Below are positions 1-64,000 of a stretch of 64,000 nucleotides of DNA, piece by piece; position 1 is the first letter of the stretch; each line of letters begins with the position of its first letter. Origin of the DNA: an archaeon GW2011_AR5 (GTDB taxonomy: Archaea > Aenigmatarchaeota > Aenigmatarchaeia > GW2011-AR5). Made by a program: the position numbers and the translations under genes. The notes beneath the pieces are model-generated. The model was not told the DNA's origin. It made no database searches and was given only the letters and a program-made list of their open reading frames with translations. The stretch is from the NCBI GenBank assembly GCA_000806115.1, contig JWKQ01000002.1, positions 52,497 through 116,496 on the forward strand. The letters are read 5' to 3'.

Positions 1-252
1 TTCGCGAACTTGTTTGCCTGGAACGTCGGAACCCATTCGACGTTGAAGGCGGGATAAGCCCAGCCTTTGTCAGACTGCTTGAGCGTGAAAAGATGTCCTA
101 CGGCAGGCACGGCGACGAAAGGCTTCCCGTCCTTTTCAAACTCATACCAGAACACCTTCTCGCCCACTTTCTTCGGCTTGCCGTCGGCAAGCGCCTCTGC
201 TATCGCCTTCGCGGAGGTTGGTTTCTCGCATAGGATTAGTGTGTACGACATG
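1..252 (-). CDS. Type IA DNA topoisomerase, N-terminal TOPRIM fragment; the gene runs off the window start
   Basis: Minus-strand translation from the ATG at 250-252 gives MSYTLILCEKPTSAKAIAEALADGKPKKVGEKVFWYEFEKDGKPFVAVPAVGHLFTLKQ... This has an IxxEKPSxAKxIAxAL TOPRIM start and a VGH motif, as in archaeal/bacterial topo I/III. It is open to the window edge, so it is absent from the ORF track. A GGTGA sits 8 nt upstream of the ATG. Confidence 0.5.
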
Positions 253-270
253 AAAAAATCACCGATTAAT

Positions 271-1353
271 CTAATTTATAACTCCTTTTTGCCTTAGAAT
301 ACGTATATGGTAGTCTATTGTCGAAATATTCCTGTTCAATTCTTTGGCTATTTCAGTCCTTTTCCTGCCAGATTTGAGCAGGTTTATAACTAATTCCTTG
401 CTCTCCACTTGCCCATAGTGAGGTATCTGCTTGGAGTTCAGGATAGATTCTAATTTATTGGCTTTTTCTTTATGAATAAAGTCTATGCTTTCTTTGAATT
501 TCTTAAGATTCTCGTATCCCCGAACGTAGAAATAATAAAAATCAAATCCGTTATGATTCTTGTAACATACAGTCCCACATCTTATTCCAAATTCCTCTAT
601 CATTTTTCTTAAGTCAAAAAGCATGTTTTCATTGCTGCATGAAAGCTCTATATGCCTGTAAGGTGGCTTGAATTTTACTGAACCCTCGTCATCAGCAAAT
701 GCCTTGACAAAAGTCCTCTTTATTTCCGTATCATTGCTGTTCTTTATGAAATCCGGAATTCTACAGGTTTTGCCGTTGAAATCCGGAACAACAGTTTTTA
801 GGATTACGCCTACTGGGGAAGGCAAAGTCACGAAATCGACTCCCTTATTTTTAGATTGATATATTTCAAAATCTCCGAAGACTTTCCTTGTATGTTCTTT
901 GAAAATTTCAAGAAGCCCCCTGTCCTTGTTATAATAATGCACATGCAGATACCCATTCTTTTCAGTGCTTACACAGCCGTCACAAAAAAGATGGGCAATG
1001 ACCGAGGAAAGCTCAGGTGTTAGCGTGATTGGAAATTTTGGGTATATTGGTTTGCTTTTTGCGTTCCCGAAATTTCTGTTTTTGTAAAAACAGCTTTTCA
1101 ATTCTATTATATTTTGCTGTTCCTTATTCAGGTCGATTTCGCATAATCTGCAGATTTCAGAAAGAATTTTTAGGGGATAATTACTGTTTTTCCGCCATGA
1201 ACAAAGCGAGCCTGACCAGAGATTCATCACTTTTGCCAGTTTCCTGATGCTTCCATACTTCATAGTTACTGAATTATTTATCTTGTATGCAAATTCCTTA
1301 TTTAGCTTCACGAAGAATCTTTCAGAAGGCAGGTCGGTTATGTTTATTTGCAT
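271..1353 (-). CDS. LAGLIDADG-family homing endonuclease (two-motif, monomeric type) with a C-terminal helix-turn-helix
   Basis: 360 aa. Two LAGLIDADG-like motifs are present: IAHLFCDGCVS and VKAFADDEGSV. The C-terminal stretch TEIAKELNRNISTIDYHIRILRQKG is HTH-like. The gene starts 45 nt downstream of the RT gene on the same strand. Confidence 0.6.
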   Translation of the reverse strand: MQINITDLPSERFFVKLNKEFAYKINNSVTMKYGSIRKLAKVMNLWSGSLCSWRKNSNYPLKILSEICRLCEIDLNKEQQNIIELKSCFYKNRNFGNAKSKPIYPKFPITLTPELSSVIAHLFCDGCVSTEKNGYLHVHYYNKDRGLLEIFKEHTRKVFGDFEIYQSKNKGVDFVTLPSPVGVILKTVVPDFNGKTCRIPDFIKNSNDTEIKRTFVKAFADDEGSVKFKPPYRHIELSCSNENMLFDLRKMIEEFGIRCGTVCYKNHNGFDFYYFYVRGYENLKKFKESIDFIHKEKANKLESILNSKQIPHYGQVESKELVINLLKSGRKRTEIAKELNRNISTIDYHIRILRQKGVIN

Positions 1354-1398
1354 TTGGGCACCCTATTTTTTATTCTTAGATATAATATAGAGAAATGC

Positions 1399-2454
1399 TT
1401 ATAAAGATTGAGTGATTTTCTTCATGTTTTTTCTGATTCTGTTGCGAATCTTGTAAGTGTTTCCATGTACAGCGTAAGCGCACCATCCGCTGATTTTTGC
1501 GTCCAATTCTCCCTGTGATATGTTGCCGTTTTTGTAGTCTTCAGCAAGTTCTTCCATTCTGAGATTCATTGATCGCAAATTGCTCTTTTTCAGGAGCTTG
1601 TGGTGGTAAAAAATCCTGAACCCAAGAAAATTTGCTCCGCTGTGCAGTGCATATATTTTAGACTTATCTGGATGCAATTCAAGCTTCAGTGAATTTTTTA
1701 GAAATTCGTCTATTCTGGATTTCCACCATTCAAGAACCACTTTTTTGTCGTGCAGAATCACGAAATCATCAAGGTATCGTATGTAGAATCGTGCGCGGAG
1801 ATTATGCTTCACGAACTTGTCAAGCTCGTTGAGGTAAATGTTAGCGAAGAACTGTGATGTCAGGTTTCCTATGGGCATGCCTTTCCAGTTTTTAGTCGAA
1901 TGGTTTGCTACTATTTTCCTTATCAGGCTCATGACCTTATCGTCATTTATCTTCTTTGCCAGTATCTTTAGCAGTATTTCATGGTCAACTGTTTCAAAAT
2001 AGTGCCTTATATCGGCTTTTAGGAAGTACCCGATAGTCATGTTGCCGTCTTTGGCGTTCTTGACAAGTCGTCCGTTTTTGCTCGCTTTTCTCTTGAATGT
2101 GTCGAATCGTTTTATCGCTGCGTGAGTTCCTTTGCCTTTCCGGCTTGCATACGAATCATGTATGAATGATTTCTCGAAAAGCGGTTCTATGACGTTGCAT
2201 ATGGCATGGTGCACGACGCGGTCGCGAAAATGGGACGAGCTTATTGTCCTTGTCTTTGGGTCACGTATGACAAAATTCTTGAGGGGATGCGGCTGATAAG
2301 TGTCCGTCCTTAGTTCAGCCTCGAGCTTTGCCAGGTTCCTCTCAAGCTCTTTCTCGAATTTGTGCACATACCATTTTGAAGTCTTGTTTTTCCTTGCTTT
2401 CCTGTAAGCCAGAAGAAGGTTATCATAGGAGCAGATTTGATTATATAGATTCAT
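1399..2454 (-). mobile_element. Group II intron-type reverse transcriptase/maturase (RT + X domains, no endonuclease domain); possibly a free-standing group-II-like RT
   Basis: 351 aa. RT blocks are present: PIGNLTSQFFANIYL (RT4), RYLDDFVIL (RT5, YLDD rather than YADD) and LGFRI (RT7). A thumb/X-like GWCAYAVHGNTY follows. No space is left for intron domains V/VI before the next gene. Confidence 0.75.
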
Positions 2455-2939
2455 GAAAATCCCGGCAGGGCTGCTAGGACGAGAGGCAACCCTGTCAGTC
2501 GGCTCGCTTCTATGGAGGAACGATTTACCGGAGTTGAGCGGGTGCCTGTTCGCATTTGCGCTTCTTTTTCGAAGTCGGATGACGCATATGCGTCTGTTTG
2601 TTCCAAAAAGAATTGACGTTGAACCGGCCGTTTGCGAGTCTTGAGACTTGTCGCCGATGTCCGGGTTGAAGTTGCGCCCAACGAACCGTCTAGCTGCCTT
2701 ATCAAAGTCCTGAGACCACTGCTGCTTGAATTTGAAAAATTCTTGCAGATGTATTTTATGTCATCAGCGCCAGAGTGCGGCGCTTCGATATAAGGCAGCG
2801 TGTAGCCAGCTGCCGGGATAATTACACTTTCCAACACGTACACGACTTTAATCGCGGGTTCGCTTGGAAAATGGAATCCTGAATGCATCCCTGTATGTCG
2901 CCTGAAGACGGCAATTTCAGGCGCATTCAAGATGAACAA
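2451..2939 (-). other. Low-confidence ORF, probably chimeric; its C-terminal half is an out-of-frame read through a pseudogene fragment
   Basis: 162 aa. Its stop overlaps the RT start (ATGA). The low-complexity S/T-rich C-terminus coincides with the degenerate gene-fragment copy at 2476-2700. Confidence 0.2.
2476..2700 (-). pseudogene. Degenerate duplicate of the 3'-terminal coding region of CDS 3041-3754, with insertions and Asp-to-Asn substitutions
   Basis: Nucleotides 2476-2700 align to 3106-3215, with three insertions of about 20-70 nt. Translated in the homologous frame it gives FVGRNFNPDIGD...ANRHPLNSG...RVASRP, against FVGRDFDPDFGDYGRFYVLADRRPLDSGVDGVASRP in the intact gene. Confidence 0.45.
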
Positions 2940-3040
2940 GAAGGAAGAACTTAATATGTTATAAAAAGATCTATCTCTCTCTGGCGCTCGACAGGAAACA
3001 GAGGTTCATGTAACTTTCTTTGCGTGACTAGAATAAAAAA

Positions 3041-3754
3041 TTATGCCTTAGCTTCTGATGCAGTCCTGATGTCAATCTCGCCAATTACGTTATGTTCTGC
3101 ATAGGCGGGACGAGAGGCAACCCCGTCAACACCGGAGTCGAGCGGGCGCCTGTCCGCAAGGACGTAGAACCGGCCGTAGTCGCCGAAGTCCGGGTCGAAG
3201 TCGCGCCCAACGAACCTTTTGCCACCCTTGAAATTGTCAGGTCTGTAAAATCCTGATATTTCTACAGCAGGTAAGTCAAATTCTAAATAAGCTCTCTCTG
3301 CTTCTGCCCGCTCTTCGAAAGGCACTGTCTTTTCCGGAATGAGCGTGAACGGTTGGAAAAATCTATATCCTTTAACATTGTCCGCAATCGGGACAACCAG
3401 CCCTGGCTTTGGAGCCCATGCTTTGATGAGAATTTCATCGTCCCTGCCGTCATTTGACTTGTACAGGATAGGTATGTGTCCCTCGCTCGGAGACTGCTCG
3501 CCGCCGTGCATTCTGTCCTCTGCTGAATCATGCGTTATCTCTCCGTACCAGCTTCTTTTCCTGTCATTGTACCTCTTGACATCCCTGTCGTGAAAAGCGT
3601 TGTCAAATCTGTTGTGGCTGTATGCTGCAAAAATAGCATGACCAGGCGGTGCCTGCCTGTGAAGCTGTGCATAAGGGACTATGGTGCCCAGTTCCGGCAG
3701 TTCAAAAGGCACGTCAAACGAGCCCTTGTCTGTCAATACTCTGAAAACATCCAT
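3041..3754 (-). CDS. Hypothetical protein (no family recognised)
   Basis: 237 aa clean ORF with a protein-like composition. Its 3' end is duplicated as a degenerate fragment at 2476-2700. Confidence 0.45.
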   Translation of the reverse strand: MDVFRVLTDKGSFDVPFELPELGTIVPYAQLHRQAPPGHAIFAAYSHNRFDNAFHDRDVKRYNDRKRSWYGEITHDSAEDRMHGGEQSPSEGHIPILYKSNDGRDDEILIKAWAPKPGLVVPIADNVKGYRFFQPFTLIPEKTVPFEERAEAERAYLEFDLPAVEISGFYRPDNFKGGKRFVGRDFDPDFGDYGRFYVLADRRPLDSGVDGVASRPAYAEHNVIGEIDIRTASEAKA

Positions 3755-3827
3755 ATCTATCGTATTTTTCTTTATTGAGAAGCTTTTTAAAGCTTTCGAT
3801 TTGTTACCACTTTTAAGTTAGAAATTA

Positions 3828-5105
3828 CTACTGTTTATCGATAACTTTTGCGCCGTCCATGTATTGCTGCAAAGCCTTCGGCACTTCTATTGTGCCGTCT
3901 TCCTTCTGGTAGTTCTCCATTATGGCTATGATCGGCCTGTTTCCTGAAAGCGCAGTGTTGTTCAGCGTGTGCACAAAACCGGCGGGAGGCGCGCCCTCTT
4001 TCTCGCGGTATTTGACGTTGAGCCTTCTTGCCTGGTAGTCGGTGCAGTTGCTGTTCGAGCCGATCTCCCTGTACTGTCCGTCTGCCATGAGAAACTCCGT
4101 GTCGTATTTCTTGGCTGCCATTATGCCCATGTCGCCGGTGCAGACATTTACGACCCTGTGCGGTATTCCCAGCGTTTGATACAGCTCTTCGCTGTATCTT
4201 TGCATCTCTTCGTGAATTTTCCAGCTGTCTTCCGGAAGGCAGAATACAAACTGTTCTATCTTGTTGAAATGGTGCACGCGGAATATCCCGCGGGTGTATT
4301 TGCCGTGCGTGCCGACTTCTTTCCTGAAGCACGGCGAGATGCCTGCGAGCTTTATCGGTTTGTCCATGATTAGCGTCTCGTCCATGAACATGGCCGCCAT
4401 CGGGTGCTCGCTTGTCGCTATGAGGTGCAAATCCTCGCCCTCTATTTTATAGAGCACGTCTTCAAAATCAGCCAGGCTTGTCACGCCTTCGTAAGCTTTC
4501 CGCGACATCATGAAAGGCGGCTGGACAATCGTGAACCCTTTCTTTATCAGGAATTCCAGCGCGAACTGCTGGAGCGCCCGGTCGAGCATCACAAGCTGCC
4601 CCTTGAGATAGTAGAATCCGTGTCCTGCAATCTTCGCGGCGCGCTCTATGTCAAGCAGCCCGAGCCCTTCCGCAAGCTCGACGTGGTTTTTTGGCGTAAA
4701 ATCGAAGCTTTGCTTTCCCCATCTTTTTATCTCCTTATTTTCAGTGTCATCTTTGCCTATCGGCACAGATTCATGCAGCATATTGGGTATCTGCAGCAGC
4801 AGCTTCCTGCATTGGGCGTCGAGCTCGACGAGGCGTTCGTCCAGTTTTTTGATTTTGCCGGGAAGCTCGGCAGCCTCCTTCATGGAGGCGTCTGAAGGTT
4901 TTCCCTGCGCCTTCATTTCCATGATTGTCTTCGTTATGGTGTTCCTCTTCTGCTTCAGTTTCTCCACGTCCTGAAGCACGTCGCGGCGTTCCTTGTCGGC
5001 TTCAACCAGTTCGTGAAGCGCGTGCACGACGGCGGGGTCGTTCCTCTTTGAAAGGTTGTCCAGCACCTTCTCCGGCTGCTCGCGTACGAGTTTTATGTCA
5101 AGCAT
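3828..5105 (-). CDS. serS: Seryl-tRNA synthetase
   Basis: 425 aa. The N-terminal coiled-coil begins MLDIKLVREQPEKV and the class II core is recognisable. The length is typical. Confidence 0.9.
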   Translation of the reverse strand: MLDIKLVREQPEKVLDNLSKRNDPAVVHALHELVEADKERRDVLQDVEKLKQKRNTITKTIMEMKAQGKPSDASMKEAAELPGKIKKLDERLVELDAQCRKLLLQIPNMLHESVPIGKDDTENKEIKRWGKQSFDFTPKNHVELAEGLGLLDIERAAKIAGHGFYYLKGQLVMLDRALQQFALEFLIKKGFTIVQPPFMMSRKAYEGVTSLADFEDVLYKIEGEDLHLIATSEHPMAAMFMDETLIMDKPIKLAGISPCFRKEVGTHGKYTRGIFRVHHFNKIEQFVFCLPEDSWKIHEEMQRYSEELYQTLGIPHRVVNVCTGDMGIMAAKKYDTEFLMADGQYREIGSNSNCTDYQARRLNVKYREKEGAPPAGFVHTLNNTALSGNRPIIAIMENYQKEDGTIEVPKALQQYMDGAKVIDKQ

Positions 5106-5107
5106 AT

Positions 5108-5749
5108 CTAACTTTCACCTTTTGCTTCCTTAAAAAACTGCCTCAGATAACTTTCCATAAAATTATGCCTTTCTTCCGCCATTAGCCTTCCTGTTTTAGT
5201 GTTCATCCTGTCTTTCAGGAGCAGGAGTTTTTCATGAAAATGATTGATAGCCGAGCCTTCTGTTCTCTTATACTGTTCGAAACTCATATTTTCCCTTGCT
5301 TCAACAGAAGGGTTGAAAATTGGTATGTTCTTATAGCCTGCGTAGGTAAATGCCCGTGCAATCCCGAATGCCCCTATTGCATCCAGCCTGTCGGCATCCT
5401 GCACCACTTTGCCTTCAAGAGTCTGTATTTTATTTTGTTCCGCAGAGCCTTTGAATGAGATGTTCTCCACAATATGTATTATCTTTTCTGCCGTGCCGGA
5501 GTCCACTCCCAGGGATTGGAGCCATGCGGCGGATTTGACGGCGGTTTCATGGGAATTAAATTTGAAGTCGTCTATGTCGTGCAGCAAAGTCGCCATCTCG
5601 ACCACGAACAAATCAGCTCCCTCCTCCTTGGCTATCAGCTTCGCCGTGTTCCAGACGCGTTCTATGTGAAACCAGTCGTGCGTGGCGTCCTTGTATTCTT
5701 CCATATTCCGGCGGACGTACTCTTTTGTTCTTTCTATTGCATCTTGCAT
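5108..5749 (-). CDS. HD-domain phosphohydrolase
   Basis: 213 aa with H...HD motifs (WFHIERV, LLHDIDD). It lies 2 nt downstream of serS. Confidence 0.65.
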   Translation of the reverse strand: MQDAIERTKEYVRRNMEEYKDATHDWFHIERVWNTAKLIAKEEGADLFVVEMATLLHDIDDFKFNSHETAVKSAAWLQSLGVDSGTAEKIIHIVENISFKGSAEQNKIQTLEGKVVQDADRLDAIGAFGIARAFTYAGYKNIPIFNPSVEARENMSFEQYKRTEGSAINHFHEKLLLLKDRMNTKTGRLMAEERHNFMESYLRQFFKEAKGES

Positions 5750-5802
5750 ATAGTTAGTCTAAGTCAAGGTTTTTTAAAAATCTATCATTACATATTTAGA
5801 AT

Positions 5803-6102
5803 ATGCATAAAGCCCTGTTTCTGTTGAGAAAAATCCCGAAGGGCAAAGTCACAACATACGGCGAGCTTGCGCGCGTGACAAAGTCCAGCCCGCGCGCAAT
5901 AGGGCAGGTGATGCGGCGCAACCAGCATCCTGAATTGTATCCCTGCTACAAATGCGTGTCTGCCAGCGGCAGGATTCACGGCTATGACGGCTGCCTGAAG
6001 GGCGGGAAAGTTGACAAGAAAATATCGCTTTTGAAAAAAGACGGGATAGAAATAAGGAACAAAAGGGTTGATTTGTCAAAATATTTGCATAAGTTTGAGT
6101 GA
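5803..6102 (+). CDS. MGMT-family protein (methylated-DNA-protein-cysteine methyltransferase DNA-binding domain only)
   Basis: 99 aa. A HTH is followed by an active-site-like YPCYKCV where PCHRV would be expected. The MGMT N-terminal domain is absent. Confidence 0.5.
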   Translation: MHKALFLLRKIPKGKVTTYGELARVTKSSPRAIGQVMRRNQHPELYPCYKCVSASGRIHGYDGCLKGGKVDKKISLLKKDGIEIRNKRVDLSKYLHKFE

Positions 6103-6106
6103 TTGA

Positions 6107-6532
6107 ATGATAATAAGGCGCGCGAGGCTGTCGGATTATGAAGGATTGATTCCTCTTCTCAATGATTTTGTAGGGGATGACAGGTACTCTAGGCGGAACA
6201 ACGATTCGTTTGCGAAAATGTTAAGGGATTCAAGGAGCTTTGTATTTGTGGCTGAGGAAAAGAAGAAGCTGATAGGTTTTGTGACGTTCTGCGTGAGGAA
6301 GGTGGTGAGGTATTCCAAGCCGATAATGGAAATTGATGAAATGTACGTCTCGCCGGATTTCAGGAGAAAAGGCGTGGGAAAAAGCTTGCTGAAGCTGGCG
6401 GAAAAGAAGGCAAAAGAACTTGGCTGCAGGAAGATGTTTCTTGAATCTCACAAGGACAGGAAAGGCGCGCACAAATTCTACGCATCCATGGGCTATGAGA
6501 AAGGCGGGTATTATTTCGACAAAATGCTCTGA
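6107..6532 (+). CDS. GNAT family N-acetyltransferase
   Basis: 141 aa with an acetyl-CoA binding motif RRKGVGKSLL. Confidence 0.75.
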   Translation: MIIRRARLSDYEGLIPLLNDFVGDDRYSRRNNDSFAKMLRDSRSFVFVAEEKKKLIGFVTFCVRKVVRYSKPIMEIDEMYVSPDFRRKGVGKSLLKLAEKKAKELGCRKMFLESHKDRKGAHKFYASMGYEKGGYYFDKML

Positions 6533-7606
6533 TTATCTCGTGACCTGCTGCGCTTTGACAAAATCCGCCAGCTGCTTTGCCTTCCCTTTGGAAAGGTGTT
6601 TCCTGACGGGCTCCAGCAAGTCGTTGACGCGGCTGGATGTTGCGCTTTTCAGGTCCATTGGATGCAGCTTCCCCGCTTCAAAATCCCTGCAAAGCTCGCC
6701 TATGTTCGTATAAGTGACGTCGCCGCCGAACTTCTCCGGCCTTTCCACAGTAACCTCGTCGAAGCTCTCAAAAATTATGTACTGCATATATTCAATCAGC
6801 GGATTGTCATTTGTCTGTTTCTCGGGACAATACGCCTTCGATATCTTTCTCTCAACGTCCTGTGCAGAATCTGTCATGAATATTGCGCTGTCAGGGATGC
6901 TCTTTGACATCTTCATCGCTATGGCGCGTTCAACGGGGTCATTGACTCCTTCCGGCGGCTTGTTCAGTCCCATAAGCATGTGGTGGCTCACTACAACAGG
7001 CTTCCAGAAACCGAGCGATGGTCCAAGCTCTCTGGCAAGAATATTCACCTTTCTCTGGTCCATTCCAAGCTGGGTAATGTCGGCTTCCAGCTCGAAGATG
7101 TCTGCGCACTGCATGCACGGATAAATTATCTGGGAAGCTTTCTGGATTTCGTCCTCTTTCCTCCCCATGATCTGTCCGCATCTTATCACCCTGTTGACTG
7201 TGGTGTTCTGCGCAATCCTTATCACTTTTTTCCAGTATTCCTGGTCGTCTACAATGTCCACCGCGCGAATGAACTCGACTTTTTTTGTGTCCATCCCGGA
7301 AGCCTTCCAGACCTCGATAAGAAAGTCCCCGGCTTTCTGTATCTTCTCAAGGTCCCCGCCGAACTTTAGGTTGGTCCAGCCGTGCCAGTCGGCGGCGTAC
7401 ATCTTGAACTTGACGCCTGCTTTCAGCATCTTGTTGACGTTTATTGCACGAAGAATTCCCTGGGCTATATGCGGTATGCCTGACGGCTCAAAACCGTCGT
7501 AGGCAATGGGCTTTGTTTTCGTCTCTAGAAGTGAGCGCAGCTCCTCGCGCGTGACGATTTCCTCGCCGACTTCGCCGATAAGCTGCATGCGTTTTTCGAT
7601 GTCCAC
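6533..7606 (-). CDS. tyrS: Tyrosyl-tRNA synthetase (archaeal type)
   Basis: 357 aa with KMSKS. The C-terminus KAYCPE...NPLIEY...RPEKFGGDVTYT...LHPMDLK...LLEPVRKHL closely resembles archaeal TyrRS. Confidence 0.8.
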   Translation of the reverse strand: MDIEKRMQLIGEVGEEIVTREELRSLLETKTKPIAYDGFEPSGIPHIAQGILRAINVNKMLKAGVKFKMYAADWHGWTNLKFGGDLEKIQKAGDFLIEVWKASGMDTKKVEFIRAVDIVDDQEYWKKVIRIAQNTTVNRVIRCGQIMGRKEDEIQKASQIIYPCMQCADIFELEADITQLGMDQRKVNILARELGPSLGFWKPVVVSHHMLMGLNKPPEGVNDPVERAIAMKMSKSIPDSAIFMTDSAQDVERKISKAYCPEKQTNDNPLIEYMQYIIFESFDEVTVERPEKFGGDVTYTNIGELCRDFEAGKLHPMDLKSATSSRVNDLLEPVRKHLSKGKAKQLADFVKAQQVTR

Positions 7607-7607
7607 G

Positions 7608-8456
7608 TTAATTCCACGCTTTCCCGTATACCACTGAGTATACTTCCTTAAGCCTTCTTTTAAGTTTATCTGGGCAGTTCCTTCCGTTGCCCGAGTACCC
7701 GCAGACGATTTTGTAGTAGAGGTCGAGCAGCCGTATGAAGTACGCGCGGGTTGGTTTTGTCATCTGGTCCACTTTGTGCCCTATGTCTTCCTCCTCCATT
7801 AGCAGGAGCCTCGGTTTCTCTGTGCACAGGTAAGGCGGCATTGCCGAGCCGTCAAGCGACCTCCCGGGCTCCGTGTAGACGAATGTTGTCAGCGGCCCGA
7901 AAGTTCTCGTGTACATGTTGTCAAAGCGGCGCTCGTCAAAGTCCATTCCGTCGTGCTTCCATCCTATCTTTACCCCGTTCCCCGACTGCCTGAAGAACTC
8001 CATGTCGCCAACCTGAAGCCTCTCGTAAGTGTTCCCGTTCATCTTTACATCCCGCCTTGGCACTTCCGAGCCGAGCATTATCTCGAACCGGCGGAGGTCC
8101 AGCCTGTCAAGAAGGTTTTGCACGGAATCTCTTCGCGCGTTCGACACTCTCCTTACCGCATCCGGGTCGTTTCCGGATGCTGCATGCTCGTCCGCTATGA
8201 GAACCGTGGTCCTGTCAAGTTCGGCCCTTTCCCTCACGAGTTCTGCAGTCAGCACAAGTCCGAGTGCATCGAACGGCATATGCTCCGTGATCCCGTTCCT
8301 GTTTGACAGCCCTATCCCAAAATAGCAGCCCGTTGAGTTTTCGAGGTCTGAGCCCGGAACAAAATCGGTTATGTGCGGCTCGTCTCCAAGTCTCCGCCCA
8401 AGCGCGCGTTCGCTAACCATTCGTACCACCCATATGCTGGACCGCAGAATTTGCAA
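7608..8456 (-). CDS. Hypothetical protein
   Basis: 282 aa ORF. Its N-terminus overlaps the aspartate racemase by about 44 nt, so the true start is probably at an internal Met. Confidence 0.4.
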   Translation of the reverse strand: MQILRSSIWVVRMVSERALGRRLGDEPHITDFVPGSDLENSTGCYFGIGLSNRNGITEHMPFDALGLVLTAELVRERAELDRTTVLIADEHAASGNDPDAVRRVSNARRDSVQNLLDRLDLRRFEIMLGSEVPRRDVKMNGNTYERLQVGDMEFFRQSGNGVKIGWKHDGMDFDERRFDNMYTRTFGPLTTFVYTEPGRSLDGSAMPPYLCTEKPRLLLMEEEDIGHKVDQMTKPTRAYFIRLLDLYYKIVCGYSGNGRNCPDKLKRRLKEVYSVVYGKAWN

Positions 8457-9096
8457 GGATTTCCATGGTGTCTATAATAGGTATGCTGACGTCGCGCTGC
8501 CCGATAACCAGCTGCAGGTCCGTGCATCCAAGTATGATGCCTTGCGCCCCGCGTTCTTCAAGCTCTTTGATGATGCCTATTAGTTCATTTTTCATGCCGG
8601 CGGACATCTTGCCCTGAAGTATGAAATGTATTATCTCGGACAGCCTTGCCTGGCGTTCCTCCGGAGGCTTAAGGACTGATACGCTGGCAAGTTTTGATTC
8701 TAGTATGCCGGACTCCGCGGTTTTCGTAGTCGCCAGAAGTCCCGCTCTCCTGATTTTCCTCCTTTCAACTTCTTTTGACGTCTCTTCCAGTATGCTCAGC
8801 ACAGGCTTGTCGGACGCCTTCCTTATATCTTCTATGAAAATGTGCAGCGTGTTGCATGGCAGGACGAGCACGTCGCACCTGTCTTCCAGAAGCCTCACGC
8901 TGTCAAGGAGAAGGGGCAGGAACTGTTCGAGGCATTTTCCGTGCTTTACCGCGGACTTTTCAAGCTCGAAGGGCACAGGGACGTTGTGGATGATTATGTC
9001 AGGATGCGCGCGCGCTTTCCTGCTTCTGTTCACTATTGACATGTAGAACTGTGCCGTTGTCTCGGGACCGAACCCGCCTATTATCCCGAGCCTCAT
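8413..9096 (-). CDS. Aspartate/glutamate racemase family protein (aspartate racemase-like)
   Basis: 227 aa. It has an N-terminal GIIGGFGPETT and both catalytic Cys motifs (LPCNTLH, GCTDL). Confidence 0.75.
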   Translation of the reverse strand: MRLGIIGGFGPETTAQFYMSIVNRSRKARAHPDIIIHNVPVPFELEKSAVKHGKCLEQFLPLLLDSVRLLEDRCDVLVLPCNTLHIFIEDIRKASDKPVLSILEETSKEVERRKIRRAGLLATTKTAESGILESKLASVSVLKPPEERQARLSEIIHFILQGKMSAGMKNELIGIIKELEERGAQGIILGCTDLQLVIGQRDVSIPIIDTMEILANSAVQHMGGTNG

Positions 9097-9368
9097 GGCG
9101 ATTCCTCCAGTATCCTGAGAATAAGCATGCCTGTCTTGTTCAGTCTGACGGGCCTGGAGTTTTCATGAGTAACGGCTCCAGATGACTTTAATTTTTTGAA
9201 ATTCAGCTTCAGCGTGGAGAGCGGTATCGATTTCTCGCGCGATATGCGTGTAAGGAGCGCCGTAGACGTTTCTCCGCGTGTCTTTGAAATTTCCCTGAGA
9301 ATCAGGAGTTGATGGCAGCTGAGAGCCTTGAGTAAGAACGGTCCAAGCTTCTCGCCGCCGGATTCCAT
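9093..9368 (-). CDS. Small winged-HTH transcriptional regulator (ArsR/TrmB-like)
   Basis: 91 aa with a HTH around LLILREISKTRGETSTALLTRIS. It is divergent from the element-rich promoter region at 9396-9613. Confidence 0.5.
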   Translation of the reverse strand: MESGGEKLGPFLLKALSCHQLLILREISKTRGETSTALLTRISREKSIPLSTLKLNFKKLKSSGAVTHENSRPVRLNKTGMLILRILEESP

Positions 9369-9395
9369 TGGTAGTCCATTGCACCAACCCTTGCC

Positions 9396-9497
9396 GAATT
9401 ATAGTTAACCCAGAAAAGATTTCGGACATGAATTCTGGGTTAACAGATAGCTCACAAGGAAGTAATATCCTGTTTAATTCCTTGTAGAGCTATAATC
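9396..9497. promoter_or_regulatory. Palindromic promoter element E1: hairpin-1 (gttaacccagaa/ttctgggttaac) + AGATAG + hairpin-2 (ctcacaagga/tccttgtagag) + CTATAAT
   Basis: A perfect 12 bp inverted repeat lies at 9404-9444 and a 10 bp-stem palindrome at 9451-9489. A minus-strand TATA-like aattatag sits at 9397-9404, about 30 nt upstream of the regulator ATG at 9368. The element is about 85% identical to the copy at 47303-47404. Confidence 0.6.
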
Positions 9498-9553
9498 AGC
9501 TGTTTAATTAACGCATAAGGGCTTTTAAGCATTCTGGGCAGCTTTGGCTGGCT

Positions 9554-9613
9554 TTCCTTGTATCTCACAAGGAAATAATATTGCCTAGATTGTTTCCTTG
9601 TAGAGCTATAAAG
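9554..9613 (+). promoter_or_regulatory. Palindromic promoter element E2 (hairpin-2 module only), fused to a GCTATAAAG TATA box about 25 nt upstream of the ATG at 9636
   Basis: tatctcacaaggaaataatattgcctagattgtttccttgtagagctataaag matches the hairpin-2 half of E1/E3. The spacing from TATA to start codon is consistent with a leaderless archaeal promoter. Confidence 0.6.
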
Positions 9614-9635
9614 CGGGAAATACAGAAATAAGTTT

Positions 9636-10400
9636 ATGCTAATAGGCTCGCTAAATAATCCGGCAAACGACCTTCTCAGCGAAGTGAAGTGGATATCCAA
9701 TAACTTCGATTTCCTTGACCTGACGCTTGAGCTGCCGAAAGCCCATCCGGACAAAATAAAGATAAACGAACTAAGGAAGCTCATTGACAAAAAGAAGCTG
9801 CCCGTCGTCGGACACACGGCGTGGTACCTGCCGATAGGCTCGCCTTTCAAGGAACTGCGCGTTTATGCGCTGGGCGAGCTTGAGAAAAGCGCCGAAGTGT
9901 TTCAGAAGCTGGGTGCAAGGAAATTCAACGTCCATTTCGACCGCTCTCTGTCGCTTATACTGAAGGATTTCATGATTGAGACAAACATATGGTCCTTGAG
10001 GCGTCTCATAAAAATCGGGAAAAGGCATGATCTCAGGGTCATGGCGGAGAATACGCCGGGCTTGTTCAGCAATCCTGCGGTGCTTGACAGGATATTCGGG
10101 AAAGTTCCCGGCCTGCTGCTGCATCTTGATATAGCGCACGCGAACATAGCTCCCAGAAACCGGACGCCCGCCATCATGAAAAAGCTTTCTAAAAAGCTCA
10201 CTCACATACATATAAGCGGGAACCATGGCAAGCAGGACGAGCATCTGCCCATCGGGAAAGGGAACATAGACTGGAAGGCGATGCTGGGTGCTGTTAAAAG
10301 GGCTGGATACGATGATACAATAAGCCTTGAGGTATTCACAAGTACGAAAGACAGGCTGAAGGACAGGCCTAAATTGAGGAAAATATGGAACAATTTATAA
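9636..10400 (+). CDS. Sugar phosphate isomerase/epimerase (xylose isomerase-like TIM barrel)
   Basis: 254 aa with an AP-endonuclease-2 / xylose-isomerase-like pattern (His/Glu/Asp metal ligands). Confidence 0.5.
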   Translation: MLIGSLNNPANDLLSEVKWISNNFDFLDLTLELPKAHPDKIKINELRKLIDKKKLPVVGHTAWYLPIGSPFKELRVYALGELEKSAEVFQKLGARKFNVHFDRSLSLILKDFMIETNIWSLRRLIKIGKRHDLRVMAENTPGLFSNPAVLDRIFGKVPGLLLHLDIAHANIAPRNRTPAIMKKLSKKLTHIHISGNHGKQDEHLPIGKGNIDWKAMLGAVKRAGYDDTISLEVFTSTKDRLKDRPKLRKIWNNL

Positions 10401-10455
10401 AGAATGAGGATGAATAACTAAATGTGCCTAGTTCTGTTTCAGGGATTGATATTGT

Positions 10456-11694
10456 ATGGTTAGCGTAGATGTATTAGGCAGCGGTTCGGAGGTCGGGCGC
10501 AGCTCTATAGTAGTTTCAGGCGGGAAGCGCATTGTAATGGACTGCGGCGTGAAAATCCAGCCTGAGCCGCCGAAATATCCGACAATAGAAAAGGTTGACG
10601 CGGCGGTTATATCGCACGCGCACCTGGACCACGTGGGCGCCGCTCCGATGCTGTTCAGGAAAGGCAAGATGCCTGTCTACATGAATGACATAACGCTGGA
10701 GCTCGGAACCATGCTCGTCAAGGACTCGATGAAAGTCGCGCAAAAGGAGGGTTTCCACGTGCCTTTTGACAAGAGCCACGTCAAGAGGATGGTAAAGAAC
10801 ACAAAAATCGTCCGTTACAATGAAAAATTCCGCGTCGGCGATTTCTCGTGCAGCTTGTGGCACTCAGGGCACATACCAGGCTCGTCATCCGTCCTGATTG
10901 ACTCAGGAAAGAAGATTTTTTACACCGCCGACATCCAGACCAGGCCAAGCCATCTGCTCGAGCCGTGCAAGCTGCCTGCAAAGGTTGACACGCTGATTCT
11001 TGAGAGCACGTACGGCATGAAAGTCCAGGCTGACAGGAAGAAGGAGGAAAAAAGGCTTATTGAAGCCATCGAAGAGACCATATCAAATGACGGCGTGGCG
11101 CTGATGCCTGTGTTCGCCGTCGGCCGCGCGCAGGAAGTGATGCTGATACTGAAGGATTACATGAATAAGATTGCTCTCGACGGTATGGTGAAACTTGCCA
11201 GCGAGATTGTCGCCCAATATGGCAGCTACATAAAAACCCCCAAAGAGTTCAGGGACATGCTGAAGAAGGTAAAATTCATCAGAACCAACGAGGAGCGCGC
11301 GGCTGCGCTGAAGAAATATCCGATTATAATCGCGTCAGCCGGCATGCTTGGCGGGGGACCGGCCGTCCATTATTTGAGGGAAATGCAAAGCATGCGGGAA
11401 GGCAAGGTTCTTTTCTCAGGCTTCCTTGTTGAGGACAGCCCGGGAAGAAATCTCATAGAAACAAAAATCTTTGAGAACGATGAAGAGCGCTTTCACGTTT
11501 CAGGAGATTTGCAGCAGCTCGAGCTTAGCGCGCATGCCGACAGGAACGGCTTGATGGATATAGTGCGCCGCACAAGGCCGGAAAGGGTCATATGCGTCCA
11601 TGGAGACAAGTGTGCCGAGTTTGCGAAGGACATAGAGGAAGAGTTCAAGATACAGGCTTTCGCCCCAAAGAACGGGGAAAGTATCAGGGTTTAG
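10456..11694 (+). CDS. Beta-CASP family MBL-fold ribonuclease (aCPSF/RNase J-like)
   Basis: 412 aa. It carries HAHLDHVGA (HxHxDH) and the downstream beta-CASP motifs, with a C-terminal His. Confidence 0.7.
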   Translation: MVSVDVLGSGSEVGRSSIVVSGGKRIVMDCGVKIQPEPPKYPTIEKVDAAVISHAHLDHVGAAPMLFRKGKMPVYMNDITLELGTMLVKDSMKVAQKEGFHVPFDKSHVKRMVKNTKIVRYNEKFRVGDFSCSLWHSGHIPGSSSVLIDSGKKIFYTADIQTRPSHLLEPCKLPAKVDTLILESTYGMKVQADRKKEEKRLIEAIEETISNDGVALMPVFAVGRAQEVMLILKDYMNKIALDGMVKLASEIVAQYGSYIKTPKEFRDMLKKVKFIRTNEERAAALKKYPIIIASAGMLGGGPAVHYLREMQSMREGKVLFSGFLVEDSPGRNLIETKIFENDEERFHVSGDLQQLELSAHADRNGLMDIVRRTRPERVICVHGDKCAEFAKDIEEEFKIQAFAPKNGESIRV

Positions 11695-12353
11695 GACTTT
11701 TTTATTCTCACTCTTAACGGATAGTCTATAGGAGCATTAATTCTCTCGATTGAATGGTTGTATTCCGCGAGAACCCGTCTTTGATTCCTGCCGTTGGGGC
11801 TTGGATTATTCCCAAGATAAGGCCATAGTTGAATGTCGCCGCCGCATTTTAGTACCCTGAAAGACTCTGCAACTGCCTGTGCAAATAACAATTCTTCTTC
11901 GTCGAGTCCTTTTGCTATGCAATTTATAGAATAGATAAAATCGAATGTTTTGTCTTCAAACGGAAGCGAACCTGCCAGTGCAGAAGCGTATCTGCCGCTT
12001 TTTATATGAGACCAAAAACTCCGTCTGTTTGCTTCAGTGCCGGACCTGAACTGTGCAGCCGCATCTGGCCCGTATCTTTCTGCAATCTTCCGAGATTGCC
12101 CGTCTACGACCTGGTCCACCTGTGTTTTTAGTGATTGCAGGCTCCTGTAGCGCATGTCAACCCCGACGGCAACTGCGCCGGATTCGCTCAGGTAACGAAC
12201 GCAATCGCTTTCGCCAGAGCCTATGTCAAGGATTCTTAATCCGCGCACGTTGGAAGGGAATCCTATGACTTGGCGTCCTGCAGAATAAGACATTGCAGAC
12301 GGGTGCAATTTTCTTGAAAACATAGCTTCATTCTTTTGTGAATATTGGCGCAT
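11691..12353 (-). CDS. Class I SAM-dependent methyltransferase
   Basis: 220 aa with motif I ILDIGSGESD. Confidence 0.6.
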   Translation of the reverse strand: MRQYSQKNEAMFSRKLHPSAMSYSAGRQVIGFPSNVRGLRILDIGSGESDCVRYLSESGAVAVGVDMRYRSLQSLKTQVDQVVDGQSRKIAERYGPDAAAQFRSGTEANRRSFWSHIKSGRYASALAGSLPFEDKTFDFIYSINCIAKGLDEEELLFAQAVAESFRVLKCGGDIQLWPYLGNNPSPNGRNQRRVLAEYNHSIERINAPIDYPLRVRIKKS

Positions 12354-12385
12354 TGAATTTGGATAGCCAAAATTAATTTAAAGAT

Positions 12386-12640
12386 TCAAGGACGTCCGTC
12401 TATCTTCCTGAGCGTATTGTCAAAATGCGTTCTTCCCTTGCTTGTTATAATGTATGTACCGCGTCCCCTGACGAGTCCGGATTTTTTCATTGCAGAAAGA
12501 GACTTTGTCACGTGAGGCTTGCTTATCCTCATGGACTCCGCTATCTGTTCGCTTGTCTTCGGAGTTTCCTTGATTTCCGAAAGTATAATCGCATCCTTAA
12601 GCGTCCTGACCATTTCCACACCCAAACTATCTGTTAGCAT
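12386..12640 (-). CDS. Small winged-HTH transcriptional regulator
   Basis: 84 aa with a HTH around TSEQIAESMRISKPHVTKSL. Confidence 0.5.
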   Translation of the reverse strand: MLTDSLGVEMVRTLKDAIILSEIKETPKTSEQIAESMRISKPHVTKSLSAMKKSGLVRGRGTYIITSKGRTHFDNTLRKIDGRP

Positions 12641-12726
12641 GGAAAATCTATTTAATCCAATCTGGCGTTTTTATTTTATGGTGTTTTTGGAAAGATTTTC
12701 AAATAGTCTTGCAATAAATTATAGTT

Positions 12727-13637
12727 ATGATTGAGATAGACGGCTCAAGCGGCGAGGGCGGTGGGCAAATCATAAGAACAGCTGTGGCGCTTTCCGCGAT
12801 TACAGGCAAGCCTTGCATGATAGAGAAAATCCGCGCAGGCAGACCGAACCCCGGTTTGCAGGCGCAGCATCTCACAGCCGTCAAAGCCGTGGCGAAGATA
12901 TGCGGCGCCGAAACAGATGCCGGCATCGGAAGCACTTCCCTGATGTTCAAGCCCGGCACCATTCGGGGCGGGCAGCACGAGATAGACATAGGGACGGCAG
13001 GCGCGGTTTCTCTTGTTCTTCAATCAGTTATTCTCCCCTCGCTCCACGCAGAGCATCCTACATCGATTACAATAAAAGGAGGCACTCATGTGAGATGGAG
13101 CCCGAGCATGGACTATATGCAGAATATATTTTGCTACTACATGAAAAAACTTGGGCTCGGAGCCGACATCAGTATAGAACAGCATGGATTTTATCCGCGC
13201 GGAGGCGGCGTGATAAAAGCGAAGATAATTCCGGGCAATCCAAAGCCGCTTGACATGACAGAACGCGGCGACCTGATAGCCTACGAAGCGACAAGCATAG
13301 CGTCCGCCGACTTGCAGAAGAGTCAGGTTGCAGAACGGCAGTTGAAAAGGGTTGAAAAGATTTTTCCGTTGTCCAGAAGGAACATAGCGTATTTCCAGAC
13401 CGCAAGTCCGGGCTCAGCCGTGCACGTGTCTGCCGTGACATGGACTCAGGGGCGTGCTTCGACCGTCACATGTCAGACCAGATTCTGCCTTTTCTGGCAT
13501 TTGCAAAAAATGACAGCAGGATAAAAGTCGCGGAGATTACGGGACATGTAAGGACAAATATCCAGGTAATCGAGAAGTTCCTTCCTGTGAAGTTTGAAAT
13601 CGACGAAGCGGGAAAAATAATAAGAGTGAAAGTATGA
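12727..13637 (+). pseudogene. rtcA: RNA 3'-terminal phosphate cyclase, disrupted by a frameshift and internal deletion near 13420-13450
   Basis: ORF 12727-13524 begins with the classic RtcA IEIDGSSGEGGGQIIRTAVALSAITGKP. The RtcA C-terminus (DQILPFLAFA...) is in another frame as ORF 13440-13637. About 35 aa between the GSAVHVSA region and the xxDxHxxDQ region appear to be missing. Confidence 0.6.
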
Positions 13638-14197
13638 TGAAAAAAGACTCCGTATTTTTAACAAGAAATTTTGTGAAATCCAAGTTTATGAAAAATCCCC
13701 ATTATAGTTTCGATAACTGGGTCGTGATGTACGCGCATAGTCTCAACGTGGAAAAGATGGCTGTCAAGATATCAAAAGGAACAAAATGCGACCGGCAGGT
13801 CTTGTCCATAGGGTCTCTCCTGCACGACATTGGCAAAACATACAAAACCGATAAGGGCACACTCCACAAGCATCATGAAGATTTTAACCTGGTAGTCAGT
13901 GAAAATTTTCTTGGTACGCTGGGTTTGGACAAGAAAAGCCTGGATAAAATAAAGAAAATTATATCTTACAAGAGCAAGTCGGTGGAAATGAGAATTATAA
14001 AAGATGCCGACGCAATCGCATTTTATTACGACAAGAGGCTCAACATGCTTTTCCTGAACTGGGCAAGAAGGAATCGCCTGGGGGACGCTATAGAGAGGAA
14101 GCTCAGGAAGTTTGATAAGCTGAGATTCGAAGCGAGCAGAAAAATCGGAAAACCCTGGTTCGAGAGGATGAAAAAAGACTGGAAAATCAATTCTTGA
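13634..14197 (+). CDS. HD-domain phosphohydrolase
   Basis: 187 aa with LLHDIGK. Its ATGA overlaps the end of the rtcA remnant. Confidence 0.6.
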   Translation: MMKKDSVFLTRNFVKSKFMKNPHYSFDNWVVMYAHSLNVEKMAVKISKGTKCDRQVLSIGSLLHDIGKTYKTDKGTLHKHHEDFNLVVSENFLGTLGLDKKSLDKIKKIISYKSKSVEMRIIKDADAIAFYYDKRLNMLFLNWARRNRLGDAIERKLRKFDKLRFEASRKIGKPWFERMKKDWKINS

Positions 14198-15899
14198 GCA
14201 TCTTTCTCATCTTTTCCAGCGGGTAAGAATTAATTATCGAACTCTTTGGCGCCCATCCCCTGCGCGCGGTGGCCACTCCTATTCTCATATATCTCAGGTC
14301 CGCTATGCTGTGCGCGTCCGTATTTACGGCAAGAAAGCACCCCGCGTCGATCGCGGCTTTTGTATTTACGTCGTTCAGATCCAGCCTTTCCGGCTGGGAA
14401 TTTATTTCCAATACGGTATTTGTTTCTGCCGCCTTCTCGGTTATCTTTGTAATATCAAGCCGGACTCCGTCGCGCCTGTCAATCAGCCTGCCCGACGGAT
14501 GCCCGATTATGTCTACATTCGGGTTTTCCATTGCAGAAAGTACCCGTTGTGTGCCGTCTCCTTTCAAGCCCGAGTGAAGCGAGGCTGTGACTATGTCAAG
14601 CTTCCTCAGGACTGCGTCAGACACGGCAAATTTCCCGTCAAGCCCTATGTCAATCTCGCCGCCCTGGAGTATTTGTATATCAGCCTTCTTCCTGACTTTT
14701 TCTATTTCCCTGCTTTGCTGCTCGACGCGTTTTTTGTCCATCGCTCTTGCTATTGCAAGCTTGCCTATGTGGTCCGATATGCAGATGTATTCATAGCCCA
14801 TTTTCCCGGCGGCATTTGCCATTTCCTCTACGGTATTGGACCCGTCGCTCCATTTTGTGTGCACGTGCAGGTCTCCTTTGATGTCTCCGTAGCCGATGAG
14901 TCCGGGGAGTTTGTGCTTCTTTGCCGCCTCCAGTTCTCCCCTGTTCTCGCGCATCTCGGGCTCGATGTAGTCCATGCCTAAGCAGCGATAAACATCCTGC
15001 TCCGTTCGTCCCGCAAGAAACTTCTTCCCTCTGAAAAGTCCGTATTCGCTGAGCTTAAGTCGCCTGGAAATCGCTATCTTTCTCATTTCTATGTTGTGCT
15101 CCTTGGAACCCGTGAAATAAAGCAGCGCCGAGCCGTATTCTTTTTCCGGGAGCGCGCGCAGGTCCACTTGTATCCCGTTGAAAAGGTTGACAGAAGCCTT
15201 TGTGGGTCCCGTTGCAATAACCCGCGCAACCATGCTCATTTTCGTGAAGAATTTTATGACCGAGTCCGGCTTTTCTGATGAAACAAGTATGTCTATGTCG
15301 CCTATCGTCTCTTTCATTCGCCTCAGCGAGCCCGCGGCGTCTATCCTACGGATGTCCTTGCACTTTTTCATTTCCTTTATTATTTCGTCGGAGAGCGTCA
15401 GAGCGTGCCCCAGAAGCATTCTCCCGCCGCGCTTCTTCGATGCTTCTATGCTCCTTATTATGTTCTGCTCCGTTTTCTCCTTCAGGCTCGGTATCTTCCT
15501 AAGCTTTCCGGACTTTGCCGCCTTCTCCAGCTGTTCGAGGTTCTTTATGCCGAGTTTTTCGTAGAAGAGCTTCACTTTTTTCGGCCCGACGCCCTCTATC
15601 GCAAGCATGTCGGCAAAGCCCGGCGGCAACCCTTTCTTCAGCTCGTCGAGATATTTCAGCCTTCCTTTTTTCAGGTATTCGTCGATCTTCTCGGCGATTC
15701 CCCTGCCAACGCCCGGTATGGAGTCCAGTTTGCCTTGTTTCCATGCCTCCCCGACATCCGTAGGCATCGCTTCTACTGCCTGCGCAGCCCGCCGGTAAGC
15801 CCTTATCTTGAATATCATCTCGCCGCGTATCTCAAGCAGGTCCGCTATGTCATAAAGCAGTTTGGCAACTTCCCGGTTTTTCATGTTATTAGTTGTCAA
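14187..15899 (-). CDS. polX: DNA polymerase X family protein with a C-terminal PHP phosphoesterase domain
   Basis: 570 aa. The N-terminal Pol beta-like region has helix-hairpin-helix motifs and a GDxD catalytic segment. The C-terminal PHP region has the pattern HVHTxxSDG. Confidence 0.85.
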   Translation of the reverse strand: MTTNNMKNREVAKLLYDIADLLEIRGEMIFKIRAYRRAAQAVEAMPTDVGEAWKQGKLDSIPGVGRGIAEKIDEYLKKGRLKYLDELKKGLPPGFADMLAIEGVGPKKVKLFYEKLGIKNLEQLEKAAKSGKLRKIPSLKEKTEQNIIRSIEASKKRGGRMLLGHALTLSDEIIKEMKKCKDIRRIDAAGSLRRMKETIGDIDILVSSEKPDSVIKFFTKMSMVARVIATGPTKASVNLFNGIQVDLRALPEKEYGSALLYFTGSKEHNIEMRKIAISRRLKLSEYGLFRGKKFLAGRTEQDVYRCLGMDYIEPEMRENRGELEAAKKHKLPGLIGYGDIKGDLHVHTKWSDGSNTVEEMANAAGKMGYEYICISDHIGKLAIARAMDKKRVEQQSREIEKVRKKADIQILQGGEIDIGLDGKFAVSDAVLRKLDIVTASLHSGLKGDGTQRVLSAMENPNVDIIGHPSGRLIDRRDGVRLDITKITEKAAETNTVLEINSQPERLDLNDVNTKAAIDAGCFLAVNTDAHSIADLRYMRIGVATARRGWAPKSSIINSYPLEKMRKMLKN

Positions 15900-15937
15900 G
15901 CCAAAGGTAAAAAGCGTGCGTCCTCAAAACCTATTTA

Positions 15938-16534
15938 TTGGGCGGCGTGTCAATTATCAAAATGCACGTGACTAAAATCTATGAGAAGGATGCCGGGACA
16001 AGGCTCGTTTCTGATATTTTTGACAATATACTGGTAAACGGCGATTTCAAGTTTGAAAGCATCGAGCTTCATGTCCGCGACAAAGCCGTGTCCTTTATTG
16101 ACGACGAAAAAGCCGTTATCTGCCTGGATTATAACGACCCTTTCATAAGGGAGATGGATGCAAGGGGTATCAGAATATTGCTTGTACATGAACTGTTCAG
16201 GCTGACGTTCAAGTTTGATGTGCCTAAGCATGTAGAAGACGTCATCATAGGCCGTGAGATGCTAAGGCGCGGTTACGGGGATGAGCTCCTCTATCTCTAT
16301 TATAACAGGCTGCTGCAGGGCGGGTATGAAGGCATTGAAGGCTGCGTAAGAGCCAATCTTCCGTGGATTATCTTCTCCAAGCATGACAAGTACGATTCGG
16401 AGCTGCTGAAGAAGCAGGCCGCGAAAATATGCGGGAAGAAGTTTGACTGCCGGAGGCTGTTTGATGTGCTTGTGGACCTGTCGCAAAAGACTATTCCCAA
16501 AGCCGCTGAAGAATACACAAAGCTGGTGAAATGA
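15938..16534 (+). CDS. Hypothetical protein
   Basis: 198 aa. Its end overlaps the next ORF start (ATGA), so the two probably form an operon. Confidence 0.4.
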   Translation: MGGVSIIKMHVTKIYEKDAGTRLVSDIFDNILVNGDFKFESIELHVRDKAVSFIDDEKAVICLDYNDPFIREMDARGIRILLVHELFRLTFKFDVPKHVEDVIIGREMLRRGYGDELLYLYYNRLLQGGYEGIEGCVRANLPWIIFSKHDKYDSELLKKQAAKICGKKFDCRRLFDVLVDLSQKTIPKAAEEYTKLVK

Positions 16535-17361
16535 TGCAAATCGTGAAATACAAATGGGAAACCGGTCAGGCGCTGTCGTCGCTTAATTCGGAACCTTTCC
16601 TGTTCGCCAGGGAAGACGGCAGGATGGAAAAAATCAAGCTTTTTGACAAAAAACTTGACATAAAAATCGGTGAGAAATACTGCATCGGTTATTATAAAAA
16701 AGGCCGGCATTTCGACTGCCCGAAGAAGCGTGTCGTTGATAACGAGCGCGTCTGCAGAGAATGCGCCCTGAATGACGACTTCTTCCTTTGCATGAAGTGC
16801 ACGGGTGAGGAATGCATCAACGAGCCGCAGCGCGCAAGCTGCACAGAGAACATGTACTTCATTTATCTGGCCGCTTTCAATTCAATGCTCAAGGTTGGAA
16901 TATCATACCAGTTCAGGATAATGGAGCGCCTTGTCGAGCAGGGCGCCGACATGGGCGCCAAGATCGGGCTTGTCAGGGACGGGAAAACCGCCCGGCAGAT
17001 AGAACAGAAGATAGGAAGGGAACTTAACATTATAGACAGGGTCAGCGGGATTGACAAGCAGAAGATGCTGTTTGGCAACATCAATGTGGCCGCCGTGAAC
17101 ATATTCAACGCATACAGCAGGCTGAAGTCCAATGGGTTCGGTTCGTATCTTATCAGCCCTGAAATATACAACCTCCAAGGCATCTACAGGCTTTCTGCCG
17201 TCAGCCGGATGCCGGTGCCGCTTGAATTGAAGGACGGAACCTGCATAAGCGGCGATGTCCTTGCCGCAAAGGGGAACATAATAGTGATAAAGAACGAAAC
17301 GGGGCTGTTCTCGGTGAATGCCAGCAAGCTTCTTGGATGCGGCGTAGAACTGCTTAATTAG
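16531..17361 (+). CDS. Hypothetical protein with a Cys-rich zinc-ribbon-like segment
   Basis: 276 aa. The Cys-rich segment reads CRECALNDDFFLCMKCTGEEC. Confidence 0.4.
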   Translation: MMQIVKYKWETGQALSSLNSEPFLFAREDGRMEKIKLFDKKLDIKIGEKYCIGYYKKGRHFDCPKKRVVDNERVCRECALNDDFFLCMKCTGEECINEPQRASCTENMYFIYLAAFNSMLKVGISYQFRIMERLVEQGADMGAKIGLVRDGKTARQIEQKIGRELNIIDRVSGIDKQKMLFGNINVAAVNIFNAYSRLKSNGFGSYLISPEIYNLQGIYRLSAVSRMPVPLELKDGTCISGDVLAAKGNIIVIKNETGLFSVNASKLLGCGVELLN

Positions 17362-17414
17362 ATTATTAAATTATTATATACGAAGACGGTGTCTGAGTCA
17401 AACCCTTTCTTGGG

Positions 17415-17464
17415 GTACAAGCAAGAGTTTGCTCTTGCTGTACAGCATGAACTTTGTTCATGCT
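17415..17464 (+). other. Two adjacent near-perfect hairpins (13 bp and 9 bp stems), 30 nt after a TATATAC box; possibly a small structured RNA or an RNA processing/termination structure
   Basis: The stems are gtacaagcaagag/ctcttgctgtac and agcatgaac/gttcatgct. They lie between the stop of 16531-17361 and the start of 17488-17907. Confidence 0.35.
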
Positions 17465-17487
17465 TGTAAGACCTAGACCTAAAGTAC

Positions 17488-17907
17488 ATGACGCTAAAGC
17501 GTCGTTCGGTATCGGGAAAGAAGGGATTGGTAATGGTTTGGAAAGGCGTGATTATCGAGGAGAGCCTTGAGGACGCCTCGCTGCTGGACAGCGTATCGTT
17601 GGTTGGCTATGCCGAAAGCTTTCTTGAAGAAGAGGAAGGGAAGGGCGTGATGCGTTTTCACCACTTCGAGCTTACGGACGAAAAGAAAGAATGGTTCGTC
17701 CGCGAAGCGGAGCGCTGCCTTAAGCACGGCTGGTATATTCACATAGGAAAAGACGACATACTGGTTGTCATATTCAAAGAAAGGTCTTTCAAATTTTCCT
17801 CTTCGGAAAAAGAGAAGCTGGAAGAAGCCAGGAAATACGGCATTTCTGTCGGTGTCATCAGAGAACAGATGCCGTTCGAAGAGCTGTTAAAAGATCCTTT
17901 CTACTAG
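17488..17907 (+). CDS. Hypothetical protein; the true start may be at the downstream Met near 17533
   Basis: 139 aa ORF. The first codons overlap a hairpin (gacgctaaagcgtc). Confidence 0.35.
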   Translation: MTLKRRSVSGKKGLVMVWKGVIIEESLEDASLLDSVSLVGYAESFLEEEEGKGVMRFHHFELTDEKKEWFVREAERCLKHGWYIHIGKDDILVVIFKERSFKFSSSEKEKLEEARKYGISVGVIREQMPFEELLKDPFY

Positions 17908-18557
17908 ATCTTCTTGCTTTCCGACAGGAAGTTTATCATCTGCTTTATCAGGAAGTCCACTCCTCCTTTTTTCGGCGAGCCGTGTCCCGGCAGGAGATAT
18001 TCTATCTGGAGTTGTGAAAGCATTTTCAGGGAATTTACCAGCTGGTCCCTGTCGCCGCCGGGAAGGTCCGTCCTTCCCACTGCGTTCTCGAAAAGCGTGT
18101 CGCCCGATATGAGTATCTTTTTGCTCTTTTCGTAAAGGCATATCGATCCGGGAGTATGACCCGGCGTCGGCAGCACTTCGAACATGAAATTTGTCGTCTT
18201 GATGAGAGCGCCCGTCCTTAGAGTCTTGTTGACAGTCATTATCCTGGCTTTCTGCCCGAACAGTTCTGCAACGCTGCCGTTGCCTGTTTCAATGGACTTC
18301 TTGTCGGCGGAATGTGCGGCTATGGAAAGCTTGAGCCAGTCCTGGAATTTCTTGTTCCCGCCGATGTGGTCAAAGTGGCAGTGCGTGTTAACCAGAAGCC
18401 TGATATTGCCGGCATTGCACAGCTTTTCAATCTCCTTCTTCATGTCGCCGAAGTAATTTCCGGTTCCTGAATCAATAATAAGTTCGCCGTCAACGAGGTA
18501 AACGTTGCAGTCGGGGTCTATGCCCCCGAGGAGCTCTATTCCCTTGTAGATTTGCAT
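17904..18557 (-). CDS. MBL-fold metallo-hydrolase (glyoxalase II-like)
   Basis: 217 aa with HCHFDHIGG. Confidence 0.7.
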   Translation of the reverse strand: MQIYKGIELLGGIDPDCNVYLVDGELIIDSGTGNYFGDMKKEIEKLCNAGNIRLLVNTHCHFDHIGGNKKFQDWLKLSIAAHSADKKSIETGNGSVAELFGQKARIMTVNKTLRTGALIKTTNFMFEVLPTPGHTPGSICLYEKSKKILISGDTLFENAVGRTDLPGGDRDQLVNSLKMLSQLQIEYLLPGHGSPKKGGVDFLIKQMINFLSESKKI

Positions 18558-18605
18558 AAGAGAAATATGTCCGAAGATTTTAAGAATGAAATGTAATGCG
18601 CCAAA

Positions 18606-19343
18606 TTACGGACTGTAATTTTTGCCGCCTATAATTCTAGCGCCGGGCGTGAGGTCGTTAACTACATAAGTCGCTTTGCTGAAATCGTGATGACGTGTGA
18701 ACCTGGACGGCACGGCGACAGACTGCATGCGCGCTCCGTGAAGCGATTCGATGCCGTGGTACGCATCCTCGAATCCTACGCACCTGTAAGGTTCTGCCCC
18801 GATGCGCCCCGCGGCAATCAAGTACGGGTCCGGATTCGGCTTTCCGCGCCCTTCAGGCACCATCTCTCCGGTCACGACGCAGTCAAAATATCTCAGCATG
18901 TCAAGGCCTTTTTCACCGGCTATTATTTCAACGTCTTCCGATCTTGCCGACGTGACAAGGGGGATTTTTTTGCCTATTGACGCAAGATATGAAATAAAGC
19001 CTCTGACGCCGGGCCTTTCAACGCGTCCCGCTTCGCCCCTGAAAAGTTCCCTGAAATTCCTCCTGTACTGTTCAATTAGGCGCAGGACATCGTGCTGCCC
19101 GTGCCCGTTTCTCTGCGCAATTATCACGGGAAGCGTCTCGGTGAGCTTGTGACCGACGCATTCTCTGCTCCAATAATTCGCCGAAACCCGATGCATCCCG
19201 GCATCATTCAGGACCCGGTTGAGAGCCCTGAGATGCAGACTCTCGTCGTCAAGGAGAAGCCCGTTCATGTCAAATGGAACCGCGTCGGATTCGTCAATTA
19301 AACTTTGCAGTCTCGCGTCATGAAAATATTTTTCTTTATTCAT
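18606..19343 (-). CDS. HAD-superfamily hydrolase (subfamily IA-like)
   Basis: 245 aa. Motif I FDMNGLLLD is a DxN variant of DxD, and a GKPNPDPY motif is present. Confidence 0.6.
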   Translation of the reverse strand: MNKEKYFHDARLQSLIDESDAVPFDMNGLLLDDESLHLRALNRVLNDAGMHRVSANYWSRECVGHKLTETLPVIIAQRNGHGQHDVLRLIEQYRRNFRELFRGEAGRVERPGVRGFISYLASIGKKIPLVTSARSEDVEIIAGEKGLDMLRYFDCVVTGEMVPEGRGKPNPDPYLIAAGRIGAEPYRCVGFEDAYHGIESLHGARMQSVAVPSRFTRHHDFSKATYVVNDLTPGARIIGGKNYSP

Positions 19344-20207
19344 CTAATCAACTCCGTGAATCGCAAGCGCTACGGCTCCCATAAGCGCAGAATCGTACCC
19401 TAGAGAGGCGATCTCTATACTCGGGAACGGCACTATCTTGAGGTTTCTCTTTGCCGCATCCGTTGCAGGTCCGAGCAGTTTCCGGCCCAGCCCGTAAGCG
19501 ACGCCGCCGCCGACAAATATTCCGTCGGGCGAATGAAGTGCTATTATATTTCTCAGCCCTTCCCCGAAGTTCGTGGCAATCTCGTTTATCGTTTCTTCGT
19601 CAGTTATATCCTCGGCGCGCCTGCCGTATATGGCGTGTATGGCGTTGCCGGAAATGAAGCTTTCCAGGCATCCTTTCGCGCCGCACTCGCAGAGATGTGA
19701 CGCCGTATCAAAAGTCTTGCTTGCCTTTTTCAGCGTAATGGAAAAGCTCTGGTGAGCCATCTCAGGGTGTCCCATGCCGCGGTAGATTTTCCCGTCGATC
19801 AGTTTTCCGGCGCCCATGCCTGTACTGAGCGTTATGTAGATGAAATTCCTGTATTTGTGCGCCCCGCCGAAAAAATACTCTCCTATGGCAGCCGCGTTCG
19901 TGTCGACATCCACGTAGAAAGGGCAGCCGAATTCTTTTTCAATTATTTCTTTGAGCGGGACGTTTCTCCATTGCGGCATGTGCAGCGGGGATACAACCCC
20001 GCTCCTGTAGTCAAGCGGCCCTCCGCACGCGCATCCTATGGCAGACGGCGACGATGAAACTTCCCTCACCATCCTGGTCAGCATCTCAATGCCGTCGTTC
20101 AGATTAATCGGCGTCTTCTCCATAACACGCCTTGTTATTTTTCCGTCTTTGAAGCACGCAACCATCGTCTTTGTGCCGCCGAGGTCTATGCCCACGAATT
20201 CTTCCAT
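19344..20207 (-). CDS. ROK-family sugar kinase (glucokinase-like)
   Basis: 287 aa. It has an N-terminal GIDLGGTKT and a Zn-binding CACGG, and no N-terminal HTH. Confidence 0.7.
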   Translation of the reverse strand: MEEFVGIDLGGTKTMVACFKDGKITRRVMEKTPINLNDGIEMLTRMVREVSSSPSAIGCACGGPLDYRSGVVSPLHMPQWRNVPLKEIIEKEFGCPFYVDVDTNAAAIGEYFFGGAHKYRNFIYITLSTGMGAGKLIDGKIYRGMGHPEMAHQSFSITLKKASKTFDTASHLCECGAKGCLESFISGNAIHAIYGRRAEDITDEETINEIATNFGEGLRNIIALHSPDGIFVGGGVAYGLGRKLLGPATDAAKRNLKIVPFPSIEIASLGYDSALMGAVALAIHGVD

Positions 20208-20211
20208 GTGA

Positions 20212-21039
20212 TTACCATTTCCATTCTTTCACGGCTTTCTCGTAACCCTTCGCCGTGCCGACGTCGTATGTCACTCCGTCGTGAAGATAGCCTACAAGCT
20301 GCTCTTCTCTGCTGAGCTTGGTGAAAAGTTCTTCAATCATCATCTTCCTTTTCGGAACCATGCTTGTCACGGTCTGGTCGAATATGCAGAGTCCCGCATT
20401 TATCAGCCTCGACGGCGCCTTTGAAAGGTTGGGTTTCTCAACGAACTTGAGTATCTGGTTGCCGCGCATTTTCACGACGCCGAAGCTTGACGGGTCGCCG
20501 ACTGTGGTTAACAGAACTGTCGCAAGCTTCTTCTGGCTCTTGTGAAATTCGTACATTTCCGGTATATTGGGATCCATGAGCGTGTCGACATTCAAGAACA
20601 GGAAGCTCTTGCTAAGGTGGTCTTTCGCGAGTCCTATCGCCCCGGCAGTTCCCATGGGCTTGTTTTCCACGACATAAGTTATGTCAACGCCGAATTTTCT
20701 TCCGTCGCCGAAGTGCTGCCGTATCTTCTCGTTCATGTAATCTACGGCAAGTATTATGTTCGTGACATCGTACCTCTTCAGGAGGTTGATCTGGTGTTCG
20801 AGTATCGGCTTTCCGCGTATCGGTATCAGGGACTTCGGTATCTCGTAAGTCACAGGCCTGAGGTGGGCGCCTTCGCCCCCGGCCATAACCAGCGCAGTGT
20901 CAAGTCCTGTCTTGGAAAGCGATCTTGCTATGAGCGTCTCGATTGCATGGGACCTGTTGCGGATTTCCCTGCCGTCCACAAGGCTGTCCACCCTCCGCAA
21001 TATGTCTTTCTTCACGGTTATTGTAACGCGTTCGATCAT
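20212..21039 (-). CDS. Sugar-1-phosphate nucleotidyltransferase with an N-terminal ribbon-helix-helix (CopG-like) extension
   Basis: 275 aa. Residues 1-45 (VTITVKKDILRRVDSLVDGREIRNRSHAIETLIARSL) look RHH-like. The remainder reads LVMAGGEGAHLRP...GKP, an NTP-transferase signature. Confidence 0.6.
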   Translation of the reverse strand: MIERVTITVKKDILRRVDSLVDGREIRNRSHAIETLIARSLSKTGLDTALVMAGGEGAHLRPVTYEIPKSLIPIRGKPILEHQINLLKRYDVTNIILAVDYMNEKIRQHFGDGRKFGVDITYVVENKPMGTAGAIGLAKDHLSKSFLFLNVDTLMDPNIPEMYEFHKSQKKLATVLLTTVGDPSSFGVVKMRGNQILKFVEKPNLSKAPSRLINAGLCIFDQTVTSMVPKRKMMIEELFTKLSREEQLVGYLHDGVTYDVGTAKGYEKAVKEWKW

Positions 21040-21176
21040 AGGTACTCATCGTCCTTTGAGTTCATAAGTTTTCGGCGATTTTTCATTTTGATTTTTGCAC
21101 CATTCGGCTTTTTAATTAATAGTATGAAGAAGTATGAAAACTTAGGTATTAAAGCACTGTAGTCCTAGTGATTTGC

Positions 21177-22208
21177 ATGATAATAAGAAGCAGGTGTCCC
21201 CTGAGGATATCGTTCGCCGGCGGCGGCACCGACATAGCGCCGTACTGCTACGAGAGAGGCGGCGCAGTTGTGGCCGCCACGATAAACAAGTATTCTTACG
21301 CAAGCCTGGAAACGCGCCAGGACAAGGAAATACACATAGAATCCGTGGACTTTCTCAAGAACCTGCAGTTCAGAAACATAAACGAGATAAATTACGACAA
21401 TGAGCTGGATGTCCTGAAAGCCGTGATTAAACACCTCAATACGTCCGGGCGGGGCGCGAATATATGGATGAGAAGCGATGTGCCGCCGCGTTCGGGACTG
21501 GGCGCGTCTGCGGCGGCTTTTGCGGCGATGATTGGGCTGTTCAATCACATGCGTGCCGAAAAGAGCATGACACAATACGAGATAGCCGAGCTCGCCTACA
21601 AGCTCGAGAGGGAGGAACTCAAGATTGGCGGCGGCTTCCAGGACCAGTACGCCACCGTATTCGGCGGCATAAATTTCATTGAATTTGGAAACGGCTGGGT
21701 CAGGGTAAACCCCCTTCGGATGAGGAAAGACCACGTGCTCGAGCTTGAGAAGCATCTGGTTCTCGTCTACACAAGGGACAGGCCAGTAGGCGGCGACATA
21801 ATTGAGGCGGAGAAGAAGGGTTACAGGGAAAACAAGTCCGTCTCCGACGCGCTGGACAAAACCAAGGAAATCACGCAGGAAGTCCGGTATGCGCTTGCAA
21901 GGGGGGATTTTCTGCGCTTTGGAGATTTGCTTCACGAGGCATGGGAGGCAAAGAAGAAACACTCTTCGCTGGTGGCGGACAAGTACATAAACGACATTTA
22001 TGATCTTGCAATCAAGAACGGCGCGTTGGGTGGAAAGATATCAGGAGCGGGAGCAGGCGGCTTCATGTTCTTCTATTGCGAGCCGAACAAGGAGCACCGT
22101 GTTATCAACGCGCTAAAGGCTGCGGGCATGACGCCGGTCTCGTTCACTTTTGATTTTGAAGGACTCCAGACATGGGAGCCGAACAATATTGTTAAGGGGG
22201 TTTTTTGA
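21177..22208 (+). CDS. hddA: GHMP kinase, probably D-glycero-alpha-D-manno-heptose 7-phosphate kinase
   Basis: It starts at the internal Met MIIRSRCPLRISFAGGGTDIAPY, which is HddA-like. A GHMP motif PPRSGLGASAAAF is present. It is followed by gmhA and gmhB-hddC. Confidence 0.65.
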   Translation: MIIRSRCPLRISFAGGGTDIAPYCYERGGAVVAATINKYSYASLETRQDKEIHIESVDFLKNLQFRNINEINYDNELDVLKAVIKHLNTSGRGANIWMRSDVPPRSGLGASAAAFAAMIGLFNHMRAEKSMTQYEIAELAYKLEREELKIGGGFQDQYATVFGGINFIEFGNGWVRVNPLRMRKDHVLELEKHLVLVYTRDRPVGGDIIEAEKKGYRENKSVSDALDKTKEITQEVRYALARGDFLRFGDLLHEAWEAKKKHSSLVADKYINDIYDLAIKNGALGGKISGAGAGGFMFFYCEPNKEHRVINALKAAGMTPVSFTFDFEGLQTWEPNNIVKGVF

Positions 22209-22816
22209 TGGACAAACAGAACGACGCCACTGGCGTCATGCACTATTTGAAAAAGACGATTGACGACCACAAAGAAATGGTTGAGAAGCTGGACCTGAAT
22301 AAAATAGAAGAAGTCGCGTCTGAGATAACCGGCTGTTACAAAAACGGCGGCAAGCTCATAATCTTCGGAAACGGCGGCTCCGCAGCTGACGCAATGGCTT
22401 TCGCCACGGAATTTGAGGGGCAGCTCTCGTCCAGGGATAAAGGACGCAAGCCGCTTCCGGCAATCACTCCTTACAACACTTCGGCGCTGACTGCAATGAG
22501 CAATGACTACGGGTACGAAACCAGCTTTGTCAGATTCGTCCAGGCTAATGCAAAACGCAGCGACGTCGTCATCGGAATAAGCACCAGCGGAAACTCAAAA
22601 AACGTCCTCTCCGCGATAAAATCTGCAAAAGAGTTGGGTGCAAAGACGGTCGGGATGACTGGCGGGAACGGGGGGGAGCTTGGGAGTATCTGCGATATTC
22701 ATTTCAACGTCCCGACACCAAGCTGTTCCATAGCTCAGGAAGGGCACCTGATAGCCTATCACAGAATATGCGCGCTTGTCATCAGGGATCTTTTCGGTTA
22801 CGATGCTCTCGTGTGA
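22205..22816 (+). CDS. gmhA: SIS-domain phosphoheptose isomerase
   Basis: 203 aa with KLIIFGNGGSAADAMAFATEF and an ISTSGNS SIS motif. Confidence 0.75.
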   Translation: MMDKQNDATGVMHYLKKTIDDHKEMVEKLDLNKIEEVASEITGCYKNGGKLIIFGNGGSAADAMAFATEFEGQLSSRDKGRKPLPAITPYNTSALTAMSNDYGYETSFVRFVQANAKRSDVVIGISTSGNSKNVLSAIKSAKELGAKTVGMTGGNGGELGSICDIHFNVPTPSCSIAQEGHLIAYHRICALVIRDLFGYDALV

Positions 22817-22821
22817 TTTCA

Positions 22822-24096
22822 ATGAAACGTGCTGTCTTTCTGGATAGGGATGGGACTATAACAAATGATGACAATTACTTCTCAAGTTACGACCAAATCA
22901 GGTTTGTAGACGGCCTTGCAGAGTCTATACGAATTCTTAACGGGAACTTTCTTGTCATTTTAATCACGAACCAGCCTGTTGTGGCCCGCGGGCTTTGCAG
23001 CGAGGATGACGTAAAAGCCATGAATGACAGGATAATCGAGGAACTCGACAAGCAGGGCGCGCGAATAGACGGGGCTTATTTCTGCCCGCATCATCCCGAG
23101 CAGCACGACGATGTGCCGGAACACGCGAAGAAATACAGGGTGGAGTGCAGCTGCAGGAAGCCTGGCATCGCAATGATTGAGCAGGCTGCGAAGGATTTTG
23201 GCGTCGACGTCGGGAACAGCTTCTTTATTGGAGACTCGACAAGGGATGTGCAGGCGGCAAAAAATGCAGGCTGCACTTCGATACTTGTCATGACGGGCCT
23301 TGCAGGCAAGGACGGTAAATATGACGCCGTTCCTGATTATAAGTGTACGGATCTGCGCGAGGCCGCGTCACTGGTTAATGATTTTGCGAACTTAAAAGCT
23401 GTGATACTCGCCGGCGGAAAAGGGGAAAGGCTGAGGCCGCTCACGATTGAGACTCCGAAACCCATGCTTAAGATTGCCGGCAAGCCCATTCTGGAACATC
23501 AGATTGAAGCGTTGAAAAGATCGGGGGTGAACAAAATAGTCCTTTGCACGAGCTACCTGTCCGTCAAGATAAAGGATTATTTCGGGGACGGCTCAAGATT
23601 CGGTGTAAAGATAGAATATCCCGAGGAGCCGGAAGGATTAGGAAGCGGAGGGGCAGTCAAAAATTCTGGCGAATTCCTAAAAGATGCAAGCTACTTCATA
23701 ATAATAAACGGAGACTCCATGATAGACGAAAAGTTTGATTTAAGGCCGCTGATTAGGTGTCATATAAGAAAAAATGTGTTTGCCACGCTCTTTGTGAGGG
23801 AGAGCGACCACCCTATGGATAGCGACGTATTAAGGATGGATGAGAACGGAAAGATAACGGAGTTCATAGGACGCGGGCAGGTTGCGGAGAAACTTGCGAA
23901 CACCGGCATGACTGTGTGCTCACAGGAGTTGCTGCAATACATACCTGACGGAAATTGCAACATAGAAAAGGACGTGCTATTTAAGTTAATAGGCAAAAAA
24001 GATTTGTACGGATTCATGATGCCAAAAGAATGGTTCAAGAAAGGCGTGGATACGCCGGAACGCCTTGAATCCGTGAGAATGTATTTTGGTGATTGA
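22822..24096 (+). CDS. Fusion protein: D,D-heptose 1,7-bisphosphate phosphatase (HAD, GmhB-like) + heptose-1-phosphate guanylyl/nucleotidyltransferase (HddC-like)
   Basis: The N-terminus AVFLDRDGTI...GDSTRD is HAD/GmhB-like, and the C-terminal half AVILAGGKGERLRPLT...GKP is an NTP-transferase. The call starts at the internal Met MKRAVFL; the ORF-track start is at 22768. Confidence 0.65.
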   Translation: MKRAVFLDRDGTITNDDNYFSSYDQIRFVDGLAESIRILNGNFLVILITNQPVVARGLCSEDDVKAMNDRIIEELDKQGARIDGAYFCPHHPEQHDDVPEHAKKYRVECSCRKPGIAMIEQAAKDFGVDVGNSFFIGDSTRDVQAAKNAGCTSILVMTGLAGKDGKYDAVPDYKCTDLREAASLVNDFANLKAVILAGGKGERLRPLTIETPKPMLKIAGKPILEHQIEALKRSGVNKIVLCTSYLSVKIKDYFGDGSRFGVKIEYPEEPEGLGSGGAVKNSGEFLKDASYFIIINGDSMIDEKFDLRPLIRCHIRKNVFATLFVRESDHPMDSDVLRMDENGKITEFIGRGQVAEKLANTGMTVCSQELLQYIPDGNCNIEKDVLFKLIGKKDLYGFMMPKEWFKKGVDTPERLESVRMYFGD

Positions 24097-25014
24097 ATGA
24101 ATGTCCTTGTAACCGGCGGAGCCGGATTCATTGGAAGCAACCTAGTTGAACGCCTGGTTAAGGACGGGCATTCGGTGCGCGTGCTTGACGATTTCTCGCT
24201 GGGGAAGCCCGACAATCTGAAGTCTGTGAAGGTTGAGATTGTTAAAGGCGACCTAAGGGATTTTGACACTGTCAGGAACGCGTCGAAAGGCATTGATGTG
24301 ATATTCAACCAGGCTGCGGCCTCTGCATCGCCTATGTTCCGCGACCATCTTCACGAGTCCGTGGCCGCGAATGTTGACGGGTTTGTCAATCTTCTGAATG
24401 CTTGCAGGGTGAATGACGTAAAGAAGCTGGTATATGCGTCAACCTCGTCCGTTTACGGGAACAACAAGCCTCCGCTTCGCGAGGACATGAAGCTTGAGCC
24501 AGTGAACTTCTACGCATCCACCAAGCTGCTTAACGAACATCTGGCGATACTTTTCAGCGCGCAGTACGGTTTGGAAACCGTCGGATTTCGCTACATGAGC
24601 ATCTACGGTCCCCATGAGAAATCAAAGGGAATCTACGCGAACCTTGTTTCTCAGTTTCTCTGGGCCATGCAGAAAGGGGAGCAGCCTGTCATATACGGTG
24701 ATGGGACGCAGAAGCGCGAGTTCACCTACGTCGCCGACGTGGTGGAGGCAAACGTGTTGGCAATGAATAAGAAGAGATTGAGCGGTGAGGTGTTCAACGT
24801 CGGGACAGGAAAATCTGTATCGTTGAACGACGTCGTGGCGCTGCTCAACAAACTCCTGGACACGTCAATAAAGCCGAAGTACGTCAAGAACACAGTAAAG
24901 AACTATATCTTCACGCAGCTGTCTGACATTTCAAAGATAAGAAAAACGCTAGGATATGAGCCGAAATACACGCTGGAGAAGGGCTTGAAGGATATTCTCA
25001 GCAAAGAAGCCTGA
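24097..25014 (+). CDS. NAD-dependent epimerase/dehydratase (GalE/WbpP-like SDR)
   Basis: 305 aa with GGAGFIGS and the YxxxK triad region (YASTK). Confidence 0.7.
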   Translation: MNVLVTGGAGFIGSNLVERLVKDGHSVRVLDDFSLGKPDNLKSVKVEIVKGDLRDFDTVRNASKGIDVIFNQAAASASPMFRDHLHESVAANVDGFVNLLNACRVNDVKKLVYASTSSVYGNNKPPLREDMKLEPVNFYASTKLLNEHLAILFSAQYGLETVGFRYMSIYGPHEKSKGIYANLVSQFLWAMQKGEQPVIYGDGTQKREFTYVADVVEANVLAMNKKRLSGEVFNVGTGKSVSLNDVVALLNKLLDTSIKPKYVKNTVKNYIFTQLSDISKIRKTLGYEPKYTLEKGLKDILSKEA

Positions 25015-25103
25015 ACGTTTTGCAGAAAGAGCAAAGCTCTTGCTGCATGTGAACAGGCGAGAATAAATATCCGAAATCTTTGCCTGTTCAGCTATAAATT
25101 CTT

Positions 25104-25526
25104 TTGATTCTTTTTCTTATGATGAACGGTGATAAACTTGTTCGTACAGCAAGGTCTCATATAGGCAAAATAAGATACGCCAAATGCAAAGGCGCCCCAT
25201 ACAGGCAGGATCCGGAATCCGGCATGACATGCTACAATTTTCTGAGATTCGTGGCAAGTGAGGCGGGAATATTTATTCCTGAGCGCGTCGGAACAACATA
25301 TGTCGGGTGCTGGGAAATGTGGAATTTATTTCAGAAATCTGAACCTGTCAATGGTGTTGCAGTATTTTTTAACGGCAGGAGTAATGGCAAACCGGGACAT
25401 ATTGGAATTTACATTGGCGAAGGAACAGCTGTTCACCTTTCAAAGGAAAGAGGAACGGTAACAGAAGATCCTGTAAATGAAGTTGGGAATGTGATGGGTT
25501 ACAGGAGGATAGTTTGTGAACAATAA
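25104..25526 (+). CDS. NlpC/P60 (C40)-like papain-fold hydrolase; the start is probably at the Met near 25122
   Basis: 140 aa. It has a Cys (MTCYNF) and a His (GHIGIYIG) in the order typical of NlpC/P60. A TATA cagctataaat at 25089-25100 favours a downstream start. Confidence 0.45.
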   Translation: MILFLMMNGDKLVRTARSHIGKIRYAKCKGAPYRQDPESGMTCYNFLRFVASEAGIFIPERVGTTYVGCWEMWNLFQKSEPVNGVAVFFNGRSNGKPGHIGIYIGEGTAVHLSKERGTVTEDPVNEVGNVMGYRRIVCEQ

Positions 25527-26685
25527 AGACTATAATGAAATGCTGGACTGGCTCTATAGCCTGAAAACAATAGGTATAATGCCGGGACTCGAGAAGATCA
25601 GTGAAGCTATGGAAAAGCTCGGCAATCCACAGGATAAGCTAAGGATCATACATGTCGCGGGGACAAACGGGAAGGGCTCGGTATGTGCAATGCTTGAATC
25701 TATTTTGCGCCATGCCGGATATAAAGTTGGAATGTTCACAAGTCCGCATCTGGTGGATTTTGAAGAGCGGTTCCAGGTGAACAGGGAAAAAATAAGCCGG
25801 GAGGATGCGTTTCGTCTCGTTTCCAGGGTAAGGGAGTCCGGGGTCAATCTCACTTTTTTTGAGCTCACGACGGCTGTTGCATTTCTCCACTTCCTTGAAA
25901 AGAAAGTTGATTATGTGGTTCTTGAGGTCGGAATGGGCGGCAGGCTTGACGCGACCAACATAGTAAAGCCTGTTGCAACCGTAATTACCAGCATCTCTTT
26001 CGACCACACAAACTGGCTCGGCGACACGCTCGACAAGATTGCATATGAAAAAGCCTGCATAGCCAAGCGCGGCGTACCTCTGTTTACTCCTGTAGTCAAT
26101 GATGTTATAAAATCCGTCTGCGAGGAAAGAGGCGCTGCAATGTTCATTGTAACCGGCGAGGAAGAAACGAATATGCGCGGCGTGTTCCAGAAGAAAAATG
26201 CTGCGGCAGCCGCCTCAGTGGCGAGGCACTTGAAAATACCGGAAAGTTCCATCAAGAAAGGCCTGTTCAGCGTTTACTGGCCTGCAAGGCTTGAATTCAT
26301 CGAGAACAACGTCCTGCTTGATTGCGGGCATAACACTGACGGAATTGTAAAAATAGCCGAGTTTGTGAAAACGCTCAAGTATGGAAGGCTGATAATCATT
26401 TTTGGCGTAATGAAAGACAAGGATTACGCGGGAATGATAAAAAACCTGCCGAATTACAGCAGGATAATACTTACGAAGCCTAAAATCGAGCGTTCTCTTG
26501 ATCCGAAAAGCATTGTCATCCCGAACAGCACTATAATAGAGGATGTGGGTGAGGCGTACAATTATGCAAAAAGCATAGCGGGAGAGAAGGATCTCATACT
26601 GATTTGCGGCTCGTGTTATCTCGCGGGCGAGTTTCTTGCACGGAAGAAGAATGTAGGGATTAATCCTATCATGTTCATCCAATGA
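25516..26685 (+). CDS. folC: Mur-ligase family protein, folylpolyglutamate synthase/dihydrofolate synthase-like
   Basis: 389 aa with a P-loop HVAGTNGKGS and the Mur-ligase central and C-terminal domains. Confidence 0.65.
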   Translation: MNNKDYNEMLDWLYSLKTIGIMPGLEKISEAMEKLGNPQDKLRIIHVAGTNGKGSVCAMLESILRHAGYKVGMFTSPHLVDFEERFQVNREKISREDAFRLVSRVRESGVNLTFFELTTAVAFLHFLEKKVDYVVLEVGMGGRLDATNIVKPVATVITSISFDHTNWLGDTLDKIAYEKACIAKRGVPLFTPVVNDVIKSVCEERGAAMFIVTGEEETNMRGVFQKKNAAAAASVARHLKIPESSIKKGLFSVYWPARLEFIENNVLLDCGHNTDGIVKIAEFVKTLKYGRLIIIFGVMKDKDYAGMIKNLPNYSRIILTKPKIERSLDPKSIVIPNSTIIEDVGEAYNYAKSIAGEKDLILICGSCYLAGEFLARKKNVGINPIMFIQ

Positions 26686-27736
26686 TCTCCGCCAAGTGCT
26701 TCCTTATCCCTGCCGCAAACTCTTCTATGTCGAACCGTTCTGCAGATTTTTTGATTTTTTTATGATTCCATTTTGTTTTCTCCAGAATGGCGATGGCACC
26801 GGGCATATCATGTTCGCCTGAAAAGAACACGCCGTTGCTTCTGTTAACTGTTTCCTTGAAGCCGCCCTCGCGTATTGCAAGTATTGGTTTGCCGCTGGCA
26901 TGGCTTTCTATGGCAATGAGTCCAAGATCCTCGTCGACGTTCGCGGCAACAGTGGCTTTGCACGTGCCATAAAGCTCCAGTAGCCTGTTGTCAGAAACAG
27001 CCCCCAGGAATTTTATGTTGTTGCATCCGGCAGCCATTTGTTTCAGCCTTTTTTCGTCGGGCCCGCTTCCGGCAATTACAAGCTTCCTCCCGGTTTTTTT
27101 GAAAATACGTATAATCATGTCTATGCGCTTTAGCGGATCAAGCCGCGCGGCAGAGAGATAGAAGTCCCCGCTTTTTTTGTACTTGTACTTCTTTGTTTCT
27201 ATGCCTGTGTACGCAACAACCGTCCGTCTGTGGACGTCCTTTCCGTAATATTTGAGCACGCGACGCCTTACGTTTTCAGAATTGGCGCATATTAAGTCGA
27301 ATTTTCTCATGTAACCCTGGTCCTTGGGTGTCCAGTGCCTTATGAATTTTCTGAGGAATACGCGCTCGATCGGGTTCGACTTCCAGATAAAGTGCTGCCG
27401 AAGATCGTAAAGCGCACGCATCGGTGTGTGCAGGTAGAGCAGGTTCGGGTGCAGTTTTTCCGCGGCTGAAATGCACCAGGTGCCTGAGAAAATGTATGCG
27501 TCATACCTTGGGAAGTTATAGCTTTCGAACCTCTTCGCTATCCTCATATTCCTGACAAGCTGGGGTTTACCTTTGACTCCGAGGCTGACGATCTTCATGC
27601 CTTTCGTATTGAATGTTTTATTTTTGTCAATAAATCCTGTATATATGTCTGCGTTCAGCTTTCTTGCAAGGTTTATGACGAGCCGTTCGCCGCCGCCGCG
27701 CTTGTCAAAATAATCATGAAGTATGGCTATTTTCAT
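26675..27736 (-). CDS. Glycosyltransferase family 4
   Basis: 353 aa with a GT-B fold and EGGFKE-type C-terminal domain motifs. Confidence 0.65.
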   Translation of the reverse strand: MKIAILHDYFDKRGGGERLVINLARKLNADIYTGFIDKNKTFNTKGMKIVSLGVKGKPQLVRNMRIAKRFESYNFPRYDAYIFSGTWCISAAEKLHPNLLYLHTPMRALYDLRQHFIWKSNPIERVFLRKFIRHWTPKDQGYMRKFDLICANSENVRRRVLKYYGKDVHRRTVVAYTGIETKKYKYKKSGDFYLSAARLDPLKRIDMIIRIFKKTGRKLVIAGSGPDEKRLKQMAAGCNNIKFLGAVSDNRLLELYGTCKATVAANVDEDLGLIAIESHASGKPILAIREGGFKETVNRSNGVFFSGEHDMPGAIAILEKTKWNHKKIKKSAERFDIEEFAAGIRKHLAEIIG

Positions 27737-29298
27737 GCTGATCGCTTCCTGAATACGGCTCGTGCAATTTTCCTGACAGGGCCCGGTATGTTGCCTTTGG
27801 ATTCTATGAATTTTATGTCCTCAAATGTTATCGCCCTCAGAACCGATGCCGCGGCTATGTAAGCTGCAATGCCTGCAACAACTGAGAGTATGAATTCTGC
27901 GAGTATGGGGAGGGTAAGAAGCGCCCTCAGTGAGTGCATGACCGCCGCCGCTATTGCGCCGCTTCCGATAATTTTTGCAAGCCTCCTGAACGGCAGTGTA
28001 ACGCCTGCATGTATCGATACATAACGCATGCCAATGACTGCGCCTGATAAATAGGCAATTAGCGATGCGAAAGCCGAGCCGGTTATGCCCAGAACCGGCA
28101 CAAGCAAGAGGTTCAGTATAAGATTTATGGCAGCCATGGAGAACATGAGTTTTGTAGTAACGAAAGGTTTGCCGATTCCGTCAAGAGTTGTCTGGAATAT
28201 CACGAACACCGAGTAGAATATCATTGAAACCGACAGCACCTGGAGCGTGAACGATGCAAGAATGAAGCTGTCGCCGAACAGAAATACTATTATGGTCTCC
28301 GGAAACGTCGCTAAAACCGCCACAAACGGCATGATCATGGCCATCAGCAGCACTGACATTATCCTTACGCCCTTTTCAACATCCTTGTAGCGTTTCCTCG
28401 AGTATAATTCTGATATAAGCGGGAAGGCCACGGCTGCTATAGACCCGGAGAAAACCAGCAGGAGCTGGGAAGTCGGCAGCGCCACCTGGTAAAGTGCCAC
28501 TTCCTGCAGTGTCCTGTAAAAGGTTATTACTATCGTGTCTGTGTAGCTTATAACAATAGCGGCGATACTGCTGACGAAAACAGGCACGCCAAATCCGAGG
28601 AGTTTCCTTGCAAGCCTGTAAGACACTTTTGATTTCACCTTTGTGACGCCGAGCCCGTAGAAATTCCTGAAAAGGATTGCGGTTGTTACGCAAGCGGCTA
28701 TCAGGTATGCAATTGCCACGCCGGTCGCCCCCATGTCTATGAAAATTATAGAAAATGCGAACGTGAACAGTATCCTTACAGGCTCCACAGAGGCGTAGAG
28801 TTTCAGCTTCTGGAAGCCCTGAAAAACCGACTGAAATATCGTGAAGAACATGCTTGGGAAGAAGCTTAGCATCATCAGAACCAGTACAGGTTCCGCGGCC
28901 GGCGACTTGAAGAATGAAAGGGATATCTGTTCGCGGAATGCAAAGACGAGCATGATGAATGCTATTATAGTGAGGGTTTGTATCACAAGCACTATGGCAA
29001 TCGAGGATTTTATGTTCCCTCTCTCGTTTCTTATGAGGAATTCCGGTATGAACTTCGCGAGTGCCTGGTTGAGCCCGAGATACCTTACAAGGGTGAAGAG
29101 CCCTATGAAGGCGCTTACTGCGTAGAAAAGCCCAAACTCCTCGAGAGTAAGAGTCCTGGACAGGAATATTCTTAGAAGATATCCGATGAATATGCCGACC
29201 AGTGCGAGCGCAAGGACAAAATAGCTGTTCGACACCGCACTCCTTATTTTTTCCATACCGACCCTTTTCTTTGAAAAGAAAAGTCTAGGCATCGCCAA
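27733..29298 (-). CDS. Oligosaccharide/polysaccharide flippase (Wzx-like, MOP superfamily)
   Basis: 521 aa, about 12-14 TM helices, with a polysaccharide-biosynthesis-protein pattern. Confidence 0.65.
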   Translation of the reverse strand: MAMPRLFFSKKRVGMEKIRSAVSNSYFVLALALVGIFIGYLLRIFLSRTLTLEEFGLFYAVSAFIGLFTLVRYLGLNQALAKFIPEFLIRNERGNIKSSIAIVLVIQTLTIIAFIMLVFAFREQISLSFFKSPAAEPVLVLMMLSFFPSMFFTIFQSVFQGFQKLKLYASVEPVRILFTFAFSIIFIDMGATGVAIAYLIAACVTTAILFRNFYGLGVTKVKSKVSYRLARKLLGFGVPVFVSSIAAIVISYTDTIVITFYRTLQEVALYQVALPTSQLLLVFSGSIAAVAFPLISELYSRKRYKDVEKGVRIMSVLLMAMIMPFVAVLATFPETIIVFLFGDSFILASFTLQVLSVSMIFYSVFVIFQTTLDGIGKPFVTTKLMFSMAAINLILNLLLVPVLGITGSAFASLIAYLSGAVIGMRYVSIHAGVTLPFRRLAKIIGSGAIAAAVMHSLRALLTLPILAEFILSVVAGIAAYIAAASVLRAITFEDIKFIESKGNIPGPVRKIARAVFRKRSA

Positions 29299-29399
29299 GG
29301 TAATCCGTAGACTTTGTCTTCGTTATTTTTGTTAAAGCTTAACTTCGAGTTCTAGGAAAGGTTCCCCAGCAATAATAATTCTTTGATGAAGCTTTTTTT

Positions 29400-30347
29400 C
29401 TAAGAAAGATTCCTCCAGTAATCAAGAAGGTCTTTCATCGTTTGTTCAAACGGTATCTTAGGCTGCCATCCGGTTTTTTTGTGGAATTTGGAATAGTCGC
29501 CAAGAAGAATCTCAACGTCGCTCGGTCTCATTCTTGCAGGGTCCTGTCGAACCTCTATCTTTTTTTTGCTGAACGACAAAAGCAGCTGAAGCATGTCGTT
29601 TATTTTCCAGCTGCGCCCCGAACAGATGTTGTACGCCTCTCCGTAGTCGCACTTCTGGACGGCAAGTGCGTACGCCCTGACAACGTCGCGTACGTCTGTG
29701 AAATCCCTGGACGCATTGAGGTTGCCGACGAACATTACAGGCTGCTTGACGCCTTTTTCTATTTCTGCAATTTGTTTGGCGAAGTTCGACGTCGAAAAAA
29801 CGTCCCCCCTGCGCGGGCCCTCGTGGTTGAAAGCGCGTGTTATGACCGTCTTGAGGCCGTAGCTCTTGTGATACTGGAACGCTATCATGTCCTCCGCGAC
29901 TTTGCTGACGCCGTAAGGACTCAGCGGCCGTAGCGGGTTTGTCTCCTTTATGGGAGTTTCATTGGGCAGAACAAGCCCATATTCCTCGCTGCTGCCTGCA
30001 ATCTGCACAACAGGGTTGACGGACGACGATCTAACCGCTTCCAGAAGGTTCACCGTGCCCACTATGTTTGTGGTTAGTGTCTCCTGCGGCGCGTGGAATG
30101 ATGTATGAACAAATGACTGGGCTGCAAGATGGAATATTATGTCGGGCTCCACGGATTTTATGGCTTTCTCTATGCTGTAGCTGTCGCGTATGTCGGTTTC
30201 TATCAGTTTTACCCTGTCCTTTATGTGATTTATGTTGTCCAGCCTGCTTCTCCACCTGATGGTACCGTACACATCGTGGTCGGCAAGCAGGTGTTCTGCA
30301 AGGTGCGAGCCGACGAAGCCTGTTATACCCGTTATCAATGCTCTCAT
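29400..30347 (-). CDS. NAD-dependent epimerase/dehydratase (GDP-sugar 4-reductase/Rmd-like SDR)
   Basis: 315 aa starting ALITGITGFVGSHL, with the SDR triad region. Confidence 0.65.
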   Translation of the reverse strand: MRALITGITGFVGSHLAEHLLADHDVYGTIRWRSRLDNINHIKDRVKLIETDIRDSYSIEKAIKSVEPDIIFHLAAQSFVHTSFHAPQETLTTNIVGTVNLLEAVRSSSVNPVVQIAGSSEEYGLVLPNETPIKETNPLRPLSPYGVSKVAEDMIAFQYHKSYGLKTVITRAFNHEGPRRGDVFSTSNFAKQIAEIEKGVKQPVMFVGNLNASRDFTDVRDVVRAYALAVQKCDYGEAYNICSGRSWKINDMLQLLLSFSKKKIEVRQDPARMRPSDVEILLGDYSKFHKKTGWQPKIPFEQTMKDLLDYWRNLS

Positions 30348-30386
30348 TATATCACTCTCTTTTTGAAAAGTCTTTAAAAAACATGC

Positions 30387-31466
30387 TCAGTTCGTGTAAG
30401 ATTTGTATATCTCCTCTGAAACTTTCCTGTATTTGTACGCATTCGAGTGTTTTACTGCACGGGACGCGAGTTTTTTCCTCAGCTGCGCGTCGTCCGCCAG
30501 GTGTTCTATCTCCATTCGCATGTTTTCCCAGTCTCCGTATTCGACAAGGATGCCGCCCGGTCCGACGGTCTCCGGCACCGCACCCACGCGAGTGGAAACG
30601 ACAGGTGTGCCGCACATCATGGATTCCGCTATTGCAGAGCCGAATGACTCGTAGAACGTCGGACATACGACAATGTCGGATTTCGACAATATCTCTGCAA
30701 CCTTCCCTGTTGGGAGGTTCGAAAGGACTTTTATGTTTCCCGTTGCGCCACGCCTTAGCTCCTGTTCAAGCGGCCCTGTGCCTATGAGGATGAAATCTAT
30801 GTCCTTGCGTACAGAACCGATTTTTCTGAATATATCAAGGGCTATTTGCGGTCCTTTCCAGGGAAGAAAAGTGCCGAGATACGTTACTGTTGTCCTGGAG
30901 AATTTGCCGCCCCTGGGGTAGAATATGTCGTCATTTACCGGGCATGGAATTATCTTGTACCTTATTTTGGAATAGGCGCTAAGCTGGTTTTTCTCGTTGT
31001 TGTTAAATGGAAAAACCATTGAGCCCGAGAGAATCCGCTTGCCCTGCGTCTGATTGTACGCCGACATCATGAGGTTTTTGATTTTCGACGTCGGCGGGTG
31101 GAATGCAGCGGTGAGAAAGTGCCTGATTCCATGCTTCCTTGAGAAATTATACCCAGCTGTTGCCGGAAAGAAGCCGAAATGGAATGAATGAACTAAGTCA
31201 AAATTCCTTTCATTGTGCTCTTTTTCTATTTTTCCTGCCAGTTCTCCGGAATAGGAGAAATTAAGGGTGTTTTTTGTGGAGAATCTCCGTACCGATACGT
31301 ATTCGAGTTCCTGGTCTGCTTTTCCCCATTTCTGGGCGGGCGCGAACACCGTGCCTGTGATTCCCTTTTTTTCATGCATGTGCTTTAACAGCAGGAAAAG
31401 CGCGTTGGATATGCCCGAATTATGCTGGCTTGGTGAAAATGAGGTTGTGACAAAGCAGGGTCTCAT
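30387..31466 (-). CDS. Glycosyltransferase family 4
   Basis: 359 aa with a GT-B C-terminal domain (E..G....E motifs). Confidence 0.6.
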   Translation of the reverse strand: MRPCFVTTSFSPSQHNSGISNALFLLLKHMHEKKGITGTVFAPAQKWGKADQELEYVSVRRFSTKNTLNFSYSGELAGKIEKEHNERNFDLVHSFHFGFFPATAGYNFSRKHGIRHFLTAAFHPPTSKIKNLMMSAYNQTQGKRILSGSMVFPFNNNEKNQLSAYSKIRYKIIPCPVNDDIFYPRGGKFSRTTVTYLGTFLPWKGPQIALDIFRKIGSVRKDIDFILIGTGPLEQELRRGATGNIKVLSNLPTGKVAEILSKSDIVVCPTFYESFGSAIAESMMCGTPVVSTRVGAVPETVGPGGILVEYGDWENMRMEIEHLADDAQLRKKLASRAVKHSNAYKYRKVSEEIYKSYTN

Positions 31467-32476
31467 TGAATCACCTTGACTGCCTTGTTTTCATTTCCGG
31501 ACTCAAGAATTGAAAGCGCCACAGCAAGCGCTTTTCTTGCTTCCTCAGGCTTCACGAGGGGTTTCTGGCCGCTTATGCTGTCGACAAAGTTCTGCAGCTC
31601 AAGCTTCAGCGGCTCTTCCGCCCTGATTGGGTGCTGGATAACCCTTCCCTCGGTCACGTTGCCCTTCAGTATTATGTCTTCAAACAGGTTCTTTGTTTTT
31701 CTTGAGTGCCCCGCATCGTTCGGCGCAGAATCCTGATTTTCATAAAACCACAGGTTCTGGCTGTGATAGTCGCCTCTAAGCATGCCGTTCGTTCCGTATA
31801 TTTCTATTGTTCTCACACGTTTCGGCGACACCCAGCTGAACTCGCTTGAGCCGCGGATGTTCCCTATCTTGAACAGCACATTGGCGTATATTTCCTGCGA
31901 GCCCGTCCTTATGACATGAGCGAACACCTCATCAATGTCGCCTACCAGATAGCTTATGATGTCTGCGTCGTGCACCGCGAGGTCGACAAGAACCCCGCCA
32001 GGCGAACCATATAGCCTTTTTGGGAAAGGTCCCGCGCGCACCGTATTGACAAGATAAATTTCCCCGAGTTCCTTCACCATCTCTTTCATTCTGCTGATCA
32101 CAGGATTGAACCGTTCAACGTGTCCGATTGTGAAAATTACGCCGTTTTCCCTTGCCTTTTCTATCATCATGTTCGCATCGTGAAGATTCTCAGCTATGGG
32201 TTTCTCAACCAGTATGTTTACCTTGTGTCTTATGCAGTCAAGAAAAAGTTTCTTGTGAAACTGGCTCGGAGCGGCAATGATTACGCCATCGAGCTTCTCC
32301 TTTTCAAGCATCTCATTATGGTCGAAGTAGTGGGATTTTGCGTTGAACGTGCCGGCTATGTCCCTGCATCTCTCTTCGTTGACCTCGGAGATGCATATGT
32401 CCACGTCCTTCATTGCAGAAAGCACCCGCGCATGGTTTGTGCCCATTGTACCTGCGCCTATGATTCCTATTAGCAT
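31463..32476 (-). CDS. Gfo/Idh/MocA family oxidoreductase (WbpB-like sugar 3-dehydrogenase)
   Basis: 337 aa with an N-terminal Rossmann motif MLIGIIGAGTMG and an EKP motif. Confidence 0.7.
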   Translation of the reverse strand: MLIGIIGAGTMGTNHARVLSAMKDVDICISEVNEERCRDIAGTFNAKSHYFDHNEMLEKEKLDGVIIAAPSQFHKKLFLDCIRHKVNILVEKPIAENLHDANMMIEKARENGVIFTIGHVERFNPVISRMKEMVKELGEIYLVNTVRAGPFPKRLYGSPGGVLVDLAVHDADIISYLVGDIDEVFAHVIRTGSQEIYANVLFKIGNIRGSSEFSWVSPKRVRTIEIYGTNGMLRGDYHSQNLWFYENQDSAPNDAGHSRKTKNLFEDIILKGNVTEGRVIQHPIRAEEPLKLELQNFVDSISGQKPLVKPEEARKALAVALSILESGNENKAVKVIQ

Positions 32477-32524
32477 GACACTTGAATATTTTTCAGCCTT
32501 AAAAGGCTTGGGAAAATTTTATAG

Positions 32525-34135
32525 TTGAACAGCCGCACCAAAACGTTTAAGAATCGGGCTGAATTAAGGATAGTAATGAAACCGCTACTTCAGATGTTGG
32601 AATCTATACCTGATATGGACGTTGAGAAATTTAGCGTGACGACCGGCTCGGAAAAAATCGTCAAGGATTTCAGCGTGTCGTCCGTGAAAAAAGTGCTGTT
32701 TATCATACCGCCTACGTTCGATTTTGGGGACTTTGTAGCTTCATCCCCCACAAATGTCGCCACGATAGCGGCGTACCTGAAGAACCTCGGCTATGAAGTG
32801 AATGTGATAGACGCCGGTGTGCACAAGATAAAATTTGAGGACATAGTGAAGATGACAAAGGACTACAAGCCTGACGTCGTCGCCATCGGGTGCAATTTCT
32901 CCACGTTGCACAACCCATCGCGCATGCTCGCTTCAATGATCAAGAGGGAATACAAGAATATTCCCATCCTTGTCGGCGGCAATCACGCCACGGCGATTCC
33001 TGAAATGATACTGAAGGATTCCGCAATTGATTTTGTTGTCCTGGGTGAAGCCGAGGTGGTTATGCCCGACCTGCTCAGCGCAATCGAGAACTCGTCGGAT
33101 CTGAGAAAGGTGAACGGGCTGTGCATAAACCACAATGGGAACCAGGTAAGAACGCATCCTGCGGATTTTTTCAAGAACCTGGACGAACTGCCGCTTCCTG
33201 ACTACACGTTGTTTGACATGAGCAAATACCCGCTCTACAACATCAACTCGTCAAGAGGCTGCATATTTCGCTGCACTTACTGCGCATCGGGCGTTATTTA
33301 CAAGAGAAAATACAGGCCAAGGTCTGCAAAGAGCATAGTAGAGGAGATATCCCATCTTTCAAAGAACTTTGGCAAAAAAACCTTCTGGTTCTCGGACGAC
33401 TTGTTCGGGCAGGACCACAAATTCGTGGAGGAGCTCTGCAATTCTCTTATAGACGGCAGGCACGACGTCCAATGGAGCGTTGTAACCCGCGCTACCACCG
33501 TTCCGATTGACCAGCTCAAGCTCATGAAGCGTGCAGGCTGCACCGGAATCAGCGTCGGTATTGAGTCGGGAGATGACGAGATGCTGAAGGTAATGAAAAA
33601 GGACACAAATGCCGATGCGTACAGGATGTCAATACCAAAGGTGAAGAAGGTCATAAGGACCCGCGGCTTTTTCCTTATAGGGAACATAGGAGAAACAAAA
33701 AAAAGCGTGTGGAAAACGTTCAAGCTCATCAAGGATGTCAAGCCGGATTATGGTACGTTCTGCCCGGTGGTTCCGCTCCCGGGGACCGAGATATACAGCC
33801 AGCTGATGAGCATGGGAATAATAAATCCGGAAACCCTGAACTGGGACAAATTCTACGGCATCGACCACGAAGGAAATTATGATGACGAATCGCTGCGCCT
33901 TACGGCAAGCTGGTGCGAATTATCAGCAAGCCAGATACGCGATTACTGCAATTATGGCAACATGCTATGCCTGATGGTTGCCCTCTCGCCTGTTGAGATT
34001 TTCAGAAGGATGAAGCGTGACGGCGTGCGGCAGCAGTTCAGGGACGACAAAGACAAGATAAGGCGGCTTTTCAAATATGCGATGCGCGAGCCGAGGGCTT
34101 TCTGCAGTACGCTGAAGATTCTGGCTACTGCGTGA
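32525..34135 (+). CDS. B12-binding radical SAM protein (class B radical SAM methylase-like)
   Basis: 536 aa with an N-terminal cobalamin-binding Rossmann region, then CIFRCTYCAS (CxxxCxxC). Confidence 0.7.
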   Translation: MNSRTKTFKNRAELRIVMKPLLQMLESIPDMDVEKFSVTTGSEKIVKDFSVSSVKKVLFIIPPTFDFGDFVASSPTNVATIAAYLKNLGYEVNVIDAGVHKIKFEDIVKMTKDYKPDVVAIGCNFSTLHNPSRMLASMIKREYKNIPILVGGNHATAIPEMILKDSAIDFVVLGEAEVVMPDLLSAIENSSDLRKVNGLCINHNGNQVRTHPADFFKNLDELPLPDYTLFDMSKYPLYNINSSRGCIFRCTYCASGVIYKRKYRPRSAKSIVEEISHLSKNFGKKTFWFSDDLFGQDHKFVEELCNSLIDGRHDVQWSVVTRATTVPIDQLKLMKRAGCTGISVGIESGDDEMLKVMKKDTNADAYRMSIPKVKKVIRTRGFFLIGNIGETKKSVWKTFKLIKDVKPDYGTFCPVVPLPGTEIYSQLMSMGIINPETLNWDKFYGIDHEGNYDDESLRLTASWCELSASQIRDYCNYGNMLCLMVALSPVEIFRRMKRDGVRQQFRDDKDKIRRLFKYAMREPRAFCSTLKILATA

Positions 34136-34961
34136 TTAGTTCTTTTATTCCGTTTTTGAGGCTGATTTTCGGCTCATAGCCAAGAATCTTCTTTGCTTTT
34201 GTTATGTCACCGACAAGGTCCCCTGTTTTTTTGCCGTTGTAGATTATCTTTGCCTTGTGCTTTGTTTCTTTTTCAATAAGGCTGACAAGCCCGAGTATGC
34301 TGGTGTTTTCCTTTCCTCCAATATTGAGTATGTTGAATCCCTGGAGGCTCATCGACTTGATGGTCGCGTCTATGGCATCCTGCATTGCGACAGGATTTAT
34401 CACCGGCTTGCCTTCTGTATTCAGTTCTACAGTCTCCCCTGTCATGATTTTTTTAACGAGCCTGTTAACAAGTCTCCTGTCGTCCCCTGCGCCATAAGGG
34501 AAGAAGTACCTGAGAATTGTCACCGGAAAGTGAGACGAGTACTTTTTGCACATCTCCTCCGCCTGAACCTTTGTTTTTGTATACGCGTTGTCAGGCTTTG
34601 TTTTGTCGGTCTCTTTGAAAGGTCTGCTGCCGAAGCCGTATACGCCTCCCGTGGATGCGTAAATAAAAACGGCGTTGTTCTTTTTGGCAAGGTCGAGCAT
34701 TTTTTCAGTGCCCTTGACGTTTATCCTGAATGCCCTTTCGGCATCGCTGCATTCTGTGTCTGCTGCAAGATGAAAAATAGCGTTGATATTCGAAACCTTC
34801 GGGAATCCGGGCTCCGTCAGGTTGAAGTCGATGGTTTCATATCCGGGCTTGTCATGCCGCATGTCCAGGCCAACAACCTCAAAGCCTTTTTTCTTCAAAG
34901 AAGACGCAAGCTGACGCCCGATATATCCGCTGTCTCCTGTTACGAGGACTTTCATAGTCAC
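34125..34961 (-). CDS. NAD-dependent epimerase/reductase (short SDR, dTDP-4-dehydrorhamnose-reductase-like)
   Basis: 278 aa with VLVTGDSGYIG and a YxxxK motif. Confidence 0.55.
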   Translation of the reverse strand: MTMKVLVTGDSGYIGRQLASSLKKKGFEVVGLDMRHDKPGYETIDFNLTEPGFPKVSNINAIFHLAADTECSDAERAFRINVKGTEKMLDLAKKNNAVFIYASTGGVYGFGSRPFKETDKTKPDNAYTKTKVQAEEMCKKYSSHFPVTILRYFFPYGAGDDRRLVNRLVKKIMTGETVELNTEGKPVINPVAMQDAIDATIKSMSLQGFNILNIGGKENTSILGLVSLIEKETKHKAKIIYNGKKTGDLVGDITKAKKILGYEPKISLKNGIKELITQ

Positions 34962-35920
34962 ACCGAGTATTTCTCCCTGTACCAGTCGACGGTTCTTTTG
35001 ATTCCTTCTTCCAGTGCGACAGTCGGCTTGAAGTTCATCAGCTGTTTTGCAAGCGTTATGTCTCCCAGGTGCCTGTCAACGTCACCGGGTCTCCTTTTTT
35101 CATGGGCCGGCGGTTTTGTCCAGTCAAGCTCATTGCATATCGCCTTTACCAAGTCGTTTATGGAGATCTCCCTGCCGCTTGCAACGTTCATTGTCTTACC
35201 GCGCGTGTTTTGTTGTTTAAAGGCGTCTATTGTCGCCCTTGCCGTGTCCTCAACGTACAGGAAATCTCGCGTCTGGGTTCCGTCGCCAAAAATTACCGGT
35301 GTCTCGCCTGACATGATGCGCTTTATTGTTATAGGTATCACGCCCGCATACGACTTGTCGTTCTGGCGGGGTCCGTAGTTGTTGAACGGTCTGATTATAA
35401 CCATGTCGAGCCCGAACGTTTTGTAGTAAGAATGTACTAGGTGGTCGCAGGCCGCTTTGCTTGCCGCATAAGGCGTGCAAGGCAGAAGCGGGTGTGTTTC
35501 GCTCATCTTGCTGTGCAAAGCCGTGCCGTACACCTCGGAAGATGAATATTGAACAAGAGTGCCGAAGCGCCCTTCTCTTCCAAGCTCGCATATGACACGC
35601 GTTATGTCCACGTTTATGTCAAACGCCCATGACGGCTTGACCAGAGATACAGGAAGCGGAACCATTGCAAGGTTGAATACTACGTCGACGCCTTTGACTG
35701 CATTCTTCATTTTTTCATAGTCAGATGCGTCAATATTTTCTACAGAAATTTCCGGAAACGATGATTTTGCTTTATCGAGGTTGGATTCTTCCCCCAGAAA
35801 GAAGTTGTCAACAGCGGTTATCCCTCCCGGCTTCTCTTCTATTATTTTTTCTATCAAGTGGCTTCCTATGAAGCCCGCCCCTCCTGTAATCAGGACAGAT
35901 TTGCCTTTTAGGGAAGTCAT
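34958..35920 (-). CDS. NAD-dependent epimerase/dehydratase (nucleotide-sugar 4,6-dehydratase/decarboxylase-like)
   Basis: 320 aa with VLITGGAGFIGSHL and YAASKAACD. Confidence 0.7.
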   Translation of the reverse strand: MTSLKGKSVLITGGAGFIGSHLIEKIIEEKPGGITAVDNFFLGEESNLDKAKSSFPEISVENIDASDYEKMKNAVKGVDVVFNLAMVPLPVSLVKPSWAFDINVDITRVICELGREGRFGTLVQYSSSEVYGTALHSKMSETHPLLPCTPYAASKAACDHLVHSYYKTFGLDMVIIRPFNNYGPRQNDKSYAGVIPITIKRIMSGETPVIFGDGTQTRDFLYVEDTARATIDAFKQQNTRGKTMNVASGREISINDLVKAICNELDWTKPPAHEKRRPGDVDRHLGDITLAKQLMNFKPTVALEEGIKRTVDWYREKYSV

Positions 35921-36843
35921 ATAATCAGTGACTCGTAAATCTTCTTATATTCTGCGCGGATTTTTTTCCAGTCCATGTCCAGCGCTATTTTTCTGGCATG
36001 TTGCCCGTTAAGCGTCATTATCCTGAACTTCTTGCCGTCAAGATTCACAAAGCCGCAGGACTTGCCGAGGTTCGTGAGTTCAGAAAGTATTTGTTCGGTT
36101 GTTATCACGTCTATGCCGCATGCCATAGCTTCGAGCATGACAAGCGGGTAATCCGGTTGTTTGCTTATGTAAATAAGCGCTTTTGCAGAGTTGTACGCGT
36201 CCGGCATTTTCTCGCGGGAAATTTTTGTATAAGTCAGGTTTTTCGCGCTGTCACCGCTGACGCCAACCACTAGCATTGATTTTCCTTTTGCGAGTTGTAT
36301 GCACTCCTTGAGCCGCGCCTTGACGGGGTTCGTGCTGACCCAGATGTATTCGAACTTCTTTCGTGACTTCATTGGTATGAACTTATCCGTGTCGACTCCG
36401 TTGTGCACGATACGAACCGGGGTGATTTTGTAGTCTCTTATAAGGCGTTCATTTATCGGTTTGTTTATAGCTACTACTGCATCGGATTTCTTTATGAGAC
36501 GCGACTGCATCTGAAGCAATATCCATGCACCCAGGCGTTTCTTCCACCCCGCCGGAGGGTTCTCCTCAAAATAATTTTTCCACAATCCCTGCGCCGTCCA
36601 GATTATTTTCTTGTTCCGTGCGAGGCGGGTAACCCAGTACCCCGCGTTGTCGTTGGCGTGTATTATGTCGTAGTCGGAGAACCTGATTTTAATCGCTGCA
36701 AAAAACCCCCTGATTAAGGAACATGCACCGCCACAGCCAAGCCATTTCACGTCGCGGTCCAGGGAGAGATTTTTAACCACAGTTTCGATTCCACCGGTGG
36801 TATTGGTACTATAAGTAAGAATATAGCAGACTTTGGGCTCCAT
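35917..36843 (-). CDS. Glycosyltransferase (GT4-like)
   Basis: 308 aa with a GT-B-like C-terminal domain. Confidence 0.5.
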   Translation of the reverse strand: MEPKVCYILTYSTNTTGGIETVVKNLSLDRDVKWLGCGGACSLIRGFFAAIKIRFSDYDIIHANDNAGYWVTRLARNKKIIWTAQGLWKNYFEENPPAGWKKRLGAWILLQMQSRLIKKSDAVVAINKPINERLIRDYKITPVRIVHNGVDTDKFIPMKSRKKFEYIWVSTNPVKARLKECIQLAKGKSMLVVGVSGDSAKNLTYTKISREKMPDAYNSAKALIYISKQPDYPLVMLEAMACGIDVITTEQILSELTNLGKSCGFVNLDGKKFRIMTLNGQHARKIALDMDWKKIRAEYKKIYESLII

Positions 36844-36848
36844 GATTA

Positions 36849-37544
36849 TCAGATCCTGCTGTAATTCTTTTTGTAAGTCTCGAACTTTCCCGTAAGGTTT
36901 TTTTCAATTTCCGGAGGCACGGATTTTGAGTAGTTGCCTTCCTGCACAGTTTCGCCTCGCTCCCCCTTCTCAAGCATTCTGAGGGATTCAATCATCAAAA
37001 CCTGTTCAGTATTCTGTATGCGAAGGAATATGTCAAGCAGCGTGTCGTCCTCGAACACGTTGATTTCTTTTCTTATTAAGAGTCTCCCACGGTCGATTTC
37101 CCTGCTGATAAGATGGCATGAAACTCCCTGCTTCATGTCCTTCAATATTGCCCATTTTATTGTGTCCAGCCCGCGGTTCTCCGGCAGCAGACCCGGGTGC
37201 ATGTTCAGTATTCCGGTTTTGAACTGGTTGATTATGTTTTCCTTTATGATGCGCGCGCCAAGAATCACGCCCACGTCAAGATCGTATTCCTTTACAAGTT
37301 CCTCGCACTCCTTGCTGTTATGTGCGACAACGTGGTATGGTATTTCAAGTTTCTTCGCTATTTCCGAGGGATGCATGTATTCCATGTCTTTTTGCGACAC
37401 GCGTATTTTTGACTGGTAGAAATTAAGCTGGACCGGGTCTGCGGCCAATATGCACTCTATCTTGTAGCCGTGAAGCATTAGCCACAGCAATCCTTCCTGG
37501 GTTTTCTTGTGCTTGAAGTTATATGCAAAGACGCCTATTCTCAT
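36849..37544 (-). CDS. Formyltransferase-domain protein (sugar N-formyltransferase-like; uses N10-formyl-THF)
   Basis: It starts at the internal Met MRIGVFAYNF... A formyl_trans_N pattern (HxSLLPxxRG region: NMHPGLLPENRG) is present. It directly abuts the aminotransferase stop. Confidence 0.65.
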   Translation of the reverse strand: MRIGVFAYNFKHKKTQEGLLWLMLHGYKIECILAADPVQLNFYQSKIRVSQKDMEYMHPSEIAKKLEIPYHVVAHNSKECEELVKEYDLDVGVILGARIIKENIINQFKTGILNMHPGLLPENRGLDTIKWAILKDMKQGVSCHLISREIDRGRLLIRKEINVFEDDTLLDIFLRIQNTEQVLMIESLRMLEKGERGETVQEGNYSKSVPPEIEKNLTGKFETYKKNYSRI

Positions 37545-38629
37545 CGCATCGCCGCCTTGACGCATTGTGCTATTCTTCCAAGATCATCTTCCGTCACTCT
37601 TGGATGAATCGGGAGGCTCAAAACTTCTTCAGAAAGCCTTTCAGAAACCGGAAGCAAGTCTTTGTAGCCGAGATTCAAGTAAAGTTCCTGCATGTGTATG
37701 GGTTTCGGGTAATATATTCCGTATCCTATATTGTTATTTTTCAGCTCGTTGATAACTTTTTGCCTTTTGCCTTCTGAAACCTTTATTGTGTACTGGTGAA
37801 AGACGTGTTTCCTGCCCGGCATAACGGCAGGCAATTCTATGCCTTCGGCGTCAGACAGCAATTCAGACAGAACAGCGGCATTTCTTATTCTTGCCGCATT
37901 GAAGCCGTTGATTTTCATGAGCTGCGCGCTGCCTATGGCAGCCTGCATCTCTGTCATTCTGAAATTGTACCCGAGAATCTTGTTGTCGTACGCGACGGTT
38001 GAGCCGTGGTTTATTATTTTTCTCGCCTCTTCTGCAACAGCATCGTCGCCTGTCGTGATCATCCCGCCCTCTCCTGTAGTCATGTTTTTCGTGGCGTAGA
38101 AAGAGAAGCATCCCGTTCCGAAGGAACCTGCATGCTTCCCGGAGAACTCCGCGCCGTGGGCCTGGCAGGCGTCTTCTATCAGAACCAGGCCGTGTTCTTC
38201 GCATATATTTTCCAGTCTTTTCATGTCGCACATCTGTCCGTACAAGTGCACCGCTACAATAGCTTTGGTATTGCCTGTTATTTTCTTCTCCACATCATCA
38301 AGGTTGATGCAAAAGTCGTCGTAATTGACATCGACAAAGACGGGCTTTGCGCCTGCGTGAAGTATGCTGTTAGCGCTCGCTGCGAACGAGAAAGAAGGCG
38401 ATATAACCTCGCCGTTCGTGATGCCGTTGGCAAGCAGGGTCGTGTGCAAAGCCGTTGTCCCGTTGCTGGTGGCTATAGAATGTGATACGCCGCAGAATTC
38501 GGAGAACGCTTCCTCAAAATTTTTTGTCTCTTCGCCGCGGGCAAGGGTGCCGCTTTTCAGGACGCGTACGACTGCATTAACTTCTTCCTGTTCTATAATA
38601 GGATCTGATATCTTTATCATGGTAGCCAT
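37541..38629 (-). CDS. DegT/DnrJ/EryC1/StrS family sugar aminotransferase (PLP-dependent)
   Basis: 362 aa with the hallmark fold-type I sugar aminotransferase motifs (SFYATKNMTTGEGG). Confidence 0.8.
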   Translation of the reverse strand: MATMIKISDPIIEQEEVNAVVRVLKSGTLARGEETKNFEEAFSEFCGVSHSIATSNGTTALHTTLLANGITNGEVISPSFSFAASANSILHAGAKPVFVDVNYDDFCINLDDVEKKITGNTKAIVAVHLYGQMCDMKRLENICEEHGLVLIEDACQAHGAEFSGKHAGSFGTGCFSFYATKNMTTGEGGMITTGDDAVAEEARKIINHGSTVAYDNKILGYNFRMTEMQAAIGSAQLMKINGFNAARIRNAAVLSELLSDAEGIELPAVMPGRKHVFHQYTIKVSEGKRQKVINELKNNNIGYGIYYPKPIHMQELYLNLGYKDLLPVSERLSEEVLSLPIHPRVTEDDLGRIAQCVKAAMR

Positions 38630-38860
38630 TTAACAAGAAACGTTTTAATCGGCTTTGTCTTTTATAGCTATTGGTACGGACGCCGAATTTATGGCGTTGC
38701 AAGAAAGATTCTTTGGTTTTGCTGCATTCAAGTTTGTCAAGGACCACCGTCCAAAGACGGTGGCTTGCTGAAATTTATGAATCCTTGAGCAATTCGCATT
38801 CACTGCTTTTGAACCACTGTTTGAAAAACAGTGGAATGTGAAGTTTCATTTGCTCTGCAT

Positions 38861-39835
38861 TTAGACGCTCTGCGTCTTCCTGTCAAGCATTCTTTCCGCT
38901 GCGGTTCTTACAGCTTCCTCTGAGGTGTACCTGGTCGCCCATCCGAGTTTCTTTAGCTTGGCAGTATCGAGAAGGAATCTTGTGATGTCACCGGGCCACC
39001 CGCCGGAATTGCCTGTGTACTTTATTTCCGGTGTCAGGCCCATTTCTTCCGTGACTATCTCGGCTATCCTGTCCACCGTTATCGCGTCGGTTGTGCTCAG
39101 GTTGAAAATATTGACATCGTCATGTGCATGCTCGAGGGCGAAAAGTATGCCAGAAACGCAGTCGTCCACAAGCATGTAGGATTTGCTCTGTTTTCCGTCG
39201 CCCAATATTTCCAGTTCCGAGGGATTTTGCCTGAGCTTGTAAATGAAATCCGATATGACTGTCCTTCCTTTTTTCCTGCTCTTGTCGCCCACTATGTTTG
39301 CAAACCTGAAAATCCATCCCTTCATGCCGAACATGCTGCTATACGCGGAGATTAGTCCCTCGCAAGCCACTTTGCTCGCGCCGTAGAGCGACGTAGGCTT
39401 CAACGGCCCGTAATCCTCCGGTGTTGGCATTTTGCCGGCCTTTCCGTAGACTACGGACGACGAAGAAAAGACTATCTTTCTTACGTTGTTTTTTTGCATC
39501 GCATCGAGAACCCTGTATGTTGCTATTGTGTTCTGCTCGAGGTCCTTGTCTGTCCTTTCGCCGGGGATGAATTTGATGTCTGGATTCGCTGCCAGGTGGA
39601 ATACTATGTCCTTGCCTTTCGTCGCCGTGTCAAGAACATCTTTATCAAGCACATCGCCCTCAATCAGCGTAAATGATGGATTACCCATGAACTCTTCTAT
39701 GTGCTCCGATTTGCCGCTGCTGAAATTGTCCAGGACAGTCACATGAAACTTTTTCATAAGCTCCTTAACAAGTTCTGACCCAATGCATCCGGCCCCCCCT
39801 GTAACCAGAACGGAAAGATTATTTTGGCTGTTCAT
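38861..39835 (-). CDS. NAD-dependent epimerase/dehydratase (UDP-sugar 4-epimerase-like)
   Basis: 324 aa with VLVTGGAGCIGS and YGASKVACE. Confidence 0.7.
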   Translation of the reverse strand: MNSQNNLSVLVTGGAGCIGSELVKELMKKFHVTVLDNFSSGKSEHIEEFMGNPSFTLIEGDVLDKDVLDTATKGKDIVFHLAANPDIKFIPGERTDKDLEQNTIATYRVLDAMQKNNVRKIVFSSSSVVYGKAGKMPTPEDYGPLKPTSLYGASKVACEGLISAYSSMFGMKGWIFRFANIVGDKSRKKGRTVISDFIYKLRQNPSELEILGDGKQSKSYMLVDDCVSGILFALEHAHDDVNIFNLSTTDAITVDRIAEIVTEEMGLTPEIKYTGNSGGWPGDITRFLLDTAKLKKLGWATRYTSEEAVRTAAERMLDRKTQSV

Positions 39836-39873
39836 ACAAGTTCACTAGGAACATAATACTCTTAAAACCACTT

Positions 39874-39916
39874 CATAGAACCCGGAATTCATGTATGAAT
39901 TCTTTTCTGGGTTCAT
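39874..39916. promoter_or_regulatory. Hairpin-1-type palindrome (gaacccgg...ctgggttc) upstream of the minus-strand gene start at 39835; a member of the E-element family
   Basis: tagaacccggaattcatgtatgaattcttttctgggttcat has the same AACCC...GAATTC/CATG...GGGTT structure as hairpin-1 of E1 and E3. Confidence 0.5.
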
Positions 39917-39917
39917 A

Positions 39918-41405
39918 CTATCCGGCGCATTTGTAAATGTCGAGGATTTTTACCGGCTTGTTTATAGTTGCCGAGACAGTGCAATTGTTTCTTGATGCAT
40001 ATTCAATAATATTTCCTCTCTCAAATCTTTCTTCTATGCTGCCATCAATGGCACAGTCTGCAGTCTCGTTGAACCGCTTGAAGTTCTGGTAGTAATAGCT
40101 TTCCAGCATGAAACGGTAATAGTTTCCCGCGTATACTGAGGTGCAATTTTCCCTGAGATAGGCTATTGTCTCTGTCATTCCCTCGGACGCCTTAGCTTCT
40201 GTGTCGAGCATGCCAAGCGGTTCCCAGAGCTGGTTATGGTACAGAACGTACGAAGGTGCGGCAAGCAGTGCCTGCACGAAGAGGGTTAATGATATGACGG
40301 CGATGAACATTGCCTGGCGTCTTTTCAGCAGACTGGCAGATCTCGCTGCGAGTATTCCCAAGAACGGGACCGCACCAGTTATATGACGATATGTTATATT
40401 TGTCAGCTGGAATGAGAGAAGAACAAGAAATACGATTGCAAACATAGCAATGAATTTGTCCTGTCTTGTTGGTTTTTTCGCCATACAGTATACGCTAAGC
40501 GCGAGCAGGAACAGGACAAGTATACTCTCCTTTGCAAGGAAAAGAAGGAGGTAGTTTATTGCAGGAAGCTTTAGGAGGATAGGGTACTCAACGTTCTCGA
40601 ACACGCTGGTGAATACTCTGCGTGAGAAGGACAGCAGGATTATTGGTACATCACCAGATATCTGCTGGCTTCTTATCTCATTGCCGTACTGTACAGATAT
40701 TGTTGCGTCAGTATGCAGCCTTGAGAAACCGAAGGGCCAGGCAGCAAGGAAAATGATAATCGCAAGCACGAATGATTTTAGTATCCAGTTGTCAATTCCG
40801 AGGTTGAAGCCGCGTCTGATAGAAAGCCTTATCCGCTTCTCATAAAGCGCATAGACAATTATGAATATGAATAGTATGATTGAGATGAATTTCGTGGCTA
40901 ATGCAAGCCCAAGAAAAATTCCGAGCCATGCAAAAGAATACTTTTTCTTCTCATGGACAGCCTGCCATGTAAAGAATGCCGCCATCACATAGAAGAAGCT
41001 AAGCATGGTTTCCTGCTGCACATATCTGCTGAATTGTATATGTATTATTGAGAATGCGGTTATTGCTGATGCAAAAAGTGCGGTATTTTCACCGTAAAGC
41101 TTTCTTGAAAGCAGGAACACAGCAAGTACTGTCAATATACCAAACACTGCTGAGACGATCCTCATGCTGGATTCTGTGTCATTTATCATGACAGCTGCGC
41201 CGAAAATATATTTCGCCAGCGGCGGTGTGTCAAAAATGTAGTAATTATTTACGAAATTTCCGCTTGCATACTCGTCAGAAGCCTGTTTCATCTCGACTTC
41301 GCTGTAGCTGTAAGTTTCCCATGAGAGATCCTGTACCCTGAGAAATGTGGCAAGAACAACAACAATAACAAGCGTGAGTAAAACCGTTTTTTGCGACATT
41401 GCCAT
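39918..41405 (-). CDS. GT-C fold membrane glycosyltransferase (family 39/83, PMT/ArnT-like)
   Basis: 495 aa, multi-TM. A DTPPL motif is near the N-terminus, and there is a C-terminal soluble region. Confidence 0.55.
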   Translation of the reverse strand: MAMSQKTVLLTLVIVVVLATFLRVQDLSWETYSYSEVEMKQASDEYASGNFVNNYYIFDTPPLAKYIFGAAVMINDTESSMRIVSAVFGILTVLAVFLLSRKLYGENTALFASAITAFSIIHIQFSRYVQQETMLSFFYVMAAFFTWQAVHEKKKYSFAWLGIFLGLALATKFISIILFIFIIVYALYEKRIRLSIRRGFNLGIDNWILKSFVLAIIIFLAAWPFGFSRLHTDATISVQYGNEIRSQQISGDVPIILLSFSRRVFTSVFENVEYPILLKLPAINYLLLFLAKESILVLFLLALSVYCMAKKPTRQDKFIAMFAIVFLVLLSFQLTNITYRHITGAVPFLGILAARSASLLKRRQAMFIAVISLTLFVQALLAAPSYVLYHNQLWEPLGMLDTEAKASEGMTETIAYLRENCTSVYAGNYYRFMLESYYYQNFKRFNETADCAIDGSIEERFERGNIIEYASRNNCTVSATINKPVKILDIYKCAG

Positions 41406-41437
41406 TGTAATTTAGTCGATGCTATGATTAAATATCT

Positions 41438-42124
41438 TCATGCGAGTGCCAGTTTAATTCGGAGGTGTATGAGTTGGAAGAACATCCTGATCGGGTCGAA
41501 GAACTTGATTTTTGTGCCCTCCCGATGTTCCCATTTTATCGACATTTCTTTTAATGAATATTTCTTGTGCCTTATCCTGTAAAATATCTCGACGTCGAAT
41601 ATCCATCTGTTTGACACCATGTTCTTGAAAAGTTCCTTTGCCGCAGATTTCCTAAATCCTTTGAAGCCGCAAAGGTTATCCTTGACATGTATTCTGAAGA
41701 TAAAGTTCGCCCAGAAGTTGAATAGCTTTCCCGTCGTCTGCCGCAAAAGCGGCTGATCAACATTTGACTCATAGTTTGTTCTGTCGCCGACTACCACATC
41801 GAATTGGTCGAGCAACGGGAGCATTTTTTTAATCTCCATTGGGCTTGTTGATCCGTCCGCGTCTATGAAGATTATCTTTTCGCCGGTTGCAGCAAGCATT
41901 CCTTTCTTGATTGCGAACCCTTTGCCCATGTTCTTTTTGTAGGTTATTATACGAGCTTTCCGGAAACTTTTCAAAATATCAAGTGTTCTGTCAGTGGAGC
42001 CGTCATTCACAAAAATTACTTCGTAATCCTTGAGTGTTCTCGTCAGATTTGAAAGCTCACCAAGAAACGGTTCTATGCGGCTCTGCTCATTGTATACTGG
42101 CACCACAATCGATAGCTTTGTCAT
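41438..42124 (-). CDS. GT2 glycosyltransferase, polyprenyl-phosphate sugar synthase-like (Dpm1/ArnC-like)
   Basis: 228 aa with VVPVYNEQ...YEVIFVNDGSTDRT and DADGS. Confidence 0.7.
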   Translation of the reverse strand: MTKLSIVVPVYNEQSRIEPFLGELSNLTRTLKDYEVIFVNDGSTDRTLDILKSFRKARIITYKKNMGKGFAIKKGMLAATGEKIIFIDADGSTSPMEIKKMLPLLDQFDVVVGDRTNYESNVDQPLLRQTTGKLFNFWANFIFRIHVKDNLCGFKGFRKSAAKELFKNMVSNRWIFDVEIFYRIRHKKYSLKEMSIKWEHREGTKIKFFDPIRMFFQLIHLRIKLALA

Positions 42125-42184
42125 CTGATTTGATTTCGAATCTAGACTTTATAAAGAGTTTAAAAAGCACAATGTATCAGGTGG

Positions 42185-43654
42185 TTACGCCAGCATCTTG
42201 TCTCTGATTTTCCTCTCTATAGGAAAGTGATAGAAGTTGTGCTTGAATCTGAACTTTGCTATCGGATTGTAGATGTCGAACAGAACTTTTCCGCGTCGTG
42301 TGCTTATCTTGTATTTGACATTCTTATTCATGAAGTAGGATGTAAAATTGATGTTGTCTATTATCTTGAGTCGCTTCTTGTCGAGCCAGGTGGGGGAGTT
42401 CTTCGTCCATCCGTCAAAATCGAAGTTTGCCCATTCATTAAGGCTTGTTGGCTGCTTGAATCCTCCTTGTATAGAGAGATCCCACGCCTCCGTTCCAAGA
42501 TAAGGGCAGAAGGTGAAGAACAAACAGTACGCGTTCTTGTTCTCCTTCATAAGCTGGAGCGCAAGCTCCTTGCTCATGCGTATGTCCTCCTCTGTCTCTG
42601 TTGGATAGCCAAGTATAAACGTGAACTTTGAGACAATATTCAGCTTCGCAAGAATCCTGTTCGCCTTGACAAAATCCTCGACCTCCTCATCCTTTTTCAT
42701 CAACTTTATCATTCTTGGCGAGCCTGACTCAATGCCGACATCAATGTTCTTGCATCCGCTCTTCACAAGCAGCTGCTGGTATTCCTCGTCCATCCTGCAT
42801 ATAGCATCGGCGCGTATTCCTAGTGTGCCCCATGCGAAGTCATCAAACTCGTTGACAATTCCGCGCAGTATTGTTTTCACCCGGTTTGGGTCTGTACCGA
42901 AATTGTCATCTTGGAAGAAGAAATCGCGTATTCCATAAGTGTCTATAATGAATCTTATCTTTTCAAGAACGCGTTCTGCAGAGTAGCATCGCCATGTGTT
43001 CTTATGGACCGCAGGGTCGATGCAGAATGTGCATCGGAACGGGCATCCTCTGCTGGTTGTGAGTATTATCGACTGTCTGCTCCTGAAATCAACTGCATAA
43101 TATTTCTTCATGTCAACAAGATGATACGGCAGGTCCGGAAGCTCGTCTAGATTCTTCAGGTTGGGCCTGCTTTCATTGATTACAACATGTCCGTTTTCCC
43201 TAAAACCAATACCCTTAACGTTCCGCAGATTGCCTTTCCTTTCAAGAGTGTGTACAAGTTCGGCAAAGGTGAGCTCGCCCTCTCCAATAGTTATTATGTC
43301 TATCAACGTGTCTCCAAGAGTCTGGTGCGGCTGCATTGTCGGATGCATTCCACCCCACATAACAGGTATGTCCTTGTTGAAGTCCTTGACAAGCCGCGAT
43401 AGCTCCAGTGAATATTTCAGCTGCGGACCTGTCATTCCAGTCGTCCCGACTACGATAGGATTCAATTTCAGCTGTTTCTCGAGTTTCTCTTTCCAGTCAG
43501 ACTCGACGCGTTGGTCGATTATCGTCACTTTGTAACCTTCTTTCTCTGGGATTGAAGCTATTCCAAGCAATCCTTCGGGTATTCTTGCACCAAGATAATC
43601 CCAGCTCCCGGTGCGAGGTTGCACAAGAACGATATTTCCCGATTCTGACATCAT
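42185..43654 (-). CDS. B12-binding radical SAM protein
   Basis: 489 aa with an N-terminal B12-binding region and CPFRCTFC. Confidence 0.7.
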   Translation of the reverse strand: MMSESGNIVLVQPRTGSWDYLGARIPEGLLGIASIPEKEGYKVTIIDQRVESDWKEKLEKQLKLNPIVVGTTGMTGPQLKYSLELSRLVKDFNKDIPVMWGGMHPTMQPHQTLGDTLIDIITIGEGELTFAELVHTLERKGNLRNVKGIGFRENGHVVINESRPNLKNLDELPDLPYHLVDMKKYYAVDFRSRQSIILTTSRGCPFRCTFCIDPAVHKNTWRCYSAERVLEKIRFIIDTYGIRDFFFQDDNFGTDPNRVKTILRGIVNEFDDFAWGTLGIRADAICRMDEEYQQLLVKSGCKNIDVGIESGSPRMIKLMKKDEEVEDFVKANRILAKLNIVSKFTFILGYPTETEEDIRMSKELALQLMKENKNAYCLFFTFCPYLGTEAWDLSIQGGFKQPTSLNEWANFDFDGWTKNSPTWLDKKRLKIIDNINFTSYFMNKNVKYKISTRRGKVLFDIYNPIAKFRFKHNFYHFPIERKIRDKMLA

Positions 43655-43698
43655 ATCACCAAAACAATGTTATCTATTAGGTTATAGACTATTAAAAT

Positions 43699-45270
43699 TT
43701 AGCTGGTTTGCGAAATTTTGCAAGTTATCCCAACTTTCCTGCTGTTGACTATTGCGAAGAACGGCTCGTCCTCGCATAATTTTGATATGTTTATTATTTT
43801 CTCTTCTTCATACATTGAATAGAATGCAAGGTATTTCACCTGTCTCTCCCGTAAGAATTTCTCGTTGAGCTCCGGCCTGCGGAGGAAACTAGCTTGCCCA
43901 GATGGAGCAAGGTAAAGCGAGATGTCCCTGTCCGACCAAAGTTCGGTGTAAGGATAATCTCTTTCTCTAACTGCATCTATAAGCTGGCTTGTGGCAGATG
44001 AGTTCATTGTTATCAGAAAACTCGTGCCGAAGAGGAAGAATATTGATAATCCCGTAGCTGCCCCGATGAGCAGCTGTCTATTTTTGGGCACAAATATGAA
44101 TACTGTAGCCAGAACGAAGAAGAATGCTACGGAAGTGGGTGAATAATACGGTAGCATGTCGTTAAGGCCAGTTAGGTACGCCAGCAACAGTGCTACGGTT
44201 GCGCCGAATATTATGTATTGCATGTCATTACGCCAAAGTTCGCTTACAAGCTTCGCAGAAAGTATTATTGCTGGTGCGATTCCTATGATCATGAGCCGTT
44301 GAAAATCCTGCCCACTGCTCAAGAAAGCGATGAGAAATGTAATACCCAGCCAGCATGCGAGTATGTAGAAGGGCTTGTCACGCTTCAGTCTGGCAAGGGC
44401 GATAAGCATCAATGCCGCAAAAAACGGTGTCAGCTGCCAGGCGAATGATGACATGTAAAATATCTTTTCATATCCTGTCTCCTGGTATCCGGTACGTGCT
44501 GTCATGAATGACTTGACATAGCTGTCGAAGAAATTGAACTCGTCATTTGAAACGCCTGTGAGAGCCTCATTTATTGGAAATGAAAAATAAATCGCGAGCA
44601 GCGAAAGAACACCTGCCGAAACTATGAAAAGAAAGGATTTGCTGAATTTTACCCTGTCTCTGTGAAGGTAAGCGATGACAAGCAAAGCAGGGAGAATTGC
44701 GAGCGCCGAGAGCTTCGTCAGGAAGCCAAGCACTGTCATGATGACAAAGAGTGACAGATAGATGTTCTTTTTTCCTCTAAGGTATTTCAGGAAGAAGAAT
44801 ACGGATGCGGCAGTTGTCAGCATCAGAAAATTATCGCCGAATGCAATTGATGATGCGTAGAAATGGTATCTCAACAACGCTGCTAAGAGGGCTGCTATGA
44901 CGCCAACCTTCTCCGAATAAAGGTGCCTGCCAATGAGATAGATAAATACTATGGAAAGCAGTCCGAAAATTATCGGCAGAAATATCATAAATGCGTTAAA
45001 TCCGAAAATCGAAGCCCAAAGCGAATAGAGCAGGGTTCTCATCGGGGGGTGGGTGAAGTTGAAGAATAGTCCGTCATCAATGTACGTCATCTCCCCATTA
45101 CTCGTCTCGCTTGTTGAATATACCGCTGCCCTTCCTATCTCTGCAAAATTCCTCGCCGGACCGGCGGTGTCTATTGCGTCGCCTGTGAAATATGTGCCAA
45201 AGAAAGCGGAGCGTATTACCAATGCAAGAATAAGTATCGCGACAAGTTTTTTCATCTCGTCACCCGCCAT
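43699..45270 (-). CDS. GT-C fold membrane glycosyltransferase (family 39/83, PMT/ArnT-like)
   Basis: 523 aa, multi-TM, with THPPM and a C-terminal soluble domain. It is a paralogue-type repeat of 39918-41405. Confidence 0.55.
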   Translation of the reverse strand: MAGDEMKKLVAILILALVIRSAFFGTYFTGDAIDTAGPARNFAEIGRAAVYSTSETSNGEMTYIDDGLFFNFTHPPMRTLLYSLWASIFGFNAFMIFLPIIFGLLSIVFIYLIGRHLYSEKVGVIAALLAALLRYHFYASSIAFGDNFLMLTTAASVFFFLKYLRGKKNIYLSLFVIMTVLGFLTKLSALAILPALLVIAYLHRDRVKFSKSFLFIVSAGVLSLLAIYFSFPINEALTGVSNDEFNFFDSYVKSFMTARTGYQETGYEKIFYMSSFAWQLTPFFAALMLIALARLKRDKPFYILACWLGITFLIAFLSSGQDFQRLMIIGIAPAIILSAKLVSELWRNDMQYIIFGATVALLLAYLTGLNDMLPYYSPTSVAFFFVLATVFIFVPKNRQLLIGAATGLSIFFLFGTSFLITMNSSATSQLIDAVRERDYPYTELWSDRDISLYLAPSGQASFLRRPELNEKFLRERQVKYLAFYSMYEEEKIINISKLCEDEPFFAIVNSRKVGITCKISQTS

Positions 45271-45965
45271 TTAGCGATCTTTGCAAGCAGCTTGATGTGG
45301 TTCTTTATCTCCTTTGTATTGCTCAATTTAGACTCGCCGTATATCCGTGTTGTCAGCGTCACCGGGACTTCGATGACATTTCTCCCTTTCTTTATCATGT
45401 CAAAGAGGATTTCTGCGCATATGTCGAATCCCCTGCTTTTCATGCTTATCCCCTTCAATGCATCGCGCCGATAAAGCCTGAATATTGAACTCATTGCAGT
45501 GATGTTCCTTCCGAGAAGCGTACTGTAAAGAGTATTTACTGACTTGCTTAGGAATTTTCGGTACCAGAGAACTTTCGTTCTTCCCCCCTTGCCGAAATGT
45601 GTCCCGATCACGCAGTCGTAATCGCCGCTATTGTATTTGGTTATAAGTTTTGGAATCTCCCTTGGATGAAAGGTGAAGTCTGCGTCCAGGAAAATTATCA
45701 GGGTGCCTTTTGCGCTCTTCACGCCCGTCCTTGTGCCCGCTCCAAGTCCCATGTTTCGCGGATGCTGAACCATGCGCACATACCTGTATTTTTTCTGAAG
45801 CTTCCTTACTTCATCAGCAGTGCCGTCCGTTGAACCGTCGTCAATAACCAGGATTTCATAGCGCATACCGACGCCTTTCAGGACGGGTATCAGCTCTTTT
45901 TCAATGCGCCTGATGTTCTGCTCCTCATTGCACGCGGGAATGACGACGGTAAGCGACTCTGGCAT
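45252..45965 (-). CDS. GT2 glycosyltransferase, polyprenyl-phosphate sugar synthase-like (Dpm1-like)
   Basis: 237 aa with VVIPACNEE...YEILVIDDGSTDGT and DADF. Confidence 0.7.
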   Translation of the reverse strand: MPESLTVVIPACNEEQNIRRIEKELIPVLKGVGMRYEILVIDDGSTDGTADEVRKLQKKYRYVRMVQHPRNMGLGAGTRTGVKSAKGTLIIFLDADFTFHPREIPKLITKYNSGDYDCVIGTHFGKGGRTKVLWYRKFLSKSVNTLYSTLLGRNITAMSSIFRLYRRDALKGISMKSRGFDICAEILFDMIKKGRNVIEVPVTLTTRIYGESKLSNTKEIKNHIKLLAKIAKWRVTR

Positions 45966-45969
45966 GATC

Positions 45970-47292
45970 TCACCAGTCGTATTTGAATATTGGAAAGCCC
46001 TTGCACAGTTCTAATATATCCGACTTAACCCTTTCTTTTGTTGCGGCGTCGTTTGCGTGTTCGATTGCTTTAGAAATAAAGCCCGCTATATCCTTCATCT
46101 CGCTCTCCCTCATGCCTCTTGTTGTCAGTGCGGGAGTACCAAGCCTTATCCCGCTCGGATCATAAGGCTTTCTTGTGTCAAACGGTATAGTATTTTTGTT
46201 CACAGTTATGCAAACGTCTTCCAGCGCCTTCTCGGCTTCTCTTCCTGTTATGTTCTTGTTCTGGAGGTCGATGAGCATCAGGTGGTTGTCAGTCCCGTCA
46301 GTCACGAGCTTGAACCCGTGAGCCATGAGGGATTCCGCCAGCGTCTTTGCATTTTTAAGTATCTGCTGGGCATACCGTTTGAATCCCGGCTGCATGGCTT
46401 CGTGAAGGGCAACTGCAATTCCTGCTGTTGTATGATTATGAGGGCCGCCTTGAAGTCCGGGGAATATTGCCCTGTCAATTAGTGTGGGCAGATTTTCCCT
46501 CGGGTTAGCGCCGTCAGGAAGCGGTTTCAAAGGTTCTGACGGATTTCCGTTGCACATTATCATGCCGCCTCTAGGTCCTCGAAGCGTCTTGTGTGTAGTG
46601 GTTGTTATAACATCTGCGTGTCCTGCAGGTGATGGAACTACCTTGGCAGCAATCAATCCGGCCTCATGTGCGATGTCCGCGACGAAGTAAGAGTCTATGC
46701 TGTGCGCTATCTCGCCTAGCCGCTTGTAATCATAAATCCTCGGGTATGCTGTCGCTCCGCAGAATATCAGCTTTGGCCTTTCCTGTTTCGCCTGCGCTTC
46801 GAGCGCGTCGTAGTCTATCGTACCGTCTTGCCCTGTCTTGTAATTTACAGCATTATAAAATCTGCCAGAAAAATTCACATTCCAGCCGTGAGTAAGATGC
46901 CCGCCGAAAAACAGATGAAGTCCCATTACCTTGTCGCCCTGGTTGAGAAGCGCAAAGTATACCGCCTGATTTGCCGGACTGCCTGAGAGCGGCTGGACGT
47001 TTGCATGGCTCACGCCGAAAAGTTTTTTCGCGCGGTCAACGGCGAGCGATTCAATCTCGTCAATGAACTGGTTGCCTCCGTAATACCTTTTTCCCGGATA
47101 GCCTTCGGAATACTTGTTAGTAAGTATCGAGCCCATGGCTGCCAGAACAGAATCGCTTACATAATTCTCGGAAGGAATCATTTCAAGTCCGTTCTTCTGT
47201 CTGTTTGCCTCTTTTTGCATTGAAGTGTAAATTTCGGGGTCGGATTGCTCGAGCATATTGCCACCTTCTTTTTTAATTCTATAATCTGTCAT
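45970..47292 (-). CDS. glyA: Serine hydroxymethyltransferase (the start may be the second Met at 47256)
   Basis: 440 aa with the PLP-lysine region TTTTHKTLRGPRGG. The length is typical. Confidence 0.85.
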   Translation of the reverse strand: MTDYRIKKEGGNMLEQSDPEIYTSMQKEANRQKNGLEMIPSENYVSDSVLAAMGSILTNKYSEGYPGKRYYGGNQFIDEIESLAVDRAKKLFGVSHANVQPLSGSPANQAVYFALLNQGDKVMGLHLFFGGHLTHGWNVNFSGRFYNAVNYKTGQDGTIDYDALEAQAKQERPKLIFCGATAYPRIYDYKRLGEIAHSIDSYFVADIAHEAGLIAAKVVPSPAGHADVITTTTHKTLRGPRGGMIMCNGNPSEPLKPLPDGANPRENLPTLIDRAIFPGLQGGPHNHTTAGIAVALHEAMQPGFKRYAQQILKNAKTLAESLMAHGFKLVTDGTDNHLMLIDLQNKNITGREAEKALEDVCITVNKNTIPFDTRKPYDPSGIRLGTPALTTRGMRESEMKDIAGFISKAIEHANDAATKERVKSDILELCKGFPIFKYDW

Positions 47293-47302
47293 TTTTAATA
47301 GG

Positions 47303-47404
47303 TATATAGTGAACCCACAAACATGCCTGAATTCTTTTGTGGGTTCACAGATAGCTCACAAGGGAGTGATATTATCCAGATTATTTCCTTGTAGAGCTAT
47401 AATC
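47303..47404. promoter_or_regulatory. Palindromic promoter element E3 (hairpin-1 gtgaacccacaaa/tttgtgggttcac + AGATAG + hairpin-2 + CTATAAT), upstream of glyA; it overlaps the last 15 codons of the 5-FCL gene
   Basis: About 85% identical to E1 over about 100 nt. There is a perfect 13 bp inverted repeat at 47309-47348. The 5-FCL stop codon (47356-47358) lies inside the element. Confidence 0.6.
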
Positions 47405-47928
47405 CGTTCCTCCGTAAGTATCATGTCAACAGGCACGTCATTGCTTTCCGTGTCGATTTTGTCCACTATCTGGAAGTCGAACGCGAGTGCTATTTTCTTG
47501 CCGGCGGTTTTTGCAAGGAACCTGTCAAAATATCCGCCGCCGCGTCCTATGCGGTTGCCGTTTTTGTCAAAAGCCGTGCCCGGAATTATAATCACGTCGA
47601 ATTCATTTTTGGCTGAAACTTCCATCGGCTCCGGAATGCCGAAAGCGCCCGACTTGAGTCCGCTGCTGAATGTCCCTGGCACGATGTCGCCGTCCCTGAT
47701 GACAGGACAGTAGACATTCTTTCCCAGTTTTACGGATTCGCGAATCACTTCCGACGTATCGACTTCGTGCATGTCTGACAGGTAAATGAATATGTCGCCG
47801 GCAGTCTGAAAGTCCTCGAGCAAAATGAGCCTTTCCTTTATGATTCCGCTCTTTATTTTCATGTTGGTATGGGATTTTAACTCTTCGGATTTCTGTTTTC
47901 TGACTGTTCTTTTGTCCGTGTGTATCAC
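47356..47928 (-). CDS. 5-formyltetrahydrofolate cyclo-ligase
   Basis: 190 aa with a GRGGGYFDR motif. The C-terminal 15 residues are encoded by repeat element E3. Confidence 0.7.
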   Translation of the reverse strand: MIHTDKRTVRKQKSEELKSHTNMKIKSGIIKERLILLEDFQTAGDIFIYLSDMHEVDTSEVIRESVKLGKNVYCPVIRDGDIVPGTFSSGLKSGAFGIPEPMEVSAKNEFDVIIIPGTAFDKNGNRIGRGGGYFDRFLAKTAGKKIALAFDFQIVDKIDTESNDVPVDMILTEERIIALQGNNLDNITPL

Positions 47929-48755
47929 CTGTTTTGCACCAGATACGCATTCAGGGTGTTCTGCACCAGCATAGCTACCGTCATGGGTCCGACACCGCCG
48001 GGCACCGGCGTAATTGCAGCCGCCTTTTCCTTTACAGAAGCGTCTGCGTCGCCTACGAGCTTTTTGCCGTCCCTGTTTATGCCGACATCTATAATTATTG
48101 CATTTTCTTTTATCATGTCGCCCTTCAGGTAATTCGGCTTGCCGACTGCAACAATTACTATATCAGAATTCTTCGTTATATTTTCTATGTTCTTCGTTTT
48201 AGTGTGACACATTGTAACGGTAGCATCCCTGTTGTAAAGCATGGAATAGAGCGGCTTGCCAACATGCGCGCTTCTGCCTATGATTGCAACGTTGGCGCCG
48301 CTTATCTTTGTATTTTCTTCGAGAATTTTGATTATGCCGTACGGTGTGCATGCCGGCATGCTTTCGTCGCCGTAAGCGAGTCTTCCGAGATTGAAGGGAT
48401 GCATGCCGTCGACATCTTTCATCGGATCCAGAAGTTCAATGAATTTCTGTGTGTCGAGCCCGGGGAGGGGAAGCTGGATGAGTACGCCATTTACTGACAT
48501 GTCATTGTTTAGTTTTTTTAGAAGACTTGCCAGAGATTCTCCGTCGTCCGCTCTGTGTATCTCTGCCTGCATTCCGACCGACTCGCATGTCTTTTTTTTA
48601 ATCTTCACGTATGTCAGAGAAGCTGGATCGTTGCCGACAAGTATAGTTGCTAGTTTTGGTTTGATGCTGTTTTCTCTAATATATTTTTTTGTCTCTGAAA
48701 GGTATTTGTCAGCCGTCCTTTTTCCGTCTATGATTTTGCATGACATCCAAATCAT
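47925..48755 (-). CDS. folD: Bifunctional 5,10-methylene-THF dehydrogenase / 5,10-methenyl-THF cyclohydrolase
   Basis: 276 aa with the FolD signatures (GKRTADKYL..., VGNDPASLTYV, GGVGPMT). Confidence 0.85.
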   Translation of the reverse strand: MIWMSCKIIDGKRTADKYLSETKKYIRENSIKPKLATILVGNDPASLTYVKIKKKTCESVGMQAEIHRADDGESLASLLKKLNNDMSVNGVLIQLPLPGLDTQKFIELLDPMKDVDGMHPFNLGRLAYGDESMPACTPYGIIKILEENTKISGANVAIIGRSAHVGKPLYSMLYNRDATVTMCHTKTKNIENITKNSDIVIVAVGKPNYLKGDMIKENAIIIDVGINRDGKKLVGDADASVKEKAAAITPVPGGVGPMTVAMLVQNTLNAYLVQNR

Positions 48756-49861
48756 CTCAGAATTATATCGACGATTTTCTTGCTACTTTTTCCGTCGCCG
48801 AACGGGTTCTCCCAGTTGCGCTTCCTTTCCATCATTATATCAGCGCACTCCACTATCTTATCCGGGTCCGTCCCTGCAAGTATGTTTGCGCCGACATCTA
48901 TCGTCTCGGGCCTCTCTGTATTTTCCCTGAGTGTTACACATGGCACGCGGAGCACGCAGCTTTCTTCCTGGACGCCGCCCGAGTCGGTAAGTATGAGGCT
49001 TGCTTCCTGTTCAAGCTTTAGGAATTCCATGAAGCCGATAGGATCAATGAGTACTACGCCCTCTGGTGGAACAATATCAAATCTTTCCATAAGTTTTCTT
49101 GATCTGGGATGGACTGGATAAACTACAGGCTTGCCGAACTTGTTGTGCACCCTGCCGAATGCCCCCATGACATTGGAGAACTTTTCTCTTACATCAGCAT
49201 TCTCCTGTCTGTGAAACGTGGCGAGAACATATCCCCGGTCCAGACCGAGTTTGTCAAGTATTTCATTTCTGGATGAAGTTTTCACGGCATCATTCAGAGC
49301 GTCGACAATGGTGTTGCCTGTGACGCTTATCCTGCTTCTGTGTATGCCTTCCTTCAGCATGTTATCAGCTGCGCGCTGAGTCGGCGCAAAAAGAAAATCA
49401 GAGAGATGATCGGCTATTATCCTGTTCGCCTCCTCAGGCATCGTCCTGTCGTAGCTCCTCAATCCCGCCTCGACATGTCCAAGCATTACATTGATGTTTG
49501 TGAATGGAGCAGTTGTCGCAAGTTTTCGCGTCGTGAGTGAGCCTGCGAGAGTGCTGTTTGTGTCGCCCTGTGTTAGTACAATGCCGGGTTTCTCGTCAAG
49601 TATTATTTTCTCGATATCAATTAGCATTCTGCCGGTATGCTCGCCCTGCAGGAATGGCGCGGAAGATCTTATTCCAAGGTTATATCTTGGTGTTGGGAGA
49701 CTGAGTTGCTCGAAGAATACCTTCTCCATCTCATAATTGTAATGCTGTCCTGTGTATATCAGAAAATAGTCTGCTCCGCGGCTTTCGAGTTCCTTTATCA
49801 GCGGGCTTGTTTTTATGATTTCAGGTCTTGTACCGGCTACAATAGCTACTTTGCTGGGCAT
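48752..49861 (-). CDS. wecB: UDP-N-acetylglucosamine 2-epimerase (non-hydrolysing)
   Basis: 369 aa starting VAIVAGTRPEIIK, with HVEAGLRS. Confidence 0.8.
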   Translation of the reverse strand: MPSKVAIVAGTRPEIIKTSPLIKELESRGADYFLIYTGQHYNYEMEKVFFEQLSLPTPRYNLGIRSSAPFLQGEHTGRMLIDIEKIILDEKPGIVLTQGDTNSTLAGSLTTRKLATTAPFTNINVMLGHVEAGLRSYDRTMPEEANRIIADHLSDFLFAPTQRAADNMLKEGIHRSRISVTGNTIVDALNDAVKTSSRNEILDKLGLDRGYVLATFHRQENADVREKFSNVMGAFGRVHNKFGKPVVYPVHPRSRKLMERFDIVPPEGVVLIDPIGFMEFLKLEQEASLILTDSGGVQEESCVLRVPCVTLRENTERPETIDVGANILAGTDPDKIVECADIMMERKRNWENPFGDGKSSKKIVDIILR

Positions 49862-49939
49862 ATGAACAAGTCCGGATGAAAAGATTTAAACCGATTCTAG
49901 GACAAAACCAAAAATCTCTCAAACCTATTAAGCTTTTCT

Positions 49940-50860
49940 TTGCGTATCTCACTAATGGACATTAGTGTGATTGTTCCAATACACAACAGCAGACATTTTC
50001 TTTCTGATCTTGTAAAATCTTTGACGAATCAGGACTATCGCGGCAGCTATGAAATAATATTTGTTGATGACGGATCAACAGACGGGACAGACACTCTGAT
50101 GAAGAGTCTTGCAGGAAATGTTTCTAATATCAGGCAGAAAAAATCAGGTCCTGCTACGGCAAGAAATCTCGGAATAAGACATTCACGCGGCAGGATACTT
50201 GCATTCACTGATAGCGACTGCATACCCAATAGGAACTGGCTCTCAGAACTGGATAGGGCGTTCAAGGGCGGCGTGAGTGCGGTTGAGGGAAAGGTTGTCA
50301 CAAAGGGGCGTATCTATTCGGATTCCCATTTCATTTCCAGCAATGGTGGGATGTTCCTTACGTCTAACATAGCCTTCCTGCGCCGTTCTATCAGGGGTTT
50401 CGATGAGCGATACCAGTACCCTAACAGGGAAGATTCTGACATTGCATTCGGCATTTTATCAGGCGGCAAAACGATTGTTTTCACGAAGAAAGCAGTCGTG
50501 AGGCACAGATTGCTGAAAAGTTCGCTTTTTGGGATGCTGAAGAGAAAGTTGTACTTCGAGTCTGACGTTCTTCTTTTTAAGAAGTATCCGTATCTTTACA
50601 GGAAGTATATCAGATTCCCTTTTGAAAGATTCACACCCTTATACATTATCTTCAGCGTGGCAGGATTCATAAATCCGCTGCTATGGATAGGTATTCCGCT
50701 CACAGCTGCTGCAGAAGTCAAGTACAGAAAATATAAGTTCAGCGCCGTGTCTTATATAAAATTCTTGATCGCGCAGGCTGTTGGAAGCTTTTTGAATTTG
50801 TTCGCTGTTGTTACCGGCTGTGTAAGGTACCGAGTGAATCCAATCAGGCTGATTCTCTGA
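49940..50860 (+). CDS. GT2 glycosyltransferase
   Basis: 306 aa with VIVPIHN...YEIIFVDDGSTDGT and DSD. Confidence 0.65.
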   Translation: MRISLMDISVIVPIHNSRHFLSDLVKSLTNQDYRGSYEIIFVDDGSTDGTDTLMKSLAGNVSNIRQKKSGPATARNLGIRHSRGRILAFTDSDCIPNRNWLSELDRAFKGGVSAVEGKVVTKGRIYSDSHFISSNGGMFLTSNIAFLRRSIRGFDERYQYPNREDSDIAFGILSGGKTIVFTKKAVVRHRLLKSSLFGMLKRKLYFESDVLLFKKYPYLYRKYIRFPFERFTPLYIIFSVAGFINPLLWIGIPLTAAAEVKYRKYKFSAVSYIKFLIAQAVGSFLNLFAVVTGCVRYRVNPIRLIL

Positions 50861-51779
50861 AATATTTGATTGTTGACTTCATGCCTTCCTCTATTCCAAC
50901 ACTTGGCTTCCAGCCAAGGATTTTTCCCGCTTTGGCTATGTCTGGTTTCCTTCTCGTGGGATCGTCCGTCGGAATTTGTCTGAAAACTTTCTTTGATTTT
51001 GAATCTGTCAGTCTGATAACAATATCCGCTAGTTCAAGCATAGTTATTTCATTGGGGTTTCCCAGGTTTATTACTTCACCCGCCGATTTTTCGCTGAACA
51101 TTGCGCGTTCTATGCCTTCCACCATGTCTGAAACGTAGCAGAAGGAACGTGTCTGTCTGCCGTCTCCGTATATTGTAATCGGTTTGCTGGAAATTGCCTG
51201 ATTCACAAAATTCGGCACGACACGCCCGTCATTCTTGTTCATTCTTGGACCGTATGTGTTGAATATCCTTATGATAGTCCAATTGACTCCGGGAAAGCTA
51301 GAGACTAGCGCTTCCGAGAAACGCTTCCCCTCATCATAGCACGCCCTCGGCCCGTTTGGGTTGACATTTCCCCAGTAAGTTTCTTTCTGCGGATGTTCTT
51401 TTGGATCCCCGTATACCTCGGAAGATGACGCGTAAAGGATTTTGGCGTTATTTTCTTTTGCGAGATTGAGAAGATTGAGGGTGCCGACCGAGTTCGCCAT
51501 AAGTGTTTCGACAGGATATTTTTGGTAGTGTACCGGACTTGCAGGAGATGCCATATGAAAAATAAAATCTACACTGTCTATATCAACCTGTTTTGTTATA
51601 TCCTGGTGGATGAAAGAGAAACTTCCGTCTTTTTCAAATTCCTTCAAGTTGTTTCTTTTTCCTGTTATTTCATTATCAGCACATATCACATTGAACCTTT
51701 TTTTCAAGAGGTCTTGGCAAAGCCAGCTGCCGATGAATCCCGAGCCGCCGGCTACTAGGACAGTTTTTTTTGTTTTCAT
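50844..51779 (-). CDS. NAD-dependent epimerase/dehydratase, UDP-glucuronate decarboxylase (UXS)-like
   Basis: 311 aa with VLVAGGSGFIGS and YDEGKR. Confidence 0.7.
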   Translation of the reverse strand: MKTKKTVLVAGGSGFIGSWLCQDLLKKRFNVICADNEITGKRNNLKEFEKDGSFSFIHQDITKQVDIDSVDFIFHMASPASPVHYQKYPVETLMANSVGTLNLLNLAKENNAKILYASSSEVYGDPKEHPQKETYWGNVNPNGPRACYDEGKRFSEALVSSFPGVNWTIIRIFNTYGPRMNKNDGRVVPNFVNQAISSKPITIYGDGRQTRSFCYVSDMVEGIERAMFSEKSAGEVINLGNPNEITMLELADIVIRLTDSKSKKVFRQIPTDDPTRRKPDIAKAGKILGWKPSVGIEEGMKSTIKYFRESA

Positions 51780-51783
51780 GCAA

Positions 51784-52596
51784 TCACTTTCTGTTGTTGG
51801 AAGGCGGTATTATAAGCCCGTCATGCGCCATCTTATTGGCATTCTCATACGCCTCTATAGTGCTGATGTCTATCCAGTACGGAAGTTTTGTGACAAATCC
51901 TGCAAGCTTGTCGTCCTTTGCAAGAAGAGGAAAGAGTGAATTCTCGACTTTTATGCTCTCCCTAGGCAGCATATCGAAGACGTCGCCTATCTCAAGTATG
52001 TAATATCCGCCGTTCGCGAGCCTTGACGGGGCGTCCTCGAGCCGCGGCTTCTCCACGAAATGTTCGACAAGATTGAAGCCTTTTGACTGTTTTATTTTTG
52101 CAATTCCGAACCTGTTCAGCTGGTCTGCAGGCGCCTCGAACAGAAGTACTGTTGCGGATGTCCCGAGCTCTGCGCGGCATTTATCATGGTAGTCTATCAT
52201 GGACTTGATGTCAAATTGCGTCAGATTGTCGCCGTAAACGACGATGATCCTGCCGCTGCGGATATTCGTCTCCTCAAGTATGTATCTTATGTCGCCGGCA
52301 GTCTCCCTTTGCGGCGTCGGTATCGTGCGCACCTTGCACGGGTAGTTCATGTTCTTGAGGTACGAATCGATTGAAATGCCGTGTATGTGGGAAAGCGTCC
52401 TTTCCTCCGTGTCCTCGCCTGTCGTGCCGGACACCGCCACTATAATCTCGTCTATGCTGTCGTCCAGTACGCTCCTTATCACCCAGTCAAGCATGGGCTT
52501 GCCGTGAACAGGCAGCAGGGGCTTTGGAATGCCGTATGTCAGCGGTCTCAGCCGCGTCCCTTTGCCCGCCGCAAGAATTATCGCTTTCACCAGCAA
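51784..52596 (-). CDS. Sugar-1-phosphate nucleotidyltransferase
   Basis: 270 aa with AIILAAGKGTRLRPLTYGIPKPLLP. Confidence 0.7.
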   Translation of the reverse strand: MLVKAIILAAGKGTRLRPLTYGIPKPLLPVHGKPMLDWVIRSVLDDSIDEIIVAVSGTTGEDTEERTLSHIHGISIDSYLKNMNYPCKVRTIPTPQRETAGDIRYILEETNIRSGRIIVVYGDNLTQFDIKSMIDYHDKCRAELGTSATVLLFEAPADQLNRFGIAKIKQSKGFNLVEHFVEKPRLEDAPSRLANGGYYILEIGDVFDMLPRESIKVENSLFPLLAKDDKLAGFVTKLPYWIDISTIEAYENANKMAHDGLIIPPSNNRK

Positions 52597-53867
52597 ACAC
52601 CCTCATAGCCGCTTACCTTTTCCGGATCGAGTATTTTCCTTCCTTCAATTATTATTCTATTGTTCATGGCACTAAAGTCCTTGTCAGTGAGCGAAGCGAA
52701 TTCTTCCCAGCCCGTGAGTATCAGGCATGCGTCCGCCGCATTCAGCGCTTCTGCTGCGCTGCCCGTATAAGTGAGGTTGGGGAATATCTTTTTCATGTTC
52801 TCCGAAGCTTTCGGGTCGTAGCATCTTACGCTGCAGCCGCGCCTGAGAAGCTCAGTTACTACAGGAATTGACGGGGCGTCCCTGACGTCGTCCGTGCCCT
52901 CCTTGAATGCCAGCCCGAGTATTGCTACAGCCCTGTTGCGTATATCAGCTCTTTTTTCAAGAAGTGAAACTATCCTTAGCGGCTGCGCGGCATTGACGGA
53001 AAGCACGGTTTCAAGGATTCGTGATTTGTCGCCGGACTCGTCGGTTTTTCTGAGCAGCGCGCTTACGTCTTTTCCGAAGCAGCTGCCTCCGAACCCTATG
53101 CCTGCCTGAAGGAAGTGCCCGCCTATTCTTTTGTCGAGCCCCATTCCTTCCGCAACTTCATTGACGTCGATGTCCAGTGTTTTGCAAAGGTTCCCAATCT
53201 CGTTGATAAACGTTATCTTGGTCGCAAGGAACGCGTTGGAAGCGTATTTTATGAGTTCGGCTGTCTTGATGCTGGTGCGTTTTATTGGACAGTTGAAGCT
53301 GCTGTAAAGTTCCTGCAGCCTGTCGCATGACTCCCTGTCATATCCGCCTATCACGATCCTGTCTGGGTTGAAGAAGTCGTCAAGCGCTTTTCCTTCCCTC
53401 AGGAATTCGGGGTTCACGCATACGCCGAAACCCTTGCCGACGGTTTTGCCAGAAACCCTTTCAATTGCAGGGATTACGGTATTCTCAGTGGTGCCGGGGA
53501 GCACGGTGGATTTAACCACGACTGTGGCGTCGTTGTTCTTTATGAAATTTCCTATGTCCTCTGACGCCTTCTCTATATATTTCAAATCAATGTTTCCGTC
53601 CTGTTTCGAAGGCGTGCCGACCGCAATGAAAATGAAGTCGGTGTCCTTGACCGTTCCGATATTTTGTGTCGCGGAAAGTTTTCCGGTTTTTACAGCTTTT
53701 GCAAGAAGTTCTCCGAGCCCTTCCTCGTATATGGGAGGTTCGCCGCGGTTGATGCAGTCGACTTTGTTCTTGTCGACATCTACGCAGATTACTTCATGTT
53801 CCAGAGACGCAAAACCTGCGGCGGTGCACAACCCCACGTAACCCGAGCCTACAACTGTTATTCTCAT
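52587..53867 (-). CDS. Nucleotide-sugar 6-dehydrogenase (UDP-glucose / UDP-ManNAc dehydrogenase family)
   Basis: 426 aa with ITVVGSGYVGL and the catalytic Cys region GFGGSCFGKD. Confidence 0.8.
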   Translation of the reverse strand: MRITVVGSGYVGLCTAAGFASLEHEVICVDVDKNKVDCINRGEPPIYEEGLGELLAKAVKTGKLSATQNIGTVKDTDFIFIAVGTPSKQDGNIDLKYIEKASEDIGNFIKNNDATVVVKSTVLPGTTENTVIPAIERVSGKTVGKGFGVCVNPEFLREGKALDDFFNPDRIVIGGYDRESCDRLQELYSSFNCPIKRTSIKTAELIKYASNAFLATKITFINEIGNLCKTLDIDVNEVAEGMGLDKRIGGHFLQAGIGFGGSCFGKDVSALLRKTDESGDKSRILETVLSVNAAQPLRIVSLLEKRADIRNRAVAILGLAFKEGTDDVRDAPSIPVVTELLRRGCSVRCYDPKASENMKKIFPNLTYTGSAAEALNAADACLILTGWEEFASLTDKDFSAMNNRIIIEGRKILDPEKVSGYEGVCW

Positions 53868-53935
53868 TGACTATCAGTTTAAACAGGGGGTTTTAAAAAC
53901 ATTTAGAATGTTGCAGGAATTGCTCCAAAAATCCG

Positions 53936-55252
53936 CTATTTTCCGCTTATCAATCCCTTGATTACAAGCTTGGCGGCCCTTGGTATGTCTTTTTTCTTGA
54001 TCGTGGTCATGTTCGCGTAATAGTACGCGCGCACCCTTTCCTCCGCCGTATATTCGGCTGTGTCAAATACGGGCTTCGGCCTGGCGCCGATGTGGAACCC
54101 TTCTTTCCAGTCGCGCAATACCCTTGCGCTGGAATCTTTCTTCACCTGTTCCCATACCTCCGTGCCCGGATAAGGAACAAGAATTCCCCACGATGCCGTT
54201 ATGCCGAGGCGTTTGGCGAACTCCATGCTCCGCTTGTCAGCTTCGTATGTGCTGCCTATGAGCCCTATTATGAAGAATCCGTGAACTTTTATGCCGGCCG
54301 CCTGCGCTAAGCGTATTCCTCGTTCCACGTCTGCCAGTTTTTCTCCTTTTCGTATCTTGTCGAAAACTTCAGGGTCCCCGCTTTCAACGCCTATGGACAT
54401 CGCGTAGCATCCTGCCTGTTTCATCAGCGAGCACAGCTCCTCATCAAGCCTGTCTGCGCGTATTCCGTTGGGACATGTCCATTTCATGTCAAGGTTTTCC
54501 TCAATGAAAAGCCTGCAGATGTCTTTTGCCCTGTCCATCTGGAGCGTGAAGTTGTCGTCAAGCACCTTGAATTCCTTGCTGCTGTATTTCTCCTGCGCAT
54601 ATCTCAGCTCGGCAAGTATATTCTCTCCAGACCTTGTCCTGAACTTCCTTCCTATGACTGTCGGGACGTTGCAGTATGTGCACGTATACGGGCATCCCCT
54701 TGAAGTAACAAGAGGCCAGTTTTCTATCTTCTGTATCTCGCCGTTGATGTTAACCGAGTCAAAATCGTCATAATTTGGAAATGGCAGGGAATCGAGGTTG
54801 GAAATCCATTCGCTTGCGTGGTTTTGCACGACTTTTCCGTCTTTCCTGTAAATGAGCCCGGTGATTTCCGAGGGTTCTTTCCCCGACAGTATCTCTCTGA
54901 AAACGTACTCAGCCTCGCCGAAAACCCCCATATCAAATACGGGATTGTCAACGAGGAGGTTATAGCCGTCCACCATCACGTGAGGCCCGCCTGCGATTAT
55001 TTTCGTCTTCGGGTTCAGTTTTTTCACCATGTTTGCCACCATGATGGATTCGTCAAGCGTGAACGACTTCATGGATATGCCGACGAAGTCCGCGTCTCTT
55101 GCAGACTCGAGTCTTTTGTCGAGGTTTCCCGACCTGTTCACGAAGTCAACGACGTGCACCGTGTGTTCGTCGCGTATACTCGCGGCTATAGAAGCTATGC
55201 CGTTGTTGAGCCCTTCCCACACCCCTTTCGGATCTACAAATACAACTTTCAT
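53936..55252 (-). CDS. B12-binding radical SAM protein
   Basis: It starts at the internal Met MKVVFVDPKG; the ORF-track start is at 55291. It has a B12-binding N-terminus and CPYTCTYCN. Confidence 0.7.
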   Translation of the reverse strand: MKVVFVDPKGVWEGLNNGIASIAASIRDEHTVHVVDFVNRSGNLDKRLESARDADFVGISMKSFTLDESIMVANMVKKLNPKTKIIAGGPHVMVDGYNLLVDNPVFDMGVFGEAEYVFREILSGKEPSEITGLIYRKDGKVVQNHASEWISNLDSLPFPNYDDFDSVNINGEIQKIENWPLVTSRGCPYTCTYCNVPTVIGRKFRTRSGENILAELRYAQEKYSSKEFKVLDDNFTLQMDRAKDICRLFIEENLDMKWTCPNGIRADRLDEELCSLMKQAGCYAMSIGVESGDPEVFDKIRKGEKLADVERGIRLAQAAGIKVHGFFIIGLIGSTYEADKRSMEFAKRLGITASWGILVPYPGTEVWEQVKKDSSARVLRDWKEGFHIGARPKPVFDTAEYTAEERVRAYYYANMTTIKKKDIPRAAKLVIKGLISGK

Positions 55253-55384
55253 GTTATCACCCTGTAAGAAACACCAGAATTCTAAATTCATGTCTAGGTT
55301 CTTAAGTTAATAACACGACAATTTATTTTAAAGTGACATTGGTACAAGCTTCAAAATAAGAACGTCAAAAATCTGTTTTTTAAA

Positions 55385-55457
55385 GTGAATCCAGTAAGTT
55401 TATGTGTGGATTCACTTATAGTTCCTAAGGACAGTTTTTCCTTGGAGAACTATATAG
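55385..55457 (+). promoter_or_regulatory. Diverged palindromic promoter element E4 (hairpin gtgaatccag/tgtgtggattcac + TTATAG + palindrome ttcctaagga/tccttggagaa + CTATATAG TATA), 23-30 nt upstream of the ATG at 55480
   Basis: It has the same two-hairpin + TATA architecture as E1/E3 but a diverged sequence. The direct repeat tatagttcctaa occurs twice. Confidence 0.45.
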
Positions 55458-55479
55458 TTCCTAAAATGGAAGGTTTTCT

Positions 55480-56595
55480 ATGAGGATTGCTCTTTGCACG
55501 GAAATATTGTACCCTCTTTATGGCGTTGAGCGTCGTGTGTACGAGTTTGCGAGGCGTCTGCCGAAGTACGGTTTTGACGTCGAAGTCCTTACGTCCACGC
55601 AGCGCAGCCATTTCAAGCGCCTGAAAATCATCCAGGTAAGCAGGTGCACCATAACAAACCCGCCAAAGCGCAACTACGCTTTCTGCGCAAACTACATGTT
55701 CAGCCTTTTCCGCCAGCTCATGAAGCGCGATTATGATTTGGTGAATGCCGAAGGCCACCTTTCGCTGATTCCGTGTTCGGCTGCTGCTTCTTTGCGCAAG
55801 AAGGTTTCAATAGCGACGATACACGACCTATATCTCAGCGAATGGGGTAGCATGTACAAGAGCGCAGCCTCCCTGGCGGGTCTTCCGTTCGAGGCTGTGT
55901 CATGCAGGATGCCGTTCGACCACGTTCTTACAGTCAATTCTTCCCTGAAGGAAAAAATGAGCTCGGTTCTGAAAATACCCGAGAGAAAAGTGGAAATCCT
56001 GCACAGCGGGATTGACACGGGGTATATCGACTCTGTGAAAGGAAATGGGAAGGACGGTTCTGTAGTTTATGTCGGGCGCCTTGTGCCGCAGAAGGGCATT
56101 GAAATGCTTATCCGTTCATACGCAGTCCTCCCTGAAAATATAAGAAAATCTCACGAACTGAAGATAATCGGCGAAGGCTCGGAGCGCGGCAGGCTCGAAT
56201 CTCTTGCAAAGTCGCTCGGGATTTCAGTCAATTTCACCGGAAAGATAGAGAAGCATGAAGACGTGCTGAAGGAGCTGAAAAAAGCGTCCCTGTTCGTCCT
56301 GCCTTCCGTGCGCGAGAGCTTTGGCATCACAATACTTGAGGCGATGTGCTGCGGGGTGCCGGTAATTTCAACAAGAACAGAAGGCCCGTCGGACCACATA
56401 AGGGACGGCGAGACGGGTTTCCTAGTCGGCGACGGTAGTGGGATGGCAGAAAAGATGGAACTGGTTCTGTCAAGCAGCGTGCTCCGGAAAAAACTGTCAA
56501 GGAACGGCAGGGAATATGCGGCAAAGCACGACTGGGAAAACATCACGAAGAACGTGGCGGGTGTCTACAAAAAAGTTTATGAGAGAAAGCACTAA
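55480..56595 (+). CDS. Glycosyltransferase family 4
   Basis: 371 aa with a GT-B C-terminal EGFGITILEAMCCGVPVIST motif. Confidence 0.7.
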   Translation: MRIALCTEILYPLYGVERRVYEFARRLPKYGFDVEVLTSTQRSHFKRLKIIQVSRCTITNPPKRNYAFCANYMFSLFRQLMKRDYDLVNAEGHLSLIPCSAAASLRKKVSIATIHDLYLSEWGSMYKSAASLAGLPFEAVSCRMPFDHVLTVNSSLKEKMSSVLKIPERKVEILHSGIDTGYIDSVKGNGKDGSVVYVGRLVPQKGIEMLIRSYAVLPENIRKSHELKIIGEGSERGRLESLAKSLGISVNFTGKIEKHEDVLKELKKASLFVLPSVRESFGITILEAMCCGVPVISTRTEGPSDHIRDGETGFLVGDGSGMAEKMELVLSSSVLRKKLSRNGREYAAKHDWENITKNVAGVYKKVYERKH

Positions 56596-56831
56596 ACGGC
56601 CAAAGAAGGGTCATGCACGAAGACGAAGCTTCCCCGTGCAGCATATGGCGCCCAAGATTCGAAATCTCTTCCGTCTGTAAGTCCTCTCGGTCGTTCTTCT
56701 CCTTTTATGTAGACCTTGTATACAAATGTCCTGTCGCCTTCTGTTCTCAGTATAACTTCTACAGCACCGGGCATGTTTGGATCCCACCTGCCGAAATATG
56801 CTAGTTGTTTTTCTGACATATTCAATCCCAA
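56592..56831 (-). CDS. Small hypothetical ORF directly downstream of the AglB C-terminal ORF
   Basis: 79 aa. Its start lies 1 nt after the stop of 56833-57936. There are no recognisable motifs. Confidence 0.2.
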   Translation of the reverse strand: MGLNMSEKQLAYFGRWDPNMPGAVEVILRTEGDRTFVYKVYIKGEERPRGLTDGRDFESWAPYAARGSFVFVHDPSLAV

Positions 56832-56832
56832 G

Positions 56833-57936
56833 TTAAAATTTTACCTTGTAAAGCTTTACTTCCCCGCCCCAGTTGTTGACAAATTCAAAGTTCTCCAAAC
56901 CCTGCCCGTTGAACAGGAACATCCTCGTGAACATTGCGCCCTCGAGCTGTTCGGGTATGTAAAGTATTGCGCGGTTTCCCGGCTCTATCCATACCAGTCC
57001 CGGTATGCGCGCATCGCTCTGCGTGTAAAGGCGGCCCTGTCCCGTATTATCGAAGTACAGGAACTTCTCCACCTTCAATGGCTCCGCAATACCCTGCTGC
57101 TGGAAGAACACCGTAAGGCTTCCGTTAGAGTCATAGAGCACAAACGATTCCTGCTGCGAAACCGGATAAGTGTAAATTATGGCGTTCTGCCTGATATCAG
57201 GCCTTGCCTGTCCAAGGGGAATGGAGGCGTACACGTAAGGCGTTCCTTTCTTGTCAACCGGATTCCATGTTGCAAAGTAAGTCCACCACGTGCTCTTCCC
57301 TATCAGGTCTGACGATGCTATGTAATACATTGAGTCGCAGCCTGGCTTCCTGTATTCTTTCAGTATCTCGACGGCAAGGCTTTCATTCGACGTGAGCAGG
57401 GTTGTGGAAATGTCCTGTATGCGCGCCGTTGTTTTGTTCCCGTCCTTGTAAAGGACTATGTGGTTGATGTTGCTGTCGTATTTTTCCACTACAAGCCCTT
57501 CCTGGCCGCTGCTGGTTGGCCTCGCATAAAGATCGCCCTGGGATGCGCCGTCGAAAACCACCGCGCGCCTTCCTATGCCGGTTATGAAATGCCCTGGATC
57601 CCAGTATGTGGCAACAACAGTGCATTCCGGGGTGTTGTTCTTAATCCAGTTCAGAGCGTTGAACCAGTTGTCAGACAGCACTGTGCCCTGAGCCGATGCA
57701 AGCTGCATGCCCGGAGAGAAGTACAGGTAATAGCATATCACGAATATGAACCAGAGGACAAATATGAGCAGCGCTTCTCTTTTTGCAACCTTCTTGGCGT
57801 AGAACAGTCCTCCTGCTATCAGGAGCACAACGACGAACCCTCCAAAAGATATCAAAATATTTTGCCCAAAAGTTGCAAGGGTAACAAGCACCGACAATAC
57901 GAATGCCGCCGCAATGAATATTATGTTCTTTTCCAT
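56833..57936 (-). CDS. aglB: Oligosaccharyltransferase AglB/STT3, C-terminal part (last TM helices + periplasmic/extracellular domain with a WWDYG-type motif)
   Basis: 367 aa with two N-terminal TM helices, then ATYWDPGHFITGIG (a variant WWDYG motif) at 57589-57603. It starts 1 nt after the stop of the TM-domain ORF (TGAcATG). Confidence 0.55.
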   Translation of the reverse strand: MEKNIIFIAAAFVLSVLVTLATFGQNILISFGGFVVVLLIAGGLFYAKKVAKREALLIFVLWFIFVICYYLYFSPGMQLASAQGTVLSDNWFNALNWIKNNTPECTVVATYWDPGHFITGIGRRAVVFDGASQGDLYARPTSSGQEGLVVEKYDSNINHIVLYKDGNKTTARIQDISTTLLTSNESLAVEILKEYRKPGCDSMYYIASSDLIGKSTWWTYFATWNPVDKKGTPYVYASIPLGQARPDIRQNAIIYTYPVSQQESFVLYDSNGSLTVFFQQQGIAEPLKVEKFLYFDNTGQGRLYTQSDARIPGLVWIEPGNRAILYIPEQLEGAMFTRMFLFNGQGLENFEFVNNWGGEVKLYKVKF

Positions 57937-57937
57937 G

Positions 57938-59341
57938 TCAATCGCTCCAGCTCTTGTCCTCTCCGGTTCCCATTCTTATGAGTTTTGCAAGGAATATTGC
58001 GCTGCCTATGGCTAGCGGCGCTGAAAACAGCGTGCTGAACCTTATCGCCACTATCGTTGCGAGGAATGGTCCAAGGAACCACACAAGCAGCAGCAGCACC
58101 GTATCAACATGATGTCTCTTCTGGTAGTATGAGTAGAGAAGGTAAATCAGGGTGTAAATCATCAGGAAGAATGATGAGATGAGTATGGCGGGTCCGCCGA
58201 CGACGCTGGTGCGCTCTATTATTTCGCGCGGTCCGCCGGATTGCTGGAGTTCCGCCACCGACACATATACGTTCGGGAACTGGTAGTCCTCGCCTTTTAT
58301 TGACTGGAACTGTATCGGTCCCGCGAGCGCCGAGGTGATTTTCGTGTCGCCATACGACGGCACCGTCAGCGCGAAGGAAAGCGCGGTGTAGATGACGAAA
58401 CTTATTATTATGTATTTTGTGTCGTGCCAGCCCAGCTTGACGTTTCGTTTCTTCATTATAGTGAAGAGCAGCTTGAGGGCAATGAATCCCGTGAAAAGCC
58501 ACGTTATGTACCAGTATCCTGCCCATGTGGAGTACCATACCCAGAGCACAACAGAAGTGAGAACTGAATAGAGCAGCAGCTTCTTGTCAAGCCGTTTTGA
58601 TTCACTGGCGTATTTGTACGTGAAAATCATTGCAGCCATGACTATCGTGGATACCAGTATGACTATTGCATCCGAGTCGGGGTCTCCCCCGAGGCTTCTC
58701 GACAGGTTGCTGATGTCGAAGACGTAGATGAATGCTGCAAGGACGCCCGCGCGCCTGTCATATAACATCTTGCCTATGAAGTAGAGAGGTATCACTGCTA
58801 GCGTGGCTAAAAATGGCGGGAAATATATCAGGAATTCCCATAGCTGCATTGGCGTTAGCGCGTTTACCGCCATGTAGCTGTACGCGCCTATGTAGAAATA
58901 CGGGTACACCCATTCCGGCGGCCTGTAAAAGCCCACAGGCGCCAGCTCATAAGTGTCCAGTGTCGGCAGGACGCCGTTGTTAATAACTGTCTCGTCCATC
59001 CATCTGTAAAATACGTACGAGTCTATGTTCCTCAGGTAAGGCCAGCGGTAATCTATCAGGCGTACGTACATGCTGAGGAGCATTATTATGATTATGGCGA
59101 CTACTGTCCACCTGCTTTTCATCAAATCCTTGAATTTTCTTCTCTTGATTTTCTCAGTCGTGTGAGCGTAGAGATAGTATAGAAGCGCTCCAAGAAGTGG
59201 GATTACAATGGCCAGGACCGCCCACTTTATGGGTTTTCGCGTCCTGATTATGTCCGACAGCGACCAGACTAGTGAGGTTATCCACAGCGCAATCAGAATG
59301 ATGAAAGATGTTGCCAGAATCCCGGCTATTTCATGCGTCAT
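57938..59341 (-). CDS. aglB: Oligosaccharyltransferase AglB/STT3, N-terminal multi-TM part
   Basis: 467 aa, about 11-13 TM helices. There is a first-loop acidic motif region, a DPDSD (DxD-like) and an EL5-like SVAE (compare SVSE/TIxE). Confidence 0.55.
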   Translation of the reverse strand: MTHEIAGILATSFIILIALWITSLVWSLSDIIRTRKPIKWAVLAIVIPLLGALLYYLYAHTTEKIKRRKFKDLMKSRWTVVAIIIIMLLSMYVRLIDYRWPYLRNIDSYVFYRWMDETVINNGVLPTLDTYELAPVGFYRPPEWVYPYFYIGAYSYMAVNALTPMQLWEFLIYFPPFLATLAVIPLYFIGKMLYDRRAGVLAAFIYVFDISNLSRSLGGDPDSDAIVILVSTIVMAAMIFTYKYASESKRLDKKLLLYSVLTSVVLWVWYSTWAGYWYITWLFTGFIALKLLFTIMKKRNVKLGWHDTKYIIISFVIYTALSFALTVPSYGDTKITSALAGPIQFQSIKGEDYQFPNVYVSVAELQQSGGPREIIERTSVVGGPAILISSFFLMIYTLIYLLYSYYQKRHHVDTVLLLLVWFLGPFLATIVAIRFSTLFSAPLAIGSAIFLAKLIRMGTGEDKSWSD

Positions 59342-59385
59342 TTAAACACTAACCAATTTTTCCTTATAATGGATAAAAAGCTATT

Positions 59386-59967
59386 TTATCGTTTTCTTCC
59401 GACAGCTATGTAATTCATGCCAGCCTCGAAATTCTCTGATACAGTAATAGAGAAGCCGTTTTTTCCCAGCAATTTCTCTATCTCTTTGGGGGTGAAGTAA
59501 TGTTTGTGGTCTTCCGTGGTCTTTTCTTCCGTCAGCCCGAGTTTCACAAGAGTCTCCCAGAAAGGCTTGGCTCTTCCCATCGGCGTCGTTATTATTATCG
59601 TGCCGTCTTTCTTCAGCACCCTTCTTACCTCCGACAGGACTTTTTCCGGTTTCTCCAGGTGTTCTATGAATGCTATCATCGTGGCGACGTCAAACATACC
59701 GGACTTGAAAGGCAGCTTCTCGTCAATGCGTGTCCTCCTTATTGTTATGTTGCCGTCCTTCCTGTCCTTCACGGCTATGTCAATGCCGATGCCTCCCTTG
59801 ATCTTGTCCTTTACGGATCTGAGAAGATAGTAATCGCTGCCGCATCCCATGTCGAGCATTGTGGCGCCAGCCGGCACGTATTCCGCCACTTTTTTGTTGC
59901 GTATCACCCTGAAAAATTTGACGAAAAATTTTGTTTTCTTTTCCGCGCTCGTCTTCTTTCGGTTCAT
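59386..59967 (-). CDS. Class I SAM-dependent methyltransferase
   Basis: 193 aa with motif I LDMGCGSD. Confidence 0.6.
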   Translation of the reverse strand: MNRKKTSAEKKTKFFVKFFRVIRNKKVAEYVPAGATMLDMGCGSDYYLLRSVKDKIKGGIGIDIAVKDRKDGNITIRRTRIDEKLPFKSGMFDVATMIAFIEHLEKPEKVLSEVRRVLKKDGTIIITTPMGRAKPFWETLVKLGLTEEKTTEDHKHYFTPKEIEKLLGKNGFSITVSENFEAGMNYIAVGRKR

Positions 59968-60017
59968 TTAGAAAACTTGGTTTTATCCTTTTTAAGCTGT
60001 TTTTACCTAATTTTCGC

Positions 60018-60674
60018 ATGTTGTCAGTGATAATACCAACAATCAACGAGGAAAAATCCATCGGCAGCACCATCAAATTCGTCGGCAAAGCGCTGAAGGG
60101 GGTGCGCCACGAGATAATAATAATCGACACGAATTCTACGGACCGCACTGTGAGCATTGCCAAGTCGCTCGGCGCGAAAGTTGTGAACGAACCCAGGCGC
60201 GGCTACGGGCGCGCGTACAAAACAGGCTTCAGGCACGCCAAAGGTGGGATAATCGTTACGCTTGACGCCGACTCGACATATCCGGTAGAAGACACAATGA
60301 AGCTCGTTTCTGCGCTTGAGAACGGCTTTGATTTTGTGTCGGGCATGAGGATTCGTTCGGAGAACATGTCGCTTCTGCACCGCTTCGGCAACTGGGCAAT
60401 AACCGCGACGGCAAACGTCCTTTTCTTCACGCGTTTCATGGACAGCCAGTCGGGGATGTGGGTCTTCAAAAAATCGCTTTTGAAAAGCATGAAATTGACA
60501 AACGACAGCTGGCCGTTCTCGGGAGAGATAAAGATAGAAGCCTGGCGTCACGGACGCTTTTGCGAGGTTCCGATACCGTACGGGCTGCGCAAGGGGCAGT
60601 CAAAAGTCCGAAGCTGGAAGGTTGGCTGGGAAAACATAAAATTCCTGTTCAAGAAGCGCTTTGGGGTGAGCTGA
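60018..60674 (+). CDS. GT2 glycosyltransferase, Dpm1-like
   Basis: It starts at the internal Met MLSVIIPTINEE; the ORF-track start is at 59931. It has IIIIDTNSTDRT and DADS. Confidence 0.65.
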   Translation: MLSVIIPTINEEKSIGSTIKFVGKALKGVRHEIIIIDTNSTDRTVSIAKSLGAKVVNEPRRGYGRAYKTGFRHAKGGIIVTLDADSTYPVEDTMKLVSALENGFDFVSGMRIRSENMSLLHRFGNWAITATANVLFFTRFMDSQSGMWVFKKSLLKSMKLTNDSWPFSGEIKIEAWRHGRFCEVPIPYGLRKGQSKVRSWKVGWENIKFLFKKRFGVS

Positions 60675-61328
60675 ATGAAACTCAATCCAAAATATCTTGA
60701 CCCGAAGAAGACTGCAGTCATAGTTGTGGATCTCCAGAATGACTTCTGTCATGAGATAAGCGTGCTTCACAGAAAAAGGTCGCGAAATAAGGCGTGCGCA
60801 TTAAGGGTTTACAAATTTATCGAGGAAGCAGGGAAAGCCGGTGTGGAAGTTCTTTTCGCGCAGCAGATACACGATCCAAGAAAACTGACGTGGCGCCAGA
60901 AAAAATACTATGAAAGGGTTGCATCTGGCGAAAGGGAATTTGGTGCCTATAAGGGAAAACTCAAAATTCCGTGCGCGATGGGAACCTTCGGTGCGGAATA
61001 CTTTGATTACAAACCGCCGAAGAACAAGCTTTTCGTAAAGAGTGGTTTCGATATATGGCAAAACGAACAATTCAAAGAATTCCTAGACAAACATAAGATA
61101 GAAACGCTGATTATAACAGGCGTGGAGCTGACATGCTGTATCCTTTACGCAGTCCTTGGCGCAGAGGAGCGCGGCTTCAATATAGTAGTCCCAAAAGATC
61201 TCGTGTCTGGAGTGGATGAGGGAAAGAGAAGTCAAGATAATTTGCTAAAGATAATAGGAGAAATGTATGCCCCTGTTGTTAATTCTGAACAGATTTTGAA
61301 GATATGGACTCAAAAGAGCGGCGTATAG
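60675..61328 (+). CDS. Isochorismatase-family cysteine hydrolase
   Basis: 217 aa with KTAVIVVDLQNDFC, and a catalytic Cys in GVELTCCI. Confidence 0.7.
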   Translation: MKLNPKYLDPKKTAVIVVDLQNDFCHEISVLHRKRSRNKACALRVYKFIEEAGKAGVEVLFAQQIHDPRKLTWRQKKYYERVASGEREFGAYKGKLKIPCAMGTFGAEYFDYKPPKNKLFVKSGFDIWQNEQFKEFLDKHKIETLIITGVELTCCILYAVLGAEERGFNIVVPKDLVSGVDEGKRSQDNLLKIIGEMYAPVVNSEQILKIWTQKSGV

Positions 61329-62503
61329 AAGAAAGGCGAGCTTATTCTCTGCGTAACATGCAGCATTACGAATCCCGCCATCAGCAGGACAAATATCGCG
61401 TACAATGCCATAATTCCGTAGCTGAGTTTTTTGTTCTCGATTGTTGACAGCGCCATGAATGCAGGGAAAACAACAAGCATATATCTCGACATTCCAAACA
61501 GGTTGGGCCCGAAAAGAAGCGCCGCCATGGTGAGCAAATAATATGCGGTGTATTCGTGCCTGAGTCTTTTGTAAGACACCCATATCAGCGCTATGAACGA
61601 AACGGTGATGAACAGGTTGTAAATATGATAGGACAGATTTATTAATGTCGTGTCGATTATCATGCCATTGATCGCATGGACGAAGCCCTCCCACGGCGGC
61701 GTTAGATGCCTGCCGAACACGGAAGCGCTCTTGAGTTGTATGAACGCGTCGCCGAATGTTACAAGGTCGTACAGCATGAACGCAAGAAAGCCCGCCGGTA
61801 TCAGCAGAAGAGGCAATGAGCTTGCTTTGATTTTTTTGAGGCTGGAAAAAGGTGACTTGTAATTATAACCGGCGCATCTCAGGTACATTATCAGTATTGG
61901 TATGAACAAAAGCACTCCCTGTATTCTTGTGAGCGACGTGAAGAATCCCAGAATTCCTGCCGCAAGCCATTTCTCCTTTCTTGCTGCGTAGAACACCGAA
62001 AGCGAAAGCAGAAGGAACAGGGATTCGGTGTACATCATTGTGAAATAATATGCAGTCGGGAAAAGCAGGAGATAAAGCCCTGTTTTGTACGCGCGTTTCT
62101 TTCCAAGTTCCTGGCTTACGAGAAGGTATAATACCATGACTGCGAGAATTGACGCGATGTTTGCTATAAGGAATGCAGCCAGGTCATACCCCATGAAGCT
62201 GAAGGTTCGGATGAGCAACGGATAAAGCGGGTACCAGTGATAATTGCCGATTCCGCCGAAATTGCCGTTGTATCCGTTCTTTGCTATGTCAAGGTATGCA
62301 GTAGAGTCGTATTGTGCAAAAGGATTCAGGAACCGGTTGTCCGTCACGTGTTGCGTGTGCGTGATTTCTGCGGGGACTACGAACTGTATGGAAACTGCAA
62401 GCACTATCACAAACACTTTCATGATAAGGAAGGCGTAGAGAATTCGCCTGAACTCTCTTTCCTTCCACAGTTCGCGAAGTTTTGACAGCATTCCAACCAA
62501 CAC
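61310..62503 (-). CDS. GT-C fold membrane mannosyltransferase-like protein (PIG-V / GT76-like)
   Basis: 397 aa, multi-TM. The motif YDSTAYLDIAKNGY...WYPLYPLL resembles the PIG-V hallmark (D..YL.IA..GY......FFPLYP). Confidence 0.5.
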   Translation of the reverse strand: MLVGMLSKLRELWKEREFRRILYAFLIMKVFVIVLAVSIQFVVPAEITHTQHVTDNRFLNPFAQYDSTAYLDIAKNGYNGNFGGIGNYHWYPLYPLLIRTFSFMGYDLAAFLIANIASILAVMVLYLLVSQELGKKRAYKTGLYLLLFPTAYYFTMMYTESLFLLLSLSVFYAARKEKWLAAGILGFFTSLTRIQGVLLFIPILIMYLRCAGYNYKSPFSSLKKIKASSLPLLLIPAGFLAFMLYDLVTFGDAFIQLKSASVFGRHLTPPWEGFVHAINGMIIDTTLINLSYHIYNLFITVSFIALIWVSYKRLRHEYTAYYLLTMAALLFGPNLFGMSRYMLVVFPAFMALSTIENKKLSYGIMALYAIFVLLMAGFVMLHVTQRISSPFFYTPLF

Positions 62504-62527
62504 AGAACTTACTTTTAAAAGATTAAA

Positions 62528-63481
62528 ATGAACGTTGGGCTTATGCGGAAGTACAAGATTGGAATGTTGCTCGTAAGCCTTGTCATACTAGCAGCAGTAG
62601 TGATTTATTCCAATCCTGTTGTGCTAGCAGGCCTGCTCGCTGCAAGCGATATGAAATTTATTCTTGCAGGTTTTGTTCTGTCATTCATTGCAATACTTCT
62701 TGGCGTTCTGAAATGGCAGGTACTTCTCAAAGGTGTGAAATTTCGTGAACTTATCCCTATCCAGGTTCTGGGGTTCACAATAAGCAACTTTACCCCTGGG
62801 AAGGCAGGGGAGCCTGCAAAAGCCCTTATACTAAAGGCTGCAAAAGACACGCCAGTCTCGTCATCCCTCGCATCAATAATATGGGAAAGAGTAATGGATG
62901 TTATCGTCCTTATTTTGCTTTCGGCGGCTGCCATCAGCACATTGTCGCTTGGTTCAAATTTCCTGCTGGCAGCCTTTGGTGTGACTGTTTTTGCAGTAAT
63001 CATTATATTGTCAATAGGCGTTCTTTACAGTGAACGCTTTGGCAGAAAGATGTTCTCTTTTGTCAGGAAATTCCCGGTACTTAAGAGGCTGCCCGACAAT
63101 TTCATGGACAAATTTTACAAAACAAAAATCAGCAAGGGCAGTCTTGCGCAGTCATTCATGATATCTCTAATTACGTGGCTGATACTTGGAGTTGTGCTCT
63201 ACTTCTCCCTGCTCGCTTTTGGTGTTGTCATCAATCCATTTGTGTTGTCGGGAATAGTAGCGCTTTCGATTGTGATTGGAATAGCCTCATCACTGCCGGG
63301 TGGCTTGGGCACGACAGAAGTGGTAATGATATTCCTGCTCGGGTTGGTTGGGGTTGACCAGACAGTCGCTGCAGCCTCAGCGCTGACGTTCAGGTTCATG
63401 ACTATATGGTTCGTGAACGTGATGGGCGGCGTGTCATTCATTTACCTCTCAAGGAAATTCAAGATAAAGAATATATTTTAG
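62528..63481 (+). CDS. Flippase-like / lysylphosphatidylglycerol-synthase-TM-domain family membrane protein (UPF0104)
   Basis: 317 aa, about 8 TM helices, with a conserved G-rich segment near the C-terminus (LPGGLGTTE). Confidence 0.5.
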   Translation: MNVGLMRKYKIGMLLVSLVILAAVVIYSNPVVLAGLLAASDMKFILAGFVLSFIAILLGVLKWQVLLKGVKFRELIPIQVLGFTISNFTPGKAGEPAKALILKAAKDTPVSSSLASIIWERVMDVIVLILLSAAAISTLSLGSNFLLAAFGVTVFAVIIILSIGVLYSERFGRKMFSFVRKFPVLKRLPDNFMDKFYKTKISKGSLAQSFMISLITWLILGVVLYFSLLAFGVVINPFVLSGIVALSIVIGIASSLPGGLGTTEVVMIFLLGLVGVDQTVAAASALTFRFMTIWFVNVMGGVSFIYLSRKFKIKNIF

Positions 63482-64000
63482 AACATTCTGGATGCTGTGG
63501 TAAGTGCAAGTTTCATCAGCTTGAGTTTCGGCAACTTCACCCACGCCCCGCTGAACTTGTCGTAGTCGAAATTGCTCAGCTTCTCTATGTCAGGCCCTAT
63601 TTCCCTGAAAATTTTGTCGATGTCGTTGTTCGACAGCTGTCTGTAAATCATCCTGACGAGGAATTGCTTGTCGATTTCCCGTGCAAAGTCCCTTTTCCAC
63701 AGCGCCTCGTAGGGTTTCAAAGCTTTTGCGTCGCATTTTCCTTTCTCCATCGCTTCCCGAATAGCGACAGCCGCGTACCCGGCCGCCTTCAGTCCGAACA
63801 TTATGCCGCCGCCGGTAAGCGGTTTGTTCTGTCCGCAGGCGTCGCCGACCAGCAGCGTCCTGTCGGCATAGCTTTTCACATAGCCTGTGGGTATAAGGTA
63901 CGCCAAAATGTCGCCGCCGGGAAGGAAAAGTTTCTTCTCGAAGTGCTTCAGGTACTCTCGCGGCCTGATCGATGAAATAGTCCCATATTCGTCGTTTTGC
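63478..64000 (-). CDS. Geranylgeranyl reductase family FAD-dependent oxidoreductase, C-terminal part (the gene continues beyond the window end)
   Basis: The minus-strand ORF has LLVGDACGQNKPLTGGGIMFGLKAAGYAA..., a GGR C-terminal pattern. The ORF-track Met at 63906 is probably internal. Confidence 0.55.
   Translation of the reverse strand, partial: QNDEYGTISSIRPREYLKHFEKKLFLPGGDILAYLIPTGYVKSYADRTLLVGDACGQNKPLTGGGIMFGLKAAGYAAVAIREAMEKGKCDAKALKPYEALWKRDFAREIDKQFLVRMIYRQLSNNDIDKIFREIGPDIEKLSNFDYDKFSGAWVKLPKLKLMKLALTTASRMF

What the first reader, a model, noticed from the sequence alone, without database searches (positions are those of the whole stretch)
1399..2454. The RT has YLDD instead of YADD at its active site and no space for intron domains V/VI
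The sequence shows RYLDDFVIL at nt 1765-1776 (tac ctt gat gat on the minus strand). The RT stop at 1399 is only 45 nt from the next gene start at 1353. The intervening sequence is AT-rich (tatattatat) and has no hairpin resembling domain V. Canonical mobile group II intron RTs carry YADD followed by domains V-VI 3' of the ORF. Deviation at this position (for example YIDD in G2L4-type group-II-like RTs) is associated with free-standing, host-domesticated RTs. By inference this RT may be a non-intron, group-II-like RT, which is unusual in an archaeal genome.
Basis: partly seen in the sequence, partly recalled or inferred. Interest (0 to 1): 0.55.

Follow-up and report, generated by a model that had tools for sequence, protein, structure and literature searches.

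The report
Archaeal diversity-generating retroelement with intron-split template
The reverse transcriptase belongs to a diversity-generating retroelement (a system that rewrites part of one gene with mutated copies of a template), not to an intron, and unusually its template carries three small archaeal tRNA-type introns that are missing from the rewritten gene, so the template RNA is evidently spliced before it is copied.

Summary
ORF 1399..2454(-) is a 351-aa RT with YLDD at 1765-1776. A 45-nt AT-rich gap follows it, and no group II ribozyme domain is detectable.

The RT is not a G2L-type orphan. It is the RT of a diversity-generating retroelement (DGR), the commonest RT type in DPANN archaea; the organism is archaeon GW2011_AR5. 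Its best solved relative is Bordetella bRT. It has the IGNLTSQ motif, and YLDD/YVDD/YMDD are the normal variants in its clade.

Directly upstream lie an RT-16 RNA (Rfam RF03019) and a template repeat (TR, 2687..2477). The variable repeat (VR, 3216..3108) is the 3' end of ORF 3041..3754.

The unexpected part is that the TR is split by inserts of 17, 58 and 27 nt that are absent from the VR. Each insert fits an archaeal bulge-helix-bulge (BHB) intron. Excising them at the canonical cleavage positions gives a TR with no non-A mismatch to the VR, and all 13 mismatches fall at TR adenines.

Twenty-one such inserts in 11 related DGRs behave the same way. I found no paper linking DGRs and BHB introns. 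All evidence is computational.

The parts
1399..2454 (-). DGR reverse transcriptase, 351 aa. It has no Avd domain and no endonuclease domain.
   Evidence: Pfam RVT_1. Best PDB match is Bordetella bRT 8ub7, E 5.3e-50 over residues 2-335. The identical protein is named 'RNA-directed DNA polymerase [archaeon GW2011_AR5]'.
1765..1776 (-). YLDD catalytic motif (aa 227-230).
   Evidence: Clade distribution is YVDD 83, YLDD 18, YMDD 13.
1852..1872 (-). IGNLTSQ (aa 195-201), the [I/L]GxxxSQ motif typical of DGR RTs. bRT has IGSLTSQ at the aligned position.
   Evidence: The motif is present in 118 of the 120 closest homologues.
2459..2468 (-). 3' strand (CUGCCGGGAU) of a long-range helix that pairs with the first bases of RT-16. 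It lies between the TR end and the RT start codon.
   Evidence: Ten perfect base pairs here, and the helix covaries in relatives.
2477..2497 (-). TR exon 4. It includes the A-poor, GC-rich 3' boundary GGGUUGCCUCUCGUCC, shared exactly with the VR.
2498..2524 (-). TR intron 3, 27 nt: CGGU AA^A UCGUU..AGCGA GCCG AC^U.
   Evidence: H 4/4, h' 5 bp, h 2 bp. It is the only BHB-fitting placement of the 2 that are compatible with the VR. The BHB core is present in the unconstrained MFE fold.
2525..2555 (-). TR exon 3.
2556..2613 (-). TR intron 2, 58 nt: ACGU CA^A UUCUUUUU...AAAAAGAA GCGC AA^A.
   Evidence: H 3/4 (outer A.C mismatch), h' 8 bp, h 2 bp. It is the only BHB-fitting placement of 5. The h' helix is in the MFE fold; H is not.
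2614..2631 (-). TR exon 2.
2632..2648 (-). TR intron 1, 17 nt: GCGA CA^A GUC-UCAA-GAC UCGC AA^A.
   Evidence: H 4/4, h' 3 bp, h 3 bp. It is the only BHB-fitting placement of 4. The BHB core is in the MFE fold.
2649..2687 (-). TR exon 1.
2685..2816 (-). RT-16 RNA (Rfam RF03019), directly abutting the 5' end of the TR.
   Evidence: 52 bits against a gathering score of 50. The same element sits in the same place, at 55-80 bits, in 10 related loci.
2810..2819 (-). 5' strand (AUCCCGGCAG) of the long-range helix.
3108..3216 (-). Variable repeat (VR), 109 nt, encoding aa 180-216 of the target protein.
   Evidence: Scored over the 107 nt 3216..3110 against the spliced TR: 0 mismatches at 84 non-A positions and 13 mismatches, all at TR adenines. 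It is the only such site in the 64-kb window. The shared CC that extends the repeat to 3108 is shown.
3041..3754 (-). DGR target gene, 237 aa. It has no Pfam or NCBIfam family.
   Evidence: Sequence variants between samples differ only inside the VR. AF2 model has pLDDT 95 and no Foldseek neighbour.

Best explanation
The locus is a chromosomal diversity-generating retroelement of a DPANN (Aenigmarchaeota-type) archaeon. Its gene order on the minus strand is: target gene with the VR at its 3' end, then RT-16 RNA, then TR, then RT.

Proposed mechanism:
1. An RNA containing RT-16 and the TR is transcribed.
2. The three inserts in the TR fold into bulge-helix-bulge motifs.
3. The host tRNA-splicing endonuclease (EndA) cuts them out, and the exons are joined by the RNA ligase RtcB.
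4. The RT copies the spliced 109-nt template, misincorporating at adenines.
5. The cDNA replaces the VR, changing up to about 15 codons of the target protein's C-terminal region.

Shown here:
- The RT belongs to the DGR type.
- The TR/VR pair differs only at TR adenines.
- The three TR-only inserts have BHB geometry.
- The exon junctions are reproduced exactly in the VR.
- The same arrangement recurs in relatives.
- The target protein varies between samples only within the VR.

Inferred, not shown:
- That EndA and RtcB are the enzymes.
- That splicing precedes reverse transcription rather than the RT skipping the inserts.
- How cDNA synthesis is primed.
- Why the introns are kept. Possibilities are neutral intron spread, breaking the TR-VR DNA homology into 18-39 bp pieces so that the two cannot recombine, or gating mutagenesis by splicing.
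For: **DGR identity**
- Best solved relative is bRT (5.3e-50), against group II RTs at 1e-26 or weaker. The IGNLTSQ motif is present.
- Spliced TR against VR over 107 nt: 13 mismatches, all at TR adenines, and 0 of 84 non-A positions differ.
- In frame, the spliced TR reads RFVGRNFNPDIGDNGRFNVNANRHPLNSGNDRVASR, with nine AAY codons.
- Relatives have VR, RT-16, TR and RT in the same order, with A-only mismatches.
- P0126 is 96% identical to the target, and all 9 of its differences lie in the VR at A-containing template codons. These include the three codons that span the splice junctions. A sister cluster (P0122, P0127, P0130) shows the same pattern.

**Introns**
- For each of the 3 inserts, exactly one of the 2-5 VR-compatible placements has a 4-bp helix (4/4, 3/4, 4/4) between two 3-nt bulges, cut after the second bulge base, with h' of 3, 8 and 5 bp.
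- Random placements of the same lengths meet the loose criterion about 0.75% of the time. The joint probability for the three, corrected for the number of placements, is 1.7e-5.
- The same rule reproduces the canonical 37/38 intron of a tRNA-Thr in a related DPANN locus.
- Twenty-one inserts of 17-58 nt were found in 11 DGR loci. Twenty fit strictly and one fits with a single h' mismatch.
- Orthologous introns sit at the same 3 template positions in the window, L051 and L023/L024. Positions 2 and 3 are also occupied in L020 and L022. The hairpins are unrelated in sequence but still pair, and the outer pair of helix H shows G-C to A-U and C-G to U-A changes.
- Each lineage's VR follows its own TR at non-A positions. 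Homing has therefore continued since the introns were acquired.
- Helix strand H5' is retained while its partner H3' is removed. This asymmetry is the BHB signature and is not what hairpin skipping would leave.
- The three bacterial relatives with readable TR/VR pairs have uninterrupted TRs.
- The BHB cores of introns 1 and 3 appear in the unconstrained MFE fold.
Against: - There are no RNA data. Splicing is inferred only from the DNA 'record' in the VR.
- The central helix of intron 2 has an A.C mismatch and is not in the MFE fold.
- EndA and RtcB genes were not located in the window. They were not searched for systematically; I rely on their universality in archaea.
- No Avd accessory protein was found in the window, so the cDNA-synthesis machinery differs from the Bordetella model.
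- The six metagenome copies of this locus are 100% identical, VR included. Evidence for diversification rests on one variant protein plus the sister lineage.
- The orthologous introns are not statistically independent, so the summed log10 p of -25 overstates significance.
- The key DPANN DGR survey (Paul et al. 2017, Nat Microbiol) could not be read. Prior mention cannot be excluded.
Confidence: 0.85

Rival explanations
1. It is a DGR, but the inserts are not spliced. The RT jumps across the base of each hairpin during cDNA synthesis.
For: Each insert contains a stable hairpin. RTs of this superfamily can switch templates (established knowledge). No RNA evidence for splicing exists.
Against: Skipping a hairpin would remove both strands of a helix symmetrically. 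Here the 4-nt strand H5' is kept and its partner H3' is removed, with 2+1 bulge bases partitioned exactly as EndA does, in 21 of 21 inserts (20 meet the strict criteria, 1 has a single h' mismatch). Interrupted TRs were seen only in loci named archaeal or in unassigned metagenome contigs, never in the three bacterial relatives. All junctions are precise, with no heterogeneity.
Confidence: 0.07
2. It is a decaying DGR. The inserts are recent insertions into the TR, and the intron-less VR is a relic of earlier homing.
For: The six metagenome copies show no VR variation. The unspliced TR has no in-frame stop, and 17+58+27 = 102 is a multiple of 3.
Against: The same three positions are occupied in relatives whose RTs are only 65-70% identical. 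Each of their VRs matches its own TR at non-A positions, so homing post-dates intron gain. VR-only variants exist between samples. Random insertions would not all have BHB geometry. The RT ORF is intact.
Confidence: 0.04
3. One reading: a free-standing, domesticated group-II-like (G2L4-type) RT acting in DNA repair or another host function.
For: There are no ribozyme domains. The motif is not YADD. After bRT, group II RTs are the next-best matches.
Against: A cognate TR/VR pair with adenine-only differences lies directly upstream. The DGR-type IGNLTSQ motif is present. bRT is by far the best solved match. All close homologues sit in DGR cassettes.
Confidence: 0.02
4. It is the RT of a mobile group II intron, or a retron or defence RT (DRT, Abi).
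For: There are weak sub-threshold matches: group_II_RT_mat 174 bits, Drt3a 71 bits and retron St85 57 bits.
Against: All are far below their curated cut-offs of 300, 200 and 235 bits. No intron RNA family was found. No msr/msd-like element was found.
Confidence: 0.01

Closest known systems
Bordetella phage BPP-1 DGR (bRT, Avd, TR, mtd VR)
   Same: The RT is homologous (E 5e-50). The non-coding TR lies next to the RT. The VR is at the 3' end of the target gene. Differences are confined to adenines. The 3' boundary is GC-rich and A-poor. The template RNA needs structured flanks (PMC6182149).
   Different: No Avd gene is detectable. Only 22 nt separate the TR from the RT gene, against a 144-nt spacer in BPP-1. 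A different upstream RNA is present (RT-16, where BPP-1 has avd sequence and the RT-10 motif; PMC5737381). The TR is interrupted by three introns. The element is chromosomal in an archaeon, not in a phage (one search found no viral relatives).
DGRs of DPANN and nanoarchaeal archaea (Paul et al. 2015 Nat Commun; Paul et al. 2017 Nat Microbiol; surveyed in PMC5758913 and PMC8144416)
   Same: Same host group, same RT clade and same compact cassette. About 60% of the relatives examined here have ordinary, contiguous TRs of 76-126 nt.
   Different: None of the DGR papers I could read mentions interrupted TRs. TR/VR finders that expect near-gapless repeats would see only the 39-nt first block here. 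For example, the repeat finder reported only 2650-2700 against 3179-3229.
Archaeal bulge-helix-bulge introns of tRNA, rRNA and a few mRNAs such as cbf5 (PMC7714728, PMC6379350, PMC2738675)
   Same: Two 3-nt bulges flank a 4-bp helix, with outer helices h and h'. Lengths are short (17-58 nt). Several introns can sit in one short RNA. Hairpin sequence evolves quickly while positions are conserved.
   Different: The host RNA is the template of a retroelement, not a tRNA, rRNA or mRNA. The spliced product is reverse-transcribed into the genome, so the splice junction is written into DNA. All three junctions in this window fall inside the mutable AAY codons.
Engineered self-splicing intron in the BPP-1 TR (Guo et al. 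2008, Mol Cell; from my own knowledge, not read here)
   Same: An intron placed in the TR is absent from the VR after homing. That experiment was the classic proof of an RNA intermediate.
   Different: That was an artificial group I intron in a bacterial phage. Here the introns are natural, protein-spliced, multiple and conserved.
Group II intron RTs and G2L4-type RTs
   Same: Related palm, finger and thumb architecture.
   Different: This RT has no ribozyme, a sub-threshold score against the group II model, and a TR/VR partner.

Membership tests
Diversity-generating retroelement (DGR) | RT of the DGR clade, with the [I/L/V]GxxxSQ motif. | tested here: met
   bRT (8ub7) is the best PDB match at E 5.3e-50, and it aligns IGSLTSQ to IGNLTSQ. 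The motif is present in 118 of 120 homologues.
Diversity-generating retroelement (DGR) | A TR/VR repeat pair whose differences are confined to TR adenines. | tested here: met
   After removal of the three inserts, 13 of 13 mismatches are at A and 0 of 84 non-A positions differ.
Diversity-generating retroelement (DGR) | VR inside (at the 3' end of) a protein-coding target. TR non-coding and close to the RT. | tested here: met
   The VR encodes aa 180-216 of the 237-aa ORF 3041..3754. The TR ends 22 nt before the RT ATG.
Diversity-generating retroelement (DGR) | An accessory protein (Avd or HRDC). | tested here: not met
   A profile of the Avd domains from Avd-RT fusion homologues finds nothing in the six-frame translation of the window (best E 0.8). 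There are no Pfam hits on neighbouring ORFs. Some homologues carry an N-terminal bAvd domain; this RT does not. Avd could be encoded elsewhere in the genome.
Diversity-generating retroelement (DGR) | An IMH-like GC-rich 3' boundary with a hairpin downstream of the VR. | tested here: inconclusive
   The shared A-poor end GGGTTGCCTCTCGTCC is present. No convincing hairpin follows the VR.
Diversity-generating retroelement (DGR) | Evidence of diversification. | tested here: met
   P0121 and P0126 differ at 9 residues, all within the VR. The sister cluster behaves likewise. However, six assembled copies of this locus are identical.
Archaeal BHB (bulge-helix-bulge) intron | A 4-bp helix flanked by two 3-nt bulges at the exon-intron boundaries (PMC7714728, PMC6379350). 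| tested here: met
   Intron 1 has 4/4 pairs, intron 2 has 3/4 and intron 3 has 4/4. Each has a unique placement among those the VR allows. The geometry rule was validated on a tRNA-Thr 37/38 intron.
Archaeal BHB (bulge-helix-bulge) intron | Outer helices h (exon side) and h' (intron side) of at least 2 bp. | tested here: met
   h is 3, 2 and 2 bp; h' is 3, 8 and 5 bp.
Archaeal BHB (bulge-helix-bulge) intron | Precise excision, with the exons ligated in the product. | tested here: met
   The evidence is indirect. The VR, a cDNA-derived copy, has exactly the predicted junctions, and the junction adenines are themselves mutated (AAC to TAC, AAT to CTT, AAT to GTT).
Archaeal BHB (bulge-helix-bulge) intron | Cleavage by EndA and ligation by RtcB. 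| not testable with these tools
   Needs enzymology or RNA-seq.
Archaeal BHB (bulge-helix-bulge) intron | Conservation of the structure, with sequence change, in relatives. | tested here: met
   There are 21 inserts in 11 loci. Orthologous positions carry unrelated hairpin sequences, and helix H shows compensatory changes.
Mobile group II intron | Ribozyme domains, with D5/D6 3' of the ORF and D1-D4 5' of it. | tested here: not met
   No Rfam group II family was found at E<=10 in 1..8000 or at gathering score in the window. Only 45 nt follow the ORF.
Mobile group II intron | The RT/maturase passes the curated family model. | tested here: not met
   TIGR04416 scores 174 bits against a cut-off of 300.
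G2L (group-II-like) free-standing RTs | Membership of the G2L clades, with no associated template or target repeats. | tested here: not met
   A TR/VR pair is present. A formal phylogeny against G2L reference sequences was not possible because none were on hand.
RT-16 RNA (Rfam RF03019) | A score at or above Rfam's gathering threshold. | tested here: met
   52.0 bits against 50 here, which is marginal; hairpin P1 cannot form locally. It scores 55-80 bits at the same place in 10 relatives.

The most novel reading that the evidence does not exclude
This is a previously undescribed class of DGR, common in Aenigmarchaeota-type archaea, whose template RNA must be processed by the host tRNA-splicing endonuclease and ligase before it can be reverse-transcribed. 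BHB introns would then be working parts of a retroelement. For example, they could keep the invariant TR DNA from recombining with, or being overwritten by, the VR, or they could gate mutagenesis. Every VR would be a genomic record of an archaeal RNA-splicing event. In addition, the diversified protein has a confidently predicted fold with no detectable structural neighbour, which may be a third scaffold for DGR variation besides C-type-lectin and Ig-like folds.
Probability: 0.5. Interest if true: 0.88.

Novelty: new variant of a known kind. Interest (0 to 1): 0.8.

Why it matters
As first stated, the finding is ordinary: a DGR RT in a DPANN archaeon. What lies beside it is not.

1. It would be the first natural case, to my knowledge and in the 8 million papers searched, of introns inside a DGR template. 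It is a natural replay of the classic engineered-intron experiment that proved an RNA intermediate.
2. It adds a new substrate class for the archaeal BHB splicing machinery, beyond tRNA, rRNA and one or two mRNAs.
3. It has a practical consequence. DGR finders that require contiguous TR/VR repeats will miss or mis-annotate such elements, and about 40% of the close relatives sampled here are of this kind.
4. It makes a concrete question testable: why do some templates carry introns? Candidate answers are protection of the template against recombination, regulation, and selfish spread.
5. It places the orphan RT-16 RNA motif in a defined position within a DGR cassette.

Tried and rejected
**Identity of the RT**
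- Group II intron: rejected. There is no ribozyme family at permissive thresholds, and the RT is below the curated cut-off.
- Retron, DRT or Abi RT: rejected. All matches are far below their cut-offs.

**Other cassette components and context**
- Avd: searched with a profile of Avd domains from fused homologues and with Pfam. Nothing was found in the window.
- Additional VRs or targets in the 64-kb window: none.
- Close relatives on viral contigs: none.
- ARAGORN and Rfam found no tRNA in the window, so no same-genome intron control was possible. A tRNA-Thr from the related locus L010 was used instead.

**Evidence for diversification**
- VR variation among six metagenome copies of the locus: all are 100% identical.
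- P0125, a 'variant' of the target with a different C-terminus: rejected as an artefact. Its scaffold L053 has a run of N and foreign sequence inside the VR.

**Methods that needed correcting**
- My first two automated gapped TR/VR scans were wrong. One aligned sequences to themselves and the other used gap penalties that were too loose. They were replaced by a stricter scan.
- The 3- and 6-nt TR/VR length differences in L027, L033 and L046 are codon indels in AAC-rich runs, not introns.

**Target protein**
- No PDB sequence match, Pfam family or NCBIfam family.
- The first AF2 run, with 11 sequences, failed (pLDDT 32). The second, with 51 sequences, succeeded, but Foldseek found no neighbour in PDB or BFVD. 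A C-type-lectin fold is therefore neither shown nor excluded.

**Literature**
- Paul et al. 2017 and the supplements of Wu et al. 2018 could not be read.
Full report
**1. The observation**

ORF 1399..2454 on the minus strand encodes a 351-aa protein with a Pfam RVT_1 domain. YLDD occupies aa 227-230, which is nt 1776..1765. The stop codon is 45 nt from the ATG of the next ORF (271..1353), and the spacer is AT-rich. Rfam found no group II intron family, either at E<=10 over 1..8000 or at gathering score over the whole window. Every sequence fact in the finding is therefore correct.

The motif is not unusual, however. Among the 120 closest homologues it is YVDD in 83, YLDD in 18 and YMDD in 13, with no YADD.

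**2. What the RT is**

- The closest solved structure by sequence is the Bordetella phage DGR RT bRT (8ub7, E 5.3e-50). Group II intron RTs follow at 1e-26 or weaker.
- bRT's IGSLTSQ aligns with IGNLTSQ here (aa 195-201). This motif is present in 118 of the 120 homologues.
- NCBI's group II RT/maturase model scores 174 bits against a cut-off of 300. Retron and DRT models score far lower.
- The identical protein is deposited as 'RNA-directed DNA polymerase [archaeon GW2011_AR5]', and many homologues are from Candidatus Aenigmarchaeota.
- DGRs are reported to make up about 80% of RTs in DPANN archaea (PMC8632793). This is the expected kind of RT for this host.

**3. The cassette**

Reading the minus strand upstream of the RT shows a degenerate copy of the 3' end of ORF 3041..3754. 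Rfam places an RT-16 RNA (RF03019, 52 bits against a gathering score of 50) at 2816..2685, directly abutting the copy.

RT-16 is one of the orphan 'RT motifs' of Weinberg et al. 2017. The authors suspected some of these motifs of belonging to DGRs (PMC5737381).

Thirteen genome loci and 26 metagenome loci encoding relatives were fetched. Where the repeats are on the contig, the order is VR, then RT-16, then TR, then about 30 nt, then RT. The TRs are 76-126 nt, and the TR/VR mismatches are at TR adenines. This is a standard compact DPANN-type DGR.

**4. The anomaly**

In the window the TR (2687..2477) is 211 nt long but the VR (3216..3108) is 109 nt. The homology is split into four blocks by TR-only inserts of 17, 58 and 27 nt. 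I removed the inserts and compared the 107 nt from 2687 to 2479 with the VR.
- None of the 84 non-A positions differs.
- There are 13 mismatches, all at TR adenines.
- In frame, the joined template reads RFVGRNFNPDIGDNGRFNVNANRHPLNSGNDRVASR, with nine AAY codons.
- All three junctions fall inside AAY codons (GAC A|AC, GUC A|AU, GGU AA|U).
- The junction adenines are themselves mutated in the VR, to TAC, CTT and GTT.

**5. The inserts are bulge-helix-bulge introns**

The archaeal splicing endonuclease recognises two 3-nt bulges separated by a 4-bp helix, closed by outer helices h and h' (PMC7714728, PMC6379350).

I first fixed the geometric rule: the exon ends with helix strand H5' plus two bulge bases, and the intron ends with strand H3' plus two bulge bases. 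This rule reproduces the canonical 37/38 intron of a tRNA-Thr in the related locus L010. I then scored every placement of each insert that the VR allows.

Exactly one placement per insert fits:

| Intron | Coordinates | Motif | H | h' | h |
|---|---|---|---|---|---|
| I1 | 2648..2632 | GCGA CA^A GUC-UCAA-GAC UCGC AA^A | 4/4 | 3 | 3 |
| I2 | 2613..2556 | ACGU CA^A UUCUUUUU...AAAAAGAA GCGC AA^A | 3/4 | 8 | 2 |
| I3 | 2524..2498 | CGGU AA^A UCGUU...AGCGA GCCG AC^U | 4/4 | 5 | 2 |

Random placements of the same lengths in this window satisfy even the loose criterion (H>=3, h'>=3) only about 0.75% of the time. Corrected for the number of allowed placements, the joint probability for the three is 1.7e-5.

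The BHB cores of I1 and I3 appear in the unconstrained minimum-free-energy fold of the 231-nt RNA. For I2 only h' appears.

**6. Comparative support**

The closest relatives have the same feature.
- L051 (RT 70% identical) has three inserts of 29, 43 and 48 nt at the same three template positions.
- L023/L024 (69%) also have three, judged by homology only because the VR is off the contig.
- L020 (66%) and L022 (65%) have introns at positions 2 and 3.
- L054 and L056 (named Candidatus Aenigmarchaeota), L055, L007, L026, L048 and L050 have one to three each, some at other positions.

In total there are 21 inserts with a VR to compare, in 11 loci. Twenty have one and only one BHB-fitting placement. 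One fits with a single mismatch in h'.

Hairpins at orthologous positions are unrelated in sequence and length but always pair right up to the bulge. At position 2, for example, they are UUCUUUUU/AAAAAGAA, AUUGGCAA/UUGCCAAU, UCCUU/AAGGA and UCUGCUGAAG.../...UUUCAGCAGA. The outer pair of the central helix shows G-C to A-U and C-G to U-A changes.

Each lineage's VR follows its own TR at non-A positions, for example GGG against GGT in exon 1 of the window and L051. Homing has therefore continued after the introns were gained.

The bacterial relatives (L012, L014, L018) and about 60% of the archaeal ones have uninterrupted TRs. The only other length differences are 3- or 6-nt codon indels.

**7. 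Activity**

Six metagenome contigs carry this locus with 100% identity over 3.5 kb, including the VR. However, the 90%-identity cluster of the target protein contains P0126, from another run, which differs at 9 residues. All 9 are inside the VR at A-containing template codons, and they include the three junction codons. The sister lineage (P0122, P0127, P0128, P0130) varies in the same way. A third cluster member, P0125, is an assembly artefact, because its scaffold breaks inside the VR.

**8. Mechanism, and what is inferred**

The shown and inferred steps are listed under the best explanation. Two arguments decide between the readings.
- Against RT hairpin-skipping: the excision is asymmetric. 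Strand H5' is retained, H3' is removed, and the bulge bases are partitioned 2+1. Interrupted TRs also appeared only in loci named archaeal or in unassigned metagenome contigs, never in the bacterial relatives.
- Against recent insertion into a dead element: the evidence is in sections 6 and 7.

No Avd was found in the window. Some homologues are Avd-RT fusions. Only 22 nt separate the TR from the RT gene, so priming probably differs from the Bordetella Sp-A56 mechanism (PMC6182149).

**9. Other features of the DGR RNA and its target**

The 10 nt at 2468..2459, just after the TR, are perfectly complementary to the first bases of RT-16 (2819..2810). This long-range helix covaries in relatives and would enclose RT-16 and the TR.

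The target protein belongs to a family with 79 representatives at 50% identity. Its AlphaFold model is confident (pLDDT 95, pTM 0.92). It has no Foldseek neighbour in PDB (best E 1.5) or in BFVD (best E 0.09).

**10. Novelty**

Full-text searches found no relevant paper. The combinations tried were 'diversity-generating' or DGR with 'bulge-helix-bulge', BHB, 'splicing endonuclease', EndA, RtcB and 'tRNA intron'. The DGR surveys and reviews I could read do not mention interrupted templates.

**Verdict**

The finding as written is an ordinary DGR RT misread as a G2L-type RT. The locus it points to is a new variant of a known system and deserves experimental follow-up.

Noticed in passing
window 2810-2819 and 2459-2468 (minus strand); also L051, L020, L022, L007, L008, L016, L019, L028, L034: A long-range helix pairs the first bases of RT-16 with the 8-12 nt that follow the TR, just before the RT start codon. 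Here it is AUCCCGGCAG/CUGCCGGGAU, 10 perfect bp. It covaries in relatives, for example UCCUAGCCA/UGGCUAGGA and AUCCCAGC/GCUGGGAU. In other loci the same 5' strand can also form Rfam's local hairpin P1. In the window that local hairpin cannot form because the loop would be 1 nt. The helix may define the ends of the DGR RNA or the priming site.
   Followed up: partly
window 3041-3754 (minus strand): The DGR target protein (237 aa) has no Pfam, NCBIfam or PDB sequence match and no obvious signal peptide. Its AlphaFold model is very confident (pLDDT 95), yet it has no Foldseek neighbour in PDB or BFVD. It is either a strongly diverged C-type-lectin-like fold or a new scaffold for DGR variation. 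The family has 79 representatives at 50% identity.
   Followed up: partly
window 271-1353 (minus strand); L021, L023, L024, L052: A free-standing LAGLIDADG_3 protein with a C-terminal winged-helix/HTH domain sits between the RT and a type IA topoisomerase gene, which starts at about window 250 on the minus strand. The RT-LAGLIDADG order is kept in L023/L024. In L021 the LAGLIDADG domain is an intein inside the topoisomerase itself. The free-standing gene may therefore be a former intein endonuclease.
   Followed up: partly
window 2451-2939 (minus strand): A 162-aa ORF that public assemblies call as a gene overlaps the RT-16 RNA and the whole TR, in a different frame from the VR. It has no family match. 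No equivalent gene is called in L051, L020 or L022. It is most likely a spurious call.
   Followed up: partly
L053 (ERZ28563641 scaffold_228622), about 730-885: This scaffold of a closely related strain breaks inside the VR, with a run of N and unrelated sequence. That produces an artefactual protein variant (P0125). Downstream of exon 3 the scaffold switches to a 95%-identical variant. In that variant intron 3 is 22 nt, with a changed but still pairing hairpin (UCGU/ACGA).
   Followed up: yes
P0044, P0050, P0051, P0112, P0116 (RT homologues, 58-60% identical): Some relatives are fusions of an N-terminal bAvd-like domain (PF22296) to the RT. The gene call for P0050 appears to start inside the TR, because its N-terminus reads ...NANANRR...
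   Followed up: partly
L010 4153-4238: A tRNA-Thr(CGU) of a Woesearchaeota relative carries an 11-nt canonical 37/38 BHB intron. It was used here as the positive control for the cleavage-position rule. Rfam also reported over-long tRNA matches in L007 (104 nt) and L022 (88 nt). ARAGORN run with introns allowed resolved no intron in either.
   Followed up: partly
window 9433-9613 and 47337-47404: A repeat of about 70 nt (for example TATCTCACAAGGAAATAATAT...CCTTGTAGAGCTATAA) occurs twice in tandem near 9.4-9.6 kb and again 37.8 kb away, at 84-89% identity. Its nature is unknown.
   Followed up: no
window 1-64000: Neither Rfam at gathering score nor ARAGORN finds a tRNA or any other known RNA family in the 64 kb, apart from RT-16.
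   Followed up: no

Follow-up and report, generated by a model that had tools for sequence, protein, structure and literature searches.

Two palindromic elements, E1 and E2, lie in the divergent region beside a minus-strand gene for a 91-residue winged helix-turn-helix (wHTH) protein, in the window analysed here, that is, the whole stretch of 64,000 nt. A first-pass annotation had listed these two palindromes together with three further copies, and all five were recovered at their positions. The main repeat unit is called A, and a second, shorter one B. The features of the window are the following.

9093 to 9368, minus strand: gene for the 91-aa protein, weak HTH_20 match (Pfam HTH_20, E = 0.006); context only, outside the element family
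9402 to 9492, plus strand: E1, full A element (TAG...CTA); nhmmer E = 8e-26, repeat families and inverted repeats
9526 to 9608, plus strand: E2, A element truncated at its 5' end and ending in CTA; nhmmer E = 8e-13 (hit 9526-9611)
17418 to 17466, no strand assigned: solitary B, a 49-nt double hairpin with TA flanks at 17416-17417 and 17467-17468
25023 to 25097, minus strand: diverged remnant, a hairpin-1-like module plus a single B-like hairpin; weak nhmmer match (E = 0.41) and inspection
39876 to 39917, minus strand: E4, solitary hairpin-1 module GAACCC...GGGTTC with TA/ATA flanks; nhmmer with a hairpin-1 profile, E = 6e-6
47307 to 47399, plus strand: E3, full A element with the hairpin-1 loop in reverse orientation to the family consensus; repeat families and nhmmer
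55380 to 55454, plus strand: E5, a diverged copy of A in which the loop of hairpin 2 is short; nhmmer E = 5.5e-9

The A element is about 91 to 93 nt long and non-coding; neither A nor B contains an open reading frame. Read 5' to 3', A consists of TAG, hairpin 1, (C)ATATAG, hairpin 2 and CTA, with a duplicated TA on either side. Hairpin 1 has a 13-bp stem and a conserved loop of about 17 nt, while hairpin 2 has a 13-bp stem with one bulged A and an AT-rich loop. The organization is modular, each hairpin being also found alone. The two ends of A have only TAG/CTA (3 nt) in common, or TATAG/CTATA if the TA is counted; the inverted arms within the modules measure 13 nt in hairpin 1 and about 10 nt (CAWGGnGAA) in B. 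In E1, hairpin 1 is the perfect 12-bp hairpin described in the first-pass annotation, GTTAACCCAGAA (9404-9415) pairing with TTCTGGGTTAAC (9433-9444), and AGATAG comes next. For the second palindrome of E1, a clean 10-bp stem abutting CTATAAT had been described. The palindrome is real and CTATAAT does follow it, but its stem is 13 bp long and carries one bulged A (arms 9449-9461 and 9478-9494, bulge at 9486), AGCTC-ACAAGGAA pairing with TTCCTTGT-A-GAGCT. The flanking TA copies are at 9400-9401 and 9493-9494. A variant left flank of E1 in a related locus (L005) was set aside, the contig ending 32 nt away.

The other copies depart from this plan in different ways. E2 keeps a remnant of the 3' arm of hairpin 1 (about 9533-9541) and hairpin 2 (9564-9574 and 9594-9605); its flanking TA (9609-9610) followed by AA creates CTATAAAG. 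E3 has hairpin-1 arms at 47309-47321 and 47336-47348 and TA copies at 47305-47306 and 47400-47401, and its loop is oriented opposite to that of E1 and of nearly all other copies. As noted earlier, it overlaps a gene end, hairpin 2 covering the last ~17 codons and the stop codon of a minus-strand 5-FTHF cyclo-ligase gene (47356-47928). E4 precedes the native TATA box of a minus-strand epimerase gene (38861-39835) by about 10 nt. Both stems of E5 are retained through compensatory changes, GTGAATCCA/TGGATTCAC in the first and AGTTC-CTAAGGA/TCCTTGG-A-GAACT in the second. The remnant near 25 kb has arms TGAACAGGC (25050-25058) and GCCTGTTCA (25082-25090), its minus-strand loop fits the family loop, and a B-like single hairpin (25023-25045) adjoins the hairpin-1-like piece (25050-25097); its assignment to the A family, made by inspection, is less certain. 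A profile census of the whole window returned only the five copies and this one diverged hairpin-1 piece (25050-25097, minus strand), that is, six A-type pieces. The pattern AAGG-N(8-38)-CCTTGNAGA occurs four times in the window against 0.21 expected, a number reached by none of 100 shuffled sequences. A tRNA scan across the window returned none, and origin-recognition boxes, terminators and CRISPR repeats were dropped as candidates on position, copy distribution and the lack of arrays.

Folded as single-stranded DNA, E1 reaches -25.6 kcal/mol, compared to -6.2 +/- 2.0 for shuffled sequences (z = -9.5). Across copies, 95.3% of the stem cells are paired, and in 11 of 29 pairs both sides have changed. 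None of 500 shuffles matches the observed values on any of five measures, and pairing falls to 34-45% when the register is slid. Many stem variants coexist within one genome. Mismatches in the stems comprise 17 G:T and 9 A:C, with no clear strand preference, and the hairpin-1 loop is flipped in E3 and in two copies from related loci (L025 and L059).

B is 49-52 nt long and made of two small hairpins around CCTGTACAGG, with termini CAWGG...CCWTG and TA flanks. The solitary copy of the window, which reads CAAGCAAGAG-TTT-CTCTTGCTG-TA-CAGCATGAAC-TTT-GTTCATGCTTG, belongs to the same family as elements that are nested inside A in other genomes. B thus inserts both into A and elsewhere; it was found at two different positions within A, each time with one extra TA compared to canonical copies. 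The clearest case is a pair of loci, one filled (L022) and one empty (L086), whose flanks are 100% identical and which differ by B (50 nt) plus TA. A clean empty site for the B copy of the window (17416) was sought in L012 and not obtained, the spacer there differing by ~170 nt.

The family extends well beyond this contig. A 17-nt end of A, TCCTTGTAGAGCTATAA, matches at 67 loci. Thirteen MAGs, of Aenigmatarchaeota or unclassified archaea, account for 58 of them, the richest holding 17 exact copies; the other nine are bacterial or other matches without the rest of the element. The same 17-mer gave no match to viral contigs. A scan of metagenomes for the junction pattern yielded 53 loci, 44 of them distinct copies. 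Copies are 85-95% identical across species, while the flanking genes are about 70% identical. A literature search on MITEs of Aenigmarchaeota and DPANN archaea, and on archaeal MITEs that target TATA, found no description of the A/B family or of any Aenigmatarchaeota MITE in the part of the literature open to searching.

Several observations bear on how the copies came to be where they are. Similarity between copies ends sharply at TATAG on the left and CTATA on the right. The insertion site is TA, preferentially T-TA-A, and TA is found on both sides afterwards: TATA follows ...GAGC in all 44 unbiased copies, the next base being A in 37 of them, and T precedes TATAG in 84 of 115 cases. Three insertions of A into A are consistent with TA duplication. 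In one of them (L035), A sits at the TA of GTTAAC in the hairpin-1 arm of another copy, giving TTATAGT-TA-[TAG...CTA]-TA-ACCCAG; another (L075) has the same nested arrangement, and in the third (L067) an A copy lies within a hairpin-1 loop. On formal grounds such cases do not separate a duplication of TA from the insertion, 3' of a TA, of an element with a TA at its own end. Orthologous regions of different species also differ by the presence of elements: ~390 nt of elements in L072 stand where genes overlap in L057, a ~440-nt nest in L012 corresponds to window positions 21040-21163, where there is no element, and one orthologous spacer carries copies in both L013 and L038 that differ in position and point in opposite directions. 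The case for the mobility of A rests on these nested copies and between-species comparisons, whereas for B a near-identical strain pair exists. A further pair, E5 and L046, had been considered as an element inverted at the same site and was dropped, the L046 spacer having an extra gene.

The palindromes of the window are thus quite probably copies of a family of non-autonomous transposable elements, a MITE, of which A is the main unit. They are short and non-coding, occur as many dispersed copies, are flanked by a target-site duplication and are present or absent at orthologous sites. A miniature mobile promoter-bearing element had been the fallback suggestion of the first-pass annotation, and it is the one that the comparisons favour.

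The same annotation had remarked that the copies abut TATA boxes. They do, and the insertion process accounts for it. The termini TAG and CTA meet the duplicated TA, so every insertion carries TATAG on its left and CTATA(A) on its right; each copy therefore displays two outward-facing TATA-like sequences and looks "fused to TATA boxes". Some of these sequences stand where a promoter would need them. Native TATA boxes in these genomes start at -29/-30, and the TATA of E2 begins 29 nt before ATG 9636, that of E5 29 nt before ATG 55480 (a glycosyltransferase gene), while the end of the 25 kb remnant, GCTATAA (25091-25097), lies 26-29 nt before ATG 25119/25122. More generally, 8 of 74 copies, including those in front of window genes 9636 and 55480, have their right-end CTATA 24-25 nt from an ATG, compared to 19 of 1287 other NTATAA sites. 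Right ends are therefore enriched about 7-fold at -29, where leaderless genes have their native TATA (Fisher p = 5e-5). None of 78 left ends is found at promoter spacing (p = 0.003). This suggests that leaderless genes can use the right end (GTAGAGC + TATAA) as their BRE/TATA, and that insertions so oriented into or at promoters may be tolerated or selected. For a minority of copies, among them E2 and E5, the gene downstream would now take its TATA box from the element, and the 25097 end would probably act likewise; the promoter activity of the ends is predicted from spacing.

The interpretation preferred in the first-pass annotation was a different one, namely that a single transcription factor, the adjacent 91-aa wHTH protein, uses the palindromes as its operators or activator sites, and that they define a small regulon. 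The arrangement of the locus invites it, since two copies lie beside the wHTH gene in a divergent region, every copy of the window lies upstream of at least one gene, and palindromes are typical of sites bound by dimeric factors. We nevertheless regard it as highly improbable, and the analysis does not bear it out. The HTH_20 match of the protein is under the Pfam family cut-off, and tblastn with the 91-aa sequence detected no homologue at the 58 loci of the 13 other MAGs, a search with limited power for a protein this short and diverged, a probable ortholog start in L052 having gone undetected. The genes next to the window copies have unrelated functions (a racemase operon, a TIM-barrel enzyme, SHMT, a sugar epimerase, a radical SAM protein and a glycosyltransferase). 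Some copies lie where genes converge or at the 3' end of a gene; one of them (L022) was confirmed to lie between two convergent 3' ends. With crude gene calls, under which one "convergent" region (L010) turned out to be tandem on inspection, all types of intergenic region are occupied at about background proportions (convergent, 10 of 46 regions versus 87 of 426) and orientation is mixed, the right end pointing toward a gene start 37 times and toward a gene end 36 times. Scatter without promoter association, the pattern that had itself been named as speaking against a regulon, is thus what was found. Moreover, the half-sites are separated by 6 to more than 190 nt, their arms covary rather than keep one consensus, and copies are nested within one another. 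Fixed promoter positions, a coherent set of genes and a co-occurring factor gene, which characterize a set of operators, were not found for these copies.

If the copies are mobile, they would be moved by an enzyme acting in trans. We infer that an IS630/Tc1-mariner-like DDE transposase best fits the TA duplication and the symmetric ends. A search of ~0.5-0.84 Mb of related loci revealed neither an autonomous partner nor a transposase whose ends match, nor any hairpin-1...hairpin-2 pairs more than 270 nt apart or TA-CAWGG...CCWTG-TA pairs 0.4-3.5 kb apart; among 552 ORFs there was no multi-copy family, the ORF clusters being housekeeping paralogues. Complementarity of the stems would be kept either because mobilization requires the hairpin or cruciform form, or through correction within the palindrome. 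A rival mechanism of mobility would be of the REPIN/RAYT or IS200/IS605 type, in which an HUH tyrosine transposase recognizes the folded hairpins, cuts beside TA and pastes the element 3' of TA; the apparent duplication would then be the sum of target and element end. The strong covariation of the stems with conserved loops, the coexistence of stem variants in one genome and the very stable single-strand folds are all in keeping with such a mechanism, and the nested insertions fit insertion 3' of TA equally well. IS200-like Y1 transposase genes are also present in these genomes: with an IS200-type TnpA sequence as tblastn probe, a Y1_Tnp gene was found in L061 (1730-2227, Pfam E = 6e-10), the only transposase gene encountered, while L030 contains the end of a homologous IS. 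However, the hairpins of this gene, CTGCGGGTTY...RAACCCGCAG, differ from those of A and B, have the opposite stem polarity and occur only beside the gene, not dispersed; the Y1_Tnp gene is therefore not linked to the A/B family. The symmetry of TA|TAG...CTA|TA and TA|CAWGG...CCWTG|TA is the one expected of terminal inverted repeats with target duplication, whereas IS200/IS605 ends are asymmetric. Hairpins 1 and 2 differ in sequence, while one TnpA normally recognizes similar left and right hairpins, and the mismatches noted above point to no particular strand. With symmetric ends, TA on both sides and unlike hairpins, the elements do not have the make-up of IS200/IS605 derivatives (PATEs) or of REP/RAYT systems, and a single-strand mechanism appears unlikely.

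Conserved hairpins could also act mainly as RNA, either as a family of small-RNA genes or as UTR elements that affect mRNA stability or processing, effects of this kind having been reported for Correia and ERIC elements. Covariation of both stems, conservation of the loops, the tri- or tetraloops capping the small hairpins of B and the presence of some G:U-compatible pairs (the 17 G:T on the top strand) would all be expected of an RNA. Yet the excess of top-strand wobbles over A:C is not significant, the loop of hairpin 1 is flipped in the three copies mentioned, and orientation relative to the adjoining genes is mixed. No Rfam family (Rfam 15) corresponds to the elements, the whole window having been searched at the gathering score, and a search of 9300-9700 with E up to 10 gave matches at chance level only. 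Furthermore, TATA-like sequences are found only at the ends of the element or between its hairpins, so that a transcript starting ~25 nt downstream cannot hold an intact hairpin 1. A role exerted mainly as RNA is very doubtful.

The mobile-element account finds its closest analogue in the Correia element of Neisseria (CREE/NEMIS), a small non-coding element of 104-108 or 153-157 bp with inverted-repeat ends that inserts at TA; A is likewise small, non-coding and inserted at TA, its two ends sharing the inverted TAG/CTA. The terminal letters are comparable, TATAG[CT]GGATTAA in Correia and TATAGTGAACCC or TATAGTTAACCC in the A family. In-place inversion has been reported for Correia, and here there are flipped hairpin-1 loops and copies of opposite orientation in orthologous spacers. 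The bacterial element makes sigma-70 promoter boxes, whereas in the archaeal one the end and the target TA would form a TATA box at -29 of leaderless genes. There is no homology to Correia beyond TATAGTG: A lacks the 26-bp terminal repeat, the core and the IHF site, and has instead the nested 50-nt B and, internally, two unlike hairpins whose stems covary. From its sequence, the A family thus does not belong to the Correia family, although it would work in the same manner. With the archaeal MITEs of Sulfolobus (SM elements), Haloquadratum and Halobacterium, and with DPANN MITEs, A has in common that it is short, non-coding, multi-copy and intergenic and would depend on a transposase in trans; some DPANN genomes have high MITE densities (PMC11602168; PMC10969869). 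Most known archaeal MITEs derive by deletion from an identified IS, while for A, made of tiny hairpin modules, no parent IS was found.

Elements of the IS630/Tc1-mariner superfamily insert at TA, duplicate it and have symmetric ends, three features that A shares. The IS630 family occurs in archaea (PMC13343696). Unlike IS630, A has a terminal repeat of only 3 nt (TAG/CTA), and neither an IS630-like ORF nor a long element sharing its ends was seen in the related loci. Taken together, the covarying stems, the conserved loops and the cross-species identity of the copies exceed the needs of a purely selfish DDE-type MITE. REP/REPIN sequences with their RAYT transposases, and the BOX and BIME clusters of bacteria, are small palindromes with covarying stems, modular, clustered or nested in intergenic regions and present in tens of copies, as is A. 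REP/REPIN sequences have no TA flanks, carry a conserved GTAG-type tetranucleotide beside the stem and match the hairpins flanking a single RAYT gene; A, on the other hand, has TA flanks, and the sole Y1 gene seen carries unrelated hairpins.

Replacing the proposed regulon by a mobile element avoids a false regulatory annotation in Aenigmatarchaeota genomes. A would be an archaeal counterpart of Correia in which the chemistry of insertion, TA plus TAG/CTA, leaves the core promoter motif of archaea on either side, and about a tenth of the right ends stand at the exact position of the TATA box that leaderless genes require. Should the ends prove active, this would be a simple route for DPANN archaea, with their small genomes, to move promoters. 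That the family is more than selfish DNA is a speculative proposal, which we consider unlikely. In one version, the folded form is selected and recognized by a dedicated protein: the covarying stems with their conserved loops and the identity of copies across at least 13 species may reflect selection on that form, and the protein, of host or element, may belong to an archaeal REPIN/RAYT-like single-strand system targeting TA. In the other, the element is a domesticated portable promoter cassette, and a ready-made BRE/TATA dropped at TTAA sites may rewire leaderless genes. The family could also help in tracking strains, as a source of markers, and in the search for the transposase. Its hairpins occupy many spacers of Aenigmatarchaeota genomes and break assemblies, contig breaks coinciding with an element in several cases.

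All the palindromic elements named in the first-pass annotation are present in the window, as five copies or pieces (E1 to E5) of a unit of about 91-93 nt, the A element. It is made of TAG, a first hairpin, ATATAG, a second hairpin and CTA, with TA on each flank. This is a real repeat family, a TA-targeting MITE analogous to the Correia element, whose ends create archaeal TATA boxes. A second family, the B element, is a double hairpin of about 50 nt, nested in A or solitary. The copies in the window are as follows.

9400-9494: E1, A element with flanks; perfect 12-bp hairpin, AGATAG, 13-bp stem with one bulged A, CTATAAT
Before the ATG at 9636: E2, second hairpin and CTATAAAG; the TATA starts 29 nt before this ATG
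47305-47401: E3, both hairpins
39876-39917, opposite strand: E4, hairpin 1 only
55380-55454: E5, both hairpins
25050-25097: diverged piece of hairpin 1, from a profile search of the window
17418-17466: solitary B, 49 nt, TA on both sides

The profile search revealed no other good A copy in the 64 kb besides E1-E5. The second palindrome described earlier exists, but not as an unbroken stem, since the bulge interrupts its 13 base pairs; E2, taken as a repeat of it, is indeed one, in the form of a 5'-truncated copy. The pattern AAGG-N-CCTTGNAGA occurs four times in the window against 0.21 expected, and the single-stranded DNA fold of E1 reaches -25.6 kcal/mol (z = -9.5).

Aligned copies give the consensus T-TA-TAG-TGAACCCAGTAAAGAWTCYGGAYATGATTTACTGGGTTCAC-ATATAG-CTCACAAGGAARTAATATCYTGTTTGTTTCCTTGTAGAG-CTA-TA-A, with sharp boundaries of similarity at TATAG and CTATA. 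Covariation is seen in both stems: paired cells amount to 95.3%, against only 34-45% in slid registers, and 11 of the 29 stem pairs have changed on both sides (one hairpin-1 position is GC in 19 copies, CG in 12 and AU in 8). On each of the five measures, none of 500 shuffles attained the observed value. Mismatches (17 G:T, 9 A:C) favour neither strand. A rare variant, about 3 in 100 copies, has the hairpin-1 loop inverted with respect to the remaining element, as though the stretch enclosed by the 13-bp arms had turned over; E3 (47322-47335) shows it, as do the copies of L025 and L059 among the related archaeal loci. Many A copies contain B (CAWGG-stem-CCTGTACAGG-stem-CCWTG), either between the two hairpins or in the hairpin-2 loop, and every time they carry exactly one more TA than canonical copies. 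A single B-like hairpin lies in the spacer at 25023-25045 of the window.

Mobility, one of the two readings offered by the first-pass annotation under the name of a miniature mobile promoter-bearing element, is borne out by nested copies and by filled and empty sites. In L035 and L075, an A element is inserted in the TA of GTTAAC, within the hairpin-1 arm of another copy, the junction reading TTATAGT-TA-[TAG...CTA]-TA-ACCCAG, and in L067 a copy is nested in a hairpin-1 loop. The A-in-A copies thus set the limits of the element at TAG...CTA, with TA on either side. Between L022 and L086, whose flanks are 100% identical on either side, the difference is B and one TA (CACATA[B]TATAGCTC vs CACATATAGCTC). 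About 390 nt of elements separate, in L072, two genes that overlap in L057, one element providing a new stop codon; in a spacer shared by L013 and L038, the copies of the two loci differ in position and point in opposite directions. In L012 (4180-4727, minus strand), one promoter spacer holds a nest of about 440 nt with six or more hairpin modules of different types, where inserted hairpins expand the hairpin-2 loop to about 190 nt; the orthologous window spacer (21040-21163) contains no elements. Another window spacer (17362-17533) exceeds its L012 counterpart by about 170 nt, and a GACGC-TAAA-GCGTC hairpin at 17491-17504 resembles those of the nest. Among copies retrieved independently of the right end, the bases after ...GAGC are TATA in 44/44, followed by A in 37; the base before TATAG is T in 84 of 115. 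These counts indicate T-TA-A as the preferred target.

The fusion of the palindromes to TATA boxes noted earlier is a product of this structure: each insertion, by joining TA to the TAG and CTA termini, generates TATAG on one side and CTATA(A) on the other. Across the family, the position relative to genes is not promoter-specific. Gene starts (37 cases) and gene ends (36) are faced by the right end about equally often, and element-bearing spacers (12 divergent, 24 tandem, 10 convergent) are close to the background of 82/257/87, in a crude ORF-based call whose gene calls are rough (L010 proved tandem). For the L022 copy, a position between two gene 3' ends, one of them that of a Fic-like gene, is confirmed.

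A promoter role is nevertheless probable for a minority of copies, as the spacing of their ends suggests. The right-end CTATA lies 24-25 nt from the next ATG of a long ORF in 8/74 copies, compared with 19/1287 other NTATAA sites (p = 5e-5) and 0/78 left ends (p = 0.003). In these genomes the native TATA starts at -29/-30 from the ATG, indicating leaderless mRNAs; a subset of right ends therefore stands exactly at the TATA position. Those of E2 (gene 9636) and E5 (gene 55480) belong to it, and neither spacer contains an alternative TATA. Given this asymmetry, the right-end interior (GTAGAGC) may be BRE-compatible and the left-end interior not; only one insertion orientation would then persist in a promoter.

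The other reading, a regulon whose operators are bound by the 91-aa wHTH protein encoded at 9093-9368, was not borne out. Against operator sites stand the variable spacing, the covariation of the arms, the nesting of copies and the presence of others at the 3' ends of genes, and the genes adjoining the window copies have unrelated functions. The protein matches HTH_20 below cut-off only. A tblastn search, whose sensitivity is limited for a protein of this small size, found no homologue in any of the 58 other loci; it missed a probable ortholog in L052, whose start adjoins the copy there, as seen by inspection.

As to what mobilises the elements, an IS630/Tc1-mariner-like DDE enzyme, of a family with known archaeal members (PMC13343696), is suggested by the symmetry of the ends and the TA on either flank. 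The main mechanistic rival is a system like REPIN/RAYT in which the folded strand is recognised, towards which the covarying stems with conserved loops point; the TA flanks fit equally a TA duplication or an element whose own last bases are TA, inserted 3' of a target TA. Searches of the related loci revealed neither an ORF enclosed by element-type ends nor an ORF family in multiple copies. At 270 nt from an A copy of L061 there is an IS200-like Y1 transposase gene (1730-2227, minus strand; Pfam Y1_Tnp, E = 6e-10); in a second MAG, a homologous IS end (end of L030, near 5555-5638) adjoins a hairpin-1 and B-like cluster. This transposase could not be linked to A or B: its own flanking hairpins, CTGCGGGTTY...RAACCCGCAG, are of opposite polarity and not dispersed. 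By chance, the amount of DNA sampled would be expected to capture a single-copy gene in roughly two of 13 genomes.

The closest analogue of this TA-targeting family is the Correia element of Neisseria, which measures 104-157 bp, has inverted-repeat ends starting TATAG[CT]GGATTAA, targets TA, makes promoters at one or both ends and has no known transposase (PMC2649163; PMC10969869). The A family works similarly without being a member: the common sequence is TATAGTG only, and the archaeal element writes a TATA box where Correia writes a sigma-70 box. MITEs occur in archaea, high densities being reported for some DPANN genomes (PMC11602168). No description of the A/B family was found in the literature searched, nor any matching family in Rfam.

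The window comes from a groundwater Aenigmatarchaeota genome, and the protein encoded at 9636-10400 is also found on ENA and JGI groundwater-metagenome contigs, one named ANAN16. In the GTDB species collection the right-end 17-mer TCCTTGTAGAGCTATAA had 67 matching loci, 58 of them from 13 MAGs labelled Aenigmatarchaeota or 'uncultured archaeon' (17 matches in one MAG, 13-14 in another); the other nine, bacterial or other, lack the rest of the element. Several MAG contigs terminate in an A element. A search with the hairpin-1/hairpin-2 junction gave 53 metagenome loci, with 44 distinct copies; viral contigs had no match to the 17-mer. Apparently the same site, upstream of a racemase operon, is filled in the window (E1), L052 and L016, by copies 84-86% identical vs about 68-75% for the flanking genes, and hairpin-1 stem variants are common to several species. 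Selection on the element, concerted evolution or repeated hot-spot insertion could each account for this similarity.

Other features were seen along the way. A probable diversity-generating retroelement occupies 1399-3754 of the window (minus strand), with a reverse transcriptase gene (1399-2454; Pfam RVT_1), an Rfam RT-16 RNA match (2685-2816; 52 bits, cut-off 50) and a template/variable repeat pair (about 2648-2709 and 3177-3238), the latter copy inside a 237-aa ORF (3041-3754). In the well-aligned core of the pair, the first copy has A, and the second G or T, at each of the four differing positions. Directly downstream of the reverse transcriptase gene, a 360-aa ORF (271-1353, minus strand) combines LAGLIDADG_3 with a C-terminal HTH. 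At 13436/13437, 94 nt are missing within the RNA 3'-phosphate cyclase (RTC) gene relative to L001 and L002, otherwise near-identical to the window, so that the gene is broken into two ORFs, 12727-13524 and 13634-14197. Comparable gaps of 46-146 nt separate JAGVVU01 MAG loci (L032, L039, L052) from JGI contigs (L089, L110, L122); all of these look like assembly or curation differences, not biology. Finally, L061 (about 1495-1625, minus strand) resembles an intron-containing tRNA gene, for which ARAGORN reported nothing; its acceptor, D and T arms are recognizable by eye, and similar pieces occur at L117 5800-5870.

What the first reader, a model, noticed from the sequence alone, without database searches (positions are those of the whole stretch)
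39918..45965. Two tandem Dpm1-like GT2 + PMT/ArnT-like GT-C modules flank a B12-binding radical SAM enzyme
The minus-strand gene order is GT2 (45965), GT-C (45270), B12-rSAM (43654), GT2 (42124), GT-C (41405). A polyprenyl-phosphate-sugar synthase paired with a GT-C transferase is the established logic of protein O-mannosylation (Ppm1/Pmt) and of lipid A aminoarabinose addition (ArnC/ArnT). Two such pairs bracketing a cobalamin-dependent radical SAM enzyme suggest an extracytoplasmic glycosylation step. Its lipid-linked sugar donor or acceptor may be C-methylated, or otherwise modified by radical chemistry. This combination is not a described archaeal pathway.
Basis: partly seen in the sequence, partly recalled or inferred. 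Interest (0 to 1): 0.6.

Follow-up and report, generated by a model that had tools for sequence, protein, structure and literature searches.

The report
B12 radical-SAM enzyme wedded to lipid-sugar glycosylation
In a tiny groundwater archaeon, a vitamin-B12-dependent radical enzyme sits in a conserved three-gene unit with the two enzymes that load a sugar onto a membrane lipid and then attach it outside the cell. The same unit recurs in other archaea and in bacteria, which points to an undescribed sugar-tailoring step in cell-surface glycosylation.

Summary
The five genes are real, at the stated coordinates, with the stated domains. The window comes from the DPANN archaeon GW2011_AR5 (Aenigmarchaeota).

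Both short GT2s match polyprenyl-phosphate glycosyltransferases best (P. furiosus DPMS, ArnC, GtrB). Both membrane proteins are GT-C glycosyltransferases by Pfam PMT_2, conserved acidic and PP loop motifs, and AlphaFold models that match ArnT, AglB and Pmt4.

The five-gene block is not a conserved unit. The two GT2/GT-C pairs are old paralogues (24-34% identity). The conserved unit is the triad rSAM -> GT2_b -> GT-C_b. In close relatives it follows UDP-glucose dehydrogenase, a nucleotidyltransferase and UDP-xylose synthase. In one orthologue a UbiA-type polyprenyl-phosphate phosphoribosyltransferase replaces the GT2.

All nine rSAM-family members I sampled (40-100% identity; DPANN, Omnitrophota, a proteobacterial MAG) have a GT-C within 6 kb. 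Eight have a short GT2.

Best reading: a three-component-type extracytoplasmic glycosylation system (like AglD/R/S, Gtr or Arn) with a dedicated class B radical SAM tailoring enzyme. It probably C-methylates a pentose, probably at the polyprenyl-phosphate-linked stage. The chemistry and sugar identity are inferred, not shown. I found no description of this in the literature. I rate it a new variant of a known kind, of moderate to high interest.

The parts
42185..43654 (-). Class B (B12-binding) radical SAM enzyme 'rSAM1', 489 aa. It is the anchor of the conserved triad.
   Evidence: Pfam Radical_SAM 2e-19 and B12-binding 1e-15. CxxxCxxC at C204/C208/C211 is invariant. No NCBIfam equivalog is reached: BchE 149 bits against a cut-off of 481, HpnJ 141 against 578. 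Best PDB sequence hits are AprD4, TokK and OxsB. No TM segment.
41438..42124 (-). GT2_b, 228 aa: soluble or peripheral polyprenyl-phosphate glycosyltransferase, a lipid-linked monosaccharide synthase.
   Evidence: Pfam GT2 3e-33. Best PDB hits are GtrB 3e-15, ArnC 3e-13 and DPMS 3e-12. Best NCBIfam hits are PgfS, AglJ, Dol-P-hexose transferase, ArnC and PpgS, all below cut-off. DxD motif at D88-A-D90; no TM helix. Orthologues (62-67% identity) lie directly after rSAM1 orthologues in L007, L093, L094 and L095.
39918..41405 (-). GT-C_b, 495 aa: GT-C-fold glycosyltransferase with a Cys-rich C-terminal extracytoplasmic domain.
   Evidence: Pfam PMT_2 3e-20 and PMT 2e-12. Invariant E30, E36, E38, nearly invariant D59, and the 'FDTPP' motif in the first external loop; invariant C421/C451/C475/C493. 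AlphaFold model has pLDDT 74.8 and pTM 0.79. Foldseek top hit is ArnT 5ezm (E 1e-7, TM 0.59), followed by AglB, PglB, STT3 and Pmt4.
43699..45270 (-). GT-C_a, 523 aa (518 in public calls): second, divergent GT-C-fold glycosyltransferase.
   Evidence: Pfam PMT_2 1e-17. Invariant D31, D34, R40, N41 and H74-P75-P76. hhalign against the GT-C_b family gives 98.5% probability, E 4e-15, over 347 columns. The family profile hits A. fulgidus AglB at 1.3e-4. AlphaFold model has pLDDT 68 and pTM 0.73. Foldseek finds AglB at 1e-6, and the best TM is to ArnT (0.52-0.54). NCBI names the 100%-identical protein 'oligosaccharyl transferase STT3 subunit [archaeon GW2011_AR5]'.
45252..45965 (-). GT2_a, 237 aa: polyprenyl-phosphate glycosyltransferase. 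It overlaps GT-C_a, so the two are probably translationally coupled.
   Evidence: Pfam GT2 9e-35. PDB hits are P. furiosus Dol-P-Man synthase 8e-30 and ArnC 3e-23. Best NCBIfam hit is ArnC at 6e-27, 94 bits against a cut-off of 529. DxD motif at D94-A-D96; no TM helix.
50844..53867 (-). Three genes for UDP-xylose supply: UDP-glucose dehydrogenase (52587-53867), sugar-1-P nucleotidyltransferase (51784-52596) and UDP-glucuronate decarboxylase UXS (50844-51779). They are the probable source of module b's donor sugar.
   Evidence: Pfam assignments. UXS matches human UXS1 at 9e-95. In L093 and L094 the orthologues (53-76% identity) lie directly upstream of rSAM1-GT2_b-GT-C_b on the same strand.
38861..39835 (-). 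GalE-like NDP-sugar 4-epimerase, 82 bp downstream of GT-C_b. It is a candidate UDP-pentose or UDP-hexose 4-epimerase serving the module.
   Evidence: PDB: A. fulgidus GalE-1 at 1e-90. Homologues at 54-69% identity recur beside GT-C_b-type modules in L090, L091 and L092.
45970..49861 (-). SHMT (45970-47292), 5-formyl-THF cyclo-ligase (47356-47928), FolD (47925-48755) and UDP-GlcNAc 2-epimerase (48752-49861). They lie directly upstream of GT2_a and are syntenic partners of module a.
   Evidence: Pfam assignments. The same order SHMT-FolD-Epimerase_2-GT2_a(56%)-GT-C_a(35%) occurs in L090.
36849..38629 (-). DegT-family sugar aminotransferase (37541-38629) and sugar N-formyltransferase (36849-37565). 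This is a formamido-sugar branch. Its link to either GT2/GT-C module is unproven.
   Evidence: DegT Pfam 9e-127; NCBIfam PseC 3e-88 and ArnB 7e-76. Formyltransferase PDB hits: dTDP-Qui4N formyltransferase 3e-15, PseJ 5e-15, WbkC 3e-12, ArnA 2e-6.

Best explanation
The region holds two old, divergent modules of the three-component type of extracytoplasmic glycosylation.

How each module works:
- A short cytoplasmic GT2 transfers one sugar from a nucleotide sugar to dolichyl/polyprenyl phosphate.
- The lipid-linked sugar is flipped across the membrane. No dedicated flippase gene lies in the block.
- A GT-C enzyme transfers the sugar to an acceptor outside the cell. The acceptor is most likely an S-layer or other surface glycan, or a protein.

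Where the rSAM belongs: it goes with the downstream module only. rSAM1-GT2_b-GT-C_b is a conserved triad.

Proposed order of steps for module b:
1. Glc-1-P -> UDP-Glc -> UDP-GlcA -> UDP-Xyl, made by the nucleotidyltransferase, UGDH and UXS. The GalE-like enzyme may then 4-epimerise the product.
2. GT2_b makes polyprenyl-P-pentose.
3. rSAM1 works on the cytoplasmic face with SAM, an Fe4S4 cluster and cobalamin. It modifies an unactivated carbon of that sugar, most likely by C-methylation. The anomeric phosphate stays intact, so the product is still a donor.
4. After flipping, GT-C_b transfers the tailored sugar.

Module a (GT2_a/GT-C_a) is an independent, ArnC/ArnT-like pair. It travels with the folate genes and the UDP-GlcNAc 2-epimerase gene.

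Shown here: the gene identities, the GT-C fold and the conserved gene linkage.

Inferred only: the sugar identity, the stage at which the rSAM acts, its chemistry and the acceptor.
For: Enzyme identities.

Linkage among close orthologues:
- rSAM1 orthologues at 81-82% identity are followed on the same strand by GT2_b (62-67%) and GT-C_b (34-56%) orthologues in L007, L093, L094 and L095.
- In L093 and L094 the triad is preceded by UGDH-NTP-transferase-UXS.
- Of 10 non-redundant ORFs scoring >=500 bits to rSAM1, 9 have a GT-C within 3 kb. The tenth sits at a contig end.

Linkage among more distant family members (40-59% identity):
- L105, Omnitrophota: GT2(233)-rSAM-PMT_2(495), with gaps of 0-2 bp.
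- L104: YfhO-rSAM-PMT_2-GT2.
- L106 and L107: a short GT2 plus PMT_2 beside the rSAM.
- L103 and L009: several rSAM/GT2/PMT_2 sets.
- GT-C_b homologues in L090, L091 and L092 each sit beside a short GT2 and a B12-rSAM.

Evidence for the lipid-linked stage: in the 59%-identical orthologue (L008), the rSAM is 2 bp from a UbiA-type enzyme. That enzyme's best match is decaprenyl-phosphate phosphoribosyltransferase (1.4e-57). A PAP2 phosphatase and two GT-Cs follow. That route uses PRPP, not a nucleotide sugar. The intermediate shared by the two locus types is therefore a polyprenyl-P-pentose.

Evidence that the target is the sugar rather than the carrier: different GT2/GT-C pairs come with different rSAM paralogues (L090, L092).

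Precedents:
- AglD/AglR/AglS in Haloferax (PMC3871713).
- Bacterial three-component pentofuranose systems, whose auxiliary epimerases diversify the pentofuranose that is incorporated (PMC11127046).
- The rSAM enzymes Cds and HpnJ, which act on lipid-linked sugars (PMC13459092).
Against: - No biochemical data exist for any member of this family.
- The rSAM matches no characterised class B family at trusted cut-offs. Methylation is only the most common class B chemistry, not a demonstrated one. Its best PDB hit is AprD4, a dehydratase.
- The argument for the lipid-linked stage rests on one locus type (L008, L097, L098). That locus also holds a GT2 and SDR genes, so a nucleotide-sugar substrate is not excluded.
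- In the window itself the UDP-Xyl genes lie about 7 kb away, next to a different rSAM paralogue.
- No flippase gene sits in the block.
- Among distant paralogues (<200 bits) only 36 of 167 have a GT-C within 3 kb.
- DPANN glycan islands are dense. Some adjacency could reflect island structure rather than pathway coupling. The within-locus permutation test for distant loci gives only p = 0.0135.
Confidence: 0.55

Rival explanations
1. The rSAM is coupled to the GT2/GT-C pair but acts earlier, on the nucleotide sugar (for example UDP-xylose or a UDP-pentose). It would make a modified NDP-sugar that GT2_b then loads onto the lipid carrier.
For: In L093 and L094 the rSAM lies between UXS and GT2_b, which would match pathway order. 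Characterised sugar-modifying class B enzymes act on soluble substrates, by my own recollection of Fom3 on CMP-HEP and GenK on gentamicin intermediates. The rSAM has no TM segment.
Against: The orthologue in L008 is translationally coupled to a PRPP-dependent UbiA-type polyprenyl-P phosphoribosyltransferase, a route with no NDP-sugar intermediate. In L105 the order is GT2-rSAM-GT-C. Cds and HpnJ show that rSAM enzymes without TM helices can act on lipid-linked sugars.
Confidence: 0.22
2. One reading: the five genes form one functional unit. Both GT2/GT-C pairs depend on the central rSAM, for example as two successive transfers of the same radical-modified sugar.
For: All five genes are co-directional with gaps of 60 bp or less. 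The block is identical on six contigs of the same population. L090 has a rearranged GT2_a-GT-C_a-rSAM-GT-C_b-rSAM-GT2 arrangement.
Against: At 81% rSAM identity the upstream pair is absent (L007, L093, L095). In L094 it is separated from the rSAM by three genes and is only 32-34% identical. In L090 there are two rSAMs, one per GT-C. The two pairs are only 24-34% identical to each other.
Confidence: 0.1
3. The region is an archaeal Arn-like pathway. A 4-formamido sugar (an Ara4FN-like pentose or a 4-formamido-4,6-dideoxyhexose) would be made by UGDH, UXS-like, DegT and formyltransferase enzymes, with 10-formyl-THF supplied by SHMT and FolD. It would be loaded on the lipid by the ArnC-like GT2_a and transferred by an ArnT-like GT-C. 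The rSAM would be an accessory.
For: ArnC is the best NCBIfam hit of GT2_a. ArnT gives the best TM-score for both GT-C models. An ArnB-like DegT (7e-76), a sugar N-formyltransferase, UGDH and three folate enzymes all lie within 17 kb on the same strand.
Against: All Arn-family scores are far below equivalog cut-offs. The decarboxylase is a UXS orthologue (9e-95 to human UXS1), not ArnA-like. The formyltransferase is closer to dTDP-Qui4N, PseJ and WbkC enzymes than to ArnA. No ArnD-type deacetylase and no ArnE/F was found among the ORFs I scanned. DegT and the formyltransferase are followed by a GT4 Leloir transferase, a LegB-like dehydratase and an RmlD-like reductase, which fits a separate cytoplasmic branch. 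Neither gene is conserved next to the triad in other loci.
Confidence: 0.15
4. The rSAM modifies the lipid (the polyprenol/dolichol carrier or an acceptor lipid) rather than the sugar. Alternatively it performs non-methylating radical chemistry on the sugar, such as deoxygenation, epimerisation or ring rearrangement.
For: Many class B rSAMs in archaea modify isoprenoid lipids, for example the GDGT enzymes. The best PDB hit is the dehydratase AprD4. The lipid carrier is also common to the GT2-type and UbiA-type loci.
Against: Each GT2/GT-C pair has its own divergent rSAM paralogue (L090, L092, L103). That is not expected for a common carrier. A Cds/HpnJ-type ring contraction would destroy the anomeric phosphate linkage that a GT-C donor needs; this is my inference from the mechanism described.
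Confidence: 0.15

Closest known systems
Haloferax volcanii AglD / AglR / AglS (a Dol-P-mannose synthase, a Wzx-like flippase factor and a Dol-P-Man:glycan mannosyltransferase)
   Same: This is an archaeal system. A GT2 charges dolichol phosphate with one sugar in the cytoplasm. After flipping, that sugar is added outside the cell to a protein-bound glycan (PMC3871713). The window also carries a Wzx-like gene (27733-29298) and an AglB.
   Different: No radical SAM partner is described for it. The window's GT2s lack membrane domains. GT-C_a and GT-C_b were not compared with AglS directly. The sugars probably differ.
Bacterial three-component glycosylation systems: GtrA/GtrB/GtrC, and the PPPRS / MATE flippase / GT136 pentofuranose systems (Kelly et al. 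2024, PMC11127046)
   Same: The logic is the same: a polyprenyl-P-monosaccharide donor, a flippase and a GT-C. Auxiliary epimerases dictate which pentofuranose is incorporated. Locus L008, which holds a 59%-identical rSAM1 orthologue, has a UbiA-type PPPRS-like gene, a PAP2 phosphatase, GT-Cs and a MATE/Wzx-like gene.
   Different: That paper does not mention a radical SAM component (0 occurrences). Here the auxiliary enzyme is a B12-rSAM. It is conserved with the pair across DPANN archaea and bacteria.
Arn pathway (ArnA/B/C/D/T/E/F) for lipid A aminoarabinose
   Same: It has a GT2 (ArnC) and GT-C (ArnT) pair, a UDP-GlcA-derived pentose, a DegT aminotransferase, an N-formyltransferase and a modification at the lipid-linked stage (ArnD). 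ArnC is the best NCBIfam hit of GT2_a. ArnT is the best TM-score match of both GT-C models.
   Different: All scores are far below family cut-offs. No ArnD or ArnE/F was found. The decarboxylase is UXS-type. Archaea have no lipid A acceptor. The rSAM has no Arn counterpart.
Mycobacterial polyprenyl-P-sugar systems: DPPR synthase/DprE1-E2/Emb-Aft, PpgS/Rv3779 and the MTX capping system
   Same: Short or UbiA-type synthases make decaprenyl-P-monosaccharides. These are then tailored on the lipid (by epimerisation) or carry an unusual pentose (5-methylthio-xylose), and GT-C enzymes transfer them (PMC11127046 discussion). PpgS (226 aa) is among the NCBIfam hits of both GT2s.
   Different: Tailoring there uses FAD/NAD enzymes or starts from methylthioadenosine. 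No radical SAM enzyme is involved. The phylogenetic context is different.
Cds (calditol synthase) and HpnJ, radical SAM enzymes acting on lipid-linked sugars
   Same: They are radical SAM enzymes genetically implicated in remodelling a sugar that is already attached to a membrane lipid (PMC13459092). HpnJ is among the top NCBIfam hits of rSAM1 (5e-41) and is the top hit of the paralogue at 53936-55291 (8e-62).
   Different: Scores are far below the HpnJ cut-off (141 and 210 bits against 578). Those enzymes make a carbocyclic end product on a structural lipid. Here the product must remain a glycosyl donor for a GT-C.
Class B rSAM C-methyltransferases of sugars and phosphonates (GenK, GenD1, Fom3; the solved relatives TokK and CysS)
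   Same: They share the architecture of an N-terminal B12-binding domain plus a radical SAM core. They methylate unactivated sp3 carbons, including sugar carbons (my own knowledge). TokK, OxsB, TsrM and CysS are among the PDB sequence hits.
   Different: Similarity is only distant (E 1e-13 or weaker). Those enzymes work in antibiotic pathways on soluble substrates. None is known to pair with a GT2/GT-C.

Membership tests
Polyprenyl-phosphate glycosyltransferases of GT2 (DPMS / ArnC / GtrB / PpgS type) | GT-A catalytic domain with a DxD motif | tested here: met
   Pfam Glycos_transf_2 covers nearly the whole model (3e-33 and 9e-35). DxD motif at D94-A-D96 in GT2_a and D88-A-D90 in GT2_b.
Polyprenyl-phosphate glycosyltransferases of GT2 (DPMS / ArnC / GtrB / PpgS type) | Closest characterised relatives use polyprenyl phosphate as acceptor | tested here: met
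   Top PDB hits are P. furiosus DPMS 8e-30 and ArnC 3e-23 for GT2_a, and GtrB 3e-15 and ArnC 3e-13 for GT2_b. Top NCBIfam hits are ArnC, AglJ, PgfS, PpgS and Dol-P-hexose transferase, all below equivalog cut-offs.
Polyprenyl-phosphate glycosyltransferases of GT2 (DPMS / ArnC / GtrB / PpgS type) | C-terminal transmembrane helices anchoring the enzyme, as in ArnC, GtrB and PfDPMS | tested here: not met
   A hydropathy scan finds no TM segment in either protein. They have the short form, like PpgS (226-residue model). By my own knowledge they also resemble human DPM1 in this respect.
Polyprenyl-phosphate glycosyltransferases of GT2 (DPMS / ArnC / GtrB / PpgS type) | Transfer of a sugar to dolichyl or undecaprenyl phosphate | not testable with these tools
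   This needs an enzyme assay.
GT-C superfamily (GT-C_A fold: ArnT, PMT, STT3) | Polytopic membrane protein with the GT-C fold | tested here: met
   There are 7-12 hydrophobic segments. For the GT-C_b model, the top 37 Foldseek PDB matches are GT-C or related membrane glycosyl-transfer enzymes, led by ArnT (E 1e-7, TM 0.59). The GT-C_a model matches AglB at 1e-6 and ArnT at TM 0.54. The models have moderate confidence (pLDDT 75 and 68).
GT-C superfamily (GT-C_A fold: ArnT, PMT, STT3) | Conserved acidic residues in the first extracytoplasmic loop | tested here: met
   GT-C_b has invariant E30, E36 and E38 and nearly invariant D59 ('FDTPP'). GT-C_a has invariant D31 and D34, plus R40 and H74-P75-P76. 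The catalytic role is inferred from position only. EL1 of the GT-C_a model has low confidence.
GT39 (protein O-mannosyltransferases, PMT) | Sequence membership, and a luminal MIR domain between TM helices | tested here: not met
   Pfam PMT matches only the N-terminal part of GT-C_b (2e-12) and does not match GT-C_a. No MIR domain was reported. The GT-C_b profile hits yeast Pmt1 only at 3.4e-4 over about 200 residues. NCBI's label 'glycosyltransferase family 39' on homologues is automatic.
GT83 (ArnT) | Sequence membership in the ArnT family | tested here: inconclusive
   ArnT gives the best structural TM-score for both models. The profile-to-sequence E-value is only 0.1 for GT-C_b, and there is no hit for GT-C_a.
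GT66 (STT3 / AglB / PglB oligosaccharyltransferases) | WWDxG motif in a C-terminal extracytoplasmic domain | tested here: not met
   Neither alignment has a WWDxG-like motif. The window's true AglB is elsewhere (57938-59341 plus 56833-57936) and carries 'YWDPG'. The NCBI name 'STT3 subunit' for GT-C_a is therefore not supported.
Class B (cobalamin-binding) radical SAM enzymes | CxxxCxxC cluster motif in a radical SAM core, preceded by an N-terminal B12-binding domain | tested here: met
   C204/C208/C211 are invariant. Pfam B12-binding covers residues 28-134 (1e-15) and Radical_SAM covers 200-363 (2e-19).
Class B (cobalamin-binding) radical SAM enzymes | Membership in a characterised subfamily (BchE, HpnJ, HpnR, PhpK, BzaD, AprD4, TsrM and others) | tested here: not met
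   All 27 NCBIfam hits are far below their trusted cut-offs. The best is BchE at 149 bits against 481.
Class B (cobalamin-binding) radical SAM enzymes | Cobalamin binding and methyl transfer | not testable with these tools
   This needs cofactor analysis and an activity assay.
Three-component extracytoplasmic glycosylation system (synthase + flippase + GT-C) | Adjacent polyprenyl-P-sugar synthase and GT-C genes | tested here: met
   There are two such pairs: GT2_a overlaps GT-C_a, and GT2_b ends 32 bp before GT-C_b. The pairing recurs in 9 of 9 related loci.
Three-component extracytoplasmic glycosylation system (synthase + flippase + GT-C) | A dedicated flippase (GtrA, ArnE/F, or MATE/Wzx-type) | tested here: inconclusive
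   None lies inside the block, and the intergenic gaps are too short to hide one. Candidates elsewhere in the island are a Wzx/MATE-like gene at 27733-29298 and an LPG_synthase_TM protein at 62528-63481. ORFs under about 100 aa were not scanned.
Arn (Ara4N) pathway | ArnD-type deformylase and ArnE/F flippase alongside the ArnA/B/C/T homologues | tested here: not met
   No Polysacc_deac_1 and no small multidrug-resistance-type protein was found among the ORFs scanned across the window. The ArnA, ArnB and ArnC model scores are below their cut-offs.

The most novel reading that the evidence does not exclude
This rSAM clade would be a previously unrecognised, widely distributed enzyme family found in DPANN archaea, Omnitrophota, Proteobacteria and others. 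Its members would perform cobalamin-dependent radical chemistry, most simply C-methylation, on a polyprenyl-phosphate-linked pentose. The step would fall between synthesis of that donor by a GT2 or UbiA-type enzyme and its transfer by a GT-C. That would define a 'four-component' route putting C-branched or chain-extended sugars onto cell surfaces. It would also be the first radical SAM enzyme known to act on a glycosyl-carrier lipid.
Probability: 0.3. Interest if true: 0.75.

Novelty: new variant of a known kind. Interest (0 to 1): 0.58.

Why it matters
- Extracytoplasmic glycosylation from polyprenyl-phosphate monosaccharides is a general way for bacteria and archaea to diversify their surfaces, as in O-antigen modification, lipid A aminoarabinose, mycobacterial arabinan and archaeal N-glycans.
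- A conserved, dedicated B12-radical SAM partner would add a new kind of tailoring chemistry to that scheme. It would predict unusual sugars (C-methylated or otherwise radical-modified) on the surfaces of uncultured DPANN archaea and several bacterial phyla.
- It would give radical SAM enzymologists a large unassigned clade with a concrete candidate substrate. The word-based search returned 1863 hits at E <= 1e-10 among the 8000 candidates it scored.
- It bears on how genome-reduced, host-dependent archaea build the surface that contacts their hosts.
- It implies these archaea need scavenged cobalamin for that purpose.
- The compact Omnitrophota version (GT2-rSAM-GT-C, gaps of 0-2 bp) offers a minimal three-gene cassette for heterologous testing.

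Tried and rejected
1. Recent tandem duplication of a GT2/GT-C pair. Rejected: the copies share only 34% and 24% identity.

2. The five-gene block as a conserved unit. Rejected: it occurs only in same-strain contigs. At 81% rSAM identity the upstream pair is missing or displaced.

3. Genome-collection scan with the full rSAM alignment. It returned only distant paralogues (26-38% identity). I used these as a background-like survey: 21 of 80 loci had a GT-C, and many loci were arrays of 3-9 rSAM paralogues.

A 6-sequence version worked but gave only 10 loci.

5. Single-sequence PDB searches with the GT-Cs found nothing. Family profiles gave only weak hits to Pmt1 and AglB. Assignment to GT39, GT83 or GT66 was therefore not possible, and I used fold comparison instead.

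7. Literature searches for a radical SAM enzyme together with GT-C, polyprenyl or nucleotide-sugar terms gave nothing relevant.

8. An ArnA-like decarboxylase role for the SDR at 38861-39835. Rejected: it is GalE-like. The UXS orthologue is at 50844-51779.

9. A Cds/HpnJ-type ring contraction as the rSAM reaction. I judged this unlikely, because it would abolish the glycosyl-phosphate donor that the GT-C needs. This is an inference.

Full report
OBSERVATION

- GT-C_b: 39918-41405, 495 aa.
- GT2_b: 41438-42124, 228 aa.
- B12-rSAM: 42185-43654, 489 aa.
- GT-C_a: 43699-45270, 523 aa.
- GT2_a: 45252-45965, 237 aa.

Pfam confirms every domain call with strong E-values:
- Glycos_transf_2: 3e-33 and 9e-35.
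- PMT_2: 3e-20 and 1e-17.
- Radical_SAM 2e-19 plus B12-binding 1e-15.

The genes are separated by 32-60 bp or overlap. The same block, with identical proteins, is on six metagenome contigs.

A protein 100% identical to GT-C_a is deposited as 'archaeon GW2011_AR5'. The closest named rSAM homologue is from Candidatus Aenigmarchaeota. The window is therefore from a DPANN archaeon of Rifle-type groundwater.

WHAT THE PARTS ARE

The GT2s:
- They have DxD motifs and no transmembrane segment.
- Their best solved relatives are all polyprenyl-phosphate glycosyltransferases. For GT2_a these are P. furiosus Dol-P-Man synthase (8e-30) and ArnC (3e-23). For GT2_b they are GtrB (3e-15), ArnC (3e-13) and DPMS.
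- The NCBIfam hits tell the same story (ArnC, AglJ, PgfS, PpgS, Dol-P-hexose transferase), but all are below equivalog cut-offs.

The membrane proteins:
- Single sequences have no match in the PDB.
- The two families are homologous to each other (hhalign 98.5%, E 4e-15).
- Both carry invariant acidic residues and a PP motif in the first external loop. In GT-C_b these are E30/E36/E38 and 'FDTPP'. In GT-C_a they are D31/D34/R40 and 'HPP'.
- The AlphaFold models have pLDDT/pTM of 74.8/0.79 and 68.1/0.73. They match only GT-C enzymes with significance. ArnT gives the best TM-score for both (0.59 and 0.54). AglB, PglB, STT3 and Pmt4 follow.
- They cannot be placed in GT39, GT83 or GT66. They have no MIR domain and no WWDxG motif, and only marginal profile hits.

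The rSAM:
- It has the invariant CxxxCxxC motif and an N-terminal B12-binding domain.
- It reaches no characterised subfamily. BchE, ApyD and HpnJ score 141-149 bits against cut-offs of 481-750.
- Its solved relatives are AprD4, TokK, OxsB and TsrM, at 1e-15 to 1e-11.

IS THE BLOCK A UNIT?

It is not. The two pairs share only 34% (GT2) and 24% (GT-C) identity.

Neighbourhoods of rSAM orthologues show what is conserved:
- L093 (81% identity): UGDH - nucleotidyltransferase - UXS - rSAM - GT2_b (66%) - GT-C_b (54%), all on one strand.
- L094: the same up to the contig end, with a distant GT2_a/GT-C_a-like pair three genes upstream.
- L095: rSAM - GT2_b - GT-C_b.
- L007: rSAM - GT2_b - GT-C_b, without any upstream pair.
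- L099 and L101 (65%): rSAM, an SDR, a GT2 and a GT-C.
- L008, L097 and L098 (59%): the rSAM is 2 bp from a UbiA-type enzyme whose best match is decaprenyl-phosphate phosphoribosyltransferase (1.4e-57). A PAP2 phosphatase, two GT-Cs and SDRs follow.

Module a has its own synteny. SHMT - FolD - Epimerase_2 - GT2_a - GT-C_a occurs in both the window and L090.

HOW FAR DOES THE ASSOCIATION REACH?

Homologues of GT-C_b at 35-50% identity (L090, L091, L092) each sit next to a short GT2 and a B12-rSAM. Several such sets can occur per locus, with different rSAM paralogues.

Family members at 40-47% identity, from other lineages, keep the association:
- Omnitrophota L105: GT2(233) - rSAM - PMT_2(495), with gaps of 0-2 bp.
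- A proteobacterial MAG, L104: YfhO - rSAM - PMT_2 - GT2.
- L106 and L107: a short GT2 plus PMT_2 beside the rSAM.
- Woesearchaeota L103: several sets.

In total, 9 of 9 sampled members have a GT-C within 6 kb. Eight have a short GT2, and the ninth has the UbiA-type enzyme.

In a survey with HMMs that I built, 9 of 10 non-redundant ORFs scoring >=500 bits to rSAM1 have a GT-C within 3 kb. Among paralogues below 200 bits the figure falls to 36 of 167.

In 80 loci anchored on distant paralogues, 21 contain a GT-C. That is 28 GT-C genes in 1.27 Mb. Eleven of the 28 lie within 500 bp of an rSAM, against 6 expected if placed at random within the locus (p = 0.0135).

The linkage is therefore strongest for the orthologous clade. 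It crosses the archaea/bacteria boundary.

MECHANISM

The established logic of GT2 plus GT-C pairs applies. Examples are AglD/AglR/AglS in Haloferax (PMC3871713), the Gtr and Arn systems, and the bacterial pentofuranose three-component systems (PMC11127046). A lipid-linked monosaccharide is made in the cytoplasm, flipped, and transferred outside.

A radical SAM enzyme needs SAM and a reductant, so it must act before flipping. Three observations guide the model:
1. UDP-xylose synthesis genes directly precede the triad in L093 and L094, and are present in the window. The window protein at 50844-51779 is a UXS orthologue (9e-95 to human UXS1). A GalE-like epimerase (38861-39835; 1e-90 to A. fulgidus GalE-1) recurs beside GT-C_b-type modules. 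The donor is thus probably a pentose derived from UDP-GlcA.
2. In L008 the same rSAM orthologue is coupled to a PRPP-dependent polyprenyl-P-ribose route. What the two locus types share is a polyprenyl-P-pentose, not a nucleotide sugar.
3. Each GT2/GT-C pair tends to have its own rSAM paralogue. This points to the sugar rather than the common carrier as the target.

The GT-C must still use the product as a donor, so the anomeric phosphate must survive. That favours C-methylation, the commonest class B chemistry. Deoxygenation or epimerisation are also possible. A Cds/HpnJ-type ring contraction (PMC13459092) is disfavoured.

These last steps are inference. Nothing here shows the chemistry.

THE ARN-LIKE READING

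The flanks contain several Arn-like elements:
- An ArnB-like DegT (7e-76).
- A sugar N-formyltransferase.
- UGDH.
- The three enzymes that make and recycle 10-formyl-THF: SHMT, FolD and 5-formyl-THF cyclo-ligase.

This resembles the Ara4FN pathway, and ArnC and ArnT are the nearest characterised relatives of GT2_a and of the GT-C models.

Several points count against membership:
- All scores are sub-threshold.
- The formyltransferase is nearer to dTDP-Qui4N, PseJ and WbkC enzymes than to ArnA.
- No ArnD or ArnE/F was found.
- DegT and the formyltransferase are followed by a GT4, a LegB-like dehydratase and an RmlD-like reductase. This suggests a separate cytoplasmic formamido-deoxyhexose branch.

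I keep it as a partial, non-exclusive rival for module a.

NOVELTY

The conserved, dedicated B12-rSAM partner is not described in anything I could find:
- The searches returned nothing relevant.
- The 2024 paper on three-component systems contains no occurrence of 'radical'.
- A 2026 review of lipid-modifying radical SAM enzymes contains no occurrence of 'polyprenyl' or 'dolichol'.

I therefore rate it a new variant of a known kind.

LIMITS

- Most loci are metagenomic fragments.
- My neighbourhood survey used ad hoc ORF calling and HMMs built here.
- The genome scan retrieved mainly distant paralogues.
- The rSAM was not modelled.
- No flippase was identified.
- The acceptor is unknown.

Noticed in passing
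window 56833-59341 (-): The oligosaccharyltransferase AglB appears to be split into two adjacent ORFs in different frames, 1 nt apart. The first (57938-59341, 467 aa) is the STT3 transmembrane part. The second (56833-57936, 367 aa, no Pfam hit) starts with TM helices and carries 'TYWDPGH', which resembles the WWDYG motif. L009 has a similar short STT3 (435 aa) followed by an unannotated 306-aa ORF. This could be a real split gene, programmed frameshifting or an assembly error.
   Followed up: partly
window 32525-34135 (+), 42185-43654 (-), 53936-55291 (-): The island holds three highly divergent B12-binding radical SAM paralogues. They score 132-176 bits to each other, against 1145 bits for self. 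The third is the most HpnJ-like (8e-62) and lies directly upstream of the UDP-xylose genes. Related loci hold up to 4 such paralogues in DPANN and up to 9 in bacteria.
   Followed up: partly
window 45970-48755 (-) and 36849-38629 (-): Three folate one-carbon enzymes (SHMT, 5-formyl-THF cyclo-ligase, FolD) are embedded in the glycan island. On the same strand lie a sugar N-formyltransferase and a DegT aminotransferase. This looks like a local supply of 10-formyl-THF for a formamido sugar. The SHMT-FolD-Epimerase_2-GT2-GT-C order is also seen in L090.
   Followed up: partly
window 59931-63481: This may be a third module. It comprises a 247-aa GT2 (59931-60674, +), an isochorismatase-family protein (60675-61328, +), a weak PMT_2/GT-C-like protein (61310-62503, -) and an LPG_synthase_TM (MprF flippase-domain-like) protein (62528-63481, +). 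The last is a candidate flippase for lipid-linked sugars.
   Followed up: no
window 18606-25014: A set of genes resembling a nucleotide-heptose pathway opens the glycan island. It includes a HAD phosphatase, a ROK kinase, a nucleotidyltransferase, a GHMP kinase, a SIS-domain isomerase, a HAD-nucleotidyltransferase fusion and an SDR. Similar GHMP-kinase and NTP-transferase genes (plus SIS in L103) occur near the rSAM/GT-C sets in L009 and L103.
   Followed up: no
window 25516-26685 (+): A Mur-ligase-family protein (Mur_ligase_M and Mur_ligase_C domains) is present in a DPANN archaeon, next to the glycan genes.
   Followed up: no
window 271-2454 (-): A reverse transcriptase (RVT_1, 3e-24) is followed by a LAGLIDADG-domain protein, in the lowest-GC part of the window (0.39). 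This is probably a group II intron or another retroelement.
   Followed up: no
L103, L105 (related loci): FAD/NAD_binding_8 'amine oxidase'-type flavoproteins lie beside the rSAM/GT2/GT-C sets in a Woesearchaeota locus and an Omnitrophota locus. Class I SAM methyltransferases abut the rSAM in L009 and L107 and lie within the sets in L092 and L105. This hints at further tailoring of the same sugar, such as mutase- or oxidase-type steps and O- or N-methylation.
   Followed up: no
L012, L019, L024, L034-L036, L042, L049, L057, L063, L070, L081 (related loci): Many bacterial and archaeal MAGs carry tandem arrays of 4-9 class B radical SAM paralogues of this broad family. They include Acidobacteriota, Omnitrophota, Bacteroidales, Bathyarchaeia and Verrucomicrobiia. 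Most arrays have no GT-C nearby, and their function is unknown.
   Followed up: no
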